IMG/VR virus record: IMGVR_UViG_2690316068_000002
Length of the DNA stretch: 64,000 bases
Source: a virus
Lineage: Duplodnaviria; Heunggongvirae; Uroviricota; Caudoviricetes
Strand: one strand, 5' to 3'
Shown: positions 1-64,000 of the stretch, piece after piece
How positions within the stretch are numbered: position 1 is the stretch's first letter
Layout of the letters: each line of letters opens with the position of its first letter
Position numbers and translations under genes: made by a program
Notes under the pieces: generated by a model
Databases searched by the model: none
What the model saw: only the letters and a program-made list of their open reading frames with translations
What the model was told of the DNA's origin: nothing

Positions 1-243
1 ATTGGTGGTGCTATGAAAACCATCTGAGAACTCGCGTTCCTCACCACGATACTGGAGAACGATACCGTAACCGCCCGGGCCACCCGGATTTTTAAGGCAA
101 GAGCCATCACTAAAGATTTTCACGGTTTTGAGCTGGGGATTGAACTCTACGACAGGCGTTGTGGGATTGGTGCGGGGAGATTTTTTGTTTTTGGCTTTTT
201 TGCGAGTTTTTGCTTGCGATCGGGCTGGTGTCTTCGTCGTCAT
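1..243 (-). CDS. rnhA: RNase H (RnhA-like); N-terminal part only, gene continues past the window edge
   Basis: Minus-strand translation from ATG at 241-243 gives [81 protein letters not shown]; the [19 protein letters not shown] block matches the RNase HI N-terminal signature; AGGAG upstream. Confidence 0.7.
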
Positions 244-825
244 ATAAACTCCTGAATCAAGCGCCGCGCCGATTTTTTCCTCGCGCGTGCGCACACGCGT
301 GCGTGTTAATAATTATTAAAATAAACAAATTACTTCCCAGAACAGGTTTTTATAAACCTGAACTGAACGAACGAAGTGAGTGAAGTTCACCTCGAACGAA
401 GTGAGAGGTTGTCTTTTCAGGTAATACTCTCCCAGGGAGGTGAGTATAAAATTCCTCACCAACCTGGTCGTTTCATAACCTGAAAAGCTATGGTCTAAGT
501 CTACTGCCAGCTTAGACTTGGGAAGTTATGGATGACAGCACCCCAGAACCGAGATCTTCCCACACTTTATGAAGGGGAGTACTGGATTCAACCTCTCGAA
601 ACACCCCAGACTCGACAATCATAAAGTGACCCTTGTCTCTGCTCACTTTGGTTCCCCCTTCCCCGACACCTAAACGGCACCGGTTCTACGCTGGTAGTGA
701 GCTTTTTTAAACCTGACGCCAGTGACGCTTACCCCCACCCATCAGGTCGAGTCTCCAGTCTACGACTGGAAACTATCAGATCTTAGCACTTACAATTCAC
801 TTTATAAATAGTTTGTACTTATCTA

Positions 826-1056
826 TCATTGTGATTGATTATTTTCTCGACCATGTAGTTGAACATTCAAGGCAAACACCTCATTGATCAACTCACCTAA
901 AAGCTGTTCAACAAGTTCGCGATGCTCGCCAAGATGCAAGCACTTAATTGCCCACTCGTACAAGTTGAAAGCCTGCTCACGATCTTTCATCATTTCACGA
1001 GCCTGGGCCAGAAAATCGCTCTCTACGAGCGCAACGACATTAGTCGGGTATGACAT
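826..1056 (-). CDS. hypothetical protein
   Basis: ORF 826..1080; internal ATG at 1056 is preceded by AAGGAA, so preferred start. Confidence 0.45.
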   Translation of the reverse strand: MSYPTNVVALVESDFLAQAREMMKDREQAFNLYEWAIKCLHLGEHRELVEQLLGELINEVFALNVQLHGRENNQSQ

Positions 1057-1162
1057 GTTGGTTTCCTTAAAGTGGTTCATAAAATCGATTTTAAAGCGTC
1101 TGGGAAGGGGTTCTAGTGGATTCTGTAGTGATGTTCAGGTCTGGAGTCTCTGATACAAAACA

Positions 1163-1220
1163 GCCTGCTTCCGTATATTAATAATTAATATGTAGTTATT
1201 TATATATACAGAAGCAGGCT
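1163..1220 (-). terminator. large hairpin (10-15 bp stem, AT-rich loop) downstream of methyltransferase gene
   Basis: agcctgcttc...gaagcaggct inverted repeat followed on minus strand by GTTTTGTAT; near-identical element at 48235-48290. Confidence 0.4.
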
Positions 1221-1241
1221 AATTACAGACGCCAGAACAAA

Positions 1242-1835
1242 CTAAGCAGCCTTCTTTGATGGTCTTTTTTTCCTGATCACATTCGCAGGATCATACCCTC
1301 CCAGACTTTTCATGACGTCCAAAGGGATCTTGCTTATAGAGTGCCCAGCGTCCTGACAGAATCCTCGAAAAACAACGAGCATACTGCCACCGGGGTTGAT
1401 GTTTACTTCTACCTGACCCAAATTGACGTCAGGCTCGACAAACGCTACGCGGCCACCAGACAGAATAATCGTCTCATTCGCATACTCTGTTGCACGCTCA
1501 TACCACTTTGTATCGAGGGATTGAGGAATTAGCATCACTGTTGTAACTCCGCGAGCCTGCTCACGTATAGCAGCATCAATCCAGGGGGAGATTTTGGAGT
1601 AGGGTGGATTGAGGAAGGCAATTGTACCTGGCTGTCCCCATTCAGATTTCAAAGCATCACGCTCAATGCCTATGAAATTAGGCAGCTTTGCGTTGTCCTT
1701 GTTGCAGGCAACGTCAACATCAAATGTCACTCCAAGATAACGTTGAATGGCAGAAAACAGCCAATCAGGTGTTCTCCAGAGGTCACGAAGAGAGTTGTCG
1801 CGCTTTCGCTGTTTGATTTTTTCGGCTGCAATCAT
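1242..1835 (-). CDS. DNA N6-adenine methyltransferase (phage Dam-like)
   Basis: FLNPPYS motif (NPPY/DPPY catalytic motif IV of N6-adenine MTases); 197 aa. Confidence 0.7.
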   Translation of the reverse strand: MIAAEKIKQRKRDNSLRDLWRTPDWLFSAIQRYLGVTFDVDVACNKDNAKLPNFIGIERDALKSEWGQPGTIAFLNPPYSKISPWIDAAIREQARGVTTVMLIPQSLDTKWYERATEYANETIILSGGRVAFVEPDVNLGQVEVNINPGGSMLVVFRGFCQDAGHSISKIPLDVMKSLGGYDPANVIRKKRPSKKAA

Positions 1836-1898
1836 CTTCTTTCTCGATAGGTAAGTGATTACCTATTTTTGCATTTGATTTTATGTCTGGCAATCAAA

Positions 1899-1945
1899 TA
1901 AAACGCGCCAGAAATGCAAACGAGAAGCTCTCTGGCGCGTTTTTG
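1899..1945. terminator. bidirectional rho-independent terminator candidate
   Basis: acgcgccag...ctggcgcgt stem with T-runs on both sides. Confidence 0.45.
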
Positions 1946-2018
1946 TGGTGCTGGATATGTGATTGGCTTACCCAGCACTATAAAGCTCTCTATGGGCTTT
2001 ATTTTCAGTAGGGGGACG

Positions 2019-2828
2019 TCATCCAATAGTGTACTCCGCTACAAACTTCTTAACGATCGGTGATTCTTCGTTCAATGTTAGATTTCCACCGTCTCTAACG
2101 GCAACTCCTGTCGCTGGAAATACAGCCATCATTTGCCCAGCCTGAGTTGACGCAGTGTTAAGCGGATACGGTTTTTCTGGATTGCTCATTAAAGCAATCT
2201 TAATACTATTACTTGTAGCCTTCTTTTCTGTGAGAAGGTGTCTCATGGAAATTACCGTGTAAACACTAATATCTGGACCTCCGCTAAACCAATTAAGAAG
2301 GTTTAATATCTTATCCTTTGCTTTGACAGGCGCGTTTTCGTAAGCGTCTAAGAAAATATCTGTTTCTAATCCTGCTTTATTGAAAAACGAATCATCTTTA
2401 TCACTTAAAGTAAAACGAGGACCTCTTGCAGTACGCGCTTTTTTATTTGTGTTGCTATCATTTGACTGTTGAACTTTTAATTCATCATTAACATCAACAC
2501 ACTCTTCAACCTCAATCAATCCCAATTGTTCTGGCTCGTTTTCGGCAGATTCAACACTTTCAGCGTTAATTACGTTTATAGGCTCATGCGCTAACTCCAA
2601 CTCATTTAAAGCAGAGCTGAAATCACCTGCTTTTTCTTCATTGAACAGTTCTTCGGCAACATCATCAGAACTCATGGCTACGCCAGCATCGAGGCCGAGC
2701 AGCAGATCGTCAATATCATCAGTATTTTCAACCTGTGCGGCTTTTTTTACTGGTTCATCAAGTGATTGCAACATGGCTGTCAGCTCGTCCAGATCATCAT
2801 TTGTCATTACATTTTCAACCGAACTCAT
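2019..2828 (-). CDS. hypothetical protein with strongly acidic N-terminal half
   Basis: 269 aa ORF; N-terminal ~130 aa very rich in D/E. Confidence 0.5.
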   Translation of the reverse strand: MSSVENVMTNDDLDELTAMLQSLDEPVKKAAQVENTDDIDDLLLGLDAGVAMSSDDVAEELFNEEKAGDFSSALNELELAHEPINVINAESVESAENEPEQLGLIEVEECVDVNDELKVQQSNDSNTNKKARTARGPRFTLSDKDDSFFNKAGLETDIFLDAYENAPVKAKDKILNLLNWFSGGPDISVYTVISMRHLLTEKKATSNSIKIALMSNPEKPYPLNTASTQAGQMMAVFPATGVAVRDGGNLTLNEESPIVKKFVAEYTIG

Positions 2829-2942
2829 GTAAGTCTCCTTCTGCTTGGTTACATTTGCGTTTCGATAGCTACATTTTGACTAAACCTATCAGGCGGAAAA
2901 GTATTAAATACAGGCAGGAAATGATTGAAAGGCGGCTGTTCT

Positions 2943-2983
2943 TTAAAAGAAAGCCTGCTTTAAACTCTCTTTAAAGCAGGCTT
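2943..2983 (-). terminator. rho-independent terminator candidate after exonuclease gene
   Basis: aaagcctgctttaaa...tttaaagcaggcttt stem followed by T-rich tract. Confidence 0.45.
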
Positions 2984-2988
2984 TTGTT

Positions 2989-3543
2989 TTACACAATTTC
3001 AGAGGGTAATTTAAAAAATCCGTACTTATTACGTGCCTTAAAGAAGCATTGCATCATTAAGTTTGTGTCATATAAGGCACTATGTGCTTTAGTATGATCG
3101 TACATAAAGCCAAGAGAGAAGGCCAACTCTTCAAGGCGGGGACGTTTACCGTCTTCTGTGGCCCACAGGGAAAATATAGTGTCAATCAATGGGATGTCTG
3201 GAAGCGAAAAACCGTAACTTTTCAGCTCATGCCTAATAAACGGAATATCGAACGCTTCGCCGTTGTGGGCTATCCAAATATCGGAAGAAGAGAGATACGA
3301 AGCGACAGATGAAGCGTGATCGGCTAGTAACGGCTCGGCGGCTAAATCTTCAAGACTGATGCCGTGTACCGCTTGCGCTTTCGGATCGATACTGCGACGC
3401 GGGTTGAACCGCATTACAAAACTATCAACCATTGTCTGTGTCTCCAGTTCATAGCGGGTAATTGCGATTTCAATAATTTTATGACCAGCAAGGAAATCCA
3501 GTCCCGTAGACTCGATATCGATGCCTGCAACAATCGTTGTCAT
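2989..3543 (-). CDS. DnaQ-like 3'-5' exonuclease (DEDDh family, Pol III epsilon-like)
   Basis: Exo I motif VAGIDIESTGL near N-terminus; H-x4-D motif (HSALYD) near C-terminus; 184 aa. Confidence 0.75.
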   Translation of the reverse strand: MTTIVAGIDIESTGLDFLAGHKIIEIAITRYELETQTMVDSFVMRFNPRRSIDPKAQAVHGISLEDLAAEPLLADHASSVASYLSSSDIWIAHNGEAFDIPFIRHELKSYGFSLPDIPLIDTIFSLWATEDGKRPRLEELAFSLGFMYDHTKAHSALYDTNLMMQCFFKARNKYGFFKLPSEIV

Positions 3544-3552
3544 CAGAACTCC

Positions 3553-3972
3553 TTACAACTTCTTAGCGCCCTTAAGTAGTGCGCTACGTACAAATTGAGC
3601 CGCTTTTTTCAAAGTTTCTTCACTGGTTTCACAGACAATCGGATCTTTCCACTTACCTGACGCAGTGTTGAGAATATTGATTTGGTTGCTATCCAGACAA
3701 ACAGAGATATAAAGCACCGTGCCACCAGCCAGCATCAAATGCATAGGAAACAGAGGCTTTTTACTGTCTTCACTGAACTGAGACATGGCGATGTTAATGG
3801 CTTCACCTACTTGTGCGCCAACAAGCCCTTGCGCAATTTCGAATACGGTACGAATAGCCAGACGAGCCTCTCGATCGCTCATAAGCGACCGGGAATGTTC
3901 GTCCGCTACACGAATCAAAGCCTCTGTTGTTTTCCGATCCAGTTCATCTTCAAGTAACATTTCACTAAACAT
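3553..3972 (-). CDS. hypothetical protein
   Basis: 139 aa ORF in operon context. Confidence 0.5.
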   Translation of the reverse strand: MFSEMLLEDELDRKTTEALIRVADEHSRSLMSDREARLAIRTVFEIAQGLVGAQVGEAINIAMSQFSEDSKKPLFPMHLMLAGGTVLYISVCLDSNQINILNTASGKWKDPIVCETSEETLKKAAQFVRSALLKGAKKL

Positions 3973-4033
3973 TTTTTATCCTTAACCCATTTTGAGAGTT
4001 TTATTGTCGCAATGTCGAAGAGGCGAACAATTT

Positions 4034-4678
4034 CTAATGAACGGTTACTCGGCCACAGAACCGGTTTTCTATCTTTTCTACAGCGTTATCTAGCATTCTC
4101 ATCACTGATCTGGCTCTTGCTTCAACCGTGCGATATCGGTTGGAAACGACGAAGGTTTGCAGATCTCCCCTTTGCGGATGCAGGTGAATTTTTGTCAGTT
4201 CCCCGCACATCAACGCATCAATACGAGCGACATACAGACGGTCTAATGATGCTCGTTGTGATCGCAAGTAATCTCGCTCTGAGAGAGCGACCCCCGGGCG
4301 TAGGCCAGCAATGGCGTTAAAGTTTGAAATAGCAGTTTTGTGGCAAAACTTTTCGATATCGAGGGCTAACTCAATACACCGATCTTCATTTGTATGGCCA
4401 ACCAAATCCAACGTGTAGGCCATAACATCAGCAGGTGTGCGATCGATAACAAAGCCTTCAACACCACGTGTAAGTAGCTCTATATGCTTTGCTATTTCCA
4501 TTTGAATCTGAAGCCGCTCATATAGAGGCATAGACTCACCTACTCGAACACCGAGGCGGCTCATCAAACTTCCGACACCAGCATCCACGTAAGGGATTCC
4601 GTAATGTTTGTCGATATATTTAGCCAGGGTTGTTTTCCCACTGCCCTGAGCACCAGTGATCCCAATCCGGTAATCCAT
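4034..4678 (-). CDS. P-loop nucleotide kinase, putative deoxynucleoside monophosphate kinase
   Basis: Walker A GITGAQGSGKTTLAKY at N-terminus; sits in nucleotide-metabolism cluster next to DHFR/ThyA. Confidence 0.55.
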   Translation of the reverse strand: MDYRIGITGAQGSGKTTLAKYIDKHYGIPYVDAGVGSLMSRLGVRVGESMPLYERLQIQMEIAKHIELLTRGVEGFVIDRTPADVMAYTLDLVGHTNEDRCIELALDIEKFCHKTAISNFNAIAGLRPGVALSERDYLRSQRASLDRLYVARIDALMCGELTKIHLHPQRGDLQTFVVSNRYRTVEARARSVMRMLDNAVEKIENRFCGRVTVH

Positions 4679-5154
4679 TACGACCTTCTGTATACGATCT
4701 GCGAAAAGCCAGGCTCTTCCTCGCTGGCTCGTTGGGTATAAGCTGTTTCAACAGGCACAAAGCCTAAGTTACGCATCATGCTTGCCGGGAAGAATGCATC
4801 GGCGTTTGGTACATCAACGCCGATGTGGGAGAGCCAAATCTCTTCAACATGCGGCATGAATAGCGAGTAAATTTGTTCCCCGCCAATCACCCACACAGGC
4901 TCTGGTAATCGCAACACATCATCCACACCAGCAGGGTAGAATCCATTTGGTACAAAGCCATGAGAGCGCGTCAAAACGAGGTTATGACGCTCTGGAAGAG
5001 GGCGTTTGAGACTTTCCATCGTTTTACGCCCCATAACGACAGTGGCGTTTTTGGTGAGTCTCTTAAATAGCTTCAGATCGGTAGAACAACGCCAGGGCAG
5101 TTCGTTCGCTATGCCGATCTCATAGTTACGGCCAACAGCAGCGATCATCTTCAT
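4678..5154 (-). CDS. folA: dihydrofolate reductase
   Basis: N-terminus MIAAVGRNYEIGIANELPW resembles DHFR; GRKTMESL and VIGGEQIY motifs; 158 aa. Confidence 0.8.
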   Translation of the reverse strand: MKMIAAVGRNYEIGIANELPWRCSTDLKLFKRLTKNATVVMGRKTMESLKRPLPERHNLVLTRSHGFVPNGFYPAGVDDVLRLPEPVWVIGGEQIYSLFMPHVEEIWLSHIGVDVPNADAFFPASMMRNLGFVPVETAYTQRASEEEPGFSQIVYRRS

Positions 5155-5552
5155 TTGCTCACCTCATAGATGACCGGTCGATGGTGAGAGTCGGCTAAAG
5201 CGGCACGGAGTCGAGGATCGTGCACCAGCGCAGCGATAAGCAGATCGCCTTTATGCTCCGCTAATGTGCGCTTAATATGCTTCTCATAACTGGTGCCATT
5301 CGGTACGAGATGAAGCCAGTCATAATCAACGCCAAAATCTTTCAGCCATCGTTTAGTTGGCGCTTCAAGAGTTTCAGAGCGGCTACTGATAAGCACCACT
5401 TCAGCCCCTGAGCGAGCAAAACCACGCAACATACGGCTGGTGGGGAAAATGAGTTCATCACCGGCAATGAGCTGGCCTGCATCCGCGTCAGATACTGATT
5501 TACGATGGCTGGCATTTGCCAGCACACCTTCAATTTCGCATAAGACATACAT
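5151..5552 (-). CDS. hypothetical protein, possible HAD-like phosphatase
   Basis: ORF 5151..5612; ATG at 5552 has GAGG RBS and avoids overlap with thyA; degenerate CEIEGVL N-terminal motif. Confidence 0.4.
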   Translation of the reverse strand: MYVLCEIEGVLANASHRKSVSDADAGQLIAGDELIFPTSRMLRGFARSGAEVVLISSRSETLEAPTKRWLKDFGVDYDWLHLVPNGTSYEKHIKRTLAEHKGDLLIAALVHDPRLRAALADSHHRPVIYEVSK

Positions 5553-5565
5553 ACCTCTTGCCATA

Positions 5566-6669
5566 TCACACCGCCACTGGAACCTTGATCCACGGTAGAG
5601 GGTCATAGCCAAGAATTAAAACCTCGTCCCATTTGAAATCATCCAACTCTGACCATTCATGAGGGAAAATAACGACCGGATCTGAATGCTCTGGAGCCTG
5701 TCGTTTCATTAGCTCACACACACCTTCCATGTGGTTGTTGTACAAATGCACGTCAAAGCCAAAATGCACAAATGCACCGGCCATGTGACCCGTAATCTTC
5801 GCGAGAAAATGAGTGAGAATGCCATAGCCAGCAATATTGAATGGCATACCAACAAAAGTGTCTACGCTACGCTGTACGAGGCAGGAGTTGAGGATGCGTT
5901 TGGGGATTCCAAGTTCATCCAGTTCAGCTTCAGTAACACTGCCGTCCATCTCCAGATCGTATAGCATCTTGGTGTAGATAGACTCGTAACCGAGGCGACT
6001 GTGTTGAAGACCAATGTCAGTTGCCATCGTTAAACGGGTTTCAAAATCCAGCTCACGACTCCACAAAGAGAAGACAAAGTGGCAAGGTGGCAGTTTCATA
6101 TCCTCAAGCTCGCCTACGTTCCATGCGTTAAGCATGATGCGACGATCGGTAGGGTTCGTGCGCAGTGTATCGACAATACGCTGTAGCTGATCGATTTCAC
6201 GGGACAGCACTACGCGATCTTCACTGATACCCAGGTATCCCTCGACTTTGTACCCGCGTTCACGGAAAGTAGCGATCTTGCTCAGATATTCACTATGGCT
6301 CACGATGCGGGTATCTTCCCATCGACGCCACTGCTTACCGTAAACCGGCCCCAAATCGCCATTCTCATCGGCCCATGCATCCCAAATCTTAACGCCGTTA
6401 TCCTTGAGAAATTGGATGTTGCCCGTGCCTTTCAGATACCACTCAAGTTCGACAAGTAGTGGCTTAAGATTTACCGCCTTTCCAGAAATAAGCGGCACAG
6501 TCCCACCAGTAAGCATGTAGTAAGAGGGAACGTAGCAGGTGCTTAAAGTGCCAGTGCCTGTGCGATCATCAGCCTGCACGCCGCTTTTAAGCACCGTCTC
6601 AATAACTTTTGCATACGATGCGTTTGTTACCTGACCGTTCGTATGCTCTCGATTCAAAAGGAGTGACAC
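5566..6669 (-). CDS. thyA: thymidylate synthase
   Basis: DRTGTGT motif, catalytic PPCH motif; 367 aa; non-ATG (GTG) start at 6669 with GAGG RBS. Confidence 0.9.
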   Translation of the reverse strand: MSLLLNREHTNGQVTNASYAKVIETVLKSGVQADDRTGTGTLSTCYVPSYYMLTGGTVPLISGKAVNLKPLLVELEWYLKGTGNIQFLKDNGVKIWDAWADENGDLGPVYGKQWRRWEDTRIVSHSEYLSKIATFRERGYKVEGYLGISEDRVVLSREIDQLQRIVDTLRTNPTDRRIMLNAWNVGELEDMKLPPCHFVFSLWSRELDFETRLTMATDIGLQHSRLGYESIYTKMLYDLEMDGSVTEAELDELGIPKRILNSCLVQRSVDTFVGMPFNIAGYGILTHFLAKITGHMAGAFVHFGFDVHLYNNHMEGVCELMKRQAPEHSDPVVIFPHEWSELDDFKWDEVLILGYDPLPWIKVPVAV

Positions 6670-6684
6670 AAAAACCTCACAAAG

Positions 6685-6700
6685 ATAAGTAATTACTTAT
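6685..6700. promoter_or_regulatory. promoter-proximal palindrome ATAAGTAATTACTTAT (member of recurrent operator-like family)
   Basis: Perfect 16-bp palindrome 16 nt upstream of thyA start. Confidence 0.4.
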
Positions 6701-6744
6701 TCATCGTGTGAGTTTACATTCATTGAGAGAACAAGACCAGACAG

Positions 6745-6768
6745 ATAAAAAAATGGTGGCCATAGGCC
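6745..6768 (-). terminator. rho-independent terminator
   Basis: GGTGGCC-ata-GGCCACC stem followed on minus strand by TTTTTTT. Confidence 0.55.
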
Positions 6769-6839
6769 ACCAAAACGAATAGTCATTCCAGAGTTTTATT
6801 ACGCATGTTAAATATACACAGATAGATAACTACCTACAA

Positions 6840-7709
6840 TTATTTTTTGATCATTCCGTACATTGCTGAGGCTTTAGCTTGCTCAACAAAGGAGGATAAA
6901 TCGACATCACTATAGGTTGGAGACTTCAGAATCTTTCCATCGGAAATTCGAAAACCGATCATCTTATCGGTGCCATCAGCATGGCGGAATCCCAGATCTG
7001 AAGAGTCGTATTTGCAGTTGGCCACAGCCTGGCGACGTTCCTCAACATCAGCAGGCCATAATTTTGTCATGTTAGACCGATGAATTTCGCCAACCAGCTC
7101 GACGACATTGATACCGAGGAAATCAGCCAGTCGATAAGTCATCATGCACGCCACATAGATTTTGTTCATTACACGGCGCAGTTCCTGAATCAGCTCAGAA
7201 TCCTTAACAGTCTTCTTCTCAAGTTTATCTGCCAGCTCTTCGAGCATACATGACGCCTCACGAGCTTCCTGAAATGGCATTGCCATATCATCGAAAACAG
7301 TGTTACCGGGCACAAAAATTGTCTGCATAAAGCGATCAATGCTCTGTTCCTGCGTGTAATAGGTCATGCCGGTAGAAATACCACCTTTGATGGAGACCAT
7401 CGTACCAACACCAACGTATAAAAAGTCGGCCATTGCATCCAGCAGTTGCTCAATATCCCCATTCATTGCGGCTGGAATACCTTCCACTACAGCTTCTTCA
7501 TGAATCAGGCTTGCACGGAGACGAAGCAGCTCTGGTGTCGGCATAACGCGTCTCGGATGCTGGAAGAGTTCATGAAACTGATCGACCATCTTGTAAATAC
7601 TTTCAGTGGCTACACCATGGCCTTCATGCAACTCATATGGTTCTGGCTTAAATCCAATGAGTCGATCGGTGGCAAGTTTCAGGTGGTCAGTCAGTTTGGT
7701 AAAGTTCAT
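6840..7709 (-). CDS. hypothetical protein, possible MazG-like all-alpha NTP pyrophosphohydrolase
   Basis: ORF 6840..7907 trimmed to ATG at 7709 (AAGGAAC RBS; avoids overlap with nrdB); EE-x-D-x-LLDA-AD-LY acidic helical motif resembles MazG/HisE. Confidence 0.4.
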   Translation of the reverse strand: MNFTKLTDHLKLATDRLIGFKPEPYELHEGHGVATESIYKMVDQFHELFQHPRRVMPTPELLRLRASLIHEEAVVEGIPAAMNGDIEQLLDAMADFLYVGVGTMVSIKGGISTGMTYYTQEQSIDRFMQTIFVPGNTVFDDMAMPFQEAREASCMLEELADKLEKKTVKDSELIQELRRVMNKIYVACMMTYRLADFLGINVVELVGEIHRSNMTKLWPADVEERRQAVANCKYDSSDLGFRHADGTDKMIGFRISDGKILKSPTYSDVDLSSFVEQAKASAMYGMIKK

Positions 7710-7786
7710 GCTAGTTTTGTTCCTTCTTAATTCTTGTGATCCATTGTGGCCCAGCGTTGCCAGGCCACATAATGCTTTGTATCGGT

Positions 7787-8929
7787 TTACAGGTCTGCAA
7801 ACTGGCTTAGAGAAGCCTTGTCCACGGTAGAATCGATCTGACCTACCAGATATGTGCTTTGCTCTGCCTCTTGTGGTGCAATTTGCAGTGTGTCGGTTAA
7901 CAACCACTTGTTCATCCAGACCAGCGGATCAGTGGTAACTTCTGGAAATAAAGCCTTCAGGCCAAGACGATTCATAGCCAGATTGGTTCGGTATTTTACA
8001 TAGGTCTTCAGAATATCCGCGTTTAAACCAATCATCGAACCGTCTTTGAAGAGATAGTCTGCCCAGTTCATTTCTTGTTCGGCGACTGATTTCATGGTGT
8101 CGTAAATGACGTTTTCTTCATCAGCAGCAATCTCTTTCCACAATAAACCTTCGCGACCGGTACGCATGAAGCGGATCATGCGTTCAGTTCCTTCGCAATG
8201 CAGAGCTTCATCACGGGCAATAAAGCGCATAATTTTGGTGTTACCCTCAAGCAACTTCCGTTCGCCAAAGGCAAACGTACATGCAAAACTTACATAGAAA
8301 CGGATCGCCTCAAGCGCATTAATGGACACTAACGTGCGGAAAAGCTGACGGTGCAAAGGATATGGCTCCCAGCCATATTCATTTACGTACAGACGCTCAA
8401 ATTCCTTCTCGCCTAACGACTGGCGATCGCAGGTCATCCCATAAAGCCTGTCATATTCAGCAGAGATACTGATGGCTCGGTTGATGATTTCTTCATCCGT
8501 AACAATACCGTCAAAAACAATACTCGGATCGTCCACCATGCCACGAATAATGTGGGTGTAGCTGCGGCTATGGATAGTCTCAGAGAAAGACCACGTTTCA
8601 ACCCACGTTTCCAGTTCAGGAATAGAGATAAGCGGCAGCAGAGTTGCGTTTGGGCTACGTCCCTGAACTGAATCGAGCAACGTTTGATAACGGAGATTAC
8701 TCAGGAAAATGTGGCGTTCGTGGTCCCGCAGCTTCGTATTGAAGTCGATGCGATCGCTCGAAATATCAACTTCTTCCGGCCGCCAGAAGAAAGACAATTG
8801 ACGTTCAATCAACTTTTCAAAATCACGGTATTTTTGTTGATCGTAACGAGCCACGTTGACAGATTGTCCGAGGAACATAGGCTCTTTGGTTGCATCATTA
8901 GCACCCAAACGGAACGTTGAATATGACAT
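7787..8929 (-). CDS. nrdB: ribonucleotide reductase class Ia small subunit
   Basis: N-terminus nearly collinear with E. coli NrdB ([41 protein letters not shown]); 380 aa. Confidence 0.92.
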
Positions 8930-9007
8930 GTGTTTTTCCTTTTTTGATGTGTTTAAACAAGTTGTTATCTTATGTGTTTAAACAAGGCTTACAAATCAAA
9001 GATAAGG

Positions 9008-9027
9008 TGGGGATATACCCCACCATA
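9008..9027 (-). terminator. rho-independent terminator after nrdA
   Basis: GGTGGGG-atata-CCCCACC followed on minus strand by TTATCTTTGATTTG. Confidence 0.5.
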
Positions 9028-9029
9028 TG

Positions 9030-11345
9030 TCAGATTTTGCAGGCTCCGTCGCACTCATCTTCTGGCTCGACGGCTACAGCTTGCGTAAGTGGATTCTGCG
9101 CTTCGTCGTCATCACGCTTTCCTGCACCATCTCTGGTGTTGTGGTAGTAAAGCGTTTTAACTCCCATCTTGTAGGCGAGAAGCAAATCTGACAGTAGCGT
9201 CATCATTGGGACTTTATCGCCTTCAAAGCGAGAAGGGTCATAGTTGGTATTAGCTGAAATAGCCTGGTCAAAGAACTTCTGGATGATCGCCACCTTTGTC
9301 AGATAGCCGCGGTTGTCCGGCATATCCCACAGGTATTCATACTGTTCCTTCAGTTTTTCAAACTCAGGCACGACCATCTTAACGATGCCGTCCTTAGAAG
9401 ATTTCACCGACACCGGGCCACGAGGCGGTTCGATGCCGTTGGTGGAATTAGTGATCTGGCTGGAAGTCTCGCATGGCATTTGTGCCGTCAGAGTGGAGTT
9501 GCGAAGGCCGTATTTTGCAATACGTTCACGCAGTTCTTCCCACGGCATCTTTAACTCAAAGTTGGTTTCGCCGCTTTCGTCTAATGAAGAACGGTAATGG
9601 TCGATCGGCAACTGACCAATTGCGTATTTGGTCTGCTCAAACCAGTCACACTCACCTTTTGCTTCAGCAAGTCGGCAGCTGGCGTCAAGAAGGTAATACT
9701 GGATAGCTTCGAACGTTTCATGCACCAGTTTATTGCCAGCGGTATCAGAATAACGAACGCCATTCTTTGCCAGGTAATAAGCAAAGTTGGTTACACCAAT
9801 TCCCAGGCTACGACGAGCTTTGGCAGGCACTTCGGCTGCCTCCATCGGATAGTCTTGATAATCCAGTAACGAATCCAGTGCAGCAACGGCATAGAACGCC
9901 ACCTCTTTAAGAGACTCCAGTGAACGGATGGCTCCGAGGTTAAAAGCGGATAAAGTGCATAGCGCGATCTCACCGTTCGGGTCGTCGGTAAATGCCAGTG
10001 GACGGGTGGGTAGAGTGATCTCCATGCACAGGTTTGACTGGCGAACAGGTGCAAGAGCAGGAATGAAAGCGCCATGCTCGTTAATATGATCGACGTTCGC
10101 AATATAAATTCGGCCCGTGGACGCTCGTTCCTGCATCAGAGATGAGAACAGCTCAATGGCAGGTACTGACTTCTTGCGAATTGAATCATCGGCTTCGTAT
10201 TTATGGTACAGCTTTTCAAACAGATCCTGGTCTGTGAAGAAGGCTTCGTACATATCAGGCACATCATGCGGGCTGAACAGAGTGATGTTCTCGCTTCTGA
10301 CGAGTCGACGGTACATTAGACGGTTACTCATGACGCCGTAATCAAGATGGCGAACGCGGTTTTCATCAATACCACGGTTATTTTTCACCACCAGCAGACT
10401 TTCAACCTCAAGATGCCAAATCGGGTAAAACGCTGTTGCTGCGCCACCACGAACACCACCTTGCGAACAAGATTTAACAGCCGTCTGGAAATGCTTCAGG
10501 AATGGAATAACTCCGGTATGGGTGGCTTCACCATTGCGGATCTCGCTGCCCAGCGCACGGATACGGCCAAAACCAATACCAATTCCAGCACGACGTGAAA
10601 CGTAGTCGATAATTGCGGCTGAAGCTGCACTAATCCCTTTCAGACTATCGCCAGACTCAATCAGCACACAACTGGAGAACTGACGGGTTGGAGTACGGAC
10701 GCCGGCCATGATTGGTGTGGGCAGAGACAGTTTGAACGTACTTGTAACGTCATAGAAACCTTTGACCATCTCCATACGTGTTTTGCCAGCGCAGTCGTCT
10801 TCCCAATTCTGGAACAGACACATGCCTACCAGCATATAGATATGTTGCGGCCCCTCATGAATCTCACCAGTAACACGGTTTTGAACGAGGTATTTGCTTT
10901 GCAACTGCACCGTAGCTGCATAGCCAAAAAGATCGTCACGTTTCGGCTTAATGTAATTGCCGAGTTCTTCGATCTCTTCAAACGAATAATGTGTCAGCAA
11001 ATCCTTGTCATAAACGCCCTTGTTAACGTTCTTGACAATGTGTTGGTAGAAGTTCGGATAGTCGTAACGACCGAAGGCATCTTTGCGGATTTTAAAAATG
11101 TTCAGGCGGGCAGCCACCTGTGAGTAATTTGGTGCTTCTGGTGAGATCAAATCAGCGGCAGATTTAACCAAAGCCTCATGCAACTGGCTGGTGGTAATCC
11201 CATCAAAAATGCTGGCCGCAGCTCCCATTGCTACAGCGGATGCGCTTACACCACGAATGCCTTCTACGCCATACATTACGACGCGGTTGTATTTTTCTTC
11301 GGATAACGGCTCTGTTTGGCCGTTACGTTTTACGATGCTTATCAT
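9030..11345 (-). CDS. nrdA: ribonucleotide reductase class Ia large subunit
   Basis: 771 aa; RNR catalytic-core motifs including C-terminal cysteine pair; adjacent to nrdB. Confidence 0.92.
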   Translation of the reverse strand: MISIVKRNGQTEPLSEEKYNRVVMYGVEGIRGVSASAVAMGAAASIFDGITTSQLHEALVKSAADLISPEAPNYSQVAARLNIFKIRKDAFGRYDYPNFYQHIVKNVNKGVYDKDLLTHYSFEEIEELGNYIKPKRDDLFGYAATVQLQSKYLVQNRVTGEIHEGPQHIYMLVGMCLFQNWEDDCAGKTRMEMVKGFYDVTSTFKLSLPTPIMAGVRTPTRQFSSCVLIESGDSLKGISAASAAIIDYVSRRAGIGIGFGRIRALGSEIRNGEATHTGVIPFLKHFQTAVKSCSQGGVRGGAATAFYPIWHLEVESLLVVKNNRGIDENRVRHLDYGVMSNRLMYRRLVRSENITLFSPHDVPDMYEAFFTDQDLFEKLYHKYEADDSIRKKSVPAIELFSSLMQERASTGRIYIANVDHINEHGAFIPALAPVRQSNLCMEITLPTRPLAFTDDPNGEIALCTLSAFNLGAIRSLESLKEVAFYAVAALDSLLDYQDYPMEAAEVPAKARRSLGIGVTNFAYYLAKNGVRYSDTAGNKLVHETFEAIQYYLLDASCRLAEAKGECDWFEQTKYAIGQLPIDHYRSSLDESGETNFELKMPWEELRERIAKYGLRNSTLTAQMPCETSSQITNSTNGIEPPRGPVSVKSSKDGIVKMVVPEFEKLKEQYEYLWDMPDNRGYLTKVAIIQKFFDQAISANTNYDPSRFEGDKVPMMTLLSDLLLAYKMGVKTLYYHNTRDGAGKRDDDEAQNPLTQAVAVEPEDECDGACKI

Positions 11346-11362
11346 GTATCACCAAATAAAGA

Positions 11363-11384
11363 GGGCCACTAAATATAGTGGCCC
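11363..11384 (-). terminator. rho-independent terminator
   Basis: GGGCCACT...AGTGGCCC stem followed on minus strand by TCTTTATTT. Confidence 0.55.
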
Positions 11385-11418
11385 ATGTTAATAGATAAGC
11401 ACTTACCTATCAATGAAA

Positions 11419-11988
11419 TCAAATGAGAGACTTAAGAACATCGCGCACCTGGCGGAACTGATCTGTTTGCATACCGGTATGGATGGCAGCCACCGCATCA
11501 GCCAAATGTTCGTTTTTGTTCACGAGAACATCCTGTCCAGATTGCTTACGACGCAGCCACGGTGCTTTAGGGTGTTTTTTCGTAGCCCACTGGATAATCT
11601 CTTCTTTCGATGTAGTAAGTTTATTGCCGACAAAATGCTTGATTTCGTTTGGAGTAACCTGGATCAATGGCTTATCCACACACGCAAGTACACCGATACA
11701 AATACCGTAAGACGTCTGCGAACGAGAGTTTTGGCTCCCAACCGGTAGCTCACAAAAAACCATATTTGCCTTATCAATGATTGGCTTCGCAACACGCCAT
11801 ATTTCACTGGCGCGGCGCAGATCGTCACTGTTCACACGAACGGTCTTTTTGTTACTCCCCGCTTTAGTCTCAACAAGAGTAAGGCCGTGAATCTCAAGTT
11901 CGTCCGTCTCAAGGTCTAAAGTGCCCACAGCAAGCCCAAAGTTGCTCATTGAGGGATCAACACCAACTACGCTGATTTTTTTACTCAT
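11419..11988 (-). CDS. RuvC-like Holliday junction resolvase
   Basis: N-terminal VVGVDPSMSNFGLAV and C-terminal EHLADAVAAIHTG resemble RuvC catalytic motifs; 189 aa. Confidence 0.55.
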   Translation of the reverse strand: MSKKISVVGVDPSMSNFGLAVGTLDLETDELEIHGLTLVETKAGSNKKTVRVNSDDLRRASEIWRVAKPIIDKANMVFCELPVGSQNSRSQTSYGICIGVLACVDKPLIQVTPNEIKHFVGNKLTTSKEEIIQWATKKHPKAPWLRRKQSGQDVLVNKNEHLADAVAAIHTGMQTDQFRQVRDVLKSLI

Positions 11989-11997
11989 ATAGTCTCC

Positions 11998-12741
11998 TTA
12001 CCATGTTCCCCATATAGGGTTTTCCAATAATCTCGCCTCCAACGAATTGGCTACTATTGCCGTTTGCAACGTTGGTTGGGGATAGTTTGCAAAGTCTGAA
12101 TACTCATTTTCCTGCGTGACACGTTTATCTGCGGCATGTTTAACACCACTTGCTATGAAATGACGCATGATGCCCAATAGCCTCCGACTGTCTGCACTAT
12201 CGTTTGCTAAAACATGAGGGAGCTGAAGTTCGATTTCTACCATTTCTCCATACTTACCAACAAACTGTAGTTTGTCCGCACTGTACTTTTTATCCCTCCT
12301 TTGGATAAGGAAACCAGTAAAAGCATCACCTGGCGATGCCAAACTATCCACCCGCTTATTGGCAAGTCGAATAAGGTTCGTGAAAGCCATACAGTGATGC
12401 GCACCCATTCCCCCAAAGAACCCTTCGCTATTAATGTTAAGATCTTCAGTTTCATGGGATGCAATAAACCCAGGCCCGACGTTGGGAAGATATCCCCCCT
12501 CAACAAAAGGATTAATCAGGATCGGCGCAATACATCCAGGTGGTAGTGATTTCAAACTTTGCATCAATGGCGTCTCGGATATTAGACCAAGCAACGCGGC
12601 GAATTGTACTCCGTCAATATTGTTGCTGCCCCACAGAATACGTGGAGCCGCACCATTGGAAGTATGCCCATTGATCAGTTTTATCGACTGCATCACTGCA
12701 AATACCTGCAAAAACTGCGAGCGGCTTAATTTAAACGACAT
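11998..12741 (-). CDS. hypothetical protein
   Basis: 247 aa ORF between resolvase and SbcC-like gene. Confidence 0.5.
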   Translation of the reverse strand: MSFKLSRSQFLQVFAVMQSIKLINGHTSNGAAPRILWGSNNIDGVQFAALLGLISETPLMQSLKSLPPGCIAPILINPFVEGGYLPNVGPGFIASHETEDLNINSEGFFGGMGAHHCMAFTNLIRLANKRVDSLASPGDAFTGFLIQRRDKKYSADKLQFVGKYGEMVEIELQLPHVLANDSADSRRLLGIMRHFIASGVKHAADKRVTQENEYSDFANYPQPTLQTAIVANSLEARLLENPIWGTW

Positions 12742-14647
12742 AGCTGCGCCCCTCTTTAACTTCCAGCGTAATAGTTTCCCGGAACCATGACTTCATCTCT
12801 TTATGGGAGATAATCAGCACAGTACCTCGCTCGCGAGCTTTGGACTCCAGAATACCCATGAGACGTTCAAGACCGGCTGTATCGAGTGCATCGTCAATTT
12901 CGTCGCCGATAAACAAATCGATGTTTTTACTCGCCCGGTTACTAACCAGATCCTGCAATGCCAAAGAACACGCAATGCGAACCTTCCGCTTCTCACCACC
13001 AGAGAGGGTTTGGAACGACTTACTTGAACCTTTCTTCTGCACACTAATGTTGAATTTGTCGCGATACTCACCTTTTTTAGTGACATCCATCGTCGACCAC
13101 TCAGCAGTAATATTCCCGTCAGACAACGTATTGAGATACTCGGCAGTGCGTGTATTCAGGAAAGGCGTAACAGACGTCAAAATATGAGAACGCACCCCGG
13201 CAGGAGAGTAGACCTGACGAGCTTTTTCCAATAGCAACGTTTGTTCCTGAATAGCCTTTAACTCATCTTTTAAGGACTTGAAGGTAGACTTACTGGATAC
13301 CAAGTTATCTTCGTGTCTGGCGATAAGAGCAATAAACGGATTAATCTCTTTTGATATACGATCGACCTCAGTACGAGCACGAGTCACAAGAGACTCAATA
13401 GCAACAACCTCCTTCTCACGATGACGCAAAGATGAGAGTTGTTTCGTAAGCTCTTCAATCCGGGCAATGATAGCCGTTACATCAGGTGTCGTTTTAACAA
13501 GGGCAGACTCAATGCTTAACGCTTTCTCAAGATTCGTTTTGTGTTTAGCCATTGCCTCTGCAAGTGTCTTCGCCTGACCAATTTCCTGACGTGCTTGTTC
13601 AATGAAATTCTCCTTCACCGTTGATAGATCTTCTTCGCAGTAGGCTTTGCCACAAGTAGGGCATGGTGATCCCACTTTAGTACCAACCTCTTCTGCTTTG
13701 GTCTTAAAATTACGCGCGCGGTTCATTGCATCAGCCTGACTATTTTCTGTAGCTTTGATGCTTGCCCGAATATCAGTTATCGCACCACGAACTTTGAGCA
13801 ACTTGGCGTCATGTTCTTCTTTTGAGGCTAACTTTTTGCGCTCACTTTCGATTGCCTTCTCGGTATCACGTATCTGTTCGGGAAGAGTGCGGATCTCAAG
13901 TTCAACTTCCGTTAACTCAACTTCGGCACTGGCCAGCCCAGCCAGGGCATCGTCATAACGTTTAGAACGCTCTTGCTCCCATGATTCAGAGGAGGCTTTC
14001 GCTGACTCAATTTCTGACTGTGTTGCCTCAATGGTCGAGATTGTCGACTCCAATTTGGTTTTAACCACATCCATACGTGCGGCAGCTGCATTAGCTCGCT
14101 CACGAGCAATAGCGTAGGCGCGTGTCAGTCTGTCAACGCCAGCGGCTTCTTCTACGATGGTTTTGAGGTTTTTGTCGGACATTCCAGGTAAATCTGGCAT
14201 AGCTTCTTGGCTCGCATAGATGGAAGCCATGAAAACCTCTTTAGATGCACCGATCAGACGCTCGACGAACTCCTGCGTCAGCGCATCTTTGCCTTTCGTC
14301 ATATCGCCATCTTCACCACGAACGATAAGACGATTTTTGAACTCTTTGTGTTTACGGTGACGAATGATTGCGTATCTCTTGCCTTCATCCTCGATGGTTA
14401 CTGCAACACGACAGTTCTTTTCATGGTCGGTAGACAACACATCGTCACCCTTCACACCATGAGCTGTTTCGCCATAAAGACACCACATCAGGCTATTCAT
14501 TAGAGTTGACTTTCCAGAGCCATTACTTGATGCGGAACTATCATCACTATTAACACCCTGAATGAGCACTAAACCACGCTGATCTAACTCGACCTCCGCG
14601 CTGGCGATAGCCATAAAATTCTCAACCTGGAGTTTTAAAAACTTCAT
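12731..14647 (-). CDS. sbcC: SbcC/Rad50-like recombination ATPase
   Basis: Walker A NGSGKST at N-terminus, central coiled coil with CPTCGK zinc hook, C-terminal LSGGEKRK signature and DEIDDALD Walker B. Confidence 0.8.
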   Translation of the reverse strand: MKFLKLQVENFMAIASAEVELDQRGLVLIQGVNSDDSSASSNGSGKSTLMNSLMWCLYGETAHGVKGDDVLSTDHEKNCRVAVTIEDEGKRYAIIRHRKHKEFKNRLIVRGEDGDMTKGKDALTQEFVERLIGASKEVFMASIYASQEAMPDLPGMSDKNLKTIVEEAAGVDRLTRAYAIARERANAAAARMDVVKTKLESTISTIEATQSEIESAKASSESWEQERSKRYDDALAGLASAEVELTEVELEIRTLPEQIRDTEKAIESERKKLASKEEHDAKLLKVRGAITDIRASIKATENSQADAMNRARNFKTKAEEVGTKVGSPCPTCGKAYCEEDLSTVKENFIEQARQEIGQAKTLAEAMAKHKTNLEKALSIESALVKTTPDVTAIIARIEELTKQLSSLRHREKEVVAIESLVTRARTEVDRISKEINPFIALIARHEDNLVSSKSTFKSLKDELKAIQEQTLLLEKARQVYSPAGVRSHILTSVTPFLNTRTAEYLNTLSDGNITAEWSTMDVTKKGEYRDKFNISVQKKGSSKSFQTLSGGEKRKVRIACSLALQDLVSNRASKNIDLFIGDEIDDALDTAGLERLMGILESKARERGTVLIISHKEMKSWFRETITLEVKEGRSYVV

Positions 14648-14876
14648 ATAACACCTCTGATACCGTGTGTTAGTTTTTGGCCTTCTTTCAATCTGAACTC
14701 CGTATGCGCCGGGAAGGATCTGCGCCTCAATACGCCTTTTCTGGTTAACCTTCCAAGATAAAACGCTACGGGATTTCCTTGTGGCGGGTAGGGCTTGTGA
14801 AACATCACCGTCTGGCCTCGTTCAAGTCTTTTCATCGTGATGGCAAAGTCTCGAAAGCTCCCATAACGACTTTGCC

Positions 14877-15962
14877 TCACACAGCCTCCGAACTCTCCGC
14901 TTCGGTGAGGATTTCCTGACACAAAATATCCAACTTGCTCAGATCAAATCCGCCGTCAGTATCGTGGACAATCTTGCAATAAGCAGATACCGACTCTCCC
15001 AGGCTATCGATTTTGCTGGTTTCCGTTGTGCTTGCTGTCCCTTCCATCATTGATGACTTACGGATGAAGTTGCACACAACACCTTTTGCACCCATTGTTT
15101 TGAGGATGTTCTGGTACTTAATGCCTTCTTCGTCGTTCTCGATTACGGCGCGGAAACGCACGTAGTTGCCGCGAATTTGGTCATCAGCAACATAATCTTC
15201 CAGGTTAATGAATTTAGGCGCACTAGTTTCGTAGTGACTAAAACTGCCGTCCGGGTTTACGATCATGTAACCAGCCAGAGAGCCAACATCCCCCCAATTT
15301 TGATGGGTCAGTGCACCGACACTGATAACTCCAGGAATGACCTCTTTGTGGTTGTGGTAATGCCCACTAAGCACGAGACGAAAGCCGATATCCTTTAACT
15401 CCTGCGCATCAATACCGACGTCAGGCATTGTTGGAATGGCTTTGTTGATGGATGTATGGATAACAACGTCATGGTTATCACCTTCTACGCTCTTACGTAA
15501 CGTTTTCAGATCGCTGATAAGCTCCGCATGATTGTTACGCCAGCTAATCAGGTGGACAGTGACATCACCAATTTTTATTGAGTGTGGGCGTTTTCCACAT
15601 ACGATTACCACGCCGATAGAACTCAGCGATGCTGCTGCGTTGGCGCTATATACTGAATCGTTGGTTTCAAGATCGTGATTACCGGCCAGCATTACTACTG
15701 TCAGATCAAGCTCGTTGATAATCCACTTGTACGTTTCAGTTACGTAATGCAGAACAGAAGGGGACACAGTTCCTCGGACGTGAAATGTATCACCGGCAAC
15801 CAACATGTACTTACAACCAGCCTTCTTCATGGCGATGGCGGCTTCTTTCGTTGCTTCCAACTGTATTTCAAGTCTGGAGTTAAGCCCCTCAGCGTTCGTC
15901 GTGGAGAACGCATCCCATTTGTGGTAGTGGCAGTCAGAAATGACGCCGTATGGCAAAGTCAT
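14877..15962 (-). CDS. sbcD: SbcD/Mre11-like metallophosphatase nuclease
   Basis: ORF 14877..16058 trimmed to ATG at 15962 (AAAGGAAAAACAC upstream); DCHYH, GDTFH and GNHD phosphoesterase motifs. Confidence 0.75.
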   Translation of the reverse strand: MTLPYGVISDCHYHKWDAFSTTNAEGLNSRLEIQLEATKEAAIAMKKAGCKYMLVAGDTFHVRGTVSPSVLHYVTETYKWIINELDLTVVMLAGNHDLETNDSVYSANAAASLSSIGVVIVCGKRPHSIKIGDVTVHLISWRNNHAELISDLKTLRKSVEGDNHDVVIHTSINKAIPTMPDVGIDAQELKDIGFRLVLSGHYHNHKEVIPGVISVGALTHQNWGDVGSLAGYMIVNPDGSFSHYETSAPKFINLEDYVADDQIRGNYVRFRAVIENDEEGIKYQNILKTMGAKGVVCNFIRKSSMMEGTASTTETSKIDSLGESVSAYCKIVHDTDGGFDLSKLDILCQEILTEAESSEAV

Positions 15963-16075
15963 GTGTTTTTCCTTTGTGGTTATTTTGATACAGATATTAA
16001 GTGTGTTTGAGAGGCGAACAATCCAGATAACACGGCCATTAAGAATGTTCACAGACACATGATTATGGCAAATTC

Positions 16076-16095
16076 ATAGGTAAGTGAATACCTAT
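16076..16095. promoter_or_regulatory. promoter-proximal palindrome ATAGGTAAGTGAATACCTAT
   Basis: Member of recurrent palindrome family; ~115 nt upstream of sbcD start. Confidence 0.4.
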
Positions 16096-16188
16096 TTTTA
16101 TGGGCAGCAAAGATTTCTAGATGTTACAAGCCACTCTATAATCGCAGTCACTTAATGATGACAACCAAACGAAAAAGGAGAACTGACG

Positions 16189-16692
16189 GTGAAACGCGTA
16201 ATTATAGGGACGATGGCCATTGCTCTGATCGGATGCGTACCAAAACCACCTCAAGATGAAAAGTCAGCTGGCGGGTACGTTGATATTTACTCCACTTCAA
16301 GCGTAGCAATTGCCCAAGACAGAGCCGACAAATTGTGTGGAAGCCATGCCTATTATGTCTCTAACGACAATGATTTAACCAAAGTCATGGGTAGATACGC
16401 GCCTTCATTCCCAAAAATCAGGTTCAACTGTGATCTTGAAATGGCCGCTTATCTGGGCAGCAAAGAGGCAAAGGAGATCAAAATGAAACGCATAGAGGAA
16501 GCCTACAAGGAGATGTACAAGGCCCAATATGAGCTGAAAGAAGTGCGCCGTAAGAACGCTGATCCGAAGAAGCTGGAGTCTTACACAGAACGCGATCCGG
16601 ACGGTACTATTCGCAGCTACAGCTTCTTGAATGGCAAGTCGTGCGAATCAATCGTGTACCCAGACGGCACGGGCAAAACGACTTGTGATTAA
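16189..16692 (+). CDS. putative lipoprotein
   Basis: Signal peptide with lipobox LIGC; plus strand amid minus-strand genes; followed by terminator. Confidence 0.6.
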   Translation: MKRVIIGTMAIALIGCVPKPPQDEKSAGGYVDIYSTSSVAIAQDRADKLCGSHAYYVSNDNDLTKVMGRYAPSFPKIRFNCDLEMAAYLGSKEAKEIKMKRIEEAYKEMYKAQYELKEVRRKNADPKKLESYTERDPDGTIRSYSFLNGKSCESIVYPDGTGKTTCD

Positions 16693-16701
16693 TTCTTCAG
16701 G

Positions 16702-16733
16702 AGCACCTCGTATGGGGTGCTTTTTATTTTGGG
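16702..16733 (+). terminator. rho-independent terminator
   Basis: AGCACC-tcgtatgg-GGTGCT followed by TTTTTATTTT. Confidence 0.6.
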
Positions 16734-16735
16734 TC

Positions 16736-17164
16736 GCGAAACAGCATGTCGGCCATTTGCGAGGATTTGACGTAGCACTTTGCCATCATCGGCTGACTAG
16801 GGTTTGATGCGATCATGTCGGACACCAGCATTGACCCATAGCCTTTTCCGCGAAGCTCTTTGACAATACTGACGGCACGGAGTTCAAGTCAAGGTGCGCC
16901 AGTCGGATCGAGTGCGGCACAGAACCAGATTAGTCCTACTTTTTGTCATCAGAACGATGCAGCAGGATGTAGATAAAATGCCCGGAGTATTGGCCCCGCT
17001 CGTTCGTCTTGATTGCCAGTCTGGTCTGCTGCTCAAAGGTTTTACCCCCCCTTTGATGTGAGGATCTCTTCGTAGAAGTGACCTTTGCGTGCGCCGTCCT
17101 CGAACTCAGCCATGATAAAAGGCATGTCTGTCACAGTTGCTGCCCTTGAATAAAATTCACTCAT
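16736..17164 (-). pseudogene. disrupted GNAT-family N-acetyltransferase
   Basis: Minus-strand fragments in three frames: MSEFYSRAATVTDMPFIMAEFEDGARKGHFYEEILTSKGG*, FEQQTRLAIKTNERGQYSGHFIYILLHRSDDKK*, ELRAVSIVKELRGKGYGSMLVSDMIASNPSQ...; the RGKGYGSML block is GNAT motif A; no intact ORF. Confidence 0.45.
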
Positions 17165-17239
17165 GTATTAATCCTAAAAGCCCTCAGTGTCTTTCTAATG
17201 CACCATATTTTATGCCTCGGTTAAACCCTGAGATTACGT

Positions 17240-17884
17240 TTAAAACGTCTCAGTGGGCTTTTTACGCGCTGCGTTTATGCTTATGACGCCAGCTTTTGGA
17301 CGTGGGTCAACAAGGTTAAGCTCTTCTTCACTGTGGTATTCGAGGTCGAACTCACGTTTTACATGTCTGATGTAGATTGCGGTGAGCAGGCTATCTTTGG
17401 TCAGAAAGTGTCCGTAGGATTTGCGGATCACTTCTTCTACCTTCTCGATTTTCTCACCACCCATACAGAGATGATTAAACCGGCTGTGTTTCCGCAACAT
17501 TTCGTCTACTGGGCCTGAGTAAACCTTGTCTACTTTCCCAAAACGGATGATTTTCCCTGTGTCTGCGGATACGAGGCAAATCAGCTTGTCTGGTGATAAA
17601 CGATCTCGCCACGTCACACCTGAACGGAGTGTGTTGAAGTAGGGAGCATCCAATCCGATGATCGGTTTACGAAATGCGAGTAATGGAACGTACCTGATGC
17701 AACTGTTTAAATGAAAATTCACACCAGCCTTATCAAGTTTAATTCTGGTTTCGTAGATCGGGCACTTCGCCGCTATACCGCAGATGTCACAAAGCAACTT
17801 CTGCTTATTCAGGTTGGAATTCGATTCGATAGTGTAGGAGCCGTCTTCAAGACGACGAACCCAGCGCGTGCGTTTTAGATCCAT
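17240..17884 (-). CDS. hypothetical protein
   Basis: 214 aa ORF divergent from the replicon. Confidence 0.5.
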   Translation of the reverse strand: MDLKRTRWVRRLEDGSYTIESNSNLNKQKLLCDICGIAAKCPIYETRIKLDKAGVNFHLNSCIRYVPLLAFRKPIIGLDAPYFNTLRSGVTWRDRLSPDKLICLVSADTGKIIRFGKVDKVYSGPVDEMLRKHSRFNHLCMGGEKIEKVEEVIRKSYGHFLTKDSLLTAIYIRHVKREFDLEYHSEEELNLVDPRPKAGVISINAARKKPTETF

Positions 17885-17971
17885 ATGTCATTTTTCTGTG
17901 ATTGTTAGCCGAGGCAACGATAACCCACCAGGTGCGCCGAAGGTAGTAAATGCCTGTTTTAATTATTCACA

Positions 17972-18044
17972 TTATCCACAGGATAGATCCTAATAAAGAG
18001 ATCCATAGATAGATCCTTGTATAGATCAAATAAGATCCCCGATC
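17972..18044. promoter_or_regulatory. origin-associated DnaA box plus GATC cluster
   Basis: TTATCCACA (17972-17980) matches DnaA box consensus; six GATC sites at about 17986, 18000, 18012, 18024, 18034, 18041. Confidence 0.6.
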
Positions 18045-18084
18045 GCTGTAAGCCGCGCCACGACTGGTCTGAAGCCATGTTCAT

Positions 18085-18186
18085 GTATGCTGTCAGCGGT
18101 AATTGATAGTCTGTCAGCGGTTCACCGTATGCTGCCAACTGTTTTTGGTATTCTGTCAGCGGCAAATCAAGTATGCTGTCAGCGGT
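18085..18186. repeat. iteron array upstream of repA (5 copies)
   Basis: GTATGCTGTCAGCGGT-like 16-mers at about 18085, 18107, 18127 (degenerate), 18148, 18171. Confidence 0.8.
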
Positions 18187-18206
18187 TGAATGACAAAGGT
18201 GTCCAC

Positions 18207-19301
18207 ATGTCCACAAAAAATAAAAAAGGTAAAAATAACAAAGAAGTAGAAGATAACATCGACAACTTTGAAGAAGGTTCCCTTGAATTGTACACAGGGG
18301 AACTTGTCCCTAATAGCAACAATACAGTCCAACCAATTGCGTTGATGCGACTGGGGTTGTTCGTCCCCACGCTTAAGGGAACAAAATACAGTAAACGTAA
18401 CAAGCCAAATGAGATCGATGCTTCAAAGGAGCTTGTCCAGCTCGAAGTAGCCCGTTCTGAAGGCTATTCCGATATCAAGATAACCGGCCCTCGCCTGGAC
18501 ATGGATCATGATTTCAAAACGTGGGTGGGCGTTGTGCGTTCGCTGGCAGAATACGGCGAACCTAATGGTCGTGTCGAGTTAAGCATCACGAAATTTGCGA
18601 AGTTTTGTGGCTATCCATCGTCACAGATCCGCAAAACACTCCGCGACCGGCTTACAAACAGTCTTTTGAAGATCATGCGTACAACTCTGTCTTTCCAGAG
18701 AACGTATGAAGAAAAGAACGTCGACGGCTCTAACAAGATCTCGCTTCTGATGGTGCACCTCATCAATAGCGTGGACTACAACGAGCAGAAAGATACGGTG
18801 GTGTTCTATGCAGAACCGAAGCTGGCCGAACTATATCGCTTTGACCATAAGGTTCTTTTGCAGTTAAAGGTTATCAATAAGCTACCACGCAAAGAAACAG
18901 CACAGGCTCTGTACACCTTCATCGAAAGTCTTCCAACCAAGCCTGCGCCGGTATCGCTTGCTCGATTGCGTGCGCGACTCAATTTGAGTAGCAGGAATGT
19001 CAGCTCGCAGAATCAGACTATACGTAACGGCTTAAAAGCTCTCCAAGATTTGGGCTATCTCGAATACAGCGAGATTAAGCGTGGGCGGTCGATCTATATC
19101 CAGATTCACAGCCGCAATCCAAAACTCAAAGTCGCACCGCCAAAACCTGAAGACATCGAACCCAAAAAACCAGATGAGAAAGCTGGGGAAATTGATGCCA
19201 AACAGAACATTATCAACAAGATAACCGAACTTTCGCAGAATTTGACGCCTGAAAATATCAAGATGATTGAGATCCTTTCCAATAGTCTCAAACTGCTTTG
19301 A
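18207..19301 (+). CDS. repA: plasmid-type replication initiator (RepA-like)
   Basis: ORF 18087..19301 trimmed to ATG at 18207 (AAAGG RBS; longer ORF would run through the iterons); assignment rests on flanking iterons, DnaA box and GATC cluster, not on recognised protein motifs. Confidence 0.6.
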   Translation: MSTKNKKGKNNKEVEDNIDNFEEGSLELYTGELVPNSNNTVQPIALMRLGLFVPTLKGTKYSKRNKPNEIDASKELVQLEVARSEGYSDIKITGPRLDMDHDFKTWVGVVRSLAEYGEPNGRVELSITKFAKFCGYPSSQIRKTLRDRLTNSLLKIMRTTLSFQRTYEEKNVDGSNKISLLMVHLINSVDYNEQKDTVVFYAEPKLAELYRFDHKVLLQLKVINKLPRKETAQALYTFIESLPTKPAPVSLARLRARLNLSSRNVSSQNQTIRNGLKALQDLGYLEYSEIKRGRSIYIQIHSRNPKLKVAPPKPEDIEPKKPDEKAGEIDAKQNIINKITELSQNLTPENIKMIEILSNSLKLL

Positions 19302-19418
19302 TATGCTGTCAGCGGTGAAATGTATGCTATCAGCGGCTATTTTTCTGAAAAGTATGCTGTGAACGGTTAAAGATATGCTACCAGCGGTATAGTGAGATAA
19401 ACGTATGCTGTGAGCGGT
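19301..19418. repeat. iteron array downstream of repA, cluster 1 (5 copies)
   Basis: 16-mers (G/A)TATGCT(G/A)(T/C)(C/G)A(G/A)CGG(T/C) at about 19301, 19322, 19342, 19373, 19403. Confidence 0.8.
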
Positions 19419-19577
19419 AAATCATCTATCACCACTCAATGCTCTGGCATACCTCCCCAGTGGTTACTAACCTCGAAGAGTGCATTCCATATAGGTTTGC
19501 GCTCACTAACATTCTATTGCCGTTGCGCTGATTGCTTGTAGTGAAAGGCATTTATTGCCTGCTGCTCCCTGATAGAA

Positions 19578-19832
19578 CGTATGCTGTCAGCGGTGTTTTA
19601 TTGAGGAATTTTTGTTTGGATATGCTATCAGCGGTAATTAATGGTATATGTCAGACCTTCGTATGCTGCCAGCGGTAATTTTGTTCTGGTTATACCCATA
19701 CCGGTACACATTATTCATGCAATGTCTTAAGTATGCTGTCAGCGGTAAAAAATCGAGTAAAGTATGCTGTGAGCGGTGAGATAAACTCTCGATATGCTAT
19801 CAGCGGTAATTGATTGTGTATGCTGTCAGCGG
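19578..19832. repeat. iteron array downstream of repA, cluster 2 (7 copies)
   Basis: Same 16-mer family at about 19578, 19619, 19660, 19730, 19761, 19791, 19817. Confidence 0.8.
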
Positions 19833-19845
19833 TGACGACTATGAA

Positions 19846-19867
19846 ATATGACTGCGGCACGTGCCGC
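19846..19867. repeat. perfect 22-bp palindrome GACTGCGGCACGTGCCGCAGTC
   Basis: Seen directly; sits at end of iteron field between convergent units; hairpin or protein-binding site. Confidence 0.6.
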
Positions 19868-19880
19868 AGTCAGTTTGCAT

Positions 19881-20093
19881 TTAGTGTATTTTCTTTAACA
19901 GACCCCAAAGTGTTCCGGCTTTTGTAGTCAGTTTTCCTGTTTCTGGATCGTACATACGCCATTCACGCCGCTGGTGGACGATATACCCATCTTCACGTTC
20001 CAGACGCTCAAGAATGCCAGGCTGCTTGAAACCCTTAGCACGCCAGTAGCCGCTTGTTTTCTCGATTTCCAGACCTGCCAGTGTTAATGCCAT
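19881..20093 (-). CDS. hypothetical protein
   Basis: 70 aa ORF. Confidence 0.4.
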   Translation of the reverse strand: MALTLAGLEIEKTSGYWRAKGFKQPGILERLEREDGYIVHQRREWRMYDPETGKLTTKAGTLWGLLKKIH

Positions 20094-20428
20094 TATCCAA
20101 CCTCCTTGCAGTCATCGAAAAGGTAGCTTTGCTGAGAAGCGTGAACGCCATAGAAGCCCTTGTATTTGTTGTATACGAAGTGGTCTTCTCCTACGCCGGT
20201 TAATTTGCCATTACGGTTTGTGAGATATGGGGATGACAATACTCGATCGTCACGCACTACATAGAACTGGTCGCCGCTGTCTACGACCATCGCGCCATAT
20301 GGTGCTTTTATGACGTCGGTAAAAGCGCCATTCTTAATGTCGGCTACAGACATTTCACACTGATAAACAGTGGTGTCGGCCACAACGATCGAAGAAAGGA
20401 ACAACAGAGCGAATGGGATGGCCTTCAT
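20093..20428 (-). CDS. hypothetical secreted protein
   Basis: N-terminal signal peptide MKAIPFALLFLSSIVVA. Confidence 0.5.
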   Translation of the reverse strand: MKAIPFALLFLSSIVVADTTVYQCEMSVADIKNGAFTDVIKAPYGAMVVDSGDQFYVVRDDRVLSSPYLTNRNGKLTGVGEDHFVYNKYKGFYGVHASQQSYLFDDCKEVG

Positions 20429-20604
20429 GCTGCCACCTCTTTGATTACATCAAATGCTGAATTAAATACGAGCACGATAGCCAAAGCGTTTATGACTACT
20501 TCGTTCACCGGGGAAAAGACTTTACGAATGACACCAGTGAAAATGCAGTCGATGACAAAAGCTATTGACACGATGAGTAACAAGTATTCAATAAAAATCT
20601 TCAT
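20425..20604 (-). CDS. small hydrophobic membrane protein (59 aa)
   Basis: Below the 60-aa ORF cutoff, found by manual translation: MKIFIEYLLLIVSIAFVIDCIFTGVIRKVF...; ATGA overlap with downstream gene. Confidence 0.35.
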   Translation of the reverse strand: MKIFIEYLLLIVSIAFVIDCIFTGVIRKVFSPVNEVVINALAIVLVFNSAFDVIKEVAA

Positions 20605-20643
20605 GATAGGTAGATACTAACTTATATAAATTTTACTGTAAAC

Positions 20644-20919
20644 TCACTCAAAAGTGCTGATGCTTAAAATACGCTCAAGATGTGCGGCATCTTCATCACT
20701 GATTTGTTGAGTCTCTTCTACGTACCAACAGTTGCCGTTATGCCAACAAACACCATCATCATCAACCATCACTGAATCAGCGTCATGACCTGTATATTCA
20801 ACGAGAATGCGCTGGATCAGCGCGTCAGTTTCTTCGTCGTTAAGGCCATCGGCTTTGACCATAAAAAGCGGAAACACGTCATAGACAGTGCTGGTAACGA
20901 TTCGAACTAAAACTCTCAT
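20644..20919 (-). CDS. hypothetical acidic protein
   Basis: 91 aa ORF; conserved TIR AAAGGAAAAACAC before ATG. Confidence 0.5.
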   Translation of the reverse strand: MRVLVRIVTSTVYDVFPLFMVKADGLNDEETDALIQRILVEYTGHDADSVMVDDDGVCWHNGNCWYVEETQQISDEDAAHLERILSISTFE

Positions 20920-20974
20920 GTGTTTTTCCTTTTGTGGTTAGTGTTTACTTATTTTGTTAGTTATGAATAGGCGA

Positions 20975-21400
20975 TCAATCTTCTTGTTTAGGGAAAAACT
21001 GTTCAATAACTCTGTCAACGGCTGTGTCTATATGGAGTAGATGCCACACAACCATATCTTTGCTTCCCATGCCTTGTGTGAATATCACGTCATACTTACG
21101 CCATGCGCAGTGGAACCAATATGCTGAGTCATCAATTGGTAAATCCTCTCCCGCCTCTTTGAAGTATTTCAGCAGCATTGCCTGCTCTGCCGTTGGCGTT
21201 GGACCTATTTCCTGAGCGTACATACGGATGAATCGCTGCCAGTCTGTCTCGTCGGGGGTTGGATCTGGTGGGGTCATTTCTGCGATAGCGTTTCGTAGCT
21301 GATGCGCCCAATCAGGTTCAGGAAAGCCTTTTGCTACTTCATCATCAATAACATCCAGAGCCACGTTTGCGGCATCGTAGAGTTTCTTAATAGCTGTCAT
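20975..21400 (-). CDS. hypothetical protein
   Basis: 141 aa ORF. Confidence 0.5.
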   Translation of the reverse strand: MTAIKKLYDAANVALDVIDDEVAKGFPEPDWAHQLRNAIAEMTPPDPTPDETDWQRFIRMYAQEIGPTPTAEQAMLLKYFKEAGEDLPIDDSAYWFHCAWRKYDVIFTQGMGSKDMVVWHLLHIDTAVDRVIEQFFPKQED

Positions 21401-21450
21401 GTTTTCTTATCCTTTTAAACAAATTGTTTTCTTAATAAGATAATTGCGAT

Positions 21451-21476
21451 AAAAAAGGCGTCCAACTGGACGCCTG
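21451..21476 (-). terminator. rho-independent terminator (AGGCGTCC...GGACGCCT family)
   Basis: Stem AGGCGTCC/GGACGCCT followed on minus strand by TTTTTTAT. Confidence 0.6.
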
Positions 21477-21491
21477 AACTTTTTAGGGGAG

Positions 21492-22322
21492 TTATTTCAC
21501 TGTAATGAAAGGAGTGTTAGCCCCTTGAGTCATGTACTGCGGTAACTGGCCATTCCATTTATTGATGGCTTCCAGTTCCATAACGTTCGGGTTTTGACGC
21601 AGAGCTTCACCGCGCAGACGAATGGCGTCTGCTTCTGCTTGCGCACGAGCACGGATAGCATCAGCTTCACCATTAGCCTGTTCACGTAGCATATTCGCCT
21701 CAGCTTTACGCTGTTCAACTTCCTGCTGACGTTGCAGAGTACGCTGGTTAGCCGTTACTTTGGCGTTAATAGATTCAATGACGGTTTTTGGGTAATCAGG
21801 CTTTCCAACCCATGACAGGCTCAGTACCTCAATACCAACCGGAGACATCTCTTTCTGAATATCTTTCAGTGCGTTGTCCAGCAATTGTGCCTTACCACCG
21901 TCGATAAATGAGTCAGTGGTCATACGGCTGGCCAAACGGTTTAGAGAGTCGGCAATTTTCTGACGCAGATCTGATTCGGTGATATCGTCTACGCCTTTGC
22001 GATAGGTCTGGAACACCGTCGTTACCTTGTCACGATTAACCAGATACGCAACGCCAATTTTGTGACCAATAGCAGTACCGTCACTCATCTGGAATGTGAA
22101 CGGCTCGTCGTAGGTCTTCATTTGTTTGAAGGTCGGGAATACGTAAAGTTCGGTGTTAAGACCTGTCCATTGGCGACCAACGCCAACCACTTCACCAATC
22201 CCTTTGTCTTCACCTAATTTGTTTACTTTGATGCCAACGTATCCAGGCTCCACGCGATCACAGCCAGTAAGACCCATTGTGCAAATAGCCGCCAGAGCAA
22301 CTGCAAGTAAACCTTTCTTCAT
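21492..22322 (-). CDS. SPFH (band-7/stomatin/prohibitin-like) domain lipoprotein
   Basis: Lipobox LTGC after signal peptide; SPFH-like core with C-terminal coiled-coil Ala/Glu/Arg-rich tail. Confidence 0.55.
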   Translation of the reverse strand: MKKGLLAVALAAICTMGLTGCDRVEPGYVGIKVNKLGEDKGIGEVVGVGRQWTGLNTELYVFPTFKQMKTYDEPFTFQMSDGTAIGHKIGVAYLVNRDKVTTVFQTYRKGVDDITESDLRQKIADSLNRLASRMTTDSFIDGGKAQLLDNALKDIQKEMSPVGIEVLSLSWVGKPDYPKTVIESINAKVTANQRTLQRQQEVEQRKAEANMLREQANGEADAIRARAQAEADAIRLRGEALRQNPNVMELEAINKWNGQLPQYMTQGANTPFITVK

Positions 22323-22325
22323 TAC

Positions 22326-22526
22326 TTATTTCCCCTTTGCTTTGATTAATGAGTTGATAAACTTACGACCAGCAATAAGACCGATTACAGGAGCACCAAA
22401 ACCAACGATAACTCCAAACATGACGGCTAAATCACTCTTGGTAGAAATCAGCGACGGAACCAGTAAACCGTAGATGAGAGCCACTGAAAGGCCTGTGGCT
22501 ACTGCCAATAGATAGATTTTGATCAT
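22326..22526 (-). CDS. small two-TM membrane protein
   Basis: 66 aa, two hydrophobic helices; immediately upstream of SPFH gene. Confidence 0.45.
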   Translation of the reverse strand: MIKIYLLAVATGLSVALIYGLLVPSLISTKSDLAVMFGVIVGFGAPVIGLIAGRKFINSLIKAKGK

Positions 22527-22590
22527 GTGTTTTCCTATGTGGTTGTTATGCGAAAATAATAAGTAAGTGCTTATATATTTTCAAGAGATA

Positions 22591-22615
22591 AAAAAGGCGT
22601 CCTGTGGACGCCTTG
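22591..22615 (-). terminator. rho-independent terminator (AGGCGTCC...GGACGCCT family)
   Basis: AAGGCGTCC-acag-GACGCCTTTTTTA on minus strand after recA-like gene. Confidence 0.6.
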
Positions 22616-22618
22616 TGT

Positions 22619-23692
22619 TTACTCTTCTACTGACTCGGTGGGGTTGTCTTTTGCTCTTCGGTCGTCGATTGCCTGCAAAGCCGCAATGATTTCAGCCAGT
22701 GGCTTCTCCCGATACATCTCGACGATCTGCGATTTGGTGTATTTCTTGTCACCAATTTCAACTCGCCCGCTGGCGTTCTTTGGCAGGTATCCTTCTTCCA
22801 GCATGTACTCGACGAGCGATTCGATAACGTCGAGGCCACGAGTAGGATCGAAGTAGAATTTCCAGGTGCATTTGCCATACGGTGGTGCAACTTTGTTTTT
22901 GATGCATTCTGCGCCTACGTCCTGGCCGATCTTCTCTTTACCATCCTTCATCACCGATGCACCAAGACGGATACGTACAGAAGCGTAGAACTTCGGTGAA
23001 TCTCCACCTGGCGACGTAGTAGGGTCGCCAAACATTACACCGATTTTTGTGCGAACCTGATTCAAGAAGATGATGCAGGCGTTGTATTTGCGTGCCCACA
23101 AAGCCAGAGTAGGGAAGTTCGCACTCGTCGCACGAGCCAGTGCCGTATTGTCGTTCATGTTTAGCTGATCTTTGTCTTTGGCAGTGCCTTCAGCCATCTT
23201 TTCGAACTTCTCGGCTTTGGAGTTCGGAACCATAGACGCAAGAGAGTCAGCCACGATACAGATTGGTGCTGATTCGGGGATAAGCTCTTCATCACGAACC
23301 AATTTAAGTATTGTGCCGATCAACTCTACAGAGTCTTCGAAGGTATCTGGCTGCTTGTATACCCACTGACCGTCATCCTCATCTGCGTTCAGGCCATTGG
23401 CGACAGCCAGGCCAACGTCAAAACTGTTTTCATGATCGAGGAATACCGCCAGACCATCTTGTTTTTGAGCGGAGATCATCGCTGCTGTTGCAAGGAACGT
23501 TTTCCCTGCACTTGGAGGACCGAATACTTCGACGATACGACCACATGGGAAGCCGCCATCGTAACGACCAGAAATAGCTTTGTTTAACGGTGGAAAGCCT
23601 GTATCAATCCAATGAGTTACTTTCTGAATTTCGTCGTTGCTACCGATTTTCTTTTTCAGAGCAAGTGCCAGTGCGGATTTTCCTTTTGCCAT
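22619..23692 (-). CDS. recA: RecA-like recombinase
   Basis: Walker A GPPSAGKT; block LIFLNQVRTKIGVMFGDPTTSPGGDSPKFYASVRIRLG nearly collinear with E. coli RecA L2-loop region. Confidence 0.85.
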   Translation of the reverse strand: MAKGKSALALALKKKIGSNDEIQKVTHWIDTGFPPLNKAISGRYDGGFPCGRIVEVFGPPSAGKTFLATAAMISAQKQDGLAVFLDHENSFDVGLAVANGLNADEDDGQWVYKQPDTFEDSVELIGTILKLVRDEELIPESAPICIVADSLASMVPNSKAEKFEKMAEGTAKDKDQLNMNDNTALARATSANFPTLALWARKYNACIIFLNQVRTKIGVMFGDPTTSPGGDSPKFYASVRIRLGASVMKDGKEKIGQDVGAECIKNKVAPPYGKCTWKFYFDPTRGLDVIESLVEYMLEEGYLPKNASGRVEIGDKKYTKSQIVEMYREKPLAEIIAALQAIDDRRAKDNPTESVEE

Positions 23693-23694
23693 GA

Positions 23695-23967
23695 TCAGGC
23701 TCCTTTTGTTTCGTTGATTCGTTTTAAAGCGGCGGATTCATCGAATACAATCGCATCGTGGTTAAGGAGTCTGGATACACGAGCGAGGATTTTTACGACC
23801 TGCTCGCTGACTAATCCAAACTCGCGATCTGTCGCTTTCATTCCGGCAGCGCCTAGAATTGACGGCAGTGCGATGACAGCGTACTCACCGTGATAAAAGA
23901 CAATCTCTTTTGCCAGTTGGGCAGGGGTGGTTGTAGCGCCATTGATAATCGATTTAAGCATTAGCAA
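23695..23967 (-). CDS. hypothetical protein
   Basis: 90 aa ORF. Confidence 0.4.
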   Translation of the reverse strand: MLMLKSIINGATTTPAQLAKEIVFYHGEYAVIALPSILGAAGMKATDREFGLVSEQVVKILARVSRLLNHDAIVFDESAALKRINETKGA

Positions 23968-24905
23968 TACCTTTCGAATGGAAGAACAAACACTTCAAGG
24001 TCTTCAAGGAACGAACGGAAATTCAGCTCGTAGCACAGTTGCTCGAATGCTTTCACGTCACGATTGCCTTTGATTGTTTCGATTTCGGTAGGCGGAAACT
24101 TCGTCTCAATCAGGTTCATTAGCGTGATGTTTCTCTTGAACGCTTCGAGCATTCGACAGCCTGTTTTCTCGTTGAAGGCATTCTTCGCTAGTTTGTTGAA
24201 GGCGGTCTTATGACGCCCTTTATTAACCACGATTGAGCCGTCGTTGATGCCGCGTACCATCGTTGCGACACTTCCCCATTCATGCAGCAGCTCTTTCGCA
24301 CCGCCAGCACCAATGCCACCAACACCGCTAATGTTGTCCGAGTTATCGCCTTGTAATGCTTTTGCTTCCAAAAATGCGCGAGGCGTGGCGAATCCTGTCA
24401 GCTCCGCAAATTGCTCAAAATTAACCTGCTTGTTTTTGGCGTCTTCACGCAGGCTTACCCAGCTTACGTTTTCACGAACTAACTGAAGCCAGTCGCTATC
24501 GCCTGTTAACAGATAGATGTGTTCAACGGTTGGCTGCGGTGCCATGCGGGATACCAGCAGCCCGGCCAGATCATCCGCTTCTGCATCTTTTGCAATGAGT
24601 TGGGTAACTCCAAGCGCGGTCATCATTTTGAGGATGTATGGCTTCTGGATAGCAAAGCCTTCCTTCATCTTTTTCATATCAGGATCGTCGTCGCGATTTG
24701 CTTTGTAGTCCGGGTAAAAGTCGCGACGCTTGTCACTAAATCCATCCCAAAGAATCATAGGTCGGGCATGGAGGATGGAGGCATAACGACGGACGTTCTT
24801 AACAAAGCCGAAAGCAGCCTGTACTTCCATTTCGCCGTTGTGCAATTTGTCAGATTGTTGATGGTAATAACCCAGGCTATTGCCATCTACGAAGAGATAA
24901 TTCAC
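23961..24905 (-). CDS. flap endonuclease / 5'-3' exonuclease (FEN, T5 D15-like)
   Basis: VDGNSLGYY N-terminal motif and GVGGIGAGGAKEL helix-hairpin-helix motif; ORF begins with GTG at 24956, but GTG at 24905 with GGAAGGAA RBS leaves the upstream terminator outside the CDS. Confidence 0.75.
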   Translation of the reverse strand: MNYLFVDGNSLGYYHQQSDKLHNGEMEVQAAFGFVKNVRRYASILHARPMILWDGFSDKRRDFYPDYKANRDDDPDMKKMKEGFAIQKPYILKMMTALGVTQLIAKDAEADDLAGLLVSRMAPQPTVEHIYLLTGDSDWLQLVRENVSWVSLREDAKNKQVNFEQFAELTGFATPRAFLEAKALQGDNSDNISGVGGIGAGGAKELLHEWGSVATMVRGINDGSIVVNKGRHKTAFNKLAKNAFNEKTGCRMLEAFKRNITLMNLIETKFPPTEIETIKGNRDVKAFEQLCYELNFRSFLEDLEVFVLPFERYC

Positions 24906-24924
24906 CGGTACATTCCTTCCAAAA

Positions 24925-24950
24925 AGTAAGGCGTCCGTAGACGCCTTACT
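24925..24950 (-). terminator. rho-independent terminator (AGGCGTC...GACGCCT family)
   Basis: TAAGGCGTC-tacg-GACGCCTTAC followed on minus strand by TTTTTGG. Confidence 0.55.
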
Positions 24951-24965
24951 GGTCACGTAATGGGA

Positions 24966-25994
24966 TTACAGAGAGTCCAGCTCTCTCAGTAGGTCATCCA
25001 GACCTTCATCTTCCGTCGCAGATGCGGTTGCTACAGATGTCGCTGCGACTGCTTCAGACTCTTTGACTGATACGGCAACGGCAGCGGAACTTGCCTCTGG
25101 TTTAAATTCAGTTTCAACGGCACGGAGGATTTCTTCATCAACCAGACTGGTTGGTTCAGAAGCCGGTGTGTGCGCGGTTGCTACAGCCGTCGCTCCTTCT
25201 GTATGACCAGTGACAGAGCCAAATCCAGGTAGTGCCGCAGCCGATGTTTTCGCGGTTGAGGAAATTGCTGGTGCAGATGCTGCGGCAGTTGGTGCAGCGA
25301 TGCCAATCAGACGACCCATAGTGCGAACTGTCGACAGAAGACGAGTTTCATCAGCCTGATTTGCGTATGCGATCAGATCATGCTGGGTGTTCCAGAATTT
25401 ATCTTCGATATCGCCTTTGTAGACTTTACGCTTAGGCGAGACGTCATATTTGGTATCGCGACCAGAGCCAGTACGTTTAATCAGGAATGCGTAGCCTTCC
25501 TCTTTGCTCAGTGGATTGCCGATATCATCAGCGATGTCTTCGGTGATTGCTTTGCAGATATCATCGAATACAGTAGACGGCAGCTCGATTAACTGGCATT
25601 TCTCAGCATCTGCGAAATCCTCACGAGCAGAAAGAATGCCGTTGACCAGGTAGCGAGGAGTGGCACGCATTTGACCGATGCGTTCTTCCATTGCTTTGTT
25701 ACCCTTGTGACGAGCGCGACCTTCCATAACCATTTCGCATAGCTGACAAGCGCGACCGTGAGTATGTTGCTCACAAATATAAGCGTTGGTTGCTTCTTTA
25801 CCTTCCTCGTTCTGATACTTAACGTAGTGCATACCGAAAGTCTGGAAGAACTTACCGTTTGGGTCGTCTTTATTCGGGAAGATGCGGATATAGTTGACGC
25901 CGTCTTTTAAGCGAGTCAGATCAACGTTGTTGCCACGTTTGGCGGCAATGTCTTCACGAGTTTTGTTAAGCAAATCAAGTAATGTCTTAGACAT
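24966..25994 (-). CDS. putative ssDNA-binding protein (gp32-like)
   Basis: Cys/His cluster CEQHTHGRACQLCE, Ala/Ser/Thr-rich linker and acidic C-terminal tail EDEGLDDLLRELDSL typical of SSBs. Confidence 0.5.
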   Translation of the reverse strand: MSKTLLDLLNKTREDIAAKRGNNVDLTRLKDGVNYIRIFPNKDDPNGKFFQTFGMHYVKYQNEEGKEATNAYICEQHTHGRACQLCEMVMEGRARHKGNKAMEERIGQMRATPRYLVNGILSAREDFADAEKCQLIELPSTVFDDICKAITEDIADDIGNPLSKEEGYAFLIKRTGSGRDTKYDVSPKRKVYKGDIEDKFWNTQHDLIAYANQADETRLLSTVRTMGRLIGIAAPTAAASAPAISSTAKTSAAALPGFGSVTGHTEGATAVATAHTPASEPTSLVDEEILRAVETEFKPEASSAAVAVSVKESEAVAATSVATASATEDEGLDDLLRELDSL

Positions 25995-26111
25995 GTGTTT
26001 CTCCTTGTTGTGATTTGGCCGATGGCGCTATGCGCGTTGGGCTTTCGTTCATTCGTGGCTCTTTCGAGCTGTTAAATGATAGATCAGTACTTACTTATTA
26101 TCTATCAAAAA

Positions 26112-26543
26112 TCAACGGGGAGTAATAAAGCGTTCAGAGCCTAATCGCTCTAATTCAACGATGGCCATCTTTGACGCCTGAACGATCATGTCTCGGCGAT
26201 GCGAAAAGGCGGCGACAGCATGTTTGTATATGTCTGCGATGTGCCGTGCTTCATCCAACTTCTGCCGTTTAGACAGATACTGTGGGTTTGTTTTAACCTT
26301 AGCGTCCAGTACAGACTCGTTGAACTTAATGCCGTTCATACTCAAGTTCTTACGCTCTGTGTCGTATAGCTTTGCTTCAACAGCTTCAAGGTTAAGTTTT
26401 GCCTCTGCGACATCTCGATCTGCCTGCGCTAGTTTTGACCCATACTCCATTAAAAGCCGTGGCTGTTTACGCCATACTTCCTCAAGGTTGTCGCGGTCGA
26501 ACTCCAGATCGGCCATGATTTTAGAAAAAATATCAGTGTTCAC
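26112..26543 (-). CDS. hypothetical protein
   Basis: 143 aa ORF. Confidence 0.5.
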   Translation of the reverse strand: MNTDIFSKIMADLEFDRDNLEEVWRKQPRLLMEYGSKLAQADRDVAEAKLNLEAVEAKLYDTERKNLSMNGIKFNESVLDAKVKTNPQYLSKRQKLDEARHIADIYKHAVAAFSHRRDMIVQASKMAIVELERLGSERFITPR

Positions 26544-26797
26544 TCTAATAGGTTCCTACTTATAAAATCTGTATCAATTATATCAAACAGAGAACGGGTT
26601 TATGGCGTCATGTCAACTTTGTTCAGGGGAAAATATTGAGATCACCGAAGATAATTAGTTGTCTTATTTTGGTAAGCTGTGCTGACCATCTTTAGGTCAC
26701 ATACATGAGATGGATGGGGGTGTGGCATGAACGGATGAAATTCAGTCGCCGTTGACAGATGTCAACACTGTGAATAGAATACTATTATCGGAGGCGA

Positions 26798-27022
26798 ATG
26801 AAGCAACATCCGAATAAGCATATTCAAGCAGCCATTGACTATGCATTAAGTAAAGGCTGGATCTGGGTAGCTGCTGGTGGTGCTGCACATTGTTTTTGCA
26901 GACTGCGATGCGGTAATCCAGAAGGTGAACACAAAACTCACCAAATGAGCGTATGGTCGACTCCGGGTAATCCCGAAAACCATGCCAAACAGATCAAACG
27001 AATGGTTGATCGTTGTAAATGA
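26798..27022 (+). CDS. small Cys/His-containing protein, possible HicA-like toxin
   Basis: 74 aa; KGW-x-GG-x-H...H-x-MSVW-x-PG pattern loosely resembles HicA/YcfA fold; followed by hairpin. Confidence 0.4.
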   Translation: MKQHPNKHIQAAIDYALSKGWIWVAAGGAAHCFCRLRCGNPEGEHKTHQMSVWSTPGNPENHAKQIKRMVDRCK

Positions 27023-27028
27023 TTTCAA

Positions 27029-27050
27029 GGCGGCATTAGCCGCCTTTTGC
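27029..27050 (+). terminator. hairpin with T-run between the two plus-strand genes
   Basis: AGGCGGC-atta-GCCGCCT-TTTG. Confidence 0.4.
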
Positions 27051-27082
27051 AGAAACTGTCCAACTATCTTCAAAGGAAAACT

Positions 27083-27646
27083 ATGGCGCTTTATAACTTC
27101 ACTCTGACGCTCTCAGGCGTATCGTATGAGACGGAAGGACTGGAAGACGCGCTGTACCAAAACGGCTGTGACGATGCGCTAATTTGCGCATATGGAAACT
27201 CCGTCTATGTAGAATTTGACCGCGAAGCACAATCACTTGATGCAGCTATCGCATCTGCGGTCGACAATATTGAATCAGCCGGTATCGGTGCAATTGTTGA
27301 ATCCGTCGACTCGGCTCTTGTGGGCTTAAGCGATATCGCGGAACTGACAGACCTGTCTCGCCAGGCAGTGGCGTTGCTCAAAGACGGTAAGCGCGGAAGC
27401 GGCGACTTCCCTTGCCCTGTACAACGCATAAAAGGCCAGTCTCCTCTCTGGGATTGGGCTGATGTGGCTGAATGGCTCATGAATAACGGACGACTTAAAG
27501 AGGGCGATCAAATTGTCCAAAATGCCCGAACTTTGAGTAAATGGAATCTGGCGCTTCGAAACAGCGTCTCGAAAGATTTCAACGAAATAGAGCAAATTGC
27601 GGAGAAACTGATTAAACGCCGCAAAGATATTGCGAAATGCGCATAA
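27083..27646 (+). CDS. hypothetical protein with C-terminal helix-turn-helix, possible HicB-like antitoxin
   Basis: ORF 27047..27646; ATG at 27083 preceded by AAGGAAA; HTH-like IAELTDLSRQAVALLKDG. Confidence 0.4.
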   Translation: MALYNFTLTLSGVSYETEGLEDALYQNGCDDALICAYGNSVYVEFDREAQSLDAAIASAVDNIESAGIGAIVESVDSALVGLSDIAELTDLSRQAVALLKDGKRGSGDFPCPVQRIKGQSPLWDWADVAEWLMNNGRLKEGDQIVQNARTLSKWNLALRNSVSKDFNEIEQIAEKLIKRRKDIAKCA

Positions 27647-27975
27647 TGATGCCCGCCAATTGGCGGGCATCTGTTCTCTGTAAAGGTGTCTGGCATCGTC
27701 TGGTTCGTTAACGTTTACTAAACCAATGGTGACAAAAATTAGTTATCTTTGAAAAATAAAGGTTGCATGAAAAGAAGGGGTATGCGTTAATAGCATCGTT
27801 GGTTTGCAAGACAGACCTTATGTAAGCAGTTTTAGTAAAGCAGTCTCAGTTCAGTGTTATCTTCTGATTTCCCTTCTTCGTGAGTCTCCTCCTTAAGTGC
27901 CTAAGTAAGTCCCAATCTATACAGATCAAATTCTCGCCGCACTATGTGGCTCACAAAATTAAGAAGGTAATATCT

Positions 27976-28191
27976 ATGTCTAATAAAATGACTGGTTTAG
28001 TAAAATGGTTTAACTCTGATAAAGGCTTTGGCTTTATTTCTCCTGCTGATGGCAGTAAAGATGTTTTTGTACATTTTTCGGCAATTCAGAGTAATAATTT
28101 CCGCACTTTGGAAGAAGGCCAGCAGGTCGAATTCTCTATCGAGAATGGGGCTAAAGGCCCAGCAGCAGCAAATGTCGTTGCTCTAAGTTGA
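27976..28191 (+). CDS. cold-shock protein (CspA family)
   Basis: [71 protein letters not shown] is near-identical in pattern to E. coli CspA/B/G; RNP1/RNP2 motifs present; AAGAAGG RBS; long leader. Confidence 0.9.
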
Positions 28192-28461
28192 TTCAACGCT
28201 GATGATCCTCATTTCTACAATAACGAAGACGGTGTAAGCCTGAGTGGATAGATTTGTAGGATTGTACAAGTTGAATAAATTAGCATGGTAAGGCCATGCT
28301 AATTAAATCGACACAACGGCCAGTTTATTCCATAAAAGTGAATTGCCCATTGTGGCGAAATGCGGGGTTGCCGCATGAATAGTCAAAGGCAGAAGCTAAC
28401 TGCCGGCATGGCAAAACAAAGTGCGTAAGAGGAGTGACTTCCTCAACAAGCGCCATAATTC

Positions 28462-28490
28462 TTTATAAACCCGCCAACAGGCGGGTTTTC
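28462..28490. terminator. bidirectional terminator
   Basis: CCCGCC-aaca-GGCGGG with T-rich tracts on both sides. Confidence 0.6.
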
Positions 28491-28494
28491 TTTA

Positions 28495-31400
28495 TTACTT
28501 ATTTATTGTCTCCGCGATATCAGCCAGAATGGCCTCCAGTCGCTCTCCTTCTTCCGGTCGGAAGTACAGGATATTCGGGTTAAATCCGTAGAAGACGGTT
28601 GCATCAAGCTCTGGGAAGTACTCCTTACGACCAATCAGATCTGATGGTTTACTCTTATTGTTAAATAGTGCGGTTGAACGACTACCACACGTCAAAATGT
28701 AGGTCGGACGCACCAGATTGATCTCTTCACGCATAAAGTCGGTGAACTGGCCGATCTCGTCTTTGGTGTAGTCTTTTTCTTTGTCTTTAACCTTCTTGCA
28801 AACGCCTGTGACATAGAGATCGCCCATGCGTAAATCTCCAGCCGTCAATAGCTTGGCCTTAAAGTCGTCGTATCCGTTCTCCATGAAGTAACCGGTTCGA
28901 GCATCATTGCCGTTCGCATTGTCCAGAATGATCATGATTTTCGGCTTAATACCAATGTTGGGGCGGATTAGTTCATCACCTAAGCCCATTTCAGCCGCCA
29001 TCCGTGTCATGAGCACGTTAATCTCAGCCGAACGTTTGGGGTTCATCTCAAACGGACGTGAGGCTTTAACTGCGTCTATGACAAGGTTTCCCATCAATTC
29101 AGCCTGGTCGCGTAGGCGCTCTGGATCAGTTGCTGGCAGACTACCTGGCTCGATGGATGCAAACGCCCCTACTTTTTGCAGCGATTCGCGCACTCGACTA
29201 TTACAGGCACGTTTCTCGACAGCTTCTTCGAATTGCGCCAGTGACTCGAATTTGCCGCCAACTTTTTCTCGCGCTCTCATGATGGCTTGGCAGCCATTCT
29301 CAGAACACCCCTTCACAGCAGAGAAGGGCGCATACAGCACCTGGCTGCCATCTTCAAGCGTGCGGATCTCGATTCGGTTAGATGACACGTTAACGTCTGG
29401 TGGCAATACGCGAATACCATAGGTCAGCGCATCTTTAACCAGCCCCTGGTGTTTATCTTCGCCAAGAATAGTGAGAGCAGCAGCGAAAAACTCTGCGGGA
29501 TAATGAGTTTTCAACCACATAGATTGATAACTGATTAAGGAGTAGGCAACAGAGTGTGATTTATTGAACTGGTAGGCACCATTTTTTTCGAATGCGGTCC
29601 AGATCTCCTTCGCTTTCATCTCTGATAGCCCTGGATGTGACGCTGTAACGCGTACTGCGTTTATAGGTAGTTTTGCGCCGTGCTCAAGTGCCTCTTCGAC
29701 AGTTTTCAGAGTTCCGTCTTCGCATTTAAAATGTTCCGCACGGTGAATGCGCTGTGTAGTGCCATCTTCCAGCTCAACGTCTATCCAGCCAGCTTGAGCC
29801 TGAACGATGAACTTCTCGCCCATGCTCTTCATTTTTTCCATGTTCTTCTTACCGATTGCGGAACGCACACCGTCAGCTTCAGCCATTGTGAAGCCGGCAA
29901 GCAATCGAGTCGCGTTCATCGTCTGTTCCTGATAGAGAATCACGCCATTTGTTTCCGCGGTAAGTTCATCAAGAACGGGGTGTAATGATTCCGGCGTCAT
30001 AAAGCCTTTGGCGACAGAAACATAGTCGTCCAACATGCCGGATTGGATCGGGCCAGGTCGGAAGAGTGCGGTCGTGGCGACAACGGTTTTAAAGCTCATT
30101 GGCTCAATGCCACCGCCTAGATCTTTAAGCAGCTTGCGCATGGGGCCGGACTCCAGCTGGAATACGCCCTGTGTATACCCTGCAGCAAAACCATCCAGCA
30201 CCTTGCGATCTTCAAGAGAAATGGCATCAAGATTGATATCTTCACCTGTGTTCTCTTTTATGTAGCGTTTTGCACTATCGAGCAAATCGAGAGTTGCCAG
30301 GCCAAGCACGTCCAGCTTAATTAGGCCCATAGCCTCGCAGTAACGCTTGTCAAATGCGATACAACGCGCGTCACCACGGCGCTCAACCGGTGTACGTTCT
30401 GTCAGAGGAACACCTGCTACAATCATCCCTGCCGCATGTCTACCAAAGCCACGCATAAGGCTTTGTAACTTGCAGGCTGCATTGAATGCATCAGGATATT
30501 TTGTTGCGTATTTGTCGAGACTTGCCAGTTGTTCGCGCAGCTCTTCCAATGGAAGGCTATCATCCTCGACGTTCTTCAGTTCTTTTGATACCGCCATATC
30601 TGCGGACTCCACACCATAAATACGAGCGGTGTCACGTAGTGCAGAGGCTGCGCCCAGGTAGGTGAAGTTCGGAATGCCTGCAACGTAATCTTCGCCGTAG
30701 CGTTCATTCAGATACTCGATCACCTCATGGCGACGTGCCTGGCTGAAGTCCAAGTCCGCATCCGGCAAGTCGAGACGCTCAGGGTTGATGAAACGCTCAA
30801 ACAGAAGACCGTGACGGATTGGGTCGACGTTGGTTATGCCTATGCACCACGCCACCAGAGAACCGGCAGAGGAACCACGACCAGGCCCGACAGGAATGCC
30901 AGTTTCACGGCTGTGATTCATCAGATCGCGTACCATCAGGAAGTAACCACAAAATCCCAGGCGAGTCAGCGTGTTCATTTCGTACTTTAGCCGCTCAACA
31001 TAAACCCTGTTCTCAGAAGCAGGTGGTGTGTATCCAAACTCTTTTGTGGTAAGACGTTTACGCAGCCCTGCAACAGCCAGTTTCATCAGCGTTGCAGGTT
31101 CGTCGTCTGCCATCTTGGGCAGTGCTGGTGGCAATTCATGCCAGCGCCATGTGCAGGCATCGATAATGGAGTCCTGCGTTGTTGAGGCCATTGCAGCTGT
31201 TACCGGCACATCCATGCGAACGGAGAAGGCTTTAAGCGCCTCAAGGAGATGGCGACGACCATTGATGGCGTTATCTCGCTGGTGGGGGATACGCAGACGA
31301 TGCGGCTGGTCGATTTTTATGTTGTTCGTAACCATGTGCGCAATGTCTTTAATGTCTGCATCGTCGATCGATTCGTAATAAGCGGGATAGAACGCTACTG

Positions 31401-32013
31401 GCTCTATTTTCAGTGCGCTGGCTACTTTCATCGCTCGGACGTTAATCTGGTCGTAGAATGGGGTAGGGTGCGGATAAACCACGCTATAGAAGTTGTCTTT
31501 CCCGCCCGCTGTAATCAGTGAGCTTATGATTTTTGCAAAATCGTTGCGTTGGAACACGCTACCGATGTCGGAAGTGAGCAGGATGATGTTGCCTTTGGCA
31601 TATGTAGAAACCAACTGTTCGAGCGAGAGACGCGGTACAAAGTAGAACTGTTCTCGTGTGTTGGCCACCGTCATTAGTTCGCAGATGTCGCGATATCCTT
31701 GCTCATTTTTAATTAGAGCGGTAAACGAGTAGTTACGTCCCCGCTCTAATGATTCCATACATCTCATAGATTCTTTAGCAAGTTTAGCCCGGTGCTCGTA
31801 TGTGGGATCATCAACGATATTTAGTTTCACACCACAAATAACCGCCATGTCGTCACCAGCGGCACGTTGTAGTGGAATAACGCTCGCAATATTCATGCTA
31901 TCTGCTGAAATTACAGCGGTGTAGCCAGCTTCTCTGGCAATCTTCACCGCGTTTTCTGCTTTTAGAGCCGACTCCCCAAGTGAGAAGTCAGTTCGAACCA
32001 TCAGTGCCTTCAT
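28495..32013 (-). CDS. dnaE: DNA polymerase III alpha-like replicative polymerase (DnaE family)
   Basis: 1172 aa; block GYFLMVRDLMNHSRETGIPVGPGRGSSAGSLVAWCIGITNVDPIRHGLLFERFINPER matches the DnaE palm-domain signature; N-terminal PHP-like region. Confidence 0.85.
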   Translation of the reverse strand: MKALMVRTDFSLGESALKAENAVKIAREAGYTAVISADSMNIASVIPLQRAAGDDMAVICGVKLNIVDDPTYEHRAKLAKESMRCMESLERGRNYSFTALIKNEQGYRDICELMTVANTREQFYFVPRLSLEQLVSTYAKGNIILLTSDIGSVFQRNDFAKIISSLITAGGKDNFYSVVYPHPTPFYDQINVRAMKVASALKIEPVAFYPAYYESIDDADIKDIAHMVTNNIKIDQPHRLRIPHQRDNAINGRRHLLEALKAFSVRMDVPVTAAMASTTQDSIIDACTWRWHELPPALPKMADDEPATLMKLAVAGLRKRLTTKEFGYTPPASENRVYVERLKYEMNTLTRLGFCGYFLMVRDLMNHSRETGIPVGPGRGSSAGSLVAWCIGITNVDPIRHGLLFERFINPERLDLPDADLDFSQARRHEVIEYLNERYGEDYVAGIPNFTYLGAASALRDTARIYGVESADMAVSKELKNVEDDSLPLEELREQLASLDKYATKYPDAFNAACKLQSLMRGFGRHAAGMIVAGVPLTERTPVERRGDARCIAFDKRYCEAMGLIKLDVLGLATLDLLDSAKRYIKENTGEDINLDAISLEDRKVLDGFAAGYTQGVFQLESGPMRKLLKDLGGGIEPMSFKTVVATTALFRPGPIQSGMLDDYVSVAKGFMTPESLHPVLDELTAETNGVILYQEQTMNATRLLAGFTMAEADGVRSAIGKKNMEKMKSMGEKFIVQAQAGWIDVELEDGTTQRIHRAEHFKCEDGTLKTVEEALEHGAKLPINAVRVTASHPGLSEMKAKEIWTAFEKNGAYQFNKSHSVAYSLISYQSMWLKTHYPAEFFAAALTILGEDKHQGLVKDALTYGIRVLPPDVNVSSNRIEIRTLEDGSQVLYAPFSAVKGCSENGCQAIMRAREKVGGKFESLAQFEEAVEKRACNSRVRESLQKVGAFASIEPGSLPATDPERLRDQAELMGNLVIDAVKASRPFEMNPKRSAEINVLMTRMAAEMGLGDELIRPNIGIKPKIMIILDNANGNDARTGYFMENGYDDFKAKLLTAGDLRMGDLYVTGVCKKVKDKEKDYTKDEIGQFTDFMREEINLVRPTYILTCGSRSTALFNNKSKPSDLIGRKEYFPELDATVFYGFNPNILYFRPEEGERLEAILADIAETINK

Positions 32014-32197
32014 GTGTTTTTACCTTTCTGGTTTTTTTGATTTTGTCATTTGGGAAGCCTACGAACTTCCCATGCATCGAAATCGCAACTTCTTTTGCTG
32101 ATTGGTGACAATCGGGCTTGTCTGGACACACCAGACAAGCCTTACCAGTTTCAGAAGCAGCGATAAGAGAGCCGAAACATCCTTTACGCACGATCAA
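31988..32197 (-). CDS. small Cys-rich hypothetical protein
   Basis: 69 aa; CLVCPDKPDC motif; ATGA overlap with upstream AAA ATPase gene. Confidence 0.35.
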   Translation of the reverse strand: MIVRKGCFGSLIAASETGKACLVCPDKPDCHQSAKEVAISMHGKFVGFPNDKIKKTRKVKTHEGTDGSN

Positions 32198-33429
32198 CCA
32201 AATATTTTTTGAACAACTTCACGAGCCGCTTGTGCAGAAGCTGAAGGGAGTTTGTTAATGAAAGAACGCTCAATACCTGTCACAAAGTCGCCTCGCATCA
32301 TTCCAATCTTGGCCGACAACAAAAGTTCACGAGGGCCAATTGGCTGACTGATAAGGTGTTCTTCGTATCCATCGCGAACGATACCGGCAAACTTAACCAT
32401 CTTTTCTGCGTATTCATCCACGATACCGGCATTTATCAACATGTTGATCTCTGCCTCTTTGCTCATGTATTTCACATTCGAAACGATGCCAAAACGCGAA
32501 AAGTTCGCGGCGTTCTGGATGTTTGTACCCTGGTACAAGCCGGTTTCATCACCAGATCCGTTCGTGTTGCCAGTGCCAATGAAAGCAAACCGTTCATGCG
32601 GAGTAATGCGACGCCATTCTGGAGTCGCCTCTTTGATGACCAACGCTTCACCTTCCAGCACTGGCTGATACACGCCAAGAATCTGTGGAAACGCAAAGTC
32701 GTATTCATCCGCGAGGTAAACCCAGCCATGCTTCATTGCGAGCGCAAGCAAGCCAGGCTCGAAATACGTAGAGCCATCACGCGCCAGAATTTGTCCCGTA
32801 ACATGAGCCTCTTCCATTGATGCTGTATGTTGGGCACGGATTAACGGACGATTGAGCAAAGCACATAGTTGTGTAGGCAATGAAGATTTGCCTGTTCCTG
32901 CATGACCCCACAAATAGCCAGGTATGCCAAGTTCAAGCATCATGAAAATGTCTTTGATCAGTTCGAAGTCGCCATATACGTATCCCTTCTTCACTTCTGG
33001 AACGAACTCTGGAAACGGCGTATTGACGTTGACGCTAACCATGAGCGGCGTCCCACGTTTTGTTCCGAGTTCTTTCACCGTTACATTTAGCAGTTCGTGA
33101 GCTGCGACCAGATCTGTCTTGTACTCAACTGTGCCTGTGTAGCCTGGGCTACTGGTCACGCCAGATGATTTGGCCATTTCGCTTTTTTGCTCGGCACGTT
33201 TAGCTTGAATTGCATCAAGTGCCTTTTTCGATAGCGTTGGCTCATCTGGAAACTGTGTTGTGTACATTTTCAGTACGGTGTCAGGATCGGCATCTTTTAC
33301 TGACTCAGGAATGCCCTCGCAATTACCATTGGCAACATGGGACTTAAAATAGTGAAATGATTTTCCGCACCACTTGCAAACAAGGTAATCAGAAGGATTT
33401 TTTTCATTTTGCAGTGCAGTAGTAGTCAT
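32194..33429 (-). CDS. MoxR/CbbQ-type AAA+ ATPase (CobS-like)
   Basis: Walker A GHAGTGKSS and Walker B VYLADEYD in MoxR-like arrangement. Confidence 0.7.
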   Translation of the reverse strand: MTTTALQNEKNPSDYLVCKWCGKSFHYFKSHVANGNCEGIPESVKDADPDTVLKMYTTQFPDEPTLSKKALDAIQAKRAEQKSEMAKSSGVTSSPGYTGTVEYKTDLVAAHELLNVTVKELGTKRGTPLMVSVNVNTPFPEFVPEVKKGYVYGDFELIKDIFMMLELGIPGYLWGHAGTGKSSLPTQLCALLNRPLIRAQHTASMEEAHVTGQILARDGSTYFEPGLLALAMKHGWVYLADEYDFAFPQILGVYQPVLEGEALVIKEATPEWRRITPHERFAFIGTGNTNGSGDETGLYQGTNIQNAANFSRFGIVSNVKYMSKEAEINMLINAGIVDEYAEKMVKFAGIVRDGYEEHLISQPIGPRELLLSAKIGMMRGDFVTGIERSFINKLPSASAQAAREVVQKIFG

Positions 33430-33524
33430 GCGTTTTTCCTTTGTTTTCTAATGAGCGTTCAACTTCTTATATAAATATATCATTATCTATCGTAAGTGGT
33501 TACTTATCATTAAGGCTGTTTTAT

Positions 33525-35633
33525 TCACTTCAAAATGATACGAGATAGTTCAGTAACTACAGATGAACCAAGACTATCAACGCTCGTTACCAGGGCATGA
33601 TTTGAGTAAAATCTCTCCGGTGCGTCAGTCATGATGCCAATTGCCATCAAATCAATGTCAGTCTGCGTTTCAATTTGCTTCGCAACCGAACGCAAATGAG
33701 CGTCAAAACCTCTCCCAACAGCCCACGGCTCGCCATCGCTCAGAACAAGCATGATCTTCCTGTCCTCCATGCGACCGGAAAATAACGATGCAAGGCTGGC
33801 TATGCTTTCACCATCCACGTTATTAAGAAGTGGGAATGTGTAGCCTACGCACCCCATACGTGAGCGAACTTCGCGAGAATTTACCTTTTCATTCCAATTT
33901 TTGATGATAGGTAGCATTAAAGATTCAAAGCGAGAGAACTCATACTTGACAGCCTTAAGTTCTCCTGCCGCCATATGACTACCAAATGTAGTGAAGCCGG
34001 TGATAATGTTGGGAACATTTATTCGATCAAGGGCATCGGCGATGGTATATGCACTTGCAAGAGCCAATTGTATCGTTATACCCCTCATTGAACCTGATAA
34101 ATCAATCACTTGTTGAACACAGGCGTTAACGGCTTTAGATTCTTCTTTTTTACGAAACACGCGATCATCATTCATTGCTAATCTGTAGATACTAGAACCA
34201 TGAATGCGCCCCCGACGCTGGCCCGGTATAAACTGAACTCTGTTTCTGCTTGCTATTGCTCGCTCCAGGTCTTTTGCCAGCGTCGACGAAACACCTGACG
34301 AAAGATGCTTTTCAATATATTTGTCGAAGAGCTGGTTGCCTTCAGGAACGATGCGATAGCGGCTGATTGGACATCCTCCTAAATCAATATCGGAGAATGT
34401 TTTAATAAGCCGTTTGATATGGGCTTCTGCCTGATCAATCGAGCCGATGAAGTCGTATGAGCGATTGTATGGCCTGTATTCGCTTTTCGAGCTTTCTGTT
34501 AACTCGCTTTTAATCGTTTCGGATAGAGCATCTTCTGTCATGCCTCCGACTTCATCTTCTATGCTATCCAGCTCCTCTAAAGCCTCTTCCAGACTCATTT
34601 TTGACGGAGTTGGAATATCTGAAGAGCCGTCTTCTGTCGTTTTTCTTTTTTCGTGGTCAGCGGTTAATGATTCTGACGCCGCGTTATCAGAAGCATCAGA
34701 ATCTGATACCTCTTTATCATTTTCTGTATCATCGAATATTGTTTCTGATGATTCAGAATTATCTGAATCATCACTGTCGTTATTATCATGTTTGTGCTTA
34801 CTGTGTGATTCTGATTTGATAGATTTGTGATTATCTAACGATGAGGGTGTCTCATGATCTTCGTTGTCTTCATTGTTTTCTCCAGAGGCATCCGTCTGGT
34901 CAGCGTCTGAAGGATCGGAAGTTTTTCCCGGAGCTGACTCCTTACCTTTGCTTTCACTTTCAGTGTCTTTGAGGATCTTAGCTATGGTCGCAGCCACCTT
35001 TACACAATCCTCGGTGCAAGACATGTTACGCACGGCCACATCGATACCATGTTCTTTTAATAATGAAATTGGTTTCTCAATGACAGGCCAGTATTCATCC
35101 ATGAAATCTACGAACGGTGCTTGGCCATCCCAGGCTCTTACAACCGGACAGAGAAAGAAGTTTAGAAAAAGCGCGCGCTGATCTTTGCCACAATAAGCAA
35201 TAGCCTCTGAAGCCTTTGGTTTAAAGACTTTTTCGATTATAAGGCGCTGAGTTGCCATCAGATTACGTCTTGTTCCGTTAAAGACCTGACCCATTTTTCG
35301 CTCGATGAACACGTCTTCTAAGGCATTCCATAGCGACCAGGAAGGAACGCGTCCTTTTTCTCTCATTTTGTTGGACACACGAATATCGGTAAACAAAATG
35401 TGAGCAACCTCATGATCGAGAAATCCGCGCACAGCATTCATCAATGCCGGTGTTGCGTTATCCGGGATTGATGGGATGTTTACGAGAATTGGCTCTCCAT
35501 CATCGTTATAGCGTACATAAGCGTCGTCCCCTCGTTCTGCAACAGGGATGTTTTTACCTGAAAGGAGAGCGACTACTCGTTTTACACTGTCACGGAAGTC
35601 CTGAACCTCTTTGATGGAACGTTTTTTAGACAT
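33525..35633 (-). CDS. von Willebrand factor A domain protein (CobT-like)
   Basis: C-terminal vWA with VIDLSGSMRG motif; central Ser/Asp/Glu-rich low-complexity acidic region. Confidence 0.65.
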   Translation of the reverse strand: MSKKRSIKEVQDFRDSVKRVVALLSGKNIPVAERGDDAYVRYNDDGEPILVNIPSIPDNATPALMNAVRGFLDHEVAHILFTDIRVSNKMREKGRVPSWSLWNALEDVFIERKMGQVFNGTRRNLMATQRLIIEKVFKPKASEAIAYCGKDQRALFLNFFLCPVVRAWDGQAPFVDFMDEYWPVIEKPISLLKEHGIDVAVRNMSCTEDCVKVAATIAKILKDTESESKGKESAPGKTSDPSDADQTDASGENNEDNEDHETPSSLDNHKSIKSESHSKHKHDNNDSDDSDNSESSETIFDDTENDKEVSDSDASDNAASESLTADHEKRKTTEDGSSDIPTPSKMSLEEALEELDSIEDEVGGMTEDALSETIKSELTESSKSEYRPYNRSYDFIGSIDQAEAHIKRLIKTFSDIDLGGCPISRYRIVPEGNQLFDKYIEKHLSSGVSSTLAKDLERAIASRNRVQFIPGQRRGRIHGSSIYRLAMNDDRVFRKKEESKAVNACVQQVIDLSGSMRGITIQLALASAYTIADALDRINVPNIITGFTTFGSHMAAGELKAVKYEFSRFESLMLPIIKNWNEKVNSREVRSRMGCVGYTFPLLNNVDGESIASLASLFSGRMEDRKIMLVLSDGEPWAVGRGFDAHLRSVAKQIETQTDIDLMAIGIMTDAPERFYSNHALVTSVDSLGSSVVTELSRIILK

Positions 35634-35731
35634 GGCTAATCCTTTGTTATGAAAACAAATTATTTACTAGTGTGTTTAATGTAGCACTGCGCGAACAGGG
35701 AACTAAGCCATTCGCGCAGGGAGAAGAGGGG

Positions 35732-35944
35732 TTAACAGATTCTGACGGCTAAAGACCAGGAGCCGGTATTGAGAAGCGTGAAGCGTTTGTTGTTAAGTTC
35801 GAATATAAAGCCAGTTGTGTCATTCACACCAACCTGAATCTGCTCATTCGGTAGATCGGTGAGGATGTCAGCTACACACTCATCAGCTAATTTCTGTACG
35901 TGTCCGATCTCAAGAGCGATTAGGCTGGAAATAGTGGTGTTCAT
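35732..35944 (-). CDS. hypothetical protein
   Basis: 70 aa ORF. Confidence 0.4.
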   Translation of the reverse strand: MNTTISSLIALEIGHVQKLADECVADILTDLPNEQIQVGVNDTTGFIFELNNKRFTLLNTGSWSLAVRIC

Positions 35945-36122
35945 TCAATCAATCCATTCTAACTTATACTATGGTAAGGAATACTACTAAAATTTGTATC
36001 AATACTGAATACATTCATATCATATGCAAGTTGATTTTCTTACCTGTTTTGGGCTAATTTTTCTCCGTGCAATGGCCTTTAACCGGTCTTTTAAGTGCCT
36101 ATCGAAAAAAATGATAATAGCT

Positions 36123-36164
36123 TTACAACCCTAACCTTTGATGTAATATCGGTAAGCACTTACC
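36123..36164 (+). promoter_or_regulatory. sigma70-like promoter with operator-like palindrome at the predicted start site
   Basis: TTTACA-16 nt-TAATAT followed directly by GGTAAGCACTTACC (36151-36164), upstream of the HTH regulator. Confidence 0.5.
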
Positions 36165-36195
36165 AGAGAGAATTGAACGCGCAAAGGTTGTAACC

Positions 36196-36582
36196 ATGTC
36201 TGATAACAAGATTGAATTTATAGAAAGTCGCTACGCTGCTTTTATCGCAGGGTTGATTGAATCCTCACCTATGAGCCAGGCCCAGATAGCCAAAACAATT
36301 GGGTATAAAAACGCCAACAACCTTTCTTTAATTAAAAGCGGCAAAATTCCTTTGCCTATCGATAAGGTTCGTCCGCTGGCGCTGGCACTGGGCATTGAGC
36401 CAAGTCGTCTTATGATGATGGTGCTGGAAGAACGCCAACCCGAACTCGCAGCATTTTTATACAAAGAAGGCACTGCTCCTCTTAACGAGGACGAAAAACA
36501 GGTTCTTGCTGCATATAACGAGCGATTCGGTAAAGAGAAAGGCGCATCACAAAAGGTTGTTGAGGCCATAAAGTCTCTATGA
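36196..36582 (+). CDS. helix-turn-helix (XRE-like) transcriptional regulator
   Basis: HTH-like segment SQAQIAKTIGYKNANNLSLIKSGK; 128 aa; convergent with recombinase gene. Confidence 0.6.
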   Translation: MSDNKIEFIESRYAAFIAGLIESSPMSQAQIAKTIGYKNANNLSLIKSGKIPLPIDKVRPLALALGIEPSRLMMMVLEERQPELAAFLYKEGTAPLNEDEKQVLAAYNERFGKEKGASQKVVEAIKSL

Positions 36583-37680
36583 AAAATTTACACGAATAAG
36601 CTCTGTTGATAGACGATCTCCCTTAAATTTGTGGTCAATTTCGTCTAAATCCGGTTGCTCTACGATTGATGCGATGTACGTCGAGAAACTTTCTAAGGCG
36701 TCTCGCATCTCGTCCATATAATCGTGCCGGTCGTAGACCCGATCTATCCCCTCAAGACTGTGGTTCATGATTTTACGTGATACCTCCTGGCTTATGCCTA
36801 ATGCTGGGAAGTAACTACGCGCAGTACGGCGCAAATCTCGGGGTGTAAATGGCTCAAGCTCCATCAGTTCTGGTCGTTCCAGAATACGACGTAATGCCTG
36901 GGCTATTGCCACTTTAGACATAGGAAGGTCTTTCCCGATTTTTTTATTCGAAGGCACGAGCCACTGGCTGTCTTTACCATATTCGAACAACTCTTCAATA
37001 CAAGTGCGCATTAATGAGCTTAAAGGCAGAGAATGCTCACGGGCAGATTTGTTCCTCTTGCCTTGATTCCAAACCCCACGCTTAAGATTGAACTCACTTT
37101 TTTTAGCCCGCAGTACTTCGTCAGGTCGTCTTGCGGATACAAGACATAGCCTGGCCGCCCATTTTGTACCAGCACACACATTGAAGTAGTCCCATATATT
37201 CCAGAACACCCATACCTCTGCGTCGGTCAGCTTCCGCTCGCGAGGTGTGGGCTTTGCGCCACCGGCAACTTTGTTAAGTGACATATCGTTTAACGGTGAC
37301 ACGTCTATCATCCCCTGGAAGGCGCACCAGCTAAGGAACTGCTTCATCAGAGAGAAAACGCGGCGGCCCATAACAATTTTGCCATCCAGTATTAGTGGGT
37401 TGACCAGTTGGTTCACCATGAACCTATTAATGTCACTTACTTTTACATCGGCAATGTGCGGCAAAACATGTATCAAAATACAATGAACAGCGATCTCTGG
37501 CCGACGTCTGGTTATCAGCAGAGATAAGCGAGTGAATAACATGAATGCGTCCGAGAATCTCATGTCATTGCTGACCTGGGAGATCATAACGGCCTGCATT
37601 TGAGATGCTCTTTCGAGATACTCTATCGCCTCTTTTGAGGTGTTCTCCGCAGCGCGTGCTCTGTCAAAGCTATTTTTCAT
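36577..37680 (-). CDS. tyrosine site-specific recombinase (phage integrase family)
   Basis: C-terminal catalytic domain with RPDEVL (Arg I), box II variant FTPRDLRRTA, and HSLEGIDRVYDRHDY containing candidate Tyr nucleophile. Confidence 0.8.
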   Translation of the reverse strand: MKNSFDRARAAENTSKEAIEYLERASQMQAVMISQVSNDMRFSDAFMLFTRLSLLITRRRPEIAVHCILIHVLPHIADVKVSDINRFMVNQLVNPLILDGKIVMGRRVFSLMKQFLSWCAFQGMIDVSPLNDMSLNKVAGGAKPTPRERKLTDAEVWVFWNIWDYFNVCAGTKWAARLCLVSARRPDEVLRAKKSEFNLKRGVWNQGKRNKSAREHSLPLSSLMRTCIEELFEYGKDSQWLVPSNKKIGKDLPMSKVAIAQALRRILERPELMELEPFTPRDLRRTARSYFPALGISQEVSRKIMNHSLEGIDRVYDRHDYMDEMRDALESFSTYIASIVEQPDLDEIDHKFKGDRLSTELIRVNFS

Positions 37681-37778
37681 ATGACAATCACCGAGTTACG
37701 CCGATGCACTGTATAAGTAAACAGTATATTAGGCATAGATTCTTATAGGATCAAGAGTAAAAGTAACTCATTTTCAGC

Positions 37779-37811
37779 AATGATTCCATACATAGTAGGT
37801 ATGGAATCATT
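37779..37811. other. candidate recombination site: perfect 13-7-13 inverted repeat
   Basis: AATGATTCCATAC-atagtag-GTATGGAATCATT, ~100 bp upstream of the recombinase gene; architecture like loxP/dif/FRT. Confidence 0.55.
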
Positions 37812-37892
37812 TAGACGTCGTTTTTTAAATTTTAAGGTAAACAGGAGTGAGTTTGGTGGGGAATAAAAAACGGCTCCTGTGAGCCGTTAAAA

Positions 37893-38141
37893 TCAGAGGG
37901 TGCTGACGTATGCAGCCAGTTCTGTGTATCCGCCAATCGGCTGGCCATCGATCAGCACCTGGGGGATAGTCTCTACCGGTTTATCAACAATTTCACTTAG
38001 TTTTTCCTTGTCGATACCGGCAGTGGTGATGTCGATGTACTCATAATCACCGTAGCCATGTCCCTTTAGTTGCTTCGCCAGCTCAACCGCACGTTTGCAG
38101 TATGAGCAGTTATCTCGTCCGTAGATAACGACTTTCATCAC
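37893..38141 (-). CDS. glutaredoxin-like protein (NrdH/Grx)
   Basis: CSYC redox motif after VVIYGRDN beta strand; 82 aa. Confidence 0.75.
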   Translation of the reverse strand: MMKVVIYGRDNCSYCKRAVELAKQLKGHGYGDYEYIDITTAGIDKEKLSEIVDKPVETIPQVLIDGQPIGGYTELAAYVSTL

Positions 38142-38263
38142 TTCACCTCGTGCAACTGCTGTTCATTAACGATGATTGTGTCAATTTCGTAGCCGTGGAT
38201 GCGTGGCTTTGGCTTCACTGCCTGACGAGCTGCGCGACGCGCCTGTTTACGTTTGTTTCCCAT
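38138..38263 (-). CDS. small basic protein (41 aa)
   Basis: ORF 38138..38323 trimmed to ATG at 38263 (AAAGGA RBS); the longer ORF would start inside the upstream palindrome; ATGA overlap with grx. Confidence 0.35.
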   Translation of the reverse strand: MGNKRKQARRAARQAVKPKPRIHGYEIDTIIVNEQQLHEVK

Positions 38264-38310
38264 ATAGAGTCCTTTCAAGTGAGTAAGTGTCGTGACTATA
38301 GCTAAAATGA

Positions 38311-38330
38311 ATAGGTGAGTCATTACCTAT
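38311..38330. promoter_or_regulatory. promoter-proximal palindrome ATAGGTGAGTCATTACCTAT
   Basis: Member of recurrent palindrome family. Confidence 0.4.
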
Positions 38331-38469
38331 TTAATGTGTTTGGTTACTAAGCAGAAATGGCTTTGTGAGGTTGACACATTAGAAACGGCAAGACAGCTTT
38401 AAACTAGCTGAAATGGTATGGTCGATTAGGTATCATTCAGTTTCAAAATTAACCAAAGACACTGATAAA

Positions 38470-39702
38470 ATGCCTGTTTTGTTAATCCTCATACTTGGGA
38501 CAGTGATGATTATTTTCTGGGATACCGTCAAGGAAAACGTAGAGGTCATAGGTACACTTGCCACTTCACTTGCATTTTTCGCCACAGCATGGGCCGCTTA
38601 CGAGGCAAGGCATAGTGCAAAGGCAGCAATGAGGGCCACTAGGCTGACGGCAGCTTCACTCCTTGAAATGAAAAAAGCCTCTTTTAAGGAATGGTACGGC
38701 ATATTACTTGAACAGCATAATAGATTACTTGAGGATGTTAACAAGACCTTGCAGGATGATAGGGAACTTAATGCAAAACTGGGAACGAATCTCATCAAGG
38801 CTATTTATTACCATGTAACCAAAAACTCCGTTTACATTAAATATATTAACCACATAGTTTTAATTCTTGATTATTTAGATAAAGACTTCTATTCGCCGTC
38901 ATCAGCCGATTATGAAAAGAGAGCTTACATAGAACAGCTGCGCAACAGCATTAGTCCTAATGTAAGCCTGCTGATAGCTACATTCGGCCTTAATATTGAC
39001 ACTAATAAAACCTATGACGCAAAGAGGCTTTACAGCCTGCTAAGCAAGTATAACTTCTTCGAAGGCCAACTTTTTTTTGAAGAAGCAATATCGAAAGTTC
39101 ATTATTTGGACTCTTATGCTGCTGTGATATTTGATAACGAATACCGAAAAGATGTAGAGTTTTATGTTGAAGAAATGGTTCGAGGTCGTGAGACCCCTAA
39201 AATCGATTCAAGATATCGTCATTTAAGGGCTACGTTCGCAATTCTGTGGTCTTACAACAACCCCTGCCGACAACATTTGCTTCAAAGATTTAATGACCTA
39301 CCTATGCATATGCGAAACAGCATTGAGCTGAGGATGGAAAATGCAGCCGATAAAGTAGCTGAGTTCAACTCTTTGTTACTTGGTTTTATAGGCTGGGAGC
39401 TTAGAATCGCAGGTAATAAAGTGAGGGTGATCAAGGATGAAAAACATTTAAAGAGGCTAATAAAACTCAACGATAAGTATCCAATTCCCCCCCGAGAGAA
39501 AGGTATTCTGTTAACCAATGGTTTCACCAATAGATTCGCTGATGAGATTAAAAATAGTCTGTCTATGTATAAGTTAGAAAATGCCTATTTAGCACTCAAC
39601 TCTAATCAACACAAAGAAAAGGTGATTGATGAAATTGTTGTTGAAGTTGAGAAAATTGTCGATAAATTTAAAGCAGAACTTGATTCTTTGGATTTCAACT
39701 AA
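38470..39702 (+). CDS. low-GC membrane-anchored protein of unknown function
   Basis: ORF 38413..39702; two N-terminal TM helices; K/N/I/Y-rich composition unlike neighbours; plus strand; followed by terminator. Confidence 0.55.
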   Translation: MPVLLILILGTVMIIFWDTVKENVEVIGTLATSLAFFATAWAAYEARHSAKAAMRATRLTAASLLEMKKASFKEWYGILLEQHNRLLEDVNKTLQDDRELNAKLGTNLIKAIYYHVTKNSVYIKYINHIVLILDYLDKDFYSPSSADYEKRAYIEQLRNSISPNVSLLIATFGLNIDTNKTYDAKRLYSLLSKYNFFEGQLFFEEAISKVHYLDSYAAVIFDNEYRKDVEFYVEEMVRGRETPKIDSRYRHLRATFAILWSYNNPCRQHLLQRFNDLPMHMRNSIELRMENAADKVAEFNSLLLGFIGWELRIAGNKVRVIKDEKHLKRLIKLNDKYPIPPREKGILLTNGFTNRFADEIKNSLSMYKLENAYLALNSNQHKEKVIDEIVVEVEKIVDKFKAELDSLDFN

Positions 39703-39707
39703 GCAAA

Positions 39708-39737
39708 AAGGGGCCGAAGCCCCTTTAATTATTTGCG
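39708..39737 (+). terminator. rho-independent terminator
   Basis: AAAGGGGC-cgaa-GCCCCTTT followed by AATTATTT. Confidence 0.6.
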
Positions 39738-39881
39738 CTGAAAAAAGTGTTGCTAGGATGTTAGCAAGCTATGGTTAAGAACGTCTGCCGCAATTGTCTA
39801 TCACAGCGTTGAGCGGTCTGGTTTATGTTAGCGGAGTCTTAATCTGGGTGATTAAAAGGCCAAACCGCTCAACGCTGTGTC

Positions 39882-39968
39882 TGGCGGAGAGTAATGGAAT
39901 CGAACCATCATCGCTTGCGCAATGGGACGGTTTTCAAGACCGCTTGAGCACCATGCTCCCTACTCTCC
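39882..39968 (-). tRNA. tRNA-Ser (anticodon UGA), type II with long variable arm
   Basis: Minus-strand GGAGAGT...CTTGAAA...GGTTCGATTCC...ACTCTCCGCCA; 7-bp acceptor stem, T-loop TTCGATT, anticodon loop CUUGAAA; D-arm atypical. Confidence 0.6.
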
Positions 39969-40181
39969 AGTTGTTGTGGTGCCGGGGGCTTCCCGGTGTC
40001 CTTTGGCTGGTTATCCACCGTGGACGGAGCCAATAGTCATCACAAAGGATCAATATAACCATTTCCCCGCGTGCGCTTAGCCGCATTCACCACAACGAAA
40101 AGAGCACTGTATGACGTTTGCACGGACTTACGCTTAAAACAGGGCAGTCTCGGCGGTTCTCAATGCTCTTTCCTGTTGTGT

Positions 40182-40257
40182 TGGTGCCGGTTAACGGATT
40201 CGAACCGCCGACCATTCGCTTACAAGGCGACTGCTCTACCAACTGAGCTAAACCGGC
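40182..40257 (-). tRNA. tRNA-Thr (anticodon UGU)
   Basis: GCCGGTTTAGCTCAGTTGGTAGAGCAGTCGCCTTGTAAGCGAATGGTCGGCGGTTCGAATCCGTTAACCGGCACCA; perfect acceptor stem; canonical D and T loops. Confidence 0.8.
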
Positions 40258-40261
40258 AATT

Positions 40262-40348
40262 TGGTGGGGAGTGATGGAGTCGAACCACCCGAGTCGCAAT
40301 GACAGTAGATTTACAGTCTACACCGCTACCTCTACGGACTAACTCCCC
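40262..40348 (-). tRNA. tRNA-Tyr (anticodon GUA), long variable arm
   Basis: GGGGAGT...GTAGACTGTAAATCTAC...GGTTCGACTCC...ACTCCCCACCA; anticodon loop CUGUAAA. Confidence 0.7.
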
Positions 40349-40353
40349 TAAAT

Positions 40354-40428
40354 TGGCGATGGTGGGTGGATTCGAACCACCGACCAGTTGGTTAACAGCC
40401 AACTGCTCTACCGCTGAGCTACACCATC
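40354..40428 (-). tRNA. tRNA-Asn (anticodon GUU)
   Basis: GATGGTGTAGCTCAGCGGTAGAGCAGTTGGCTGTTAACCAACTGGTCGGTGGTTCGAATCCACCCACCATCGCCA; perfect 7-bp acceptor stem. Confidence 0.8.
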
Positions 40429-41206
40429 AATTCGGCACTGCCAGTATTTATTACTCAACAGTGCCAATCGCGACGGTTTAGTTTCTGCCAGGAAACGCAC
40501 CGCTACTTGCACTTTTCGTTAGTGCCAGACGCTTTCGACTTCGCTCAATAGTAGAAGGCAAAATCTTTAAGTAGATGATGTTTCTGAGGACAGCACCTAC
40601 TTTGTAATTTATACAATGTGATGTATGGAATCATTTGTTGTGAAAACAGGCACCAATGGCAACAGTGGTTAAACCTACACAACAATCCTGTCTTCACAAC
40701 GTTGAGGCCACTACTCCGATTGAATGTTTGCCCAACATGTTACATATCAACGCTCGCCGGTATCTCTGTGAATAGAACCTTAGAATTGATAAAAATGTAA
40801 TGGCCTCAACGTTGTGTGCTGGCTAACCATACCAGCCGGGCTACGTCGCCGCTTTTTAACCCAGTATAAACGACATAATTGAACAAAATGACGTAACAGG
40901 ATGGGCGGTCAGTGGCTAAGAATCCGGGAGTCATATGGAGTTGAAAATATACCAACCGCCCATTCTGTTACTTCATCGGAGGGAACATGAATGTTCCCTC
41001 CTGCGTTCTGCAATCACACTCGCTCAGTGTGTCCCATTTCGGTAACGAGGCTGGAAACTGACCTCGCTGGTGTTTGGCTTATTAGGCTACTGCCAGATAG
41101 ACTTCTTCGTTTGCACTTGTATTTAAGTTCAAACAGTCGCGTCTCAACGAAAACAAAGTCATCTTATACATAAAAGATAAGTAAGTAAATACTTATTATT
41201 GTATTT

Positions 41207-41497
41207 TTATTCGGTTGTGACTTTTTTGATCAAGGCCACTCTACGACTAGGTGTTCTTGTGATGGTGGCAGTGAATCGTTTCGCTTGGATAGTAATGGTT
41301 TCGTTCTCCTTAAGTTGCCCGTAGCGAGTTTCCACCAGGGTGCCAAGACGCCACAGACCATCATCGATACGTTTATGACTAGCAAATTTAATCAGCAACA
41401 GTTTTACGACTAACTGACCTACGTAAAAGGCGAATGCGACTCCGGCCGCTAAGCAATAGGTGGCCAACCACCAGTCCCAAGAAGTTAAATTGCTCAT
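41207..41497 (-). CDS. hypothetical membrane protein
   Basis: 96 aa; N-terminal TM helix WWLATYCLAAGVAFAFYVGQLVV. Confidence 0.5.
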   Translation of the reverse strand: MSNLTSWDWWLATYCLAAGVAFAFYVGQLVVKLLLIKFASHKRIDDGLWRLGTLVETRYGQLKENETITIQAKRFTATITRTPSRRVALIKKVTTE

Positions 41498-41646
41498 TTT
41501 CTAACCTTTGTTTCATGAACTACCCGATACACACGCTTTCCGATGCACAGTGTTTTGGTTTTAAGTTCCTGCTTAATTAAATCACGACAGATGCCGAAGC
41601 CGATAAGGAAGCCACTCATAAAAGCTAATGAGATGTATGGAATCAT
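41494..41646 (-). CDS. small membrane protein (50 aa)
   Basis: Below ORF cutoff, found manually: MIPYISLAFMSGFLIGFGICRDLIKQELK...; AGGAG RBS; ATGA overlap with downstream gene. Confidence 0.35.
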   Translation of the reverse strand: MIPYISLAFMSGFLIGFGICRDLIKQELKTKTLCIGKRVYRVVHETKVRK

Positions 41647-41858
41647 TTTAACACTCCTGATTCTACTAATTGCTGTAGCAATACTTTCCCTTTATCAGTT
41701 AACTGGTAGTTGGCCGAACACTTCGTTTCAGAAACGTTTGCAACCAACCCTAACCGCTCTAACTTAGCCCGCGTTTTAGGCTTCCAGTACTCAGGGAACT
41801 CTGACCACTTACTGATTTCATGAAGCGTTTCCTTCTCCCGCTTACTTAATACGATCAT
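41643..41858 (-). CDS. hypothetical protein
   Basis: 71 aa ORF. Confidence 0.4.
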   Translation of the reverse strand: MIVLSKREKETLHEISKWSEFPEYWKPKTRAKLERLGLVANVSETKCSANYQLTDKGKVLLQQLVESGVLK

Positions 41859-42017
41859 CCTTAATCTCCTTCACTGTGTGGGTTATTTCTACAATGCGAT
41901 AAATACGACCGCGTCGTTCTATAACACCGCTTTTAATGTAGTCATTGATGCAACTGGACATCACCACAATACCGATTAAAAAACCAACCGCTAAAAATGC
42001 AATCATCCAGCCGAGCA

Positions 42018-43340
42018 TCATTCTTTATCTCCGATTCGATCTTCTGTATCGCGTAAGCAACGCGGCCATTTCAGTCGTGGGTGGCGTAAGCTGCCGTCCG
42101 GTGTTTTCTCGTGACAATGAACCTCGACAATACGACCACGGTACTTCTCTTTGTTGTTCCAGATCTCGTCCAGATATTTATGCTTAATGCCGCTCGCACG
42201 AACGATGACGCCGTTTTCAAGACGAATAACAATTTTTCCAAGTGTGTTGGCAAAACCAGAGTCCGGGTCGCCCGGCTCAAAGTCGATAATTTCACCATCT
42301 TCTGAATCTTCGTCTTTTAACTTCCACCAGCTGCGGGTACGTTTAAACTCGTAAACAGAGTTCGGATCTTTGCCCATCTCCCCTTCTTCGTTATCGTCCA
42401 GGCGTTTCATGAAGCGTTCGATGAAGTCTTCGTGGCTATGGATGATGTAGAACGGATGTAGGTGAATGTCTTGCGCGTAGTCTTCACTGCGATCGTTTTT
42501 GAACAACGCCACGAGAATAGCCAGGCGCTCTTTCAGCTTCATACCTGTCTTTGCATACTCTTTGGATTTAGCCTGTGCCCGCCATTCCGGTAGGAAGAAG
42601 TCGAAAACATGATAAATAGCGCCAATTGCCTGCACGTTCTTTTTGCGCAATGCAGATACGGACTGGTTAAATGAACCGGCTGTTCCTTCACCATCGAAGA
42701 AGATGTGTTTGTGGCCTGAAAGTTTGCCTAATTCGAGCATGGCTGGCTTTAGGTGATCGAGAGACGTGATTGGATTACCAGTACGAGAAAGGAAGTTCAC
42801 CTCTTCCTCGTCAACAATAACCTCACAAATTACTCGCAAACCATCGAGCTTAAGGCTGCCAATCATCGGCCATTTGGCTTTAGGATTTGGCTTGAAGGGG
42901 TATTTGTCGCCTTTTTCTTTATACGGTGACGCCAGCTGCACCTCAAATTTCGGAATGGGATTTTCAAAAACCTTGTTGCATAGGCTAATCCCAACGCCAG
43001 CTTTCGGATCTTTTAAGAGGAAACGACGGAACACGTCCTGCCCATCGGCGCACATTGACGCCACGATAGACTCAACAGCAGCTATTGCTGCGTTCCCCGT
43101 CAGCTCGCGAGAGGCCAGCTTATTCAGTATATCAATGGCTTTTTCGTCACTTGGGACGGACTCACTAAGCGGCTCTGCCACTTTGTATTTCTTTACCCCA
43201 AAACGGATGAAAGGGTTGAGCATCAATGAAACCATGCTTTGCTCGAAGTCATCCATGTTGGCCAATGCCTCTTTTTTTGCATTGGTTCCCATAGCTTTCA
43301 TTTCGTCCAGCTTATGCTTAAGTGCGATCAACTTTTTCAT
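42018..43340 (-). CDS. ATP-dependent DNA ligase
   Basis: Nucleotidyltransferase motif I SLKLDGLRV (KxDGxR) with active-site lysine; 440 aa. Confidence 0.7.
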   Translation of the reverse strand: MKKLIALKHKLDEMKAMGTNAKKEALANMDDFEQSMVSLMLNPFIRFGVKKYKVAEPLSESVPSDEKAIDILNKLASRELTGNAAIAAVESIVASMCADGQDVFRRFLLKDPKAGVGISLCNKVFENPIPKFEVQLASPYKEKGDKYPFKPNPKAKWPMIGSLKLDGLRVICEVIVDEEEVNFLSRTGNPITSLDHLKPAMLELGKLSGHKHIFFDGEGTAGSFNQSVSALRKKNVQAIGAIYHVFDFFLPEWRAQAKSKEYAKTGMKLKERLAILVALFKNDRSEDYAQDIHLHPFYIIHSHEDFIERFMKRLDDNEEGEMGKDPNSVYEFKRTRSWWKLKDEDSEDGEIIDFEPGDPDSGFANTLGKIVIRLENGVIVRASGIKHKYLDEIWNNKEKYRGRIVEVHCHEKTPDGSLRHPRLKWPRCLRDTEDRIGDKE

Positions 43341-43819
43341 TGTTGTTTTGCCTCCATATGTTGATCGATTTGCTCATGTGTTTCTTTTGTTGTTTCTTCA
43401 AGCAACGCCGCATACACGTCAGTGATCGCTGTTTGTGATGTGGTGCTCTTCTTAACCATGCCATTAATCGTTACACTGTCACGTTTTCGTTTTATAGTTC
43501 TGGCTTGTTTATTCCGTTCTTCAACCTCCTTAATGAGCGCGGTCATATCTTCGAAATACAGAGATTCTCCTTTACGAATCTCTTCAACCATCATTTTTAA
43601 CGCCTTGCATTTGCCTGCTTTGATAGCGGTTGCGCACGACTGGAATGAAGTTCGAGGAAGACGGTTTTCTTTGAAGGCAAGAATGGTGTGCTGGCAAACG
43701 GAGTAGCTGCAATATGCCGACTCACCGTTTATCTTTACTTCCTCACAACGAAGTGAATAACCATTATTTCCTGAAATAGAGGGGATTTTTGACAAATCAG
43801 CTTTCACAACTACCGCCAT
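43337..43819 (-). CDS. hypothetical protein
   Basis: 160 aa ORF. Confidence 0.5.
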   Translation of the reverse strand: MAVVVKADLSKIPSISGNNGYSLRCEEVKINGESAYCSYSVCQHTILAFKENRLPRTSFQSCATAIKAGKCKALKMMVEEIRKGESLYFEDMTALIKEVEERNKQARTIKRKRDSVTINGMVKKSTTSQTAITDVYAALLEETTKETHEQIDQHMEAKQQ

Positions 43820-43873
43820 AAATAATCTTGTACTTACCTATCGTTATTTGCGTAAAAACGACGCACGGAGAGA

Positions 43874-44656
43874 TTACCAACTTCCCCAGCTAACCATCTT
43901 GCGCTGATTGCTTTCTAAGCGATAGGGGACAAGAAGCTCTGTGACATGATTGGTGGCGTATGATTTAGCCTCTTGCTCTATCATCGGTAATTCGTTAGCA
44001 ATCCTGACCATCTTCCCAGCAAATTCCGCCATTACGCCATCACATGCCTTCCCAGCATCAATAACGATATGCACCAGATCCAACTGGCTTTTGCACATGT
44101 CGCAAAGAGACGCATACTCACTCTCTCTGATTACATTTACGGCATCATTAGCCCCTTTATTAAGCAAGACTTCCAACAGGTTTGTCGGGGTAACGAAATC
44201 GGCTTTAAGTGACAATGTTCTCTCACCTTTTATCGACCGTAAGTACTCTTCGTAGTTTTGCTTGTCTTCCAGCAAAACTAAGCTATGCATAGTTAGAAGT
44301 GATTCCTGAATAGCCTCTTCAATAATACTGTCGTTTGGCGCACAAAAAACGGTATTTGTGTAGATCACTTTGCCATCCATCCATGCACCAACCTGCACTT
44401 TAAGACTGAGCGGGTTTTCTTTGCTAATAAAAACAACTAATGCAGAACGCCGTGCACAAGAAGGTTCACCCCATACGTGTAACTCAACTTTCAGATAAGG
44501 TAGCCCTGGTAGCGGGATCTCAACCAAACGAGTGGCGATATGATCCATTGCTGTTTTTACCGCTTTTTCAATGATGTCTAGTCGATTGCTCTCGCTGATT
44601 TCTAAACCAGTTTTATCAATGATGTCGCAGGCTAATTTCTGAATTTCGTCTTTCAT
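43874..44656 (-). CDS. hypothetical protein
   Basis: 260 aa ORF. Confidence 0.5.
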   Translation of the reverse strand: MKDEIQKLACDIIDKTGLEISESNRLDIIEKAVKTAMDHIATRLVEIPLPGLPYLKVELHVWGEPSCARRSALVVFISKENPLSLKVQVGAWMDGKVIYTNTVFCAPNDSIIEEAIQESLLTMHSLVLLEDKQNYEEYLRSIKGERTLSLKADFVTPTNLLEVLLNKGANDAVNVIRESEYASLCDMCKSQLDLVHIVIDAGKACDGVMAEFAGKMVRIANELPMIEQEAKSYATNHVTELLVPYRLESNQRKMVSWGSW

Positions 44657-44731
44657 ACCAACTCCTAGCTAACAGATGAAAGTATTCTCACAGAAAGATA
44701 AGTAATCATCTACTTATTTTAAAGGTGATTG

Positions 44732-45913
44732 TTATGATAGAGCCTTAATGCCCAAAACCTTGCTTTGCAACTCCAACTGTTTGGTATACGGTTTTGCCCG
44801 ATAATAGGCTTTGATAATTTGTTCTGGCGTTGCACCGCCCGGGTCGAGTCCTTCCTCACCCAAACACGCAACTTTGACATTAAGACCGATACTGGTCAGT
44901 CGCCTGGCTGCGGCCATAGTGTTGCGTATAGCTTGCTTTTCACTATCCCACATCATGATCACATTACGTAACCCACGCGCCTTGAGCGTCAGGAACGCGC
45001 CTAACTGATCTTCTGCATCCTGAGTGGTGTTACCAGATAGATGCATCCCGAACGTTCCTATTGGTTCCACGTAATCACGTAATGTTTCTTCGTCAAAAAT
45101 AGCTCGTTTAACCCCCATAACATCGAACGCCCCCTCACAGACAACTACAGTCTGTTTGCCGACTGCATTATGGCCGTTGTAGAGAAACTTACCTGAAGCT
45201 GGAAGTTGCATAGGAAAGAGGTAGCGGCGTTCTGCTGTACCGGTAATGTCTCGTCCCTGAAATGTCTTCATTACCCCATCCAGATCGTAAACCGGTATCA
45301 GTATTCGCATATCGAATATCTGTCCTTTAACCTGATCTGTATACGGATCTACATAAGCGTGCTTGCCTTCGACGCAGTATCGTAGGTCAAAATACTTTGC
45401 CATTTCAGGTGATATGTTTCGTTCAACCAGATAGTCTGGAAGACGGCCATCTATAGGAAGTTCGTAATGACGAGGGAGTGCAAGTGGTCCCTCTAACTCG
45501 ACTGTGCTTGCAAGCACTATCTCTTCTTTCTTTGGTGCCCACCCCTGGGAAAGAAGGGCGTTCTGCACATATTCCTCGAACTGTCGTCGTGATTTGCCGC
45601 TGTAGTGCTTGAGGAAGACCAGCTTATTGAACTGAATCTCTTCGGGATGATCACCAGCAAAGCATTTGCCGACGCCACTGGTCAGATTGAAATATACCTT
45701 CCAGTTGGAGCTGCCGCATACCGGACATTCCTTGATATTCACTTCACGACCGCGAGCACTCACGCCTCCACGTCGATAAACGATACCTTCAGTATCCAAC
45801 CATTGTTCAAAATCTAATTCGGCAATTAGCTCTTTCAGCTCGCTCACGATAATTCCACTTTTAACAGGCAATATTGTGACCAACCTAAATGTTGATATAA
45901 CATAAAGGCTCAT
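44732..45913 (-). CDS. DNA primase (zinc finger plus TOPRIM)
   Basis: ORF 44732..45985 trimmed to ATG at 45913 preceded by conserved AACCACAAAAGAAAAACAC leader; CPVCGSS...C zinc ribbon; TOPRIM VVVCEGAFD. Confidence 0.7.
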   Translation of the reverse strand: MSLYVISTFRLVTILPVKSGIIVSELKELIAELDFEQWLDTEGIVYRRGGVSARGREVNIKECPVCGSSNWKVYFNLTSGVGKCFAGDHPEEIQFNKLVFLKHYSGKSRRQFEEYVQNALLSQGWAPKKEEIVLASTVELEGPLALPRHYELPIDGRLPDYLVERNISPEMAKYFDLRYCVEGKHAYVDPYTDQVKGQIFDMRILIPVYDLDGVMKTFQGRDITGTAERRYLFPMQLPASGKFLYNGHNAVGKQTVVVCEGAFDVMGVKRAIFDEETLRDYVEPIGTFGMHLSGNTTQDAEDQLGAFLTLKARGLRNVIMMWDSEKQAIRNTMAAARRLTSIGLNVKVACLGEEGLDPGGATPEQIIKAYYRAKPYTKQLELQSKVLGIKALS

Positions 45914-45961
45914 GTGTTTTTCTTTTGTGGTTTGGCAAAAGAAAAGTTGTTTCACAAATGA

Positions 45962-45994
45962 ATCAAGCGTGGAGGTGTTCTCCACGCTTATTTT
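45962..45994. terminator. hairpin terminator candidate
   Basis: AAGCGTGGAG-gtgtt-CTCCACGCTT followed by ATTTTTT on plus strand. Confidence 0.45.
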
Positions 45995-47335
45995 TTAGGT
46001 AACGTCTAAGATTCGCTCAATGAAACGCATTTGTTCGAGGTTTTGTTTAACGCGAATGCTGATCCCACCCTGCTGGTTACGTGAACCAGCAAAGTAGAGA
46101 CGAGCCTCTCCTTTCGCTTCTTCTTCTTCGGTTTTGTTGATCGTTATTACCAGGTCAGCAATACGTACTTTTTCGATGTTATCGGCGGCGTGCATCATTG
46201 TGGCAACTTCTGACGCGCCACCTTCACGGTTTGTCTGCGATGCCGTGATCCCAGCAACGTTATGCTTGTCATAAAGAGCACGTAAATCGGTGTAGATACT
46301 ACGAATGTTGGCGCGATCATCACGAAGGTCATAACTGGCACGCATCAAATCTGCGTAGTCGACAACAACCATGTCAGGCACCATGCCGTTGGCTTTCATG
46401 CTGTTAAGCATACGGTCCAGATCTGCCGGTGACATACTTCCTGACGGACGCTCAACAACCCACAAACTACCAATCCCCTTAGAGGCTCCCAACTCTGCCA
46501 ACTTACGATGAACTTCATCGCGCCGTTCCACCAACTTGGACATTTCCGTCTCCGACAATCTTGCATCAAAACGGTCGGACAAAATGTTGGTGTGAACCTC
46601 CAGCGAGAGATACAGAACATTGTAGCCAGCAAGCGTTGCGTTTATGGAAAACTCACCCATTGCGGTCGATTTACCGGATTTAGCGAACCCCATGAAGAGC
46701 ACCATTTCACGCTTCGCCCAGCCTTTTTGGTACAGCAACCTATCGAGCAGAGGGAGTCCAGTTGTAATGCTGTTTGGCACATACTCCTCTGAGGCCTCAT
46801 ATTCACGCGCTTTCAGTCGCTCACTTGCTGAGGTGTAGTAGTCATAGATTCCGGTTGCTTCGTTCGAGCCTATCTGCTGAACCTTGGCCATGATTGCCAT
46901 CGCCCCCTGAAAGTCGCCCTTCTCTTTCAGTTCAGCAGCCTTAATCAGAGCATCATCAAACGCTACGCTTTTTGCGAAGGTTGATACCTGGTCAACCATG
47001 TACGAGGTATCGGACAATTTTTCTGCAAGGATGCGCTTAAACGCAGCAACAACATCGGCGAATAGTTCCTCACGGATAGTCTTATCGCGTTTCGCACGCT
47101 TAAGCATATCCAGAATTGCAGATGAAGAGGGCGCGCTCTTGTACATACGGTAATAGCCCGAAACCATATTAACCAATATGGCATTGGCCGCATTGGCAAA
47201 TTGGTTAGGCACAACCAGATCTCCCGCACGAGTAAGAAACTCGTGATCACGACAAAAATATGCCGTCAGTCTGTTCTGGAAATCTTCATCAAACTCTTCG
47301 GACAGCCCGCGTCCTGTATGGCAAAGTTCGGTCAT
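45995..47335 (-). CDS. DnaB-like replicative helicase
   Basis: Walker A GFAKSGKST in RecA-like C-terminal domain; 446 aa; adjacent to primase. Confidence 0.75.
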   Translation of the reverse strand: MTELCHTGRGLSEEFDEDFQNRLTAYFCRDHEFLTRAGDLVVPNQFANAANAILVNMVSGYYRMYKSAPSSSAILDMLKRAKRDKTIREELFADVVAAFKRILAEKLSDTSYMVDQVSTFAKSVAFDDALIKAAELKEKGDFQGAMAIMAKVQQIGSNEATGIYDYYTSASERLKAREYEASEEYVPNSITTGLPLLDRLLYQKGWAKREMVLFMGFAKSGKSTAMGEFSINATLAGYNVLYLSLEVHTNILSDRFDARLSETEMSKLVERRDEVHRKLAELGASKGIGSLWVVERPSGSMSPADLDRMLNSMKANGMVPDMVVVDYADLMRASYDLRDDRANIRSIYTDLRALYDKHNVAGITASQTNREGGASEVATMMHAADNIEKVRIADLVITINKTEEEEAKGEARLYFAGSRNQQGGISIRVKQNLEQMRFIERILDVT

Positions 47336-47378
47336 GTGCTTTCCTTTGTTTTTTAAACAAATTGTTTTCTAGTATTAG

Positions 47379-48128
47379 TTAATTAGATAGGGGATCAATA
47401 AACCGCCGTGCTTCTTCCAGTTCTTCTGGAAAGTGGGCGGAAATAAGGCGTTCTGGAACGATTTCCATTAGCCAGATAGCGGAGAAAATTGCGCGTATGC
47501 GCTTGCTGCGAGGGATGGTGCGCAAACGCTCCAGAATCCACTCAAAATAGCTTTCCTGAATCGGGTTGAACTGCATGTCTCCCATATGCTTAAAGCTAAC
47601 CAGAGAGTCATCCAGACGGGTTGTTGCGCGTCTGGCTAATTTCTCTTCAAATATCTCAATCAGTTCTGGCTGCCACAAATGCTGTGGGCGCGGCAGCTTG
47701 TCCCACAGCCGTCGTGCAGCTGCGGAAAGAACGGTGGAGATAAAGTAGTCGTATGAGCAGCAATAGCGATCCGCAAACTGGCGTGCTTTCCATAGCGACG
47801 TTTTATTGGCAGTCGACAACTCCTGATAAGGCAGGCGTTTTAACCCGGTGGTGAACGGAGCTGTTTCAAAGTGTTCGCGACCGTGCGTCAGCATGATATT
47901 TGAGTACTGACGTTTGTATGCCTCCGTAAAAAGACAGGTGGCCATGAGAGGATGCATGTCGCGGTAATCAAACCACTTCGTCTCGAAGAGTTCAGCCTCG
48001 TCTTTACAGCGCGACAAACCAATGTTTTCAGCGACCCACTTGTCCATAACAGCGGTATTCCACTCTGTCATGAAGTCGTACTGGTCGTTGTCGATGGTAT
48101 CGAAAAAGATTTGGCTCATGTGGCTCAC
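47379..48128 (-). CDS. hypothetical protein
   Basis: 249 aa ORF. Confidence 0.5.
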   Translation of the reverse strand: MSHMSQIFFDTIDNDQYDFMTEWNTAVMDKWVAENIGLSRCKDEAELFETKWFDYRDMHPLMATCLFTEAYKRQYSNIMLTHGREHFETAPFTTGLKRLPYQELSTANKTSLWKARQFADRYCCSYDYFISTVLSAAARRLWDKLPRPQHLWQPELIEIFEEKLARRATTRLDDSLVSFKHMGDMQFNPIQESYFEWILERLRTIPRSKRIRAIFSAIWLMEIVPERLISAHFPEELEEARRFIDPLSN

Positions 48129-48234
48129 CTGGTAGGTAGTTACTTACTTATCACAATGAGCGGATGATAGCGACTGGTGGCAGTTTTTGGAAGTGGAAAC
48201 GGAAGGGACTTGTTCTGGTGGGTGTCTTTAAAAG

Positions 48235-48290
48235 ACCTGCTTCTGTATATATATAAATACTAATTTACTTATTATATACAGAAGCAGGTC
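48235..48290 (-). terminator. large hairpin with AT-rich loop, paralogous to element at 1163-1220
   Basis: GACCTGCTTC...GAAGCAGGTC followed on minus strand by TCTTTTAAAG. Confidence 0.45.
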
Positions 48291-48312
48291 ATAATTGTTG
48301 ATACTACCAATA

Positions 48313-49116
48313 CTAGTATCCAAGAAAATCAGTATCTTTCTCTAATCTTATTTTTTCCAGCTTATACGATCCTGGAGGGCACTTCATTTTGTAGATTTCG
48401 ATACCTGAATCAAATAGTTGATGAACATAATTTTGAAGTTGACTGCTAGCCTTACAACCTATTGTTATTTCCTTAATTAAGGATTTATCAAATAATTTCA
48501 CGCCACAATTCTCGGTTACGATTCTAACCTCCTCTTCATATTCCCAGACATCGCTTTTATTTAGGCAAAGAGCCGCTGCAATCTCTTTATCTGAGTCGGT
48601 AAAAAAATTTACAACCGGAACATCAGAGGAATATTTGACCTCACCGCGAACAAAAAAACCATCATCAAACGCATTTATAAAACCATCATCAAATCCGATG
48701 CAAAAACCAGAGTGAGAATGCGCATAATGCGACCACATAAGATAATTATCTGGTCTTTTTGTCAAACAAATAACTCCCCGACACTGCAGAAAAGTTGTTC
48801 TAATCATATAGTTATCAAAACTGCGACTATGTTCTGTTTGACTCAATAACCAGCGTTCAAATTCATCATTGTGATGATTAGGCCAAAGCTCAAAAAATCT
48901 TTTCTTAATGGCGTCTATATCAGCATCATAATCAAAATTAACTTTAAACTCGGCAGGATCGTTGAAATCATTCGGACGAGTTGCTCGAATTTTCCCATCT
49001 TCTAAGTAATACTTTAAATACTTTATTGTGTCTTCCGGGACGCTACTTCCAACATATTTGTAAAGCATAAATATACCTTTTAAGAGAAGGCGTCTAATCA
49101 CGCCTTCTCTTATCAA
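48313..49116 (-). CDS. hypothetical protein, DUF2971-like pattern, low GC
   Basis: 267 aa; YLKYYL...NDFNDPAEF...W-HYA-H-G-C-GF resembles DUF2971 as I recall it; AT-rich codon usage. Confidence 0.45.
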   Translation of the reverse strand: MIREGVIRRLLLKGIFMLYKYVGSSVPEDTIKYLKYYLEDGKIRATRPNDFNDPAEFKVNFDYDADIDAIKKRFFELWPNHHNDEFERWLLSQTEHSRSFDNYMIRTTFLQCRGVICLTKRPDNYLMWSHYAHSHSGFCIGFDDGFINAFDDGFFVRGEVKYSSDVPVVNFFTDSDKEIAAALCLNKSDVWEYEEEVRIVTENCGVKLFDKSLIKEITIGCKASSQLQNYVHQLFDSGIEIYKMKCPPGSYKLEKIRLEKDTDFLGY

Positions 49117-49472
49117 CCTTTCTTCATCAACTCGCGTTTGATTTCATCGGTACGCATCGTTACGTCGGCAGCTGTGATCGCCTCGTTAAGTTTCACGATG
49201 TCCTCGATTTCCTGCGGTGACTTCTCTGCCAGATGGAAAATGGCTGCTCGAATCACGTCAGAACGAGTGAACTTCTCGAAGCGAGGGATGAACTTCATCA
49301 TCTCCAGCAGTTCGAAGTATTCGTCCTCCAGTGACATTGTGCGGCTTTTAATTTTCTCTTTGCCACGAGTCGGGCGTCCCTGTGGTCTGACTGGTTGGCG
49401 CAAAGGAGTTGTGTTCTTAGCCGGTGCATCAGGCTCTTTGCGCTTTGCTAGGTCACCCATTTTCATGGACAT
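49113..49472 (-). CDS. putative partition protein (ParA partner, ParG/ParB-like)
   Basis: 119 aa basic N-terminus; translationally coupled downstream of ParA-like gene. Confidence 0.45.
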   Translation of the reverse strand: MSMKMGDLAKRKEPDAPAKNTTPLRQPVRPQGRPTRGKEKIKSRTMSLEDEYFELLEMMKFIPRFEKFTRSDVIRAAIFHLAEKSPQEIEDIVKLNEAITAADVTMRTDEIKRELMKKG

Positions 49473-50140
49473 TATTCTTCTTCCTCCAGACTCAACAGAT
49501 AATCTACAAATTCTTCAAACTCGGCTTCCGCCTTTTTGTCGCGCTCGCTACCGGTCATTTCAAAGATAGAACGACCAGACTCTTCCGCATCATCATAGAC
49601 GTTGCGGTTATATAGATTGACTGGCGCAGACTCGATTCCAAACGTCTCAACAATCTCTTTAGCCGCCAGAATGCGAGACACTTGTGATGGCAAAGCCGGG
49701 CACTGGTTCATGACCGCGCGGACCTTCACTTTATCGTTTACATTGCGAACATTGTCGATAATAGGATCGATGTCACGTAAAGATTTCAAATCACGACGCT
49801 TAGGACGCAGCGGGATAATGATAACGTCAGCCATCAGCATCGCTTGTCGCTGAATTTCGGAGTCGAAGCCACCAGCATCTACCACTACAAACTCAGCTCT
49901 ACCCTGAAGCGATTTTAGGTGCTTAATGATGTCATCCTGAACGTATGCAAAAGGAATCAGCTCAAGGTCTTCGTTCTGTCGACGGTCTTCACACCAGCTC
50001 GTTGTCGTGCGCTGAATATCTATATCGGTAATATAAACCTTCTTCTTCTTTTTGACTTTCAGGCAAACGGCAATTTGCTGGGCAACGGTGGATTTGCCAG
50101 GCCCGCCCTTTGTGCCGCCAACCACAAAGATCTTGGTCAT
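49472..50140 (-). CDS. parA: ParA/ParF-type partition ATPase
   Basis: Deviant Walker A TKGGPGKST (KGGxGK[ST]T with signature lysine); VVVDAGGFD; 222 aa. Confidence 0.7.
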   Translation of the reverse strand: MTKIFVVGGTKGGPGKSTVAQQIAVCLKVKKKKKVYITDIDIQRTTTSWCEDRRQNEDLELIPFAYVQDDIIKHLKSLQGRAEFVVVDAGGFDSEIQRQAMLMADVIIIPLRPKRRDLKSLRDIDPIIDNVRNVNDKVKVRAVMNQCPALPSQVSRILAAKEIVETFGIESAPVNLYNRNVYDDAEESGRSIFEMTGSERDKKAEAEFEEFVDYLLSLEEEE

Positions 50141-50321
50141 TGGAGAGTTCCCTTTGCGTATATAATTATCGTCTGAAACAACTTGTTTTCTTATATGTGA
50201 TATAGCCTAAATGCCTACGGCTGCGGTGTAAAGGTTAAATGGTAGGTTGTGATTAACAATTGGCAATCATAGCTTGTATTTGTCTGTTGAAAAAAGTAAC
50301 AATGACCTCTATATTACAAGT

Positions 50322-50340
50322 ACGGTGATATGCCGTACAC
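50322..50340. promoter_or_regulatory. palindrome GTACGG-tgatatg-CCGTAC upstream of toxin-antitoxin operon
   Basis: Inverted repeat in the promoter region, candidate antitoxin operator. Confidence 0.35.
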
Positions 50341-50458
50341 AATTTGATAATGCACACGTAATGGGCTATAGCCTTTTAAAGTAATTTTTGAGTCGAAAAC
50401 TCAGTTTGAACAGAGGAGATTGATGGCCTTCCTACATCACGGCCATCAGGAGGAATAC

Positions 50459-50728
50459 ATGTCAGCACTAAAAAAGCAGCGCATCGATTTGAGATTAACC
50501 GATGACGATAAAAGCATCATCGAGGAAGCTGCCGCAATGTCTAACCAGAGCATTACTCAGTTTATGGTTAGCAGTGCATCTGAACGTGCCGTGAAAGTTA
50601 TAGAGCAACACCGTAGACTAGTTCTGAATGAAGAATCCTGGAATCTGGTTATGGACGCTATAAGCAATCCTCCGGCACCGAACGACAAGCTGAAACGAGC
50701 TGCTGATCGTCTGAAAAGCATGGAGTAG
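50459..50728 (+). CDS. DUF1778-family antitoxin (TacA/KacA-like, RHH)
   Basis: ORF 50420..50728 trimmed to ATG for MSALKKQRIDLRLTDDDKSIIEEAA (AGGAGG RBS), a typical DUF1778 antitoxin N-terminus. Confidence 0.75.
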   Translation: MSALKKQRIDLRLTDDDKSIIEEAAAMSNQSITQFMVSSASERAVKVIEQHRRLVLNEESWNLVMDAISNPPAPNDKLKRAADRLKSME

Positions 50729-50735
50729 TTTACTC

Positions 50736-51257
50736 GTGAGCAATACAACGATAGAGATTTTCTCTGGAGAGAAAGATTATGATCTAAACGGTTTTGATTG
50801 CGGCGAAGAGTCACTAAACGCCTTTTTAGCCAACCACTTAAAAAGGCAGCATGAGGGAAAAATTCTTCGTGCTTATGTGCTTTGCACTCAAGAAGAAAGG
50901 CCAAAAGTGTTAGGATATTACACTTTGTCAGGTAGTTGTTTTGAAAAGGAGTCCTTACCTTCAAGAAGCAAACAAAAGAAGGTTCCTTATCGGAATGTTC
51001 CAAGTGTTACTTTGGGTAGGCTGGCTTTGGACAAGTCCCTTCAAGGTCAAGGATTTGGCTCAATGCTTGTAACACATGCAATGCGCGTTGTGTACAATGC
51101 ATCTCTTGCTGTAGGCATTCATGGACTTTTCGTTGAGGCGTTAAATGACAAAGCCAAGGCGTTTTATAAAAGTTTAGGCTTTATCCAGCTGGTTGGTAAC
51201 AACGAGCGTTCTTTGTTCTATCCTACAAAATCTATCGAAAAATTGTTCGAAGAATAA
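50736..51257 (+). CDS. GNAT-family acetyltransferase toxin (TacT/KacT/AtaT-like)
   Basis: 173 aa, 8 nt downstream of antitoxin; GNAT motif A LQGQGFGSMLV; C-terminal AFYKSLGF; non-ATG start. Confidence 0.75.
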   Translation: MSNTTIEIFSGEKDYDLNGFDCGEESLNAFLANHLKRQHEGKILRAYVLCTQEERPKVLGYYTLSGSCFEKESLPSRSKQKKVPYRNVPSVTLGRLALDKSLQGQGFGSMLVTHAMRVVYNASLAVGIHGLFVEALNDKAKAFYKSLGFIQLVGNNERSLFYPTKSIEKLFEE

Positions 51258-51258
51258 T

Positions 51259-51281
51259 GTGTTCCCCTCATTTGAGGGGAA
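51259..51281. terminator. hairpin terminator between convergent toxin and spanin genes
   Basis: GTTCCCCTCA-ttt-GAGGGGAAC. Confidence 0.5.
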
Positions 51282-51289
51282 CTTCGACA

Positions 51290-51475
51290 TCACCAACCAC
51301 AAACCCTCTCTCCCATCGTATTGTGAAAAAGGATTTGGCGTTCGGTTTCTTCAGTCATTACATCATTATTGCTGATATAGATAGGCTCAGCCCCATCGCA
51401 GAACAACACGCTGGCTGTTTGTGGTTTAATGACGCACCCACTTATCATACAACTCACGATGAACGGCAGAAGCAT
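51290..51475 (-). CDS. putative o-spanin (Rz1-like lipoprotein)
   Basis: Lipobox ISGC after hydrophobic N-terminus; starts inside the 3' end of the upstream gene in another frame. Confidence 0.35.
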   Translation of the reverse strand: MLLPFIVSCMISGCVIKPQTASVLFCDGAEPIYISNNDVMTEETERQILFHNTMGERVCGW

Positions 51476-51677
51476 CTTTCTGACGTATTTTACTGCTCGT
51501 CTCATTCACCACTTTCACTGTGTTTTGAAGTCGTTTTCTGTCTTCCTGTTTTGCCTTCTCTTCCATTGCTCGTCGCGCCGCATTCCCGCCCATCGTGTAA
51601 GCGCCGACAAGAACGAAAAGAACGGCAGCCAGCGTAATCAAAGCAACTTTTAGCTTTGTCATCAGGCTGCCTAGCAT
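51426..51677 (-). CDS. putative i-spanin (Rz-like)
   Basis: N-terminal TM anchor followed by charged coiled-coil segment; downstream of endolysin candidate. Confidence 0.4.
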   Translation of the reverse strand: MLGSLMTKLKVALITLAAVLFVLVGAYTMGGNAARRAMEEKAKQEDRKRLQNTVKVVNETSSKIRQKDASAVHRELYDKWVRH

Positions 51678-51678
51678 A

Positions 51679-52371
51679 TTAGACCATCCCTTTCTGGTGT
51701 TTTCTTACCTGCGACCAGGCAATGAATCCTGCCACAACAATAGTGGCAATACCGAAGATGATGCGTACTGTATCCCCGCTAGAGATATGACCTTGTGCTT
51801 TATCCATAGCAGCGGAAACCTGCGGCATAACATCGGCCAGCTGCGCCAGACCAATACCTGCTGTAACAGTTGCGCCTGCGGTTTCTTTAGTTACAGGAAC
51901 AGCCTTCACGGTTTTCACCGGCTTAACAACGCCAGCTCGACGCAGACCTTCCTCAATAACTTCTGCCGCATACCAGGTGTTCAGCGTTTTTAGCGGGCCT
52001 CGGCCATTCTCGTGGCGAATGATTGCCTCAACCAAAGGTCGAAGGATGTCGTAATCATGCAGATCGATGATCATGTCTGCGGTTACACCAACGGCTTTAG
52101 ACACCTCATTAATGTAGGCGTCAGTATTGTTTTCATTCGGCGGTGCCCAGCGTTCAATAACTTCACGAATGGTATCGATACTTGTGCCGTCTTTTGCGCG
52201 ACGTTTATCGTGGTAGGTAATTAGAGTCACCGCCAGCGCACGAATCCCCCAAACAGGGTCTTTAAACGTGCAAAAGCGCGGTTCGTCTGGATTCGCAACC
52301 AGACCTTGCCACGGTGATCCTTTATCAAGATTACCGGGGTTATTATTACGAATGCCTCTCGGAGTCTTCAT
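51679..52371 (-). CDS. putative peptidoglycan hydrolase (endolysin candidate) with C-terminal hydrophobic segment
   Basis: ORF 51679..52398 trimmed to ATG at 52371 (AGGAG RBS); N-terminal RGIRNNNPGN motif; position between holin-like and spanin genes. Confidence 0.4.
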   Translation of the reverse strand: MKTPRGIRNNNPGNLDKGSPWQGLVANPDEPRFCTFKDPVWGIRALAVTLITYHDKRRAKDGTSIDTIREVIERWAPPNENNTDAYINEVSKAVGVTADMIIDLHDYDILRPLVEAIIRHENGRGPLKTLNTWYAAEVIEEGLRRAGVVKPVKTVKAVPVTKETAGATVTAGIGLAQLADVMPQVSAAMDKAQGHISSGDTVRIIFGIATIVVAGFIAWSQVRKHQKGMV

Positions 52372-52384
52372 CCTTGATCTCCTG

Positions 52385-52720
52385 TTATTGCAGTCCACTT
52401 TTTACGCCATACGCGGCTAACCCCAAAAGCAGTGCGGTAATAATGAACGACGTTATTTTAGAAACAATGCCGCCAAAGAACCCACTTGAGATGGAATCTA
52501 ACCGGTTAAGGAGTTTGTCCAGATTGGAGTGTTGAATACTATGTTGCGCCGGGGTCATATCACCAAAGTAGGTTTTCAGCTGATCATTGACCTCCTGGCC
52601 AATTTCTTCACGTAGCTCTTTACCTAATTTGCCAACAACCTCCCGAGCAACGATCGCGGCAATACGCTCAACTTGCTCTGTTGTAACGCCCGCCATCTCG
52701 TTCGACATGTTTTCCTCCAT
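52385..52720 (-). CDS. putative holin or lysis membrane protein
   Basis: 111 aa with single C-terminal TM helix; first gene of lysis cluster. Confidence 0.35.
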   Translation of the reverse strand: MEENMSNEMAGVTTEQVERIAAIVAREVVGKLGKELREEIGQEVNDQLKTYFGDMTPAQHSIQHSNLDKLLNRLDSISSGFFGGIVSKITSFIITALLLGLAAYGVKSGLQ

Positions 52721-52910
52721 GAAAAGTCAAATCGGGATGGCGGATTTATATCACACTTCTCCTTTCAATTATAGGTATATACTTACCTACCTATGCATAT
52801 ACCGTTTAACGGCTGTTCAAATTCGTATCTAGTAACTCACTAATATATCCCTATGATTGCGGCTGTGAGATCGCATTTTAAACCTCACAGCCATATAAAT
52901 AATGTCTAAA

Positions 52911-55900
52911 TCAGTTACTTGTTGCCCCAACAGTACCTGCAAATTTCAGCCATTGACCTGACGGACTTCTATTACTACGGTAGTGATAAACGAGGATTGC
53001 GTTTGTAACTCCACCGTAGTCAGCTTTATGTGACGTTGTTAAACGAATTGTATAATCACCGTTAGGTAGATTAAAAACTTCGATTATAGATTCTGCTAAT
53101 TCTACAGCACCAAATCCCGTTATATTGTTGATACTGCCAGCATTGAATCCCATAGCATCGCCAAAGCCAATCCAATAACTTTTGCTAAACGCCCCATTTG
53201 ATTTTAGGTGGCTAATGAATGTGGACAAACTCATGCCCATATCCCCACCTGAAACAGAGGAAGTTCGCACAGTCATACTTGGAAGAGCACTGCTCTTCAC
53301 ATAGGAACTTAGAAGGTTTGTTACCTCTGTTTTCGTATAGGCATTAAGGTTAGCCGCAGTCAAAGTAATATCGGCAGAGCCATCAAACGCCACACCAGCA
53401 ATTTTCCTTGCTGTCTGCAATTTTGTGGCGGTGGCAGCATTACCAGTAGTGTTCTGATTACCGGTTGTATTCACACCAGGTATTGAATCCTTAGCGGTAT
53501 ATACCTGCGCCCACGCTGACCATGCCGCATCAGTGGTATCTCTTCGGGAGCGAATGAAAACCGGCGCATGTGCACCGCTCGTACCACTCCAGCCAATAAG
53601 CAACTCGCCCTCACCAGCAGCACTCGCACCTTTCATGTGCAATACGTTGCCATACGTGGTCGGGTAGCTATTGCTGTACGCCTCGTACATTTGAATGCCA
53701 GCAGTACCTTGAGCAGAACCGCTTAACGCCGTAACTCGGCCACGAGATACCAATGTATTAATGTTGATATCGCCTGAGCCATCAAACTTAACACCATTGA
53801 TGTTTCTCGCTGTTTGCAACTTCGTAGCTGTTGAAGCATTACCGTTCAAACTACCATTTACGCCACCAGTCACATTTAGTCCATTACCAATTGATACAGC
53901 ACCGCTGGTATTATTAATTGTAATAGGTCGCAAACCGTTCCATGAACCTAATGTGTCTCCTGATGCTGTTAGCATGAAATATGTGTTCGATCCATCATTA
54001 CGGATAAAGAACCCAAAGCTACCGTAAGCAATGCGGAAACCATTTGCATATTTTGAAATGATCTCGCCAGAAGATGTCAAACCTCCAGATAATGTACCAC
54101 CGGTAAGAGGTAATGCACCGACATCAGAGGCTGTTGGTTTGTTTTTCGTGTTATATACTCTTCGCCATCCTGGAGAATAATCTGTGCCATTAAATACATA
54201 GATAAACTCCGCATTAGTGAGAGCACCAGAGACACTCGTCGTTGTGGCCGTTGTTATACGGATCGTATAATTGTTTGAGCTACTACCGTTATTAAATACC
54301 TCTATAACAGCTCCTGCCAATGGAATAACGCCACAACCAGTTTCACTATTTGGTATGGTTGCACTATTGGCATAGGCCCACGCACATCGAGCAATCCATG
54401 ACTTTGTGTTAAATGCTCCATTATTTTGCAATAACGTCACTAACTGTGCTGTTGTTATTGCTCCGCCATTACTTCCTGTAGTTAACCAACCAGTAGGAGA
54501 TGCCGGGCAACCTATATTTGCTGGCGACAAGGAAATATTTGCCGAGCCGTCAAACGACACCCCATTAATAGTACGCGCAGTCTGCAACTTCGTAGCAGTA
54601 GCCGCGTTGCCCGTTGTATTCTGATTACCAGTCGTATTAACACCTGGCAAATTAATATTCGCAGTACCATCAAAGCTCACGCCGCCGATAGTTCTTGCCG
54701 TCTGAAGTTTTGTAGCAGTTGCAGCATTACCAGTGGTGTTCTGATTACCCGTAGTATTTACACCTGGAAGGTTGATATTTGCAGAACCGTCGAAACCAAC
54801 TCCACCGATAGATCTTGCCGTCTGCAATTTCGTTGCTGTACTTGCATTACCATTTAATGTTCCGGTGATCCCACCAGTAACAGACAACGGACCTGAAACT
54901 GTTCCTCCGGTTGTTGGCAGTGCACCAATATCTAACGGCGTCGGTTTCTGATGTGTGCTATACATCGTATAAACAACACCATCGGTAACGCTGGAAGGCT
55001 TACTCGCTGAATATGTTGGCGATGTATAAATAGAAACTGTCGCATTTGCAGTACAATCCCAATGGATATTTACACTCGTCGCATAATTGCCAATCTCAAC
55101 GTAAATATCATATGTATCGCCGGATGTGTTGATCCAGGCGAAATTCGTTAATCCGACAGCTGTACGCTTCCACAAAGCACCTGTAATCCCTTTGGGGTTT
55201 CCATTGCCTGCTCGTAGAACCAGTTCTGAAATGCCTGCCTGATGTGGGGAGCCGACGTTGTAACCAGCGCCACCAATCAATGCGATGTAAACGATGGAAC
55301 TCGCTTGTGGCATGGTAACCGTAGCCAGTTTGAACCACCCAGCCCCGCCAGAGAAAGACATCGTTACTGAATTTAAAGTACCAATATCTTTCGGCGTTAA
55401 TGTGATATCCGCAGTCAGTGCTTTACCGTTAACTTTTCGGTTAGATGGCACCCTGCTATTCGCATTGTCATTGGCTGCTTTAACTGCTTTTGGCGTTGCG
55501 GCCAGCGATTCACTGGTGCTGTCGACAGCACTGCTAAGTTTCACAACACCTTTAGTTGTAAGGCTTGCGTCTTCCATCGCAACTGCACCGGCAATCTCTT
55601 CAGCACGATCAGCAGCAGCTTCCGCACGGGTCGCAGCGGATTCAGCAGCAGTTTTGCTCTGAGATGCTGCCGTCGCACTGCCTGCCGCCTCTGTTGCTTT
55701 CGTGGATGCCGTCGTGGCACTGCCCTTCGCTGCTGACGCCTGTCTGGTCGCCTCATCTTTTGAAGCAGACGCAGATGATGCCGATGACGCTGCCGAACTG
55801 GCGGACGATGCGGCTGCCGTTTTTGAGGATTCTGCACGGGTTTCCGACGCTTTCGCGTTCGTTTCGGATGTCTTCGCTGCGGAAGCAGACCTCGCTGCTG

Positions 55901-56939
55901 CGCTGGCCTGTTCAGTGGCTTCGCCAGCCTTCGTTGTGGCTGTTGAAGCAGACGATGCGGCACTTTCTGCCGATTTTCCGGCGGCGGTGGCACTGGCTGA
56001 GGCCTGCCCGGCACTTGTTGACGCGGCACTGGCAGACGACGCAGCCGCTGTTTTTGAGCCTGCCGCAGCTGAGGCGCTCTGTCCCGCTGCCGTCTCAGAA
56101 GACCTGGCGTTCGTCTCGGACGTTTTTGCCGCCTTCGCGGAATTTCCTGCCGCCGTTGCCGAGGAAGCTGCGCTACTGGCGCTCAAGGATGCGTTCGTTT
56201 CTGATGATTTCGCTGCCTCTTTTGAGGCCGCCGCATCCCGGGCTGAGGTGGCAGCTTCTGACGCTTTCGTGGTCGCGGTGGATGCAGAAGTGGCTGCTGA
56301 TTGTTGTGACGCTGCGGCATTCGTTTCAGATTTTTTCGCAGCAGTTGCACTCGCACTTGCGGCACTTTGTGAGGATGCCGCAGCGGATGCACTTTGAGAC
56401 GCTTGAGAGGCTTTTTCTCCAGCGGTATTGGCGCTTTCTGCTGCTGCGGCAGCACTGGCCGCCGCCTCACGAGCTTTGTCGCCAGCAGCATCAATCGCGT
56501 CAGTGTTATTTTTATACCACTCAACGTTTTCGTTGTGCTCGTTGACGATCTGCATTAGCGGCTTAACGGTTACTTCTGTACCGTCTTCACGCTCGATTGT
56601 CACCTCATCCAGAGCAGTCAACCAACTGCGCATAGACTTGGAATCAGCCGACATACGCGACATTAGTGCTGTAAAGCGCGCGCTAAACTGTGTTAAGTCG
56701 CCTTCATAGGTCGTAATGATTCGGCACGGAACTTCAGACTGAGTTTCGCCGGTATAAGGTTCTGAGAGAACAATGTTCGTATCACTGGTTACGCGCTTGA
56801 TCTCATACAGCTTATTGTCGGGGCCAATGACGATCATCCCCGGCAACACACCATTAGCTGTTACGTTCCAGGCTGTCCCTGCCCCAACCAGAGTATTGCT
56901 ACCCTGTGTAAATGTGATAGTACCTTCCCTGTACCACAT
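52911..56939 (-). CDS. side tail fiber protein
   Basis: 1342 aa; long Ala/Ser/Thr-rich SETNA-type heptad low-complexity region; C-terminal tandem tail-fiber repeats GVNTTGNQNTTGNAATATKLQTAR-x-GVSFDGSANI. Confidence 0.8.
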   Translation of the reverse strand: MWYREGTITFTQGSNTLVGAGTAWNVTANGVLPGMIVIGPDNKLYEIKRVTSDTNIVLSEPYTGETQSEVPCRIITTYEGDLTQFSARFTALMSRMSADSKSMRSWLTALDEVTIEREDGTEVTVKPLMQIVNEHNENVEWYKNNTDAIDAAGDKAREAAASAAAAAESANTAGEKASQASQSASAAASSQSAASASATAAKKSETNAAASQQSAATSASTATTKASEAATSARDAAASKEAAKSSETNASLSASSAASSATAAGNSAKAAKTSETNARSSETAAGQSASAAAGSKTAAASSASAASTSAGQASASATAAGKSAESAASSASTATTKAGEATEQASAAARSASAAKTSETNAKASETRAESSKTAAASSASSAASSASSASASKDEATRQASAAKGSATTASTKATEAAGSATAASQSKTAAESAATRAEAAADRAEEIAGAVAMEDASLTTKGVVKLSSAVDSTSESLAATPKAVKAANDNANSRVPSNRKVNGKALTADITLTPKDIGTLNSVTMSFSGGAGWFKLATVTMPQASSIVYIALIGGAGYNVGSPHQAGISELVLRAGNGNPKGITGALWKRTAVGLTNFAWINTSGDTYDIYVEIGNYATSVNIHWDCTANATVSIYTSPTYSASKPSSVTDGVVYTMYSTHQKPTPLDIGALPTTGGTVSGPLSVTGGITGTLNGNASTATKLQTARSIGGVGFDGSANINLPGVNTTGNQNTTGNAATATKLQTARTIGGVSFDGTANINLPGVNTTGNQNTTGNAATATKLQTARTINGVSFDGSANISLSPANIGCPASPTGWLTTGSNGGAITTAQLVTLLQNNGAFNTKSWIARCAWAYANSATIPNSETGCGVIPLAGAVIEVFNNGSSSNNYTIRITTATTTSVSGALTNAEFIYVFNGTDYSPGWRRVYNTKNKPTASDVGALPLTGGTLSGGLTSSGEIISKYANGFRIAYGSFGFFIRNDGSNTYFMLTASGDTLGSWNGLRPITINNTSGAVSIGNGLNVTGGVNGSLNGNASTATKLQTARNINGVKFDGSGDININTLVSRGRVTALSGSAQGTAGIQMYEAYSNSYPTTYGNVLHMKGASAAGEGELLIGWSGTSGAHAPVFIRSRRDTTDAAWSAWAQVYTAKDSIPGVNTTGNQNTTGNAATATKLQTARKIAGVAFDGSADITLTAANLNAYTKTEVTNLLSSYVKSSALPSMTVRTSSVSGGDMGMSLSTFISHLKSNGAFSKSYWIGFGDAMGFNAGSINNITGFGAVELAESIIEVFNLPNGDYTIRLTTSHKADYGGVTNAILVYHYRSNRSPSGQWLKFAGTVGATSN
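53340..54900 (-). repeat. tandem ~123-bp repeats inside side tail fiber gene
   Basis: Four or five copies of the ~41-aa tail fiber repeat visible at DNA level. Confidence 0.6.
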
Positions 56940-56983
56940 GTTGAATATGCTCCTTGATTTGGCGGGCTATCCTTGCCCGCCAT

Positions 56984-57002
56984 TAGGTAAATACTTACCT
57001 AT
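56984..57002. promoter_or_regulatory. promoter-proximal palindrome TAGGTAA-atac-TTACCTA
   Basis: Perfect inverted repeat between J-like and side tail fiber genes. Confidence 0.4.
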
Positions 57003-57032
57003 TTTTACCGATATAAAAATTTTTTTCCACCA

Positions 57033-60000
57033 TCACAGACGGCCAATTCTTACTCGTAGGACGTTGTTATCGTCATAAACGTCAATCCGCTGACCATTTA
57101 TAACCAATCGCCCATTGCCGCCGCTATTACCGTTGATCTCAAGCGTTCCATTTTTGCCGAACCGCCATCCAGATCTACCGCTAACAAAATTGGTAGATTG
57201 CAGATCGCCTACTTTTGCATTGGTGATTGTGCCATCCTTGATATACGCTCCATTCATATAGGCGATACTGTTTTCGATAACAAATGGCGTTGTGATCTTC
57301 CCGTTAACAGAGTTGACCAAACCAAACCTGTCCGCCTGAACCAAAAACTGAGATAGCCCAGTGGTGTCAATACCAAGCGCAATACCGGCAACATACTTCT
57401 GCCCTCCGCTCGTTGAAGTCTCCATTTTCAACGTCCACGCGGTTGATACTTTTTTGTTGGTATCAGCAATAGCTGTTGCCTGCTGTTGAATTATCGCGGT
57501 ATTTCCATCCACCTCTGCTTTCAGAGTATCGATTCGCCCACTCAGAGCATTATCTGCCTGCGTTCTCGCTGTCGTTTCAGTTGTTACCGCCGCGGAAATG
57601 TTGGCTGCCGTTTGAGACTCTAAGTTTGTGATTTGAGTCGCCAATGCAGCATCTTGCTCTGTACGCGTTTTCGTTTCGGTTGCTACAGCCGCTTTAATAT
57701 CCTCTTTGTATTGAGAGGTCAGCTTGGTGATCTGAGATGACAACGCCGAGTCAGCATCAGTTCGAGCCTGCGTTTCAACTGCAACGGCCGCACTAATATC
57801 TTTCGCAGTCTGTGCTTTTAAACTTGAAACCTCTTTTGTTAAAGCGGTATCACCATCTGCACGAGCCGTTGTTTCTCTGGCAAGAGATGCCTCGAGATCA
57901 TTAGCTTTTGCTGTAAGAGACGTAATCTGAGTGGACAATGCACTATCGGCATCAGTCCTTGCCTTTGTCTCTACAGCAACCGCTGCGGCAATATCAGTTC
58001 CGGTCTGTGCTCGCAGGCTGTTAATTTCTCGTGAGAGCGCCTGGTCAGCACTTGCCCTGGCCTCCTGCTCCTGAGTGATGGCGGCGGATATATCACCGTC
58101 AACCTTTGCTTGAAGCTGGTTTATTTGTTTGGCTAAGGCAGAGTCCCCGCTTGCTCGAGCCTCCTGCTCACTACGTATTGCAGCAGAAATATCATCATCA
58201 ACCTTTGCCTGAAGTTGGGTGATCTGGCTTGCCAGAGCCGAATCTTCCGTTGCTCGGGCTTCTTGCTCCTCCTTAATAGCTGCGACGATATCGTTGCTTA
58301 CTTTCGACTCAAGCTGAGTGATCTGTGTCGTCAGAGCTTCATCGGCAGATGTACGAGCCTCCTGCTCTGTACTAATCGCCGCGCTGATATCTCCTTCAAA
58401 CTTAGATTGCAGCTGAGTGACACGCTTTGCCAACGCTTCATCGCCATCGGCACGAGCGGTGGACTCTTCCAGAATACTGGCCTTAATGTCTTCGCCAATT
58501 TCTACGCGAATTTCCTCAACCTTCGTGGCCATTGCAGACATATCATCAGCAAAGGTTTTCTGTGTTGTTGCGATCTTCGCGTTATTGACCATCTGCTTGT
58601 GCTGGTCTTCATCTTGACGAAGAGCCAGGTCAATATTTGTTTTGGCTAACGCCTCAATGTTCGTAGTCAGTTCTGCACTGGCACGATCGACCTCTGCAAC
58701 CGTCTTTTTCATTTCTTCAACGGCAGCGGAGCTTTCCTCTACCGTTGACTGCAACACTTCCAGTTGTTTAGCGTTTGCAGCATCGCCTTCAACACGAGCC
58801 TCGCTTTCCTTAGCAATAAGAGCCGCCGCTTCATCTCTTGCAGCCTTTATTGCCTCGACTGTATTAGCGAGAGCTTTATCGTGTTCAGATACGGTGTTTT
58901 CGATTTCAACAATTGCAGCATCAGTAGCATCAATTTTTTCAAACGCTTCATTGACCTTGTCGATCGTTGCCGAAACCTCACCTTTAAGCTCGGTTTGTGC
59001 GTTCTCCAAAGCATCGCTACGCTCGTTGAATTTTATTTCAAAATCCGCGAGGTTATCGCTGAACTGCTTATCTAATTCAGCTATATCTTCCTTAACGTCG
59101 TTTACCGCCCCCTCCAAAGATTCGACGCTCTGGTTGATATGCTCATTTAACTCGTCAACTGCCTCTTGAGAGGCTTTGCTGTTGATGTCCTCAAGCAGAG
59201 CCTGACCAAGCTCGGAAGATGTAATTTTGCCAGTCAGGAACGACAGTACATCGCGAGTTGTCGCCTCTGTACCCAAGTTTGAGTTCGGAGGACTTAACAT
59301 GCCGCGCTTGTTCGATGCTCGAACCCAGTAATACCACGTTTCACTATCCCCAAGACCAGCATGTGTAAAGGTGGTGCTTGCAGACTCTGCGATCAGTTTC
59401 GCCGTATCCAGATTGTTGGTCTGGGATGCGTAAACATTAATGTGATCAAGGTCTACCGAATCTGGATTAACCCAATTCAGTATCACATTACGATAGTCTC
59501 CAACGGCCGTTAATGACGTTGGTGCATCCGGCGGTGTCATTGTGCCCAGCACCTGATAAACGGTACTGATAATCTCTGTTTTTTTACCGTTGAATGAAAC
59601 CGCATACAGTTGGAAGTCGTAGCGTCCATTCTCCGCGACATTAACGATTTCGTATTGCTCTTCGGTTACACGCGCCGATTGCCAGTTCGATACATTGTTT
59701 TCATCAGAACGTCGCCAACTGATCCAATACTCTGGAGATTTCCCTTCCCATGTTGCAGTCAGTTTTACTGACAGGTTGCCCGGGCTTGAGAGATAAGTCC
59801 CTTCAGTGATTTGCAGATTAGATGGCTTGGAGTAAGTTGGGTCCAATACCGTCGTATTCTGCGGGATCAGCGTTGCACCATTGTCGATTGCCTCATATTT
59901 AGACGGATTGTTCTCAACAGCGGTGATGTCAAAGCTACCCGGCGTTTCCCCCTGCGCGATGTTAACGATGCGAACGCGCATAGGTTCGAGGTCTGGTTCT

Positions 60001-61766
60001 GTAATAGTCCAGACGCCGTTCAAAACAGGCGTTTCCGCTGACGACAGAGCTTTTGAAAACGTAACCTTTGTTATGCTTTCGCCAGTTTCAAGAACATCGC
60101 GTTCAACGATTTTGCCTTCCTGATTCAATATCCGAATAAAGCTGCCGCTTTTAGCTAACGACACAGGCGCATCGAGAGTGATGCTGTTTTTGGTAAACTC
60201 CACAATTCGACCGGAGTTACGTTTACCTGCACGATATTTGTTCTGAATCAGAACGGTTTCACCGGGCATCAGAAATGAGGCGTCTAAACCGGCAGTAAAT
60301 GTAATTACATCCGACTCCATTCTGGCGGTATACAAAAGCCACAAACCAACTCGGTGAGCTTGGCCTCGACTTGTACATCCAAATGCTACGACTTCTGTTT
60401 TACGCTCACCATAACGGCGCATTGCGTCCTGATCTTCAACGTACTCAATGTTTTGCTTATAACCGTCCTCCTTGTTGTTGTAGGTTACGAGCGCAACGGA
60501 TGGGCGATCTTTACGCGCAGAACCTTTATAGGTAAACAATCCATCTTTGACGTTCGAGTTGGTAAACATCATTACCGGATCTGATGGGCTATCCTGCATG
60601 ATGTTAACCATGCCACCAGCCCAAAACACCATACCGCGGAATGCACCGGCAATATCCTGAATTAATCGGTATGCGTCCTGTCGACTGGTGATCTGCGTAT
60701 TGATTGCAAAGCGTTTCTCTTTACTACCAAAGCCATCATCAACCTCTTCGTCACAATATCGACCGATCTGGTATAGCTGGCCGAGGTCAATCATAGATTC
60801 CGACACATACTGACCAAGGCCATATCGAGCATTGGTAAGCAAATCAAAGAGAATCCACGCGGGGTTTGAAGAAGACAACAGCTTAAAAGTGCCATCCCAT
60901 ACACCATCATAAGTGTTGCTGGCCTCGTTGTAGTTTGACGGCACGCGAATTTTTAATCCACGTACCAAATACGAACGAGATGGCATGGTGCTACCAAACT
61001 GCTCAGAATTAACCTTCAGACCCACCAGCACAGAGTTTGGGTAGTTCATCGGTGTATCTACAATCTCACCTATTGAGTCCACCCATGTATCGTTATAGAG
61101 ATACTGGCTGCTGTTATCATCGGTAATACGGACTACACGAACCTTGTACGCGCGTCCAGGCTTAGGCAGCTTCAGCTCATAGCTACGGTAATAAACACCT
61201 GTCTTCTTTGCTGTTAGCTTAATGCCAACGCTTTTTTCACCTTCCGCGACCACATCTACAAATGTTGAGTCGCCATTTGCTATCTGGAACTTGTACTCAA
61301 CAGTCGTACCGTTCGTGTCACCAGTTTTTTTATCTATGCTTCGCAAAGAAGGAAACTTCATGATGACACGAACCCGATCAGCTTCATCGTTATCGATTGA
61401 AACCGTTACATAATGTGTTTTTTTTAACTGGATATTGACGGATTTAGGCGTTTCAACGAAATCAAAGCCAGACATTGGAGTCTGGTCTTGTGAACCGTCG
61501 CGAAAATCCCATGTGATTCCGCTGAAGTTGGAGGAACCGTCTTCATTTACAATCGGCAGATCGTCGATAAAAATAGATCTTGCGCCATTTACTAAGCCGC
61601 CAATTACCCCTTCCCCAAGAAGATCGAGGATAGCGGCCATTGCACGAGAATTTACGGTATCGTCGGCTTCAACCGGTGTACGGCTGGAGCTTTTGCTGCT
61701 TTTTTTACCACCCGCACCGGCAATAAACAGCGGTAGCTTTTTCTTCTTGAACTGTTCCATGTTCAA
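57033..61766 (-). CDS. lambda gpJ-like central tail fiber / host specificity protein with long coiled-coil insertion
   Basis: 1577 aa; FGCTSRGQAHRVGLWLLYT and N-terminal region collinear with lambda J; C-terminal SQFLVQADRFGLVN resembles lambda J. Confidence 0.85.
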   Translation of the reverse strand: MNMEQFKKKKLPLFIAGAGGKKSSKSSSRTPVEADDTVNSRAMAAILDLLGEGVIGGLVNGARSIFIDDLPIVNEDGSSNFSGITWDFRDGSQDQTPMSGFDFVETPKSVNIQLKKTHYVTVSIDNDEADRVRVIMKFPSLRSIDKKTGDTNGTTVEYKFQIANGDSTFVDVVAEGEKSVGIKLTAKKTGVYYRSYELKLPKPGRAYKVRVVRITDDNSSQYLYNDTWVDSIGEIVDTPMNYPNSVLVGLKVNSEQFGSTMPSRSYLVRGLKIRVPSNYNEASNTYDGVWDGTFKLLSSSNPAWILFDLLTNARYGLGQYVSESMIDLGQLYQIGRYCDEEVDDGFGSKEKRFAINTQITSRQDAYRLIQDIAGAFRGMVFWAGGMVNIMQDSPSDPVMMFTNSNVKDGLFTYKGSARKDRPSVALVTYNNKEDGYKQNIEYVEDQDAMRRYGERKTEVVAFGCTSRGQAHRVGLWLLYTARMESDVITFTAGLDASFLMPGETVLIQNKYRAGKRNSGRIVEFTKNSITLDAPVSLAKSGSFIRILNQEGKIVERDVLETGESITKVTFSKALSSAETPVLNGVWTITEPDLEPMRVRIVNIAQGETPGSFDITAVENNPSKYEAIDNGATLIPQNTTVLDPTYSKPSNLQITEGTYLSSPGNLSVKLTATWEGKSPEYWISWRRSDENNVSNWQSARVTEEQYEIVNVAENGRYDFQLYAVSFNGKKTEIISTVYQVLGTMTPPDAPTSLTAVGDYRNVILNWVNPDSVDLDHINVYASQTNNLDTAKLIAESASTTFTHAGLGDSETWYYWVRASNKRGMLSPPNSNLGTEATTRDVLSFLTGKITSSELGQALLEDINSKASQEAVDELNEHINQSVESLEGAVNDVKEDIAELDKQFSDNLADFEIKFNERSDALENAQTELKGEVSATIDKVNEAFEKIDATDAAIVEIENTVSEHDKALANTVEAIKAARDEAAALIAKESEARVEGDAANAKQLEVLQSTVEESSAAVEEMKKTVAEVDRASAELTTNIEALAKTNIDLALRQDEDQHKQMVNNAKIATTQKTFADDMSAMATKVEEIRVEIGEDIKASILEESTARADGDEALAKRVTQLQSKFEGDISAAISTEQEARTSADEALTTQITQLESKVSNDIVAAIKEEQEARATEDSALASQITQLQAKVDDDISAAIRSEQEARASGDSALAKQINQLQAKVDGDISAAITQEQEARASADQALSREINSLRAQTGTDIAAAVAVETKARTDADSALSTQITSLTAKANDLEASLARETTARADGDTALTKEVSSLKAQTAKDISAAVAVETQARTDADSALSSQITKLTSQYKEDIKAAVATETKTRTEQDAALATQITNLESQTAANISAAVTTETTARTQADNALSGRIDTLKAEVDGNTAIIQQQATAIADTNKKVSTAWTLKMETSTSGGQKYVAGIALGIDTTGLSQFLVQADRFGLVNSVNGKITTPFVIENSIAYMNGAYIKDGTITNAKVGDLQSTNFVSGRSGWRFGKNGTLEINGNSGGNGRLVINGQRIDVYDDNNVLRVRIGRL
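57450..59200 (-). repeat. tandem ~84-87 bp repeats encoding ~28-aa coiled-coil units within J-like gene
   Basis: Repeating units D-x-ALA-x-QITQLQAKVD-x-DISAAI-x-EQEARA, more than 12 copies; boundaries approximate. Confidence 0.6.
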
Positions 61767-61777
61767 AAAATCCTTGT

Positions 61778-62371
61778 TTACATTAGCTGGTCAATCGTGA
61801 TTGAAGAACTCACAACCTGTGAGCCAACCAGAATTTCCTCGCCATAGATAAGTTGTACTGGGTTGCCCTGGTTTTCTGTATTTTGAGGGCCGTCGAAATA
61901 ATAAGAGTTCGAGTTATCTGCCTGTCTCACACTTTCGTTAGTGGCTTGCGGCGATATGATTTGTGATATGCCGCCCATCATCAGTGACAAACCGAGAGGT
62001 GCTAAAGCAGGCATCACTACCGCCGATACAACCAACAAAGCGGCCCCTACTACCGTCTGAAACCACCCAAAAGCAGATCCACCGCTTCCTCGCGGAACAG
62101 GTGTAATGCGGATTTTGGCAATGTTGTCAGACTGCCCCATCATCTGATATTCACTTTCGTCAACAGACCACTTGTGGCCCTGTTTATTGGTGATCTGGAT
62201 GTGGTAACGGTCATAGGTTTTGATATTGCGCTTCATCCATGCTTTAAACCCAGGCTTGTTGGCCTCAATTAAATCCAGAGCCTGTTTTGTATTGCGCACC
62301 TTTAGATGCCAGTGGCGGCCAAAATGTTTGGCCATAGGGCCGCCAAGCTGCACATGAACTAACTCAGACAC
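61778..62371 (-). CDS. lambda gpI-like tail assembly protein
   Basis: 197 aa; hydrophobic Gly/Ala-rich segment VVGAALLVVSAVVMPALAPLGLSLMMGG and C-terminal LIYGEEILVGSQVV resemble lambda I. Confidence 0.7.
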   Translation of the reverse strand: MSELVHVQLGGPMAKHFGRHWHLKVRNTKQALDLIEANKPGFKAWMKRNIKTYDRYHIQITNKQGHKWSVDESEYQMMGQSDNIAKIRITPVPRGSGGSAFGWFQTVVGAALLVVSAVVMPALAPLGLSLMMGGISQIISPQATNESVRQADNSNSYYFDGPQNTENQGNPVQLIYGEEILVGSQVVSSSITIDQLM

Positions 62372-63117
62372 GTCTCATCTCCCTTGAGCAAGTCTCTGTG
62401 ACGCAAGTGATGCGTCGTATGTTTCTGATACATTCCGCCGTAATAAGCACGACAACTAAGGCGGTCGATCTGGTGATGAAGAATCATTCCATCGCCGATA
62501 TAAACCGCGCAGTGGTCGGGCATTTTCCCGTATTGGATAAAGAAGATGTCCCCACGTTGAGGCTCTGTTCCGGGCGCAAGACGCACCAATCCTTCGTTAC
62601 GGTAGTTCTGATCGAGAATGTCGTTATCGCCGGTGTACCACGATGGAATATGCAGGTGTGCGTTCGGGTTTAGTTCGACGTTAAACTCACGCTTCAAATA
62701 GTCCCGACACAACATCCAGCAATCGAATACGCCAAATACATACGGTCTGCCCAGGTATGGCATTTCGAAACCATCAGGTGTGATCACATTCATCTCGCTA
62801 AAATGGAAAGGGGCATCTCCCTCAACATTCTTGCGAATAGCCAGAATCATCCACGGAACTTCCGTCGCTTCGCAGCCTGCACGATCGGCATCAGATGCTT
62901 CTGCTGATTCATCAGTATGTGAATGCCAGATTGCGATAACATCACCCGCATCCTCTGCCGCCATAATGTCGTCAACGTGCATTACAAAAGTGTTCTGCGG
63001 GTTCTCCGAAACATTCCGCGCTTCCATAAAGCGATATTTGTCGCCATTAGTTCTAACCAGAAAGCCACACGCTTCATTAGGGTAGCGATTTATGGCGCAG
63101 AGATAGATTTGCTGCAT
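62359..63117 (-). CDS. lambda gpK-like tail assembly protein (MPN/JAMM plus NlpC/P60 domains)
   Basis: ORF 62359..63183 trimmed to ATG at 63117 by alignment to lambda K N-terminus; JAMM-like HSHTDES motif. Confidence 0.7.
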   Translation of the reverse strand: MQQIYLCAINRYPNEACGFLVRTNGDKYRFMEARNVSENPQNTFVMHVDDIMAAEDAGDVIAIWHSHTDESAEASDADRAGCEATEVPWMILAIRKNVEGDAPFHFSEMNVITPDGFEMPYLGRPYVFGVFDCWMLCRDYLKREFNVELNPNAHLHIPSWYTGDNDILDQNYRNEGLVRLAPGTEPQRGDIFFIQYGKMPDHCAVYIGDGMILHHQIDRLSCRAYYGGMYQKHTTHHLRHRDLLKGDETCLS

Positions 63118-63148
63118 AACGTCAGAGCCAAGCTCAGGGATTGCTTTA

Positions 63149-63847
63149 TTACCCATACCGCGTAGCTCCAATAAATCCGCCAAAATGGATCACACCGTCG
63201 GCAAAATAATTCCGACGCGCATTACAGGCGTCATAACGTTTTGTGCAGTAATCCGCACCAGACATAGACGTCTGCTGGTTATTTTTGTCGAAATATGGAC
63301 CGGTATAGCCGCATTCTGGCCCTCGGTATTTCCACGGGCAGGTGTTTTTAATGATCTGACGATACGGCAGTTGCACCCCCATCAAATCGAACACACTGGA
63401 CAATTCAAACTCGACAACCTTATGAGTTTCGAGAGTTTTCTGTTCGATAAACCACATTTCATCCGGGAAATGTTGGTTTGGATCTGCTGTTGGGTTGCCG
63501 TCTTTAAAATTAACGGCATCGAGGAAGCGAGCCAGCGTCATCTTGCGAATAATGCGGCAGCCAACAAGATCGTCGTTCGCCTGAACTTCCGCAGAGACGG
63601 TTCCGGCAAAGTTCGATACCTGAATTTTTGGACGTGGCAACGTTCCCTGGCCCGTTTTGTCAAAACCTGATGCTTTGATTGGCCACGGCTCGTATGTCAC
63701 TCCTTGCCAGACGACCGGTTGCATCAGTTCGTTTGTTCCGGCGTGGAAGAATAGCTTCCCCCCTGAAGTTGTGTTCGACATATCCAGTACGAACAACTCA
63801 ATGAGTGCAGAGGGAGATAAGCTCTGAATATCAGCTTTAATTCCCAT
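63149..63847 (-). CDS. lambda gpL-like minor tail protein
   Basis: ORF 63149..63880 trimmed to ATG at 63847 (AAGGA RBS); ARFLDAVNF and C-W-YRG-ECGY-GP cysteine motif as in lambda L. Confidence 0.75.
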   Translation of the reverse strand: MGIKADIQSLSPSALIELFVLDMSNTTSGGKLFFHAGTNELMQPVVWQGVTYEPWPIKASGFDKTGQGTLPRPKIQVSNFAGTVSAEVQANDDLVGCRIIRKMTLARFLDAVNFKDGNPTADPNQHFPDEMWFIEQKTLETHKVVEFELSSVFDLMGVQLPYRQIIKNTCPWKYRGPECGYTGPYFDKNNQQTSMSGADYCTKRYDACNARRNYFADGVIHFGGFIGATRYG

Positions 63848-64000
63848 TGTTTCATCCTTGAAATAAGTAGGCGCTAACATCCTGTCAGCGCCACAATGAT
63901 AGTAAATTAGTACTTACTTATCCAGATACTTAAGCCTCAAATACTTGTCTGAATGTAGCAGTTAAGACACAGTACCCCTGATATCGCTTGACCGTATGAC

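What the first reader, a model, noticed from the sequence alone, without database searches (positions are those of the whole stretch)
36577..37811. Tyrosine recombinase with an adjacent perfect 13-7-13 inverted-repeat site (lox/dif-like)
About 100 bp upstream of a 367-aa tyrosine recombinase gene sits AATGATTCCATAC-atagtag-GTATGGAATCATT, two perfect 13-bp arms around a 7-bp spacer. This is the canonical core-site architecture for tyrosine recombinases (loxP, dif, FRT). In a phage that carries a plasmid replicon, it is a candidate dimer-resolution or cyclisation module like P1 Cre/loxP. Single-arm copies GTATGGAATCATTT recur at about 40623-40636 and 41635-41648, which could be pseudo-sites or borders of an inserted segment carrying the glutaredoxin gene, the low-GC membrane protein and the tRNAs.
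Basis: partly seen in the sequence, partly recalled or inferred. Interest (0 to 1): 0.7.

Follow-up and report, generated by a model that had tools for sequence, protein, structure and literature searches.

The report
Lox-like recombination site beside phage-plasmid recombinase
A perfect 33-bp palindrome next to a tyrosine recombinase gene in an SSU5/pHCM2-type phage-plasmid is almost certainly that enzyme's own recombination site, probably used to keep the plasmid monomeric; the pair is conserved from E. coli to the plague plasmid pMT1 and to plant-bacterium megaplasmids but I found no description of it.

Summary
AATGATTCCATAC-ATAGTAG-GTATGGAATCATT lies at 37779-37811, 98 nt upstream of a 367-aa tyrosine recombinase gene (36577-37680, minus strand), and it is not chance.

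The window is an SSU5/pHCM2-type phage-plasmid.

- **Conservation:** the site is found at the same place in every relative examined, including pMT1 of Yersinia pestis. The core GATTCCATAC is invariant, and the spacer is always 7 bp but free in sequence.
- **Link to Int:** homologues 47-52% identical on Pantoea, Rahnella and Erwinia megaplasmids have no phage genes or HTH gene nearby. They carry the same architecture, with arms changed symmetrically to GACTCCAGAC. The site therefore travels with Int.
- **Int itself:** it keeps its catalytic residues, lacks an arm-binding domain and is the only recombinase annotated on the replicon.
- **Location:** the module is never chromosomal (0 of 255 places in E. 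coli).
- **Mosaicism:** sequence similarity between related elements breaks exactly at the outer edge of the arm.

Best reading: a Cre/loxP-like multimer-resolution module that also acts as a crossover point for exchanging the adjacent cargo.

They are not borders of an insert, and their role is unexplained.

The parts
36577..37680 (-). int: 367-aa tyrosine recombinase. It has a helical N-terminal extension (about 1-70), a core-binding domain and a catalytic domain. Inferred catalytic residues are R185, K211, R281/R284, H307 and Y316.
37779..37811 (.). Core site: arms at 37779-37791 and 37799-37811 (AATGATTCCATAC and its complement) around the 7-bp spacer at 37792-37798 (ATAGTAG; CTACTAT in the int-sense orientation).
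   Evidence: Conserved upstream of int in all relatives, with an invariant 10-nt core and 15 different 7-bp spacers. Co-varied arms (GACTCCAGAC) in megaplasmids and in Xenorhabdus and Providencia.
37812..37834 (-). Int-distal flank element. It is semi-conserved: YARAWTT plus an A-tract, then a G/C-rich stretch, filling the 23 nt next to the outer arm. In this window it reads TTAAAATTTAAAAAACGACGTCTA in the int-sense orientation. It is a possible accessory or degenerate third binding element.
   Evidence: Position-specific conservation across 50 distinct left flanks that otherwise carry unrelated cargo. Also recognisable in Pantoea L134 and Erwinia L140. Lost in pMT1.
37726..37754 (-). Inferred int promoter: -35 TTGATC (37749-37754) and -10 TAATAT (37726-37731), 17-nt spacing, 24 nt downstream of the palindrome.
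   Evidence: Both hexamers are conserved in E. coli, Yersinia, Salmonella, Enterobacter and Klebsiella lineages. The match is only 8 of 12 to consensus and was not flagged by the scan, so this is an inference from conservation.
37707..37726 (.). LexA-type SOS box, CACTGTATAAGTAAACAGTA (16 of 20 to TACTGTATATATATACAGTA). It abuts the -10 hexamer and covers the likely transcription start.
   Evidence: It is the only strong box in the window. CTGT-N8-ACAG is kept while the N8 varies in most GATTCCATAC-class lineages; the box is absent in L007, L009 and the megaplasmids.
41632..41647 (-). Isolated half-site A (AATGATTCCATACATC read on the minus strand). It overlaps the TGA stop of the 71-aa ORF 41643-41858 and the ATG of the 50-aa ORF 41494-41646, which begins MIPYI.
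   Evidence: Conserved in position in pMT1, pHCM2, Klebsiella, Enterobacter and Cronobacter JZ38. The ORFs are annotated in relatives.
40620..40635 (-). Isolated half-site B (AATGATTCCATACATC on the minus strand), intergenic, about 190 nt upstream of the tRNA-Asn/Tyr/Thr/Ser cluster.
   Evidence: Conserved in position in all relatives except pMT1. It is not a homology breakpoint.
31748..31763 (+). Isolated half-site E (AATGATTCCATACATC on the plus strand), antisense inside dnaE, where it encodes C-M-E-S of DnaE.
   Evidence: The synonymous positions of TGT ATG GAA TCA are invariant in about 30 distinct sequences, while neighbouring codons and residues vary. Lineages without the motif have an unrelated peptide at this position.
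37062..37074 (+). Degenerate half-site D inside int (CTTGATTCCAAAC here, one core mismatch). Relatives have an exact GATTCCATACATC at this position, antisense at about +616 of int.
   Evidence: It encodes V-W-N of Int and is absent in L007 and the megaplasmids.

Best explanation
The 33-bp palindrome is the cognate core recombination site of the adjacent tyrosine recombinase. Each 13-bp arm binds one Int protomer. Cleavage and strand exchange occur at the two ends of the 7-bp spacer, as in Cre/loxP or XerH/difH, without arm-type sites.

Its main job is to convert plasmid multimers of this never-integrating, low-copy phage-plasmid back to monomers. Multimers arise by homologous recombination or during replication.

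Because the site is simple and shared between related elements, it also serves as a crossover point between co-resident elements. That would explain why the variable cargo region ends exactly at the site.

In this lineage int is transcribed from a promoter overlapped by a LexA box, so Int supply should rise during the SOS response, when recombination is stimulated and the phage is induced.

**Shown:** the anatomy, the conservation, the co-variation with Int, the intact catalytic residues, the absence of an arm-binding domain, the exclusively plasmid location and the sharp mosaic boundary.

**Inferred:** binding, catalysis, the resolution function, the LexA control and any role of the dispersed half-sites.
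For: 1. The palindrome is 60-116 bp from int in 124 of 133 loci from plasmids, phages, viral contigs and genomes. The 10-nt core is invariant, the spacer length is fixed at 7 bp, and there are 15 spacer sequences.
2. Int homologues at 47-52% identity on 326-572-kb Pantoea, Rahnella and Erwinia megaplasmids have no phage genes and no neighbouring HTH gene. They carry TGACTCCAGAC-N7-GTCTGGAGTCA 84-175 bp upstream. Xenorhabdus and Providencia elements have the same arms, and Photorhabdus has hybrid arms. Both arms change together.
3. R185, R284, R285 and Y316 are invariant, and K211 and H307 nearly so, across 41 sequences. Their spacing matches lambda Int R212/K235/H308/R311/H333/Y342 (my own knowledge).
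5. Int is the only site-specific recombinase annotated on the 110.6-kb replicon.
6. None of 255 occurrences in 5,426 complete E. coli genomes is chromosomal. PMC9600943 reports the same for SSU5-type elements.
7. Mosaic boundary: among elements with at least 97% identical int-side flanks, different cargo-side flanks lose identity within 2-4 nt of the core in 59 of 90 comparisons. Many E. coli hits at 97-99.9% identity end at window 37811-37814. The chimera L062 switches parent within about 15 nt of the site. The pMT1 caf1 island ends at the arm edge.
8. Reduced, non-phage derivatives keep the module: pMT1, a 33.8-kb Photorhabdus Rep3 plasmid and a 51.6-kb Cronobacter plasmid.
9. Cyrano int is transcribed in the lysogen and rises about 25-fold inside macrophages.
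Against: - No experiment shows that Int binds or recombines the site, and no multimer or stability phenotype is known.
- A sharp boundary could also arise from cargo turnover by illegitimate recombination, combined with selection against damage to an essential site.
- A 33-bp identical stretch could occasionally support homologous exchange, especially as the element encodes its own recombinase and exonuclease.
- Only one clean left-identical/right-divergent chimera lineage was found.
- The closest structural relatives are integrative enzymes (lambda Int, Tn1549 Int), not dedicated resolvases.
- Integrase-fold proteins that act purely as repressors exist (MrpR, SroF).
- The dispersed half-sites have no place in a simple Cre-like model.
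- SOS control is not what one would naively expect of a housekeeping resolvase, and it is absent from some lineages.
Confidence: 0.6

Rival explanations
1. SOS-controlled cargo-exchange platform as the primary function (integron-like in logic, not in ancestry). Int recombines the site with the same site on co-resident elements or on excised circles, so the block next to the site is swapped or captured. Multimer resolution is secondary.
For: - The DNA directly beyond the int-distal arm differs in every lineage: grxA terminator, caf1 capsule operon, YafO toxin, colicin immunity, HEPN/Toprim, RelE/ParE and colicin DNase.
- Identity is lost within a few nt of the arm.
- The same left-flank types are re-assorted with different right flanks among lineages that share the spacer CTATTAA.
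- A LexA box sits on the int promoter, as in integrons.
Against: - There is only one full site per replicon, and no attC-like partner sites or cassette array.
- The variable region is a mosaic with conserved islets (tRNAs, grxA), not a string of cassettes.
- The megaplasmid copies sit in stable, unrelated contexts and lack a LexA box.
- Exchange could be a by-product of a resolution site.
Confidence: 0.15
2. The palindrome is a transcriptional operator. It is bound by Int acting only as a regulator, by the neighbouring HTH protein, or by a host factor, and it controls int and/or the divergent cargo genes without recombination.
For: - The palindrome lies 24 nt upstream of the inferred -35 of int.
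- Isolated copies dispersed over 10 kb recall the scattered asymmetric operators of P1 C1 (my own knowledge).
- Integrase-fold repressors exist.
- In Cyrano a very highly expressed gene diverges from the site.
Against: - The site persists with int on megaplasmids that lack the HTH gene.
- The HTH gene's own control region carries a different repeat (GGTAAG/CTTACC) and no GATTCCATAC.
- The distance from the site to the int start varies from 60 to 175 nt, so it is not tied to promoter geometry.
- The catalytic Tyr and Arg residues are invariant, unlike domesticated repressors.
- A divergent gene is present in only some lineages.
Confidence: 0.12
3. attP-type site for integration into a chromosome, or into another replicon, by a lambda/P4-like integrase.
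For: - The nearest sequence outgroup is the P4/CP4-57-type integrases, and the best structural matches are integrative enzymes.
- The gene is annotated as an integrase everywhere.
- A few large records (138-198 kb) may be cointegrates.
Against: - None of 255 places is chromosomal in E. coli, and the literature reports these elements as exclusively extrachromosomal (PMC9600943).
- There is no arm-binding domain.
- There is no cluster of arm-type sites around the core.
- The site is not tRNA-derived.
- Outside this element family, the only exact matches to the palindrome pattern among 185,579 species genomes were 3 Amycolatopsis loci, about what chance predicts.
Confidence: 0.04
4. A structural nucleic-acid element: an RNA hairpin (terminator or processing site) or a DNA cruciform, unrelated to Int.
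For: - The predicted hairpin energy is -16.5 kcal/mol on either strand.
- Symmetric arm changes preserve pairing.
- The spacer is found in both orientations in close lineages, as happens with hairpin loops.
Against: - The arm sequence itself is invariant over lineages whose flanks are saturated with change, not merely its pairing potential.
- The same sequence recurs as conserved unpaired half-sites.
- No T-run adjoins the stem, unlike the two true terminator palindromes in the window.
- There is no Rfam match.
- The element is strictly linked to int in unrelated genomic contexts.
Confidence: 0.03

Closest known systems
P1 Cre/loxP (phage-plasmid multimer resolution and cyclisation)
   Same: - A phage-plasmid encodes one tyrosine recombinase.
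- The minimal site is two perfect 13-bp inverted arms around a short asymmetric spacer.
- No arm-type sites or arm-binding domain.
- The element is never integrated.
- The site lies near the recombinase gene.
   Different: - The spacer is 7 bp, not 8.
- There is a conserved flank element next to one arm.
- The promoter is LexA-controlled.
- There are additional dispersed half-sites.
- No experiment has been done.
Tn4430 TnpI/IRS and plasmid F ResD/rfsF (tyrosine-recombinase resolution sites just upstream of the recombinase gene)
   Same: - The site lies in the 5' region of the recombinase gene.
- The core is an inverted repeat.
- In TnpI/IRS, extra copies of the same binding motif beside the core act as accessory sites (my own knowledge). 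The YARAWTT element 23 nt from the arm could play that part.
   Different: - The flank element is only a weak, degenerate match to an arm.
- The clear extra copies lie 0.7-6 kb away, not adjacent.
- Homology to TnpI or ResD was not tested.
XerH/difH and XerS/difSL (single-recombinase Xer systems on near-palindromic sites)
   Different: Those are chromosomal systems located at the replication terminus and activated by FtsK. Here the system is plasmid-borne and self-encoded, about 19 kb from repA. FtsK dependence is unknown.
Integron IntI/attI
   Same: The integrase gene has a LexA box on its promoter, the recombination site lies directly upstream, and the variable cargo begins at the site.
P4/CP4-57-type and lambda-type integrases
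   Same: These are the closest in sequence (at most 34% identity) and in fold for the core-binding and catalytic domains.
   Different: Those enzymes have an N-terminal arm-binding domain and integrate at tRNA or other attB sites. This family replaces that domain with about 70 helical residues and is found only on plasmids.

Membership tests
Tyrosine recombinase superfamily (PF00589) | Catalytic-domain fold and the R-K-H/R-R-H-Y active-site constellation | tested here: met
   [not shown]
Simple (arm-independent) recombinase/core-site systems, Cre/loxP type | Site made of two inverted 11-13-bp recombinase-binding elements flanking a 6-8-bp spacer | tested here: met
   A perfect 13-7-13 repeat. 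The spacer length is invariant at 7 bp in all loci.
Simple (arm-independent) recombinase/core-site systems, Cre/loxP type | Recombinase lacks an arm-type DNA-binding domain | tested here: met
   No PF13356 domain, whereas the outgroup has it. The AlphaFold2 N-terminus is all-helical.
Simple (arm-independent) recombinase/core-site systems, Cre/loxP type | The recombinase binds and recombines the site without accessory factors | not testable with these tools
   This needs EMSA and a two-site deletion assay. Co-variation of the arms with Int is indirect support only.
Cre family proper | Sequence or close structural homology to Cre | tested here: not met
   [not shown]
Plasmid multimer-resolution system | Plasmid-borne, with one site per replicon and retention when other functions are lost | tested here: met
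   One palindrome in the 110.6-kb replicon. None of 255 places is chromosomal. The module is retained in pMT1, a 33.8-kb Photorhabdus plasmid and the megaplasmids.
Plasmid multimer-resolution system | Loss of the recombinase or site causes multimer accumulation and instability in rec-positive hosts | not testable with these tools
   A genetic experiment is required.
Lambda/P4-type integrative systems (attP x attB) | N-terminal arm-binding domain and arm-type sites clustered around a weak core | tested here: not met
   The extra motif copies lie 0.7-6 kb away and have the same sequence as the core arms.
Lambda/P4-type integrative systems (attP x attB) | Integrated prophage forms exist | tested here: not met
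   None of 255 places is on a chromosome in 5,426 E. coli genomes. PMC9600943 reports the same.
Integron | IntI-type integrase with attC-flanked cassettes | tested here: not met
   [not shown]
Integron | LexA box on the integrase promoter | tested here: met
   The box matches 16 of 20 positions and abuts the -10 hexamer. It is conserved in most GATTCCATAC-class lineages and absent in L007, L009 and the megaplasmids.
Integrase-fold transcriptional repressors (SPbeta MrpR, phi3T SroF) | Catalytic residues lost; the protein acts only as a DNA-binding regulator | tested here: not met
   [not shown]
Xer/dif or cer | Site with distinct XerC and XerD arms, used by host XerCD | tested here: not met
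   The two arms are identical and carry their own adjacent recombinase. The comparison with the dif consensus was from memory only.

The most novel reading that the evidence does not exclude
Int and its site form an SOS-inducible, self-encoded recombination hub that does more than resolve dimers. It drives exchange of the adjacent accessory block between co-resident phage-plasmids; the F1 capsule island of the plague plasmid abuts the arm. The conserved, inward-pointing half-sites (in dnaE, in int, and ahead of the tRNA and small-gene block) would be monomer Int-binding sites that couple Int level to replication or early-gene control, or that impose topological selectivity. No such arrangement is known for tyrosine recombinases.
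Probability: 0.2. Interest if true: 0.75.

Novelty: new member of a known kind. Interest (0 to 1): 0.5.

Why it matters
- **Scope.** The module sits on medically prominent replicons: pMT1 of Yersinia pestis, pHCM2 of Salmonella Typhi, SSU5-type phage-plasmids in about 5% of complete E. coli genomes and in many Klebsiella, and the large Pantoea plasmids. I found no description of its site in the searchable literature.
- **What it would explain.** If confirmed, it accounts for how these low-copy phage-plasmids stay monomeric. It also accounts for why their accessory-gene hotspot ends at one precise nucleotide position.
- **Practical use.** It would supply a compact recombinase/33-bp-site pair with two natural specificity classes (GATTCCATAC and GACTCCAGAC) and many natural spacer variants. 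Those are candidate orthogonal tools alongside Cre/lox and Flp/FRT.
- **Open questions.** The LexA control and the conserved half-sites raise a tractable question about links between SOS induction, recombination and phage-plasmid gene control.

Tried and rejected
- **Half-sites as borders of an inserted segment.** Rejected. Homology to pHCM2 and Enterobacter elements runs through site B, and site A sits on a gene junction.
- **Half-sites as full recombination sites with a degenerate second arm (Rci/sfx-like).** No second arm is recognisable. The spacer-side sequences beyond ATC are not conserved between sites or lineages.
- **Half-sites as relics of past insertions.** This is incompatible with sites D and E lying inside conserved genes, and with the shared ATC extension.
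- **Half-sites co-varying with arm class.** The Xenorhabdus and Providencia elements (GACTCCAGAC arms) have no isolated copies within 10 kb on either side, so that test could not be made.
- **The motif as a promoter.** No consistent -10 or -35 geometry was found around the isolated copies.
- **The motif as a leader mini-ORF (MIPYI...).** There is a Shine-Dalgarno sequence only at site A. Several copies are followed by early stop codons, but the dnaE coding constraint partly explains this. Left as a curiosity.
- **The neighbouring HTH protein as the binder.** Rejected.
- **The left-flank element as an IHF site or an outward promoter.** No convincing match by eye.
- **Sequence search of solved structures with Int.** No hit.
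- **Literature.** Searches for the motif string returned only unrelated primers. The 1998 pMT1 sequence paper is not held.
- **Amycolatopsis hits.** The three hits to the palindrome pattern have no int nearby. About one chance match is expected in 596 Gb, and the three are probably one shared locus. Not examined further.
Full report
**What is there.** The window is part of an SSU5/pHCM2-type phage-plasmid. It is 100% identical over the tested 3 kb to E. coli plasmid pRHB31-C19_2 (CP057251.1, 110.6 kb) and about 98% identical to phage-plasmid Cyrano (pLF82).

ORF 36577-37680 on the minus strand encodes a 367-aa tyrosine recombinase (Pfam PF00589). The perfect inverted repeat AATGATTCCATAC-ATAGTAG-GTATGGAATCATT lies 98 nt upstream, at 37779-37811.

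Composition-matched randomisations of the window never produced a perfect palindrome with 13-nt arms. The window has three; the other two are G+C-richer stems followed by T-runs at gene ends, which makes them ordinary terminators.

**Conservation.** I fetched orthologous loci from pMT1 of Yersinia pestis, pHCM2 of Salmonella Typhi, Klebsiella, Enterobacter, Cronobacter and K. oxytoca. Int identity in these ranges from 86% down to 56%. All carry the palindrome upstream of int.

The 10-nt core GATTCCATAC is invariant. The outer arm bases change symmetrically in both arms: TGTGATT.../...AATCACA and TTGATT.../...AATCAA. The spacer is always 7 bp and A+T-rich, but its sequence is free.

A pattern scan for GATTCCATAC-N7-GTATGGAATC found 114 viral contigs and 10 species genomes. 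In 124 of the 133 loci then held, int lies 60-116 bp from the site. The rest are loci truncated next to the site, or three Amycolatopsis hits that are about what chance predicts. Fifteen different spacers occur. In two close lineage pairs the same spacer is found in both orientations relative to int.

**The site travels with Int, not with the phage.** This was the discriminating test. Int homologues of 47-52% identity sit on 326-572-kb megaplasmids of Pantoea, Rahnella and Erwinia, among siderophore-receptor, pagP, ovoA or MFS genes. They have no phage genes and no adjacent HTH gene. Each has TGACTCCAGAC-N7-GTCTGGAGTCA 84-175 bp upstream of int.

Two arm positions have changed, in both arms, and the 7-bp A+T-rich spacer is kept. 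Xenorhabdus and Providencia elements that keep the phage-plasmid synteny use these same arms. A 33.8-kb Photorhabdus Rep3 plasmid has hybrid arms.

The neighbouring HTH gene (36196-36582; Cyrano's "putative repressor") is therefore not needed for the site to persist. Its own control region carries a different repeat, GGTAAG/CTTACC, and no GATTCCATAC.

**The protein.** In a 41-sequence alignment R185, R284, R285 and Y316 are invariant, and K211 and H307 are nearly so. Their spacing matches the lambda Int active site; that comparison rests on my own knowledge.

The family is a tight Enterobacterales clade. Its nearest outgroup, at no more than 34% identity, is the longer P4/CP4-57-type integrases. 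Those carry the PF13356 arm-binding domain, which this family lacks.

Int is the only site-specific recombinase annotated on the replicon. PLSDB gene tables are incomplete, so this is not absolute.

**Lifestyle.** In 5,426 complete E. coli genomes the module occurs in 252 genomes at 255 places, none of them on a chromosome. This agrees with the published statement that SSU5-type elements are exclusively extrachromosomal (PMC9600943). Reduced derivatives that have lost phage functions keep the module.

**A sharp mosaic boundary.** The DNA beyond the int-distal arm is different cargo in every lineage:
- the grxA terminator in this window;
- the caf1 F1-capsule operon in pMT1;
- YafO toxin, colicin immunity, HEPN/Toprim, RelE/ParE or colicin DNase in other lineages.

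Among elements whose int-side 300 nt are at least 97% identical, different cargo-side classes lose identity within 2-4 nt of the core in 59 of 90 comparisons. In the E. coli genome search, many hits at 97-99.9% identity end at query 1235-1238, which is window 37811-37814, the outer edge of the arm.

One clean chimera exists. L062 is 95-100% identical to five elements on the cargo side but only 83% on the int side, where it matches L116 instead. The switch is within about 15 nt of the site. The same cargo-side flank types recur with different int-side types among lineages sharing the spacer CTATTAA. In pMT1 the caf1 island ends exactly at the arm edge.

Each distinct cargo-side flank carries its own version of a semi-conserved element that fills the 23 nt next to the arm: YARAWTT, an A-tract and a G/C-rich stretch (50 distinct flanks). 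These flanks therefore look like diverged homologues brought in by exchange at the site, not random junctions. This is the strongest indirect sign that the site is recombinationally active in nature. Selection against damage to an essential site remains an alternative.

**Regulation.** Between the palindrome and the int ATG lie three features:
- a conserved TTGATC-17-TAATAT promoter (37754-37726 on the minus strand). It matches consensus at only 8 of 12 positions and was not flagged by the scan, so it is inferred from conservation;
- directly after it, CACTGTATAAGTAAACAGTA (37707-37726), which matches the LexA consensus at 16 of 20 positions;
- conserved CTGT and ACAG ends of that box, with a variable centre, in most GATTCCATAC-class lineages.

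The box is the only strong one in the window. It is absent in L007, L009 and the megaplasmids.

Cyrano is induced 39-fold by ciprofloxacin (PMC9928086). In its published transcriptome, int is expressed in the lysogen at about half the level of the HTH gene. It rises from log2 5.6 in LB to 10.3 inside macrophages at 6 h. That LexA is responsible is my inference.

**The isolated half-sites.** Across the whole replicon the exact core occurs only five times, all within 10 kb of int. The three isolated copies share the extension ATC (AATGATTCCATACATC), which the palindrome arms lack. They are conserved in position:
- **Site A (41632-47)** overlaps the stop/start junction of two small conserved genes.
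- **Site B (40620-35)** lies ahead of the tRNA cluster.
- **Site E (31748-63)** lies antisense in dnaE.
- **Site D**, a fourth copy, lies antisense inside int in most relatives. It is degenerate here (37062-74).

Site E encodes C-M-E-S in an otherwise variable DnaE segment. Its synonymous positions never vary in about 30 distinct sequences, and lineages without the motif have an unrelated peptide there. That points to selection on the DNA.

All copies read toward the palindrome. With four sites this happens by chance about 1 time in 8 to 16.

The half-sites are not homology breakpoints. They have no recognisable second arm. They are also absent from the megaplasmids and from the Xenorhabdus and Providencia elements. 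They are therefore a clade-specific addition whose function I cannot establish. Monomeric Int binding is the most economical guess.

**Verdict.** The "borders of an insert" idea is not.

The system works like Cre/loxP or a single-recombinase Xer/dif system, but it is not a member of those families by sequence or by closest fold. I rate it a new member of a known kind. The unusual extras are SOS control, a conserved flank element, conserved dispersed half-sites and a role as a precise mosaic junction next to, among other things, the plague capsule operon.

I found no description of the site in the library searched. That library lacks most subscription journals.

Noticed in passing
window 37707-37726: A LexA-type SOS box (16 of 20 to consensus) abuts the -10 hexamer of the inferred int promoter. 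It is conserved in most relatives, and it is the only strong box in the 64-kb window.
   Followed up: partly
CP057251.1 80306-80325 (L143 34512-34531), outside the window: A near-perfect LexA box, TACTGTATATACATACAGTA (19 of 20), lies directly upstream of a 129-aa gene annotated as 'DNA repair protein' (HVY93_24220). This is a candidate SOS-controlled antirepressor or induction gene of the phage-plasmid.
   Followed up: no
window 36577-36582 and 36340-36356: int and the HTH 'putative repressor' gene converge and overlap by 6 bp, with no terminator between them. A terminator-like hairpin on the int strand lies about 220 nt inside the HTH gene. SOS-induced int transcription would therefore run antisense into the repressor gene, which could cause transcriptional interference.
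   Followed up: no
window 35945-36195: The divergent control region between the HTH gene and a 70-aa ORF (35732-35944) contains repeated GGTAAG/CTTACC motifs, including GGTAAGCACTTACC near 36151-36164. These are likely operators of the HTH repressor. In the Cyrano transcriptome the 70-aa gene rises about 90-fold inside macrophages.
   Followed up: partly
L002 (pMT1, NC_004835) 14113-19869: In the plague plasmid, the caf1R-caf1M-caf1A-caf1 F1 capsule island replaces the whole variable region, including half-site B and the flank element. It ends exactly at the outer edge of the palindrome arm.
   Followed up: partly
loci L014, L068, L033, L070, L133 versus L002, L008: The 7-bp spacer occurs in both orientations relative to int within close lineages (CTATTAA/TTAATAG and CTATAGA/TCTATAG). 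This may be hairpin-loop flipping or inversion of the whole symmetric site.
   Followed up: no
window 41646, 40634 and 31749, and equivalents in relatives: Every isolated half-site begins with ATG ATT CCA TAC ATC (MIPYI). At site A this is the real start of a conserved 50-aa ORF (PHROG 6302) with a GGAG ribosome-binding site. At several other copies a stop codon follows within 1-2 codons.
   Followed up: partly
window 38413-39702 (+): A 429-aa ORF with low G+C (38% against 46% for the window) has no Pfam match. It is on the opposite strand to its neighbours and is absent from most relatives, so it is probably recently acquired cargo.
   Followed up: no
window 39946-40114 (-): A sub-threshold Rfam match to the sRNA STnc100 (41.3 bits against a gathering score of 47) lies between tRNA-Ser and tRNA-Thr.
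   Followed up: no
window 2950-2984 and 49081-49112: These are the two other long perfect palindromes in the window (15-5-15 and 13-6-13). Both are G+C-richer stems followed by T-runs at gene ends, so they look like intrinsic terminators.
   Followed up: partly
L004 25868-28929 and 34271-36613; L141 14481-16802: Relatives carry homing-endonuclease insertions in core replication genes: a NUMOD4-HNH gene splitting dnaE, a LAGLIDADG domain in the recombinase gene, and a LAGLIDADG domain in the AAA_5 ATPase of the Xenorhabdus element.
   Followed up: no
L016, L018, L019 (Amycolatopsis spp.): Exact matches to GATTCCATAC-N7-GTATGGAATC occur in three Amycolatopsis genomes with no int homologue nearby. 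About one chance match is expected in the 596-Gb collection, and the three are probably one conserved locus.
   Followed up: no
L006 (Cyrano) 6179-6733: CYRAN_43, a 184-aa gene that diverges from the palindrome in Cyrano and is absent from this window, is reported at 723-fold above the prophage background in the lysogen (PMC9928086).
   Followed up: no

Follow-up and report, generated by a model that had tools for sequence, protein, structure and literature searches.

The 410-residue protein described here is encoded in a window (the whole 64,000-nucleotide stretch of DNA that was analysed) which is an SSU5-like phage-plasmid of E. coli, and we predict, with a probability of roughly 60%, that it is a membrane-anchored single-gene antiphage protein of the AbiC/AbiP type. 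By sequence comparison, its N-terminal half (the transmembrane (TM) helices and residues ~67-200) is homologous to PF16872 (putAbiC) proteins. The first-pass annotation, made from the letters without database searches, had offered superinfection exclusion, abortive infection and anti-defence as typical roles for such a gene; the second of these now has specific support from the remote AbiC/AbiP (PF16872) homology, and we infer an antiphage function. The link between the phrog_18168 family, to which the protein belongs, and AbiC/AbiP is new here and absent from earlier annotation: the gene product is called 'hypothetical protein' in all database records examined, and a hitherto unannotated protein family is now tied to the AbiC/AbiP group. 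The features of the locus are collected in Table 1.

Table 1. Features of the cargo gene and its surroundings, in window coordinates
Feature	Position	Strand	Basis
CDS, predicted membrane-anchored AbiC/AbiP-like protein (putAbiC superfamily), 410 aa	38470..39702	+	phrog_18168 match, dN/dS, homology searches
TM helix 1, residues 1-17, MPVLLILILGTVMIIFW	38470..38520	+	Kyte-Doolittle (KD) 19-residue maximum 2.25
Probable TM helix 2, residues 26-44, VIGTLATSLAFFATAWAAY	38545..38601	+	uncharged 19 residues, KD 1.44 (marginal)
putAbiC-homologous core, residues ~67-200	38668..39069	+	hhalign, BLASTP, conserved columns
Variable C-terminal domain, residues 201-410	39070..39699	+	low conservation; AF2 model
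Conserved non-coding leader and promoter region, travels with the gene	38398..38469	+	~70 nt conserved across contexts
Bidirectional intrinsic-terminator hairpin	39707..39726	both	stem GGGGC/GCCCC extended by AAA/TTT
Variable slot of the SSU5-like backbone, as filled here	38332..39702	.	blastn of window vs L002-L005
phoH 5' remnant, left of the cargo	38160..38286 (approximate)	-	L004 annotation and pJN2-26 identity

The plus-strand reading frame of ~410 aa was already present in the first-pass annotation, and both its coordinates and its start proved right. The longest frame (38413..39702, 429 aa) begins at an ATG 57 nt further upstream, and the start was placed at 38470 (MPVLL...) because an MP start is common to all homologues while the upstream ATG is not; a start at 38413 was rejected, being out of frame or blocked by a stop codon in homologues from three other contexts. 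Comparison with homologues of 48-73% identity gives dN/dS values of 0.13-0.32 where synonymous sites are unsaturated, a range to be read alongside synonymous sites near saturation in the dN/dS comparisons; the reading frame is therefore under purifying selection. Homologues are intact and full-length in at least eight genera, with more than 100 intact copies in all, and by these copies and by dN/dS this is a real gene. Its GC content of 38.4% compares with 46.1% on average in the window (sd 2.8%, same-length windows) and places it at the 0.16th percentile of same-length windows, and its GC3 is 0.39; the low GC reported at first is thus borne out. The protein had also been described as rich in K, N, I and Y: their sum of 27.8% is indeed the highest among 41 long ORFs (mean 20.6%, sd 2.7% for the other 40), though the commonest single residue is leucine (12.2%).

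The homology is found through relatives of the protein. The query itself has no match in Pfam, PADLOC or NCBIfam, in agreement with the initial failure to recognise a motif in it; PF16872 (gathering threshold 22 bits) does not match it even at E ≤ 10, PADLOC returns 0 families at E ≤ 1 with the AbiC and AbiP models included, and no precomputed Pfam match is found among the close homologues P0001-P0064. What does match is phrog_18168 (PHROGs v4; E = 1e-173, residues 13-410), the query's own family in (pro)phage genomes, of unknown function and without functional annotation. One homologue that is 39% identical over its full length (P0065) scores above the PF16872 gathering threshold (25.9 vs 22 bits). 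When 21 family members were used as a profile against 1.84 billion representative proteins, only 93 proteins were retrieved, and 59 of the 72 near-full-length ones match PF16872 (best E = 1.4e-11). BLASTP aligns residues 3-198 of the query with P0092 at E = 5e-26, and P0092 scores 36.4 bits with PF16872 and matches both the AbiC (1.3e-6) and the AbiP (2e-4) model of PADLOC; P0102 matches PADLOC AbiC (8.6e-6) and P0160 PADLOC AbiP (7.5e-4). Profile-profile alignment with hhalign pairs residues 67-198 of the A1 profile with enterobacterial proteins of 246-278 aa (probability 94.6%, E = 6.8e-8), several of which are named 'putative phage abortive infection protein' by NCBI, and the motifs F..LLEQHN..L, Y...L..ID..FY and K.Y...R are visible in both.

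The lactococcal p275A AbiC-like protein (L006), entered as similar to AbiC (PMC6458302), served as a positive control and scores 4e-133 with PADLOC AbiC and 32 bits with PF16872. Against this protein the wide (A2) profile gives an hhalign probability of 75% (E = 2.4e-5, query residues 121-179 vs 191-250). From these searches and the p275A control, homology to the AbiC/AbiP superfamily thus covers the N-terminal half of the query; the query is not AbiC proper, and by sequence its connection to lactococcal AbiC proper is indirect and modest (75% over 60 residues). The protein belongs to the PF16872 superfamily, as a diverged member, by homology to bona fide members and not by its own score. Literature mentioning 'putAbiC' or 'PF16872' was not found.

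The two N-terminal TM helices of the first-pass annotation fared unequally, the first being clear and the second only probable, and by hydropathy the protein has the one or two N-terminal TM helices before a soluble domain that mark the AbiC/AbiP group. The residues of the first segment vary yet stay hydrophobic in homologues of 37-39% identity, and one subgroup (P0066-P0071) is without it and has only the second segment, which resembles the single-TM AbiP. A highly conserved basic juxtamembrane helix (residues 45-75) follows the second segment, and residues 26-75 form the best-conserved block in the close family (majority fraction 0.84). The loop at residues 18-25 holds one K/R and three D/E, and residues 45-75 hold seven K/R and three D/E; because of this charge distribution and the positive-inside rule, the C-terminal domain (~365 of the 410 residues) is predicted to lie in the cytoplasm. 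Residues 45-120 have a pI of 9.6, and such a basic juxtamembrane region would be compatible with nucleic-acid binding of the kind reported for AbiP.

Within the core, the recurrent positions are the LLEQHN motif (79-84), an invariant Y125, D137/Y141 and FF196-197. Conservation peaks at residues 26-75 and 121-200 and reaches its minimum at 201-410; in the wide family the majority-residue fraction is 0.54 for the core vs 0.19-0.23 for the C-terminal domain. Since no long protein among the 1.84 billion searched with the profile matches through the C-terminal half alone, the last ~210 residues appear confined to this family, and we regard them as a candidate specificity or sensor domain.

The AF2 model (pLDDT 80, pTM 0.71) is all-alpha apart from two small beta-hairpins (residues 310-320 and 347-356). 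Low confidence at residues 1-50 is to be expected when a membrane hairpin is modelled alone; in the C-terminal domain pLDDT stays mostly within 76-97 and falls to 59-66 in two blocks. Foldseek of the model against PDB and BFVD gives nothing at E ≤ 0.001; the ClyA/MakB alpha-pore-forming toxins were considered as analogues and set aside, as their Foldseek E values of 0.4-0.9 have no evidential weight. The PDB sequence search with the profile yields chance-level matches only (best E = 0.011, TRAPPC3). A review reports the same lack of significant structural matches for AbiC and AbiP (PMC13064643).

AbiC from pTN20 resembles the query in being a single gene of low GC borne on a mobile element, in its two N-terminal TM helices with a helical domain, in the shared core segment, and in having neither a recognisable enzymatic domain nor a structural analogue. 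The query differs in falling below the PADLOC AbiC and PF16872 thresholds, in the position of the core (directly after the TM helices, whereas it lies ~120 residues further along in lactococcal AbiC), in its extra clade-specific C-terminal domain of ~210 residues, and in its carrier and host, which is a prophage or phage-plasmid of a Gram-negative enterobacterium instead of a dairy plasmid. With AbiP the query has in common a membrane anchor and an AbiC-related extra-membrane domain, and its relatives P0092 and P0160 match PADLOC AbiP weakly, at the E values given above; unlike them, the query has no direct model match, and it has 410 aa where the PADLOC AbiP model has 223 positions.

The two known proteins have been compared with each other: AbiC has two TM helices and AbiP one, and their extra-membrane domains superimpose (PMC13064643). 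AbiC lowers the production of the major capsid protein and leaves DNA replication unaffected, while AbiP, which needs its TM anchor and sequence-independent RNA/ssDNA binding, brings replication to a halt and disturbs the shutting down of early transcripts; the two mechanisms appear different, and that of AbiC is unsolved (PMC13064643). Both are described as being without an assigned domain, structure or mechanism (PMC13064643; bioRxiv 10.1101/2024.10.26.620412).

Closer in host are the enterobacterial PF16872 proteins, a set made up of forms of 246-286 aa from Kosakonia, Enterobacter and Citrobacter and of relatives of 430-470 aa (P0092, P0089, P0102). They come from the same host family and have the same N-terminal module, with LLEQHN and Y...L..ID..FY...K.Y...R, but their identity to the query is 22-33%, in many cases over the N-terminal half only, and the short forms are without the C-terminal domain. 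Experimental characterisation of these enterobacterial proteins was not found in the literature searched. A lactococcal 'AbiC-like' protein that is 38% identical to AbiC gave no resistance to the phages tested in Lactococcus (PMC11381338), so homology is no guarantee of phenotype.

The window has a Rep3-type replication initiator (18087-19301), and four non-mobilizable Escherichia plasmids of ~110 kb (e.g. CP099286.1), three from E. coli and one from E. fergusonii, encode a 'hypothetical protein' that is 100% identical to the one studied here. Megablast of positions 37800-40500 matches Escherichia phages CMS-2020a and Cyrano as well as Klebsiella phage-plasmids, in the flanks only. Backbone homology to the relatives stops on the left at 38131-38331 and restarts on the right at 39703-39705, which delimits a slot of variable content with grxA on one side and the tRNA cluster on the other; the initial placement of the gene between a recombinase region and tRNAs was correct. 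In window order, the minus strand carries a CobT-like gene, an HTH regulator, the tyrosine recombinase (integrase, 36577..37680) and grxA (37893..38141); after the plus-strand target it carries tRNA-Ser, -Thr, -Tyr and -Asn (39882-40428) and a DNA ligase gene, and the transcription opposite to the neighbours noted earlier is confirmed by the integrase, grxA and the four tRNAs.

In a set of 5,426 complete E. coli genomes, the flank that begins at the stop codon has a match on 209 plasmids, only 17 of which carry the gene (5 at ~98%, 3 at ~84.5% and 9 at ~74% nucleotide identity). Elsewhere the slot holds a 431-aa paralogue (L002:2793-4088; 31% identical, E = 1e-57) together with a 184-aa gene (5 genomes), an unrelated protein of 298 aa belonging to a ~300-aa family (11 genomes), or a 262-aa protein, accompanied by the same 184-aa gene, which matches the nuclease models PDC-M68A (PADLOC, 6e-25) and Shedu SduA (1e-16); in some relatives there is a Gp49-family gene alone. 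Homology of the query to the ~300-aa cargo (L003, L012) was considered and rejected (BLASTP E = 0.055, hhalign probability 0.2%). In the phage-plasmids of Klebsiella, an intact phoH-gp49-grxA block borders the slot on one side and the tRNAs on the other, and the slot is filled by a 74%-identical homologue or by a homologue of the ~300-aa family. We consider the context, a defence-type hotspot with other occupants that match PDC-M68A and Shedu-like nuclease models, together with the position of homologues as prophage morons, as supportive of an antiphage role. A DefenseFinder survey of SSU5-group phage-plasmids lists AbiH, PrrC, PD-T4-3, PD-T7-5, RM and others, and AbiC is not among them.

The same gene is found in other temperate elements. 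A P2-like prophage (L011) has a 59%-identical homologue between its genes for the baseplate and for tail completion, and a lambdoid prophage of Cedecea (L009) has a 46%-identical one between its genes for replication and those of the nin region; both homologues are on the opposite strand. A third, 61% identical, is in a Pectobacterium chromosome (L007), ~6.5 kb from an AAA_15/AAA_21 ATPase gene. The copies in other elements have 32-38% GC within loci of 42-55% GC, the three just named being put at 32-33% in surroundings of 46-55%. By tblastn, matches occur in 139 PLSDB plasmids from Escherichia, Klebsiella, Enterobacter, Salmonella, Pantoea and Citrobacter, and there is none in 50,697 INPHARED phage genomes, the family having turned up only in plasmid and prophage records.

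What moves is more than the reading frame. The leader of ~70 nt is 78-81% identical in the P2-like prophage, the lambdoid prophage and the Pectobacterium chromosome, and in this comparison no match is found upstream of it. It holds a candidate sigma-70 promoter, which is a match from a consensus scan only (CTGAAA at 38408-38413, a 17-nt spacer, and TATCAT at 38431-38436), and the TATCAT element is found in all five leader sequences compared. RNA structure of the leader is not significant (z = -0.77), and Rfam matches around the gene are limited to the tRNAs and sub-threshold sRNA matches. The terminator attributed to the gene at first reading is present as a hairpin beginning four bases past the stop codon, with U-rich tails on either strand and energies of -15 kcal/mol on the plus strand and -17.6 kcal/mol on the minus strand, the latter with a UUCG loop and a UUUUUGCUU tail. 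As it folds well on both strands, transcription can end there from the cargo gene and also from the tRNA side, which converges on it. Comparable hairpins lie 3' of the homologues in L007, L009, L011 and L013. The hairpin is also retained in phage-plasmids with other cargo or without cargo; we nevertheless rejected the view that it is purely a backbone element, given that similar hairpins trail the gene in other contexts.

From the leader and hairpin kept across contexts, the mobile unit therefore consists of leader/promoter, ORF and terminator, and this self-contained cassette is a classical moron: it is present or absent at a fixed site, is replaced there by alternative cargo, brings its own signals and deviates in composition. 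The first-pass annotation had suggested a horizontally acquired accessory gene, and had named as evidence to the contrary an ordinary composition together with conservation of the gene, beside the same neighbours, in all relatives. The findings go the other way on both counts, as the local GC is strongly deviant and the gene is restricted to 17 of 209 relatives whose slot cargo differs; horizontal mobility is shown directly, since a chromosome and two prophages, one P2-like and one lambdoid, have the same leader and ORF, always at low GC.

How such a protein could act may be outlined as follows. Carried as a self-contained moron in the cargo hotspot of an SSU5-type phage-plasmid, it would be anchored in the inner membrane by its N-terminal hairpin of two hydrophobic helices, with the remainder in the cytoplasm. 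The conserved module (TM helix 2, the basic juxtamembrane helix and the LLEQHN/Y125 core; residues ~26-200) would be the shared effector, and the fast-diverging C-terminal ~210 residues would decide which phages are recognised. Expressed from the resident prophage, the protein may interfere with a superinfecting phage at a step after injection. That step, by analogy, could be late protein production, as for AbiC, or the switch from early to late transcription and replication, in which case nucleic-acid binding at the membrane, as for AbiP, would be involved. The lysogen population and the phage-plasmid would thereby be protected.

Another possibility, which we consider fairly unlikely, is strict superinfection exclusion, in which an inner-membrane protein blocks DNA entry or receptor use, with no post-injection abort and no cell death. 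Sie-type genes are typically opposite-strand morons in temperate elements. The present gene is such a moron in three kinds of temperate element, and its product has a membrane anchor; moreover, 'Abi' is a historical label, and for neither AbiC nor AbiP is cell death established, systems of this kind being termed 'Abi-like' (PMC13064643). However, in the relatives the block lies after DNA entry (capsid protein production for AbiC, replication and transcript switch for AbiP), the prediction puts ~365 of the 410 residues in the cytoplasm, not in the periplasm, and no known Sie family in PHROGs or Pfam matches. From the known effects of the AbiC/AbiP relatives and the basic juxtamembrane part, a membrane-anchored block after injection is therefore favoured.

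Use of the gene by the phage-plasmid for its own ends, that is, in maintenance or post-segregational killing, as a modulator of lysis or lysogeny, or in anti-defence, seems to us quite improbable. It would suit a carrier that is an extrachromosomal prophage and a PHROG family of unknown function, and anti-defence was among the roles offered at first reading. But plasmid addiction is meaningless in a chromosome and in prophages that are integrated, such as the P2-like and lambdoid ones, all of which have the same cassette as cargo, and no antitoxin partner gene travels with it. The gene is dispensable for maintenance or lysis, because it is absent from 92% of the related E. coli phage-plasmids. 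If this were an anti-defence gene of use during lytic growth, copies would be expected among the 50,697 deposited phage genomes, which have none, and the homologues are Abi-family proteins. That the gene is a decaying or functionless remnant of acquired AT-rich DNA, with no selected function, would fit the lack of a domain in direct searches and the patchy distribution, but is very hard to reconcile with the dN/dS values, the intact homologues in at least eight genera, the confident AF2 model and the conserved leader.

Beyond the AbiC/AbiP-type reading itself, we put forward tentatively, as somewhat doubtful in its full form, that the family is a distinct enterobacterial single-gene antiphage system moving among SSU5-type phage-plasmids and P2-like and lambdoid prophages, in which an AbiC/AbiP membrane module is combined with a new diversifying C-terminal sensor that sets phage specificity. 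AbiC and AbiP are among the earliest abortive-infection genes described (PMC13064643; bioRxiv 10.1101/2024.10.26.620412), and their mechanism has been unexplained since the early 1990s. In Enterobacteriaceae of clinical relevance, the family circulates between temperate elements of three types in the form of a compact cassette. If active, it adds a defence gene that is missed by PADLOC and whose close homologues are without a Pfam match, and it makes the phoH/grxA-tRNA slot of SSU5-like phage-plasmids a defence hotspot. Because the clade lives in E. coli, it would then offer a tractable model for the AbiC/AbiP-type phage block and an E. coli system for dissecting its mechanism; if inactive, the gene is an ordinary accessory moron.

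The left side of the slot shows one further difference among the carriers: phoH, intact in the Klebsiella phage-plasmids, is reduced in the window to a 5' remnant. Its equivalent in L004 is annotated as a PhoH fragment, and in nucleotides the stretch shares 84% identity with the 5' end of phoH as it occurs, intact, in Klebsiella phage pJN2-26.

One alternative cargo protein found between grxA and the tRNA cluster in a related phage-plasmid supports reading this site, judged from its sequence matches, as a probable defence hotspot. This is the 262-aa nuclease-like protein carried at the site in E. coli pECAZ162_2 (locus L004), of which the N-terminal ~125 residues match the PADLOC candidate defence model PDC-M68A (6e-25), Shedu SduA (1e-16) and also CBASS-type endonuclease effectors. 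A third cargo family, of ~300 aa, occupies the same site in an E. coli phage-plasmid (L003) and in a Klebsiella one (L012), the two proteins sharing 40% identity. Neither matched Pfam, and PADLOC returned nothing meaningful for them, the Csn2 match of the Klebsiella protein being at chance level (E=0.0046). By eye, a RH(T/I)IVHN stretch is conserved in both copies, and it could be a candidate Rx4H, HEPN-like motif.

On the right side of the site, the hairpin that lies 3' of the stop codon of the 410-aa AbiC/AbiP-like gene is kept in phage-plasmids carrying other cargo or none, and similar hairpins are found 3' of homologues of this gene in unrelated prophages. Cargo exchange may use the hairpin as its recombination boundary on the right. 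Further right, a sub-threshold match to the STnc100 sRNA starts at the 5' end of tRNA-Ser, which it overlaps by ~23 nt, and extends into the spacer before tRNA-Thr. On the left side, phoH survives as a 5'-end remnant in the stretch that separates grxA from the cargo; the phoH-gp49-grxA block is intact in Klebsiella relatives, and phoH and gp49 have been lost from the E. coli lineage.

The family of the AbiC/AbiP-like gene (38470-39702) is represented in PHROGs as phrog_18168. A tblastn search with this gene against 50,697 deposited phage genomes, sequenced SSU5-like phages included, gave no match, and the family seems to be observed only in plasmid-state or integrated prophages.

Coordinates of the slot features, alternative cargo and further ORFs (window positions unless a locus is named)
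Feature	Position	Strand	Remarks
269-aa ORF	2019-2828	-	GC 40.1% (low), GC3 0.33
187-aa ORF	27083-27646	+	PADLOC candidate PDC-M06B, 1.3e-32
61-aa ORF	38138-38323	-	overlaps phoH remnant; without annotation in CP099286
phoH 5'-end remnant	~38160-38286	-	
Hairpin	39707-39726		better terminator on minus strand (UUCG loop, UUUUUGCUU tail)
STnc100 match (Rfam)	39946-40114	-	41.3 bits, below gathering score 47; E=8e-7
251-aa ORF	48313-49068	-	DUF2971 (Pfam), 2e-10; PADLOC candidate system PDC-S31, 1e-40
298-aa cargo	L003:4107-5003	+	
304-aa cargo	L012:2755-3669	+	
262-aa cargo	L004:2498-3286	-	PADLOC matches

Three further ORFs were noted in the window. Because of its DUF2971 and PDC-S31 matches, the 251-aa ORF, whose GC content of 35.6% is the minimum among the long ORFs of the window, is likely a second defence-type moron (a self-contained cargo cassette) on the same phage-plasmid as the AbiC/AbiP-like gene. 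The 187-aa ORF, with its match to a PADLOC candidate model, had none in Pfam. The 269-aa ORF, for which Pfam and PADLOC searches gave no match, is possibly another accessory gene.

Follow-up and report, generated by a model that had tools for sequence, protein, structure and literature searches.

A widespread structured phage RNA with a tmRNA-like tag template in a putative untranslated RNA operon of an SSU5-like phage-plasmid

Ribosome rescue by tmRNA is near-universal in bacteria and constitutes a drug target; some phages, such as lambda-P22 hybrids and Mu, depend on it, and mycobacteriophages encode tmRNAs. Phage tRNA clusters can also contain other stable RNAs, as occurs with RNA C and RNA D of T4, two small structured RNAs whose function is unknown and which are transcribed and processed together with the phage tRNAs. 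In phage P1, the Pban operon comprises the C1 operator and Pban, a dicF-like region, tRNA-Asn, tRNA-Thr, tciABC, tRNA-Ile and ban. Two-piece (permuted) tmRNAs exist, some of them phage-borne, tmRNAs are encoded by phages such as Methylophilales phage Melnitz, and a published count found them in 133 isolate phage genomes (PMC9004378). Likewise, a family of prophage sRNAs, STnc100/PasD, has been described (bioRxiv 10.64898/2026.05.13.724894). Our literature searches retrieved no phage tmRNA-like RNA lacking the tRNA domain, and no phage RNA that targets or re-templates tmRNA rescue.

The DNA analysed here is a stretch of 64,000 nt (the window) from an SSU5-like phage-plasmid. Its nearest relatives are SSU5-like phage-plasmids, all of which keep a gap of ~750 bp between tRNA-Asn and the next gene. 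In the window, the ORF-poor ~780 bp adjacent to tRNA-Asn (40429–41206) are the 5′ part of an untranslated RNA operon of the minus strand, and their main content is a conserved structured RNA that we designate element A. Judging from its layout, the segment from 41195 to 39707 reads as a single untranslated RNA operon, in which an operator-like palindrome over a promoter is followed, 5′ to 3′, by element A, several conserved hairpins, the tRNAs for Asn, Tyr and Thr, a junction hairpin, an STnc100/PasD-like sRNA that takes up most of the Ser/Thr gap, tRNA-Ser, a further hairpin and a terminator. Its components are as follows:

41182–41195, no strand assigned: operator-like palindrome TAAGTAnnTACTTA, overlapping the promoter -35
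41161–41189, minus strand: predicted sigma-70 promoter (-35 TTTACT, 41189–41184; 17-nt spacer; -10 TAAGAT, 41166–41161)
40988–41154, minus strand: element A, structured RNA of ~170 nt with a tmRNA-like template region and without a tRNA-like domain (covariance model R1)
40888–40976, minus strand: long hairpin with 22-bp arms (40888–40909/40955–40976)
40695–40816, minus strand: long hairpin with 20-bp arms (40695–40714/40797–40816; CACAACGUUGAGGCC...) and a variable interior of ~80 nt
40620–40636, no strand assigned: candidate protein-binding site, half-copy of the 13-bp arm of the recombinase core site at 37778–37812
40434–40465, minus strand: 7-bp hairpin GGCACTG/CAGTGCC, directly 5′ of tRNA-Asn
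40354–40428, minus strand: tRNA-Asn (ARAGORN/Rfam)
40262–40348, minus strand: tRNA-Tyr (ARAGORN/Rfam)
40182–40257, minus strand: tRNA-Thr (ARAGORN/Rfam)
40097–40173, minus strand: junction hairpin, an inverted repeat of Y (GGAAAGAGCAUUG, 40173–40161) and X (CAGUGCUCUUUUC, 40109–40097)
39969–40114, minus strand: STnc100/PasD-like sRNA homologue (RF02076), including the CCGGGAAGCCCCCGG hairpin
39882–39968, minus strand: tRNA-Ser (ARAGORN/Rfam)
39802–39879, minus strand: hairpin with 20-bp arms (39802–39821/39860–39879), directly 3′ of tRNA-Ser
39707–39726, no strand assigned: GC-rich hairpin with U-tracts on each strand, which probably terminates transcription from both sides, that of the RNA operon and that of the convergent gene 38413–39702

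An earlier note on this DNA had described the ~780 bp as lacking any ORF of 60 aa or more, which is slightly wrong: two plus-strand ORFs of exactly 60 aa occur at 40618–40800 and 40991–41173, both of them antisense to the conserved RNA and, in relatives, crossed by indels. The 213-bp gap that it reported between tRNA-Ser and tRNA-Thr (39969–40181) agrees with the positions of the four minus-strand tRNAs and holds the junction hairpin and the STnc100/PasD-like sRNA; nor did ARAGORN, lowered to 80% thresholds, call any further cloverleaf in it, in line with the same note. Its suggestion of degenerate tRNAs did not hold in the window, where ARAGORN at thresholds of 80% or higher and RF00005 (E up to 10) found only the four tRNAs, and ARAGORN at 70% returned noise. 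In some other phages, the hairpin behind the homologous element A contains a T-arm, and in the N4-like phage Bp4 ARAGORN makes an odd call of ‘tRNA-Cys(aca)’; the tRNA-remnant idea therefore has some basis in the wider family. Its other reading, a small RNA or processing signals, is borne out, with the gap harboring an STnc100/PasD homologue and the 780 bp a covarying RNA with a tmRNA-like tag template plus hairpins. Overall, its observations were partly confirmed, most features lying at or within a few bases of where it had placed them, and its interpretation was partly supported.

Transcription of the operon would start at the promoter overlapped by the operator-like palindrome, so that the operon would be switched on upon derepression of the phage-plasmid. 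This palindrome had been assigned to a repeated family and does belong to one: TAAGTAnnTACTTA has 14 strand matches at 11 sites of the window, versus 0.44 expected, and TAAGTATTTAC occupies the same position in nearly all SSU5-like relatives, with TAGGTATTTAC in the two most divergent. The predicted transcription start (~41154) is the G of a conserved GUUUUCG. The promoter geometry recurs in relatives (TTTACT-17-TATGAT in Klebsiella pJN2-26, TTTACC-17-TATAGT in locus L018 and TTGACA-17-TATAGT in Mijalis), in all three of which GTTTTCG starts 7–8 nt past the -10; a simple consensus promoter scan of the window did not list the proposed promoter at 41161–41189. The recombinase-site half-copy pointed out previously is also real, since its motif GATGTATGGAATCATTT (40620–40636) occurs five times in the window versus 0.28 expected, with the inverted pair at 37778–37812 adjoining the integrase. 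Within it, AUGAUUCC.UACA is kept in 24/24 aligned relatives (with G at the dot in one) amid variable surrounding sequence, and the full AUGAUUCCAUACAUC in 21 of the 24.

Covariance model R1 matches positions 40988–41157 of the minus strand with 126.7 bits (E 6e-28); the transcript ends of element A are predictions. The earlier note had not included this tmRNA-like element (41154–40988), nor the inverted repeats at 40888–40909/40955–40976, 40695–40714/40797–40816 and 40978–41001. Element A begins with a conserved 5′ arm; next, towards the 3′ end, come a hairpin that has as its 3′ strand the A-rich sequence directly before a GCA ‘resume’ codon, a 10-codon tag-like frame with its stop codons in a hairpin loop, two hairpins and a closing hairpin. 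These parts map as follows:

41134–41154, minus strand: 5′ arm GUUUUCGUUGAGACGCGACUG, antisense to E. coli ssrA
41079–41114, minus strand: tag-like frame GCA AAC GAA GAA GUC UAU CUG GCA GUA GCC UAA UAA (ANEEVYLAVA and two stops), with an A-rich ‘resume’ context upstream
41067–41096, minus strand: hairpin CUGG...CCAG whose loop contains the two stop codons, comparable to helix 5 of tmRNA
within 41015–41066, minus strand: hairpin Ha, CGAGG (41066–41062)/CCUCG (41050–41046), with covariation
41056–41052 with 41036–41032, minus strand: pseudoknot PK-a, Ha loop UUCCA with UGGGA, with covariation
41031–41026 with 41020–41015, minus strand: hairpin Hb, CACACU/AGUGUG, eight stem types
40978–41001, minus strand: closing hairpin of a perfect 11 bp, GGAGGGAACAU/AUGUUCCCUCC, counterpart of the ‘Y-X’ junction hairpin in other phages

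The alignment of relatives that the earlier note had proposed as a check for covariation revealed compensatory changes both in element A and in the later hairpins. In the stop-codon hairpin, the outer four pairs are invariant and the inner UAGC/GCYA pairs are partly kept. The first of the two downstream hairpins is an H-type pseudoknot: all but one of 86 distinct copies preserve Ha, with six stem types, and PK-a is paired in 85/85, with seven complementary 4-mer types and covariation in support of it in all groups. The second hairpin is likewise a pseudoknot in non-SSU5 copies, in which PK-b is supported by matched insertions on both strands (GCCCUGA/UCAGGGC, ACCCUGA/UCAGGGU, and UCCCCG/CGGGGA in P1); in the SSU5-type copy of the window it amounts to only ~3 bp. 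The closing hairpin shows compensatory variants in relatives (GGAUAGGGCAUG/CAUGCCCUAUUC and GGAGAGAGCAUG/UAUGCUCUCUCC). Over the whole element A alignment, 92.4% of the pair cells hold a standard pair, versus 31–43% with the partners slid; 13 pairs changed on both sides, and the covariation score of 0.198 compares with 0.083 or less for slid partners and was reached by none of 500 shuffles. Folding of the single sequence was not better than that of shuffles (z ~ -1.3), as expected because element A is pseudoknotted. MAFFT plus RNAalifold on the raw alignment under-predicted the structure, because the SSU5-type loop was misaligned by one column, and was replaced by a covariance-model alignment with explicit parsing. 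Two further pairings were considered and rejected. A closing helix of the upstream motif X with the downstream motif Y around element A does not agree with the compensatory changes in loci L040 and L067, which favor pairing of Y with the next X, and a pairing of GUUUUCG with codons 3–4 of the element's own tag is lost when the tag varies and has weak predicted energies.

Thirteen tag variants match AN[DE]xx[YF]LAVA; other tags are ANDDVVLMAA and similar, and that of P1 is ANDDLMMVAA. Among 58 haplotypes, third codon positions vary synonymously, codon 6 is only Y or F, and codon 3 is D or E in 57 and S in one; likewise, the ANDDVVLMAA frames of three phages show five differences, all of them synonymous. 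The tag frame and its stop codon are intact in every copy seen.

Element A shares with tmRNA (SsrA; Rfam RF00023 and relatives) an A-rich, conserved ‘resume’ context ending in UAAAU/CAAGU-GCA, followed by a short, stop-ended tag of 10 codons that starts with ANDx/ANEx and has a small hydrophobic C-terminus (the E. coli tag is ANDENYALAA), position 6 being aromatic in the LAVA-type tags as well as in that of Erwinia phiEa2809. It also shares the stop codons in the loop of a helix-5-like hairpin, a helix directly upstream and the flanking pseudoknots downstream, PK-b being weak in the window. ARAGORN recognised the resume consensus and the tag, ANDNVFLAVA with two stops, in the Mijalis homologue, and the Rfam tmRNA models align exactly the resume/tag stretch of the window, the similarity being confined to the template region. 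Conversely, ARAGORN found no tmRNA in the window at default thresholds and nothing credible at thresholds of 80% or higher; at 70% the tag surfaces only amid many spurious calls. The Rfam scores in the window were also low (beta_tmRNA, 14.4–17.3 bits, gathering score 84; tmRNA_permuted, 14.8 bits, gathering score 47), and the best score of any homologue to a tmRNA model was 33.4 (Bp4), below gathering scores of at least 47.

Unlike tmRNA, element A has ~170 nt instead of ~363, its tags end in LAVA, LMAA, KVAA or MVAA instead of ALAA, and it carries at the 5′ end an arm antisense to the template of the host tmRNA. Additionally, it lacks an acceptor stem, a T-arm and a D-loop analogue and, therefore, alone it could be neither charged nor enter the A site. 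No tRNA-like domain (acceptor stem joining the 5′ and 3′ ends, T-arm, CCA end) was found in its alignment-derived structure, so that canonical trans-translation from element A alone is impossible. The alanine identity pair G3-U70 is likewise absent: element A has no acceptor stem, the tRNA-like structure of Bp4 has U3-G70, and in the Y-X helices of other phages the G-U pair lies off position 3:70 and is G-C in some copies. As in two-piece and phage tmRNAs, the template is on an RNA separate from the acceptor function; however, their acceptor piece is detectable by ARAGORN, and none was found in the window, SSU5 or P1. A ‘permuted tmRNA’ call by ARAGORN in Mijalis borrows parts of genuine tRNAs.

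Element A is a member of a widespread, hitherto unannotated family of structured phage RNAs. A core of 150 nt can be aligned across HK620, Mijalis, Carvaje, BUCT610 and the SSU5-like elements, and BLAST matched the window copy to 320 phage records and the P1 copy to 293; at least 120 stretches came from scanning viral contigs for the pattern. Model R1 recovered every searched locus among those from BLAST and the pattern scan, and also matched P1 (89.8 bits), Kuttervirus phage 38, a Taipeivirus, Erwinia phiEa2809 and the N4-like phages Bp4 and KP8. Homologues occur in model phages (P1, HK620, Felix O1-like and N4-like), in Vi1-like phages and in several siphoviruses. Compensatory changes accompany the conservation of element A across at least seven groups of phages that are unrelated to one another, some temperate and some virulent. 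Of 128 loci, 78 have tRNAs within 1.2 kb, every time on the tag-sense strand. Element A is present in ~5% of complete E. coli genomes, mainly in phage-plasmids; its exact core occurs in just 3 of 185,579 species reference genomes. No PGAP annotation underlies it in 258 E. coli genomes, it is unannotated in the GenBank records examined, where that of P1 marks only an upstream ‘dicF-like region’, and it matches no Rfam family at threshold, giving only weak matches to the tmRNA models.

The closest arrangement is that of the P1 Pban operon, which has the same order of modules: a promoter controlled by a repressor (C1), element A (locus L008, 3618–3818), tRNA-Asn, tRNA-Thr and an STnc100-like element. 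It differs in having a DicF-like sRNA and a terminator before element A, in lacking tRNA-Tyr and tRNA-Ser, and in running on into protein-coding genes. A loose similarity of the plus strand of element A to DicF was examined and dismissed: there is no Rfam DicF match, context and G-U pairs mark the minus strand as the functional one, and the annotated dicF-like region of P1 is a different element, upstream of A. RNA C and RNA D of T4, likewise stable non-tRNA RNAs of a phage tRNA cluster, are likened here by description, not by sequence. T4-like phages are not named among the element A BLAST matches and organism tallies listed, which cover a minority of the records.

The hairpins after element A keep their pairing through compensatory and G-U changes in the sense of the tRNA strand. 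That at 40888–40976 is conserved in SSU5-like elements, with G-U variants in the minus sense. The hairpin at 40695–40816 is a paralogue of that behind tRNA-Ser, and shows the compensatory changes GAGGCC/GGCCUC, GAGACC/GGUCUC and GAGAUC/GAUCUC. The 7-bp hairpin of the earlier note, GGCACTG/CAGTGCC, is real (40434–40440 and 40459–40465) and exclusive to the E. coli-type relatives; the Klebsiella type has another sequence in its place, and the Salmonella SSU5 type lacks it. The note was also right about a hairpin behind tRNA-Ser, whose arms are 95% complementary and which is conserved together with this tRNA in Klebsiella pJN2-26. The Y-spacer-X unit of the junction hairpin, in turn, also follows element A in lambdoid and other phages.

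The CCGGG...CCCGG stem noticed before in the Ser/Thr gap corresponds, in the minus strand, to CCGGGAAGCCCCCGG, which is the conserved 3′ hairpin of STnc100/PasD. The Rfam scan that had been suggested as a check aligned the gap sequence to the full length of RF02076 with 41.3 bits (E 7e-8 for a search of 301 nt), short of the gathering score (47), including the core UGGUGAAU...CACCGGGA-GC-CCCGGCACCA; the closing helix UGGUGA/CACCA and the 3′ hairpin CACCGGGA..CCCGG align at high posterior probability. Scores in P1 (33.4) and ST64B (35.1) are also below the gathering score, and the P1 element, likewise behind tRNA-Thr, shows 85% identity. The phage context agrees with the description of this prophage family, although the gap element differs in lying between tRNAs and not in a lambdoid late region. 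We treat it as a divergent homologue of STnc100/PasD and not as a curated member. No terminator is evident for it because tRNA-Ser follows directly. Identity with the Pas sRNAs was rejected, since these are ~84 nt long, have terminators and are almost all chromosomal.

The first 21–30 nt of element A are antisense to nt 71–110 of the host ssrA, a segment with its resume codon and first tag codons. The arm of the window is antisense to nt ~81–105 of E. coli ssrA (the UAGUC-GCA resume region and tag codons 1–5) and has a predicted duplex energy of -22.3 kcal/mol with nt 71–110, versus -9.9 with the homologous segment of element A itself, with a z of -4.7 versus 1000 shuffled arms and with nt 71–110 as the best 40-nt window of ssrA. 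All 14 arm variants gave -18 to -34 kcal/mol with ssrA nt 71–110, versus -5 to -17 with their own segment. Versus shuffled arms, z ran from -3.2 to -7.5, and nt 71–110 was the best window in 12 of 13 variants, which, owing to their common descent, do not count as 12 independent observations. When the target was ssrA in its full 363 nt, shuffled arms often came to similar energies (4 to 133 of 300), a marginal result only, and the significance of the arm therefore hinges on taking just the accessible template region as target. A global RNAduplex of whole element A with whole ssrA was discarded, as it produced meaningless full-length duplexes no better than shuffles. Copies from Ackermannviridae have GUUCUCG in place of GUUUUCG, which is one mismatch in the arm, and part of the complementarity of the arm, UUUGCGG/CCGCAAA, could be inherited from a PK1-like helix that element A has in common with tmRNA.

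In our view, the most likely mechanism, which we advance as a proposal from comparative sequence analysis, is that element A acts on host trans-translation by means of its arm and its tag frame. The 5′ arm would base-pair with the single-stranded start of the host tmRNA template (the resume codon and the first tag codons), and the tag frame, which evolves like a translated sequence, would replace the host template or mark element A as a competitor or mimic. The hairpins and tRNAs would act as processing points that free element A and the sRNA. Taking these points jointly, we consider it more likely than not that the locus is a minus-strand RNA operon with a member of the widespread element A family, and that this RNA is controlled by derepression, processed and active on trans-translation. 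A more specific version is tentative, and we put its chances well below even: that element A, lacking a tRNA-like domain itself, docks by its arm on the single-stranded template start of the charged tmRNA of the host, over the resume codon and tag codons 1–5, either blocking tagging or presenting its own resume codon and tag, in which case rescued ribosomes would add the phage tag (...YLAVA, ...LMAA, etc.) in place of the ClpXP degron ...ALAA.

Other explanations can be weighed against this action on trans-translation. Element A could be a cis-acting leader of the tRNA operon (a processing scaffold, a stabiliser or an anti-Rho antitermination element), its resemblance to a tag being irrelevant. 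It is always co-oriented with the neighbouring tRNAs and sits between junction hairpins, with the rest of the 780 bp forming a conserved chain of hairpins, and the junction X strand, (A)GUGCUCUUU, bears what we take to be a resemblance to the rrn boxA core UGCUCUUU. However, codon-like substitutions, a fixed frame and conserved stops are unexpected of a leader; besides, no tRNA lies within 1.2 kb in HK620, BUCT610 and ~40% of the loci, and element A of Mijalis has its own promoter inside the tRNA array. On balance we find a leader rather improbable. The coding-like substitutions, together with an in-frame TTG six codons upstream in the window-type copy, might instead suggest an ordinary small protein-coding gene. 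This is very unlikely, with 79 of 105 distinct copies lacking any in-frame ATG, GTG or TTG past the nearest upstream stop and no Shine-Dalgarno motif at any candidate start codon of the tag frame; an overlapping frame from an AUG/GUG/CUG before GCA (xUG-CAA-ACG) was also rejected, as it is not conserved and meets an early stop in P1 and Bp4. We assign an equally slim chance to the region being a DNA-level element, such as a replication origin or a packaging or recombination site: the conserved recombinase-arm half-site, the operator-like palindrome and the many inverted repeats speak for it, but these DNA sites are short and take up a small share of the region, pairing is kept via G-U pairs present on the tRNA-sense strand only, and the core is shared by phages whose modes of replication and packaging are unrelated.

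Two explanations take the likeness to tmRNA further. Element A might work with a nearby charged, tRNA-like acceptor piece as a split tmRNA, for phage-specified trans-translation without host tmRNA. Precedents for two-piece tmRNAs, some of them phage-borne, exist (PMC9004378), the Y-X hairpin behind element A carries GGGUUCGAAUCCC in several lambdoid-type loci, and the ‘tRNA-Cys(aca)’ of Bp4 abuts element A and has a T-arm that matches the tmRNA model. Nevertheless, the hairpin after element A has no T-arm in the window, SSU5 or P1, G3-U70 is absent from the candidates inspected and the G-U of the Y-X helix becomes G-C in some copies, the encoded ‘CCA’ is mostly CCG, and no pairing was found that would hold the two pieces together, so we consider a split tmRNA decidedly unlikely. 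Finally, element A could be a functionless, decaying fragment of the host ssrA. Imprecise excision has been reported to leave ssrA fragments in prophages (PMC9004378), and the resemblance of element A to tmRNA is limited to the template region. Covariation and wide conservation already contradict decay, with compensatory changes in at least seven phage groups that are unrelated and include temperate and virulent members; in addition, the exact core is nearly absent from the species reference genomes and no copy seen has a broken tag frame or stop. Phages with their integration site in ssrA carry the 3′ end of this gene and are not known to carry its tag region. We find decay scarcely credible.

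The operon illustrates that phage tRNA clusters also carry cassettes of non-tRNA RNAs, set apart by conserved junction hairpins. Even if element A worked by another mechanism, there would remain a new family of RNAs, well supported and provided with boundaries and a covariance model, and the annotation of ‘empty’ DNA can be corrected in hundreds of phage and plasmid records. Through the complementarity of its 5′ arm, this RNA may give many enterobacterial phages a means of interfering with ribosome rescue; if it is functional as proposed, whether the degradation tag is rewritten or silenced by infecting phages becomes a directly testable question. If true, tag swapping or anti-tmRNA action would be common to P1, SSU5-like, lambdoid, Felix O1-like, Vi1-like and N4-like phages, and would represent a new viral route to reprogram ribosome rescue and protein quality control.

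The window is an SSU5-like phage-plasmid. Around the finding, its sequence identity is 97–99% with Escherichia phages CMS-2020a and Cyrano, as with many ca. 110-kb E. coli plasmids, and ca. 79% with Salmonella phage SSU5, Klebsiella pJN2-26 and Yersinia pMT1-type plasmids. In annotated relatives (Cyrano, SSU5, pJN2-26), a stretch of ca. 750–780 bp lies between tRNA-Asn and the next gene and has no annotation, except for a 141-bp hypothetical ORF in pJN2-26. Our analyses confirmed four tRNAs and, from the earlier note, the 213-bp gap between tRNA-Ser and tRNA-Thr as well as its two hairpins, now placed at 40434–40465 and 39802–39879; likewise, no other intact cloverleaf was found with ARAGORN down to 80% of its thresholds. 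The claim that there is no ORF of 60 aa or more needs amending, as the opposite strand contains two mechanical ORFs of exactly 60 aa, both crossed by indels among relatives. All four tRNAs are on the minus strand, as are the ligase gene and several small genes to their right, and transcription therefore crosses the region from right to left. The features between element A, a structured RNA, and tRNA-Asn are seen in an alignment of 24 SSU5-like relatives.

Features of the RNA region, in the order of transcription
41154–40988, minus strand: element A, ca. 170 nt, with a tmRNA-like tag template
41001–40978, minus strand: closing hairpin, the first after A, with compensatory variants
40976–40888, minus strand: hairpin with 22-bp arms, next after the closing hairpin
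between the 22-bp-arm and 20-bp-arm hairpins: two short hairpins
40816–40695, minus strand: hairpin with 20-bp arms and compensatory variants GAGGCC/GGCCUC, GAGACC/GGUCUC and GAGAUC/GAUCUC
40636–40620, minus strand: conserved motif, AUGAUUCC.UACA in 24/24 relatives and AUGAUUCCAUACAUC in 21/24
between this motif and the next entry: further hairpins
40434–40465: small hairpin just before tRNA-Asn, only in E. coli-type relatives
40173–40097, minus strand: Y-X junction hairpin, opening the Ser/Thr gap
40114–39969, minus strand: STnc100/PasD-like element (41.3 bits, below the gathering score of 47; E 7e-8)
39802–39879: long hairpin after tRNA-Ser

Low-stringency BLAST comparisons revealed that positions ca. 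41012–41166 match unannotated DNA in more than 300 unrelated phages, in settings as diverse as the interval between pR'/qut and the late terminator (HK620), the interior of a tRNA array (the Felix O1-like phage Mijalis) and the vicinity of a tRNA-Ser (Carvaje). An alignment of seven copies showed a conserved core with compensatory changes, and a covariance model built from 30 diverse copies scored 126.7 bits on the window (40988–41157, minus strand) and recovered a copy in phage P1 (89.8 bits) that the pattern scan could not reach; Kuttervirus phage 38, Taipeivirus KWBSE43-6, Erwinia phage phiEa2809 and the N4-like phages Bp4 and KP8 were also missed by pattern and found by the model. Element A occurs in 258 of 5,426 complete E. 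coli genomes, at 256 places on plasmids and 14 on chromosomes, and none of the listed copies has an RNA annotated by PGAP; the sole PGAP feature under a match is a protein gene beside two partial matches. Among 185,579 species reference genomes, only three carry the exact core, and no Rfam 15 family reaches threshold on A.

Explicit parsing of 86 distinct copies showed that hairpin Ha is intact in 85, with six stem types, and that hairpin Hb has eight. In pseudoknot PK-a, four nucleotides of the Ha loop pair with the four directly before Hb in 85/85 copies, in seven complementary types (CCGA/UCGG, CCAG/CUGG, CCAA/UUGG, UUCC/GGGA, UUCC/GGAA, CUCC/GGAG and GUCG/CGAC). Pseudoknot PK-b, of only ca. 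3 bp in the SSU5-type copy of the window, shows matched insertions in both strands (GCCC/GGGC, GCCCUGA/UCAGGGC, ACCCUGA/UCAGGGU, GCCCAC/GUGGGC and UCCCCG/CGGGGA). In the model-based alignment, 92.4% of pair cells hold standard pairs, versus 31–43% after the partners are slid; both members have changed in 13 pairs, and the covariation score is 0.198 versus at most 0.083 for the slid versions, with none of 500 shuffles reaching the observed values. A CUGG/CCAG hairpin holds the stop codons in its loop, and the A-rich stretch before the GCA codon is the 3' strand of another hairpin that covaries between groups (CUUUG/CAAAG, UAUUUU/AAAAUA, UUAUUUUA/UAAAAUAA and GUUUUUA/UAAAGAC). Element A thus mirrors the template half of tmRNA, with an upstream helix, resume codon, tag, helix-5 analogue and pseudoknots.

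The tag frame of the window, on the minus strand, is GCA AAC GAA GAA GUC UAU CUG GCA GUA GCC UAA UAA, or ANEEVYLAVA, compared with ANDENYALAA in E. coli tmRNA (sequence confirmed). A pattern scan of viral contigs retrieved at least 120 stretches, with 13 tag variants matching AN[DE]x x[YF]LAVA; the tags of the copies recovered by the model are ANDDLMMVAA (P1), ANDNTFLAVA (phage 38), ANDNEFKVAA (phiEa2809) and ANDDVVLMAA (KWBSE43-6, Bp4 and KP8), the last three phages differing at five nucleotides, all synonymous. Among 58 haplotypes, third codon positions vary synonymously (GAC/GAU, GAA/GAG, CAG/CAA, GUC/GUU/GUG, ACG/ACA, UAU/UAC and UUU/UUC), codon 3 encodes D or E with a single exception, and codon 6 is restricted to Y or F. 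The tag frame therefore evolves like translated sequence. Independently, ARAGORN recognized both a tag and a tmRNA 'resume consensus' in the copy from Mijalis, and in the window the Rfam models for permuted and beta tmRNA align to precisely the segment that holds the resume and tag sequences.

A strong hairpin of 11–15 bp, formed by motifs Y (GGUAAGAGCAUUG) and X (CAGUGCUCUUUCC), always follows A, and compensatory changes in two phage loci (L040 and L067) indicate that the partner of Y is the next X downstream. A conserved junction (...CACAACAGGUAAGAGCAUUG, a spacer of 30–80 nt, CAGUGCUCUUUCC...) divides non-tRNA RNAs from tRNAs in many unrelated phages; it is seen in the flanks of A in HK620 and loci L006, L013, L025, L036, L040 and L067, and at 40097–40173 of the window. 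Its ends form a hairpin of 12–15 bp, with a T-arm in some spacers, and it looks like a cassette or punctuation system of phage RNA arrays. The X strand carries the boxA-like sequence UGCUCUUU. Separately, Mijalis has an orphan minihelix between tRNA-Asp and tRNA-Lys, ca. 590 nt upstream of the tag (CAGGGU-AUGAGA-GAAGGUUCGAUUCCUUC-ACCCUUCGCCA), consisting of a T-arm and a short acceptor-like stem with encoded CCA; from this minihelix ARAGORN drew the '3' tRNA domain' when it called a permuted tmRNA.

The hairpins at 39802–39879 and 40695–40816 have a common stem (CACARCGUUGAG...CUCAACGYUGUG) and are therefore paralogous, one after tRNA-Ser and one in the leader; both may be RNase III substrates. 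STnc100/PasD is a prophage sRNA family (bioRxiv 10.64898/2026.05.13.724894). The first 27 nt of the STnc100-like element (AGUGCUCUUUUCGUUGUGGUGAAUGCG) are found again ca. 100–150 nt downstream of A in siphoviruses and HK620 (2133–2174, 2355–2381 and 2530–2593 in the BUCT610 locus; 2375–2401 in that of HK620), so that both RNAs are linked in many phages even without intervening tRNAs. Other matches were to sRNA IsrK in the ST64B locus (4954–5030; 64.3 bits, above threshold) and, below threshold, to Ysr251, an antisense RNA of Yersinia, located opposite the PhoH-like gene in Klebsiella pJN2-26 (1095–1286 of its locus; 43 bits, gathering score 100).

Phage P1 has its parts in the same order as the window: the C1-controlled Pban promoter, a DicF-like sRNA and terminator, A, tRNA-Asn, tRNA-Thr and, likewise after tRNA-Thr, an STnc100-like element. 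The unannotated P1 copy of A (3618–3818 of locus L008, minus strand; NC_005856, ca. 68.88–69.08 kb) lies between the 'dicF-like region' terminator and tRNA-Asn, and the STnc100-like element is in the interval from tRNA-Thr to tciA, where it runs antisense to annotated upl promoters. In the window, the proposed promoter has an operator-like palindrome overlapping its −35, which suggests repressor control similar to that of P1. This palindrome, mentioned in the earlier note and placed by us at 41182–41195, indeed belongs to a dispersed 14-bp family (TAAGTAnnTACTTA) with 11 sites, against 0.44 matches expected; the others are at 6686–6699, 16081–16094, 20938–20951, 22560–22573, 26084–26097, 33493–33506, 48133–48146, 52772–52785, 56984–56997 and 63907–63920. 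The family has the appearance of operators for a master repressor, in the manner of the scattered C1 operators of P1. The recombinase-site half-copy was also borne out, as a 17-mer at 40620–40636 that is one of five copies: an inverted pair in a candidate tyrosine-recombinase core site adjoining the integrase gene (37778–37812; 13-bp inverted arms AATGATTCCATAC, 7-bp spacer), and single copies at 31747–31763, 40620–40636 and 41632–41648. The copy within the RNA leader is kept in 24/24 aligned relatives, and that at 41632 overlaps the start codon of a 50-aa ORF (MIPYI...).

A conventional micro-ORF would also evolve as translated sequence, and is unlikely: among 105 distinct copies, 79 lack any in-frame ATG, GTG or TTG in the interval from the closest preceding stop to the GCA codon, Shine-Dalgarno motifs are absent from all candidate starts, and an overlapping frame from an xUG just upstream of the tag is not conserved. 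The tag frame is not an ordinary gene. That the region is a DNA-level site is also unlikely; the recombinase-site arm and a palindrome do lie here, but G-U pairs of the leader hairpins occur on the tRNA-sense strand only, indicating a constraint on RNA and not on DNA. Complete tmRNAs encoded by phages are known (PMC9004378), and literature searches returned nothing on a template-only RNA resembling A. We do not classify A as a tmRNA because it has no tRNA-like domain and the following hairpin is plain in the window, SSU5 and P1; ARAGORN makes no tmRNA call in the window, and every Rfam tmRNA model scores far below threshold on A. A relic of the host ssrA, the tmRNA gene, is unlikely, given the conserved and covarying structure. 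A split tmRNA using a neighboring tRNA-like piece ranks third: in some phages the hairpin after A encloses a T-arm (GGGUUCGAAUCCC), and in Bp4 ARAGORN calls it as an odd tRNA-Cys(aca) abutting A. A cis-acting leader or processing element ranks second; nearby tRNAs are on the same strand as A in 78 loci and on the opposite strand in none.

The 5' arm of A begins with the near-invariant GUUUUCG. In promoter-driven copies this motif starts 7–8 nt past the −10 (TAAGAT in the window, TATGAT in pJN2-26, TATAGT in locus L018 and Mijalis), so that the RNA probably has its 5' end there. The arm, GUUUUCGU(C/U)...GCGAC...(UUUGCGG), is complementary and collinear to E. coli ssrA GACGAAAAC (tag codons 3–5), GUCGC (spanning the resume codon) and CCGCAAA (the 3' strand of PK1), with one mismatch in Ackermannviridae arms. 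The predicted duplex with ssrA nt 71–110 reaches −18 to −34 kcal/mol in 14/14 variants, and that with the homologous segment of A itself −5 to −17 kcal/mol. Compared with 1000 shuffled arms, the variants have z-scores of −3.2 to −7.5, and nt 71–110 is the best 40-nt ssrA window in 12/13 variants, which are related, so these tests are not independent; with whole ssrA as target, shuffled arms often reach similar energies at GC-rich sites. Transcription of the operon would depend on derepression, and the hairpins and tRNAs would serve as processing points. Element A would then act on trans-translation, and the reading that we rank first is antisense docking on the host tmRNA, whose template would be blocked or replaced.
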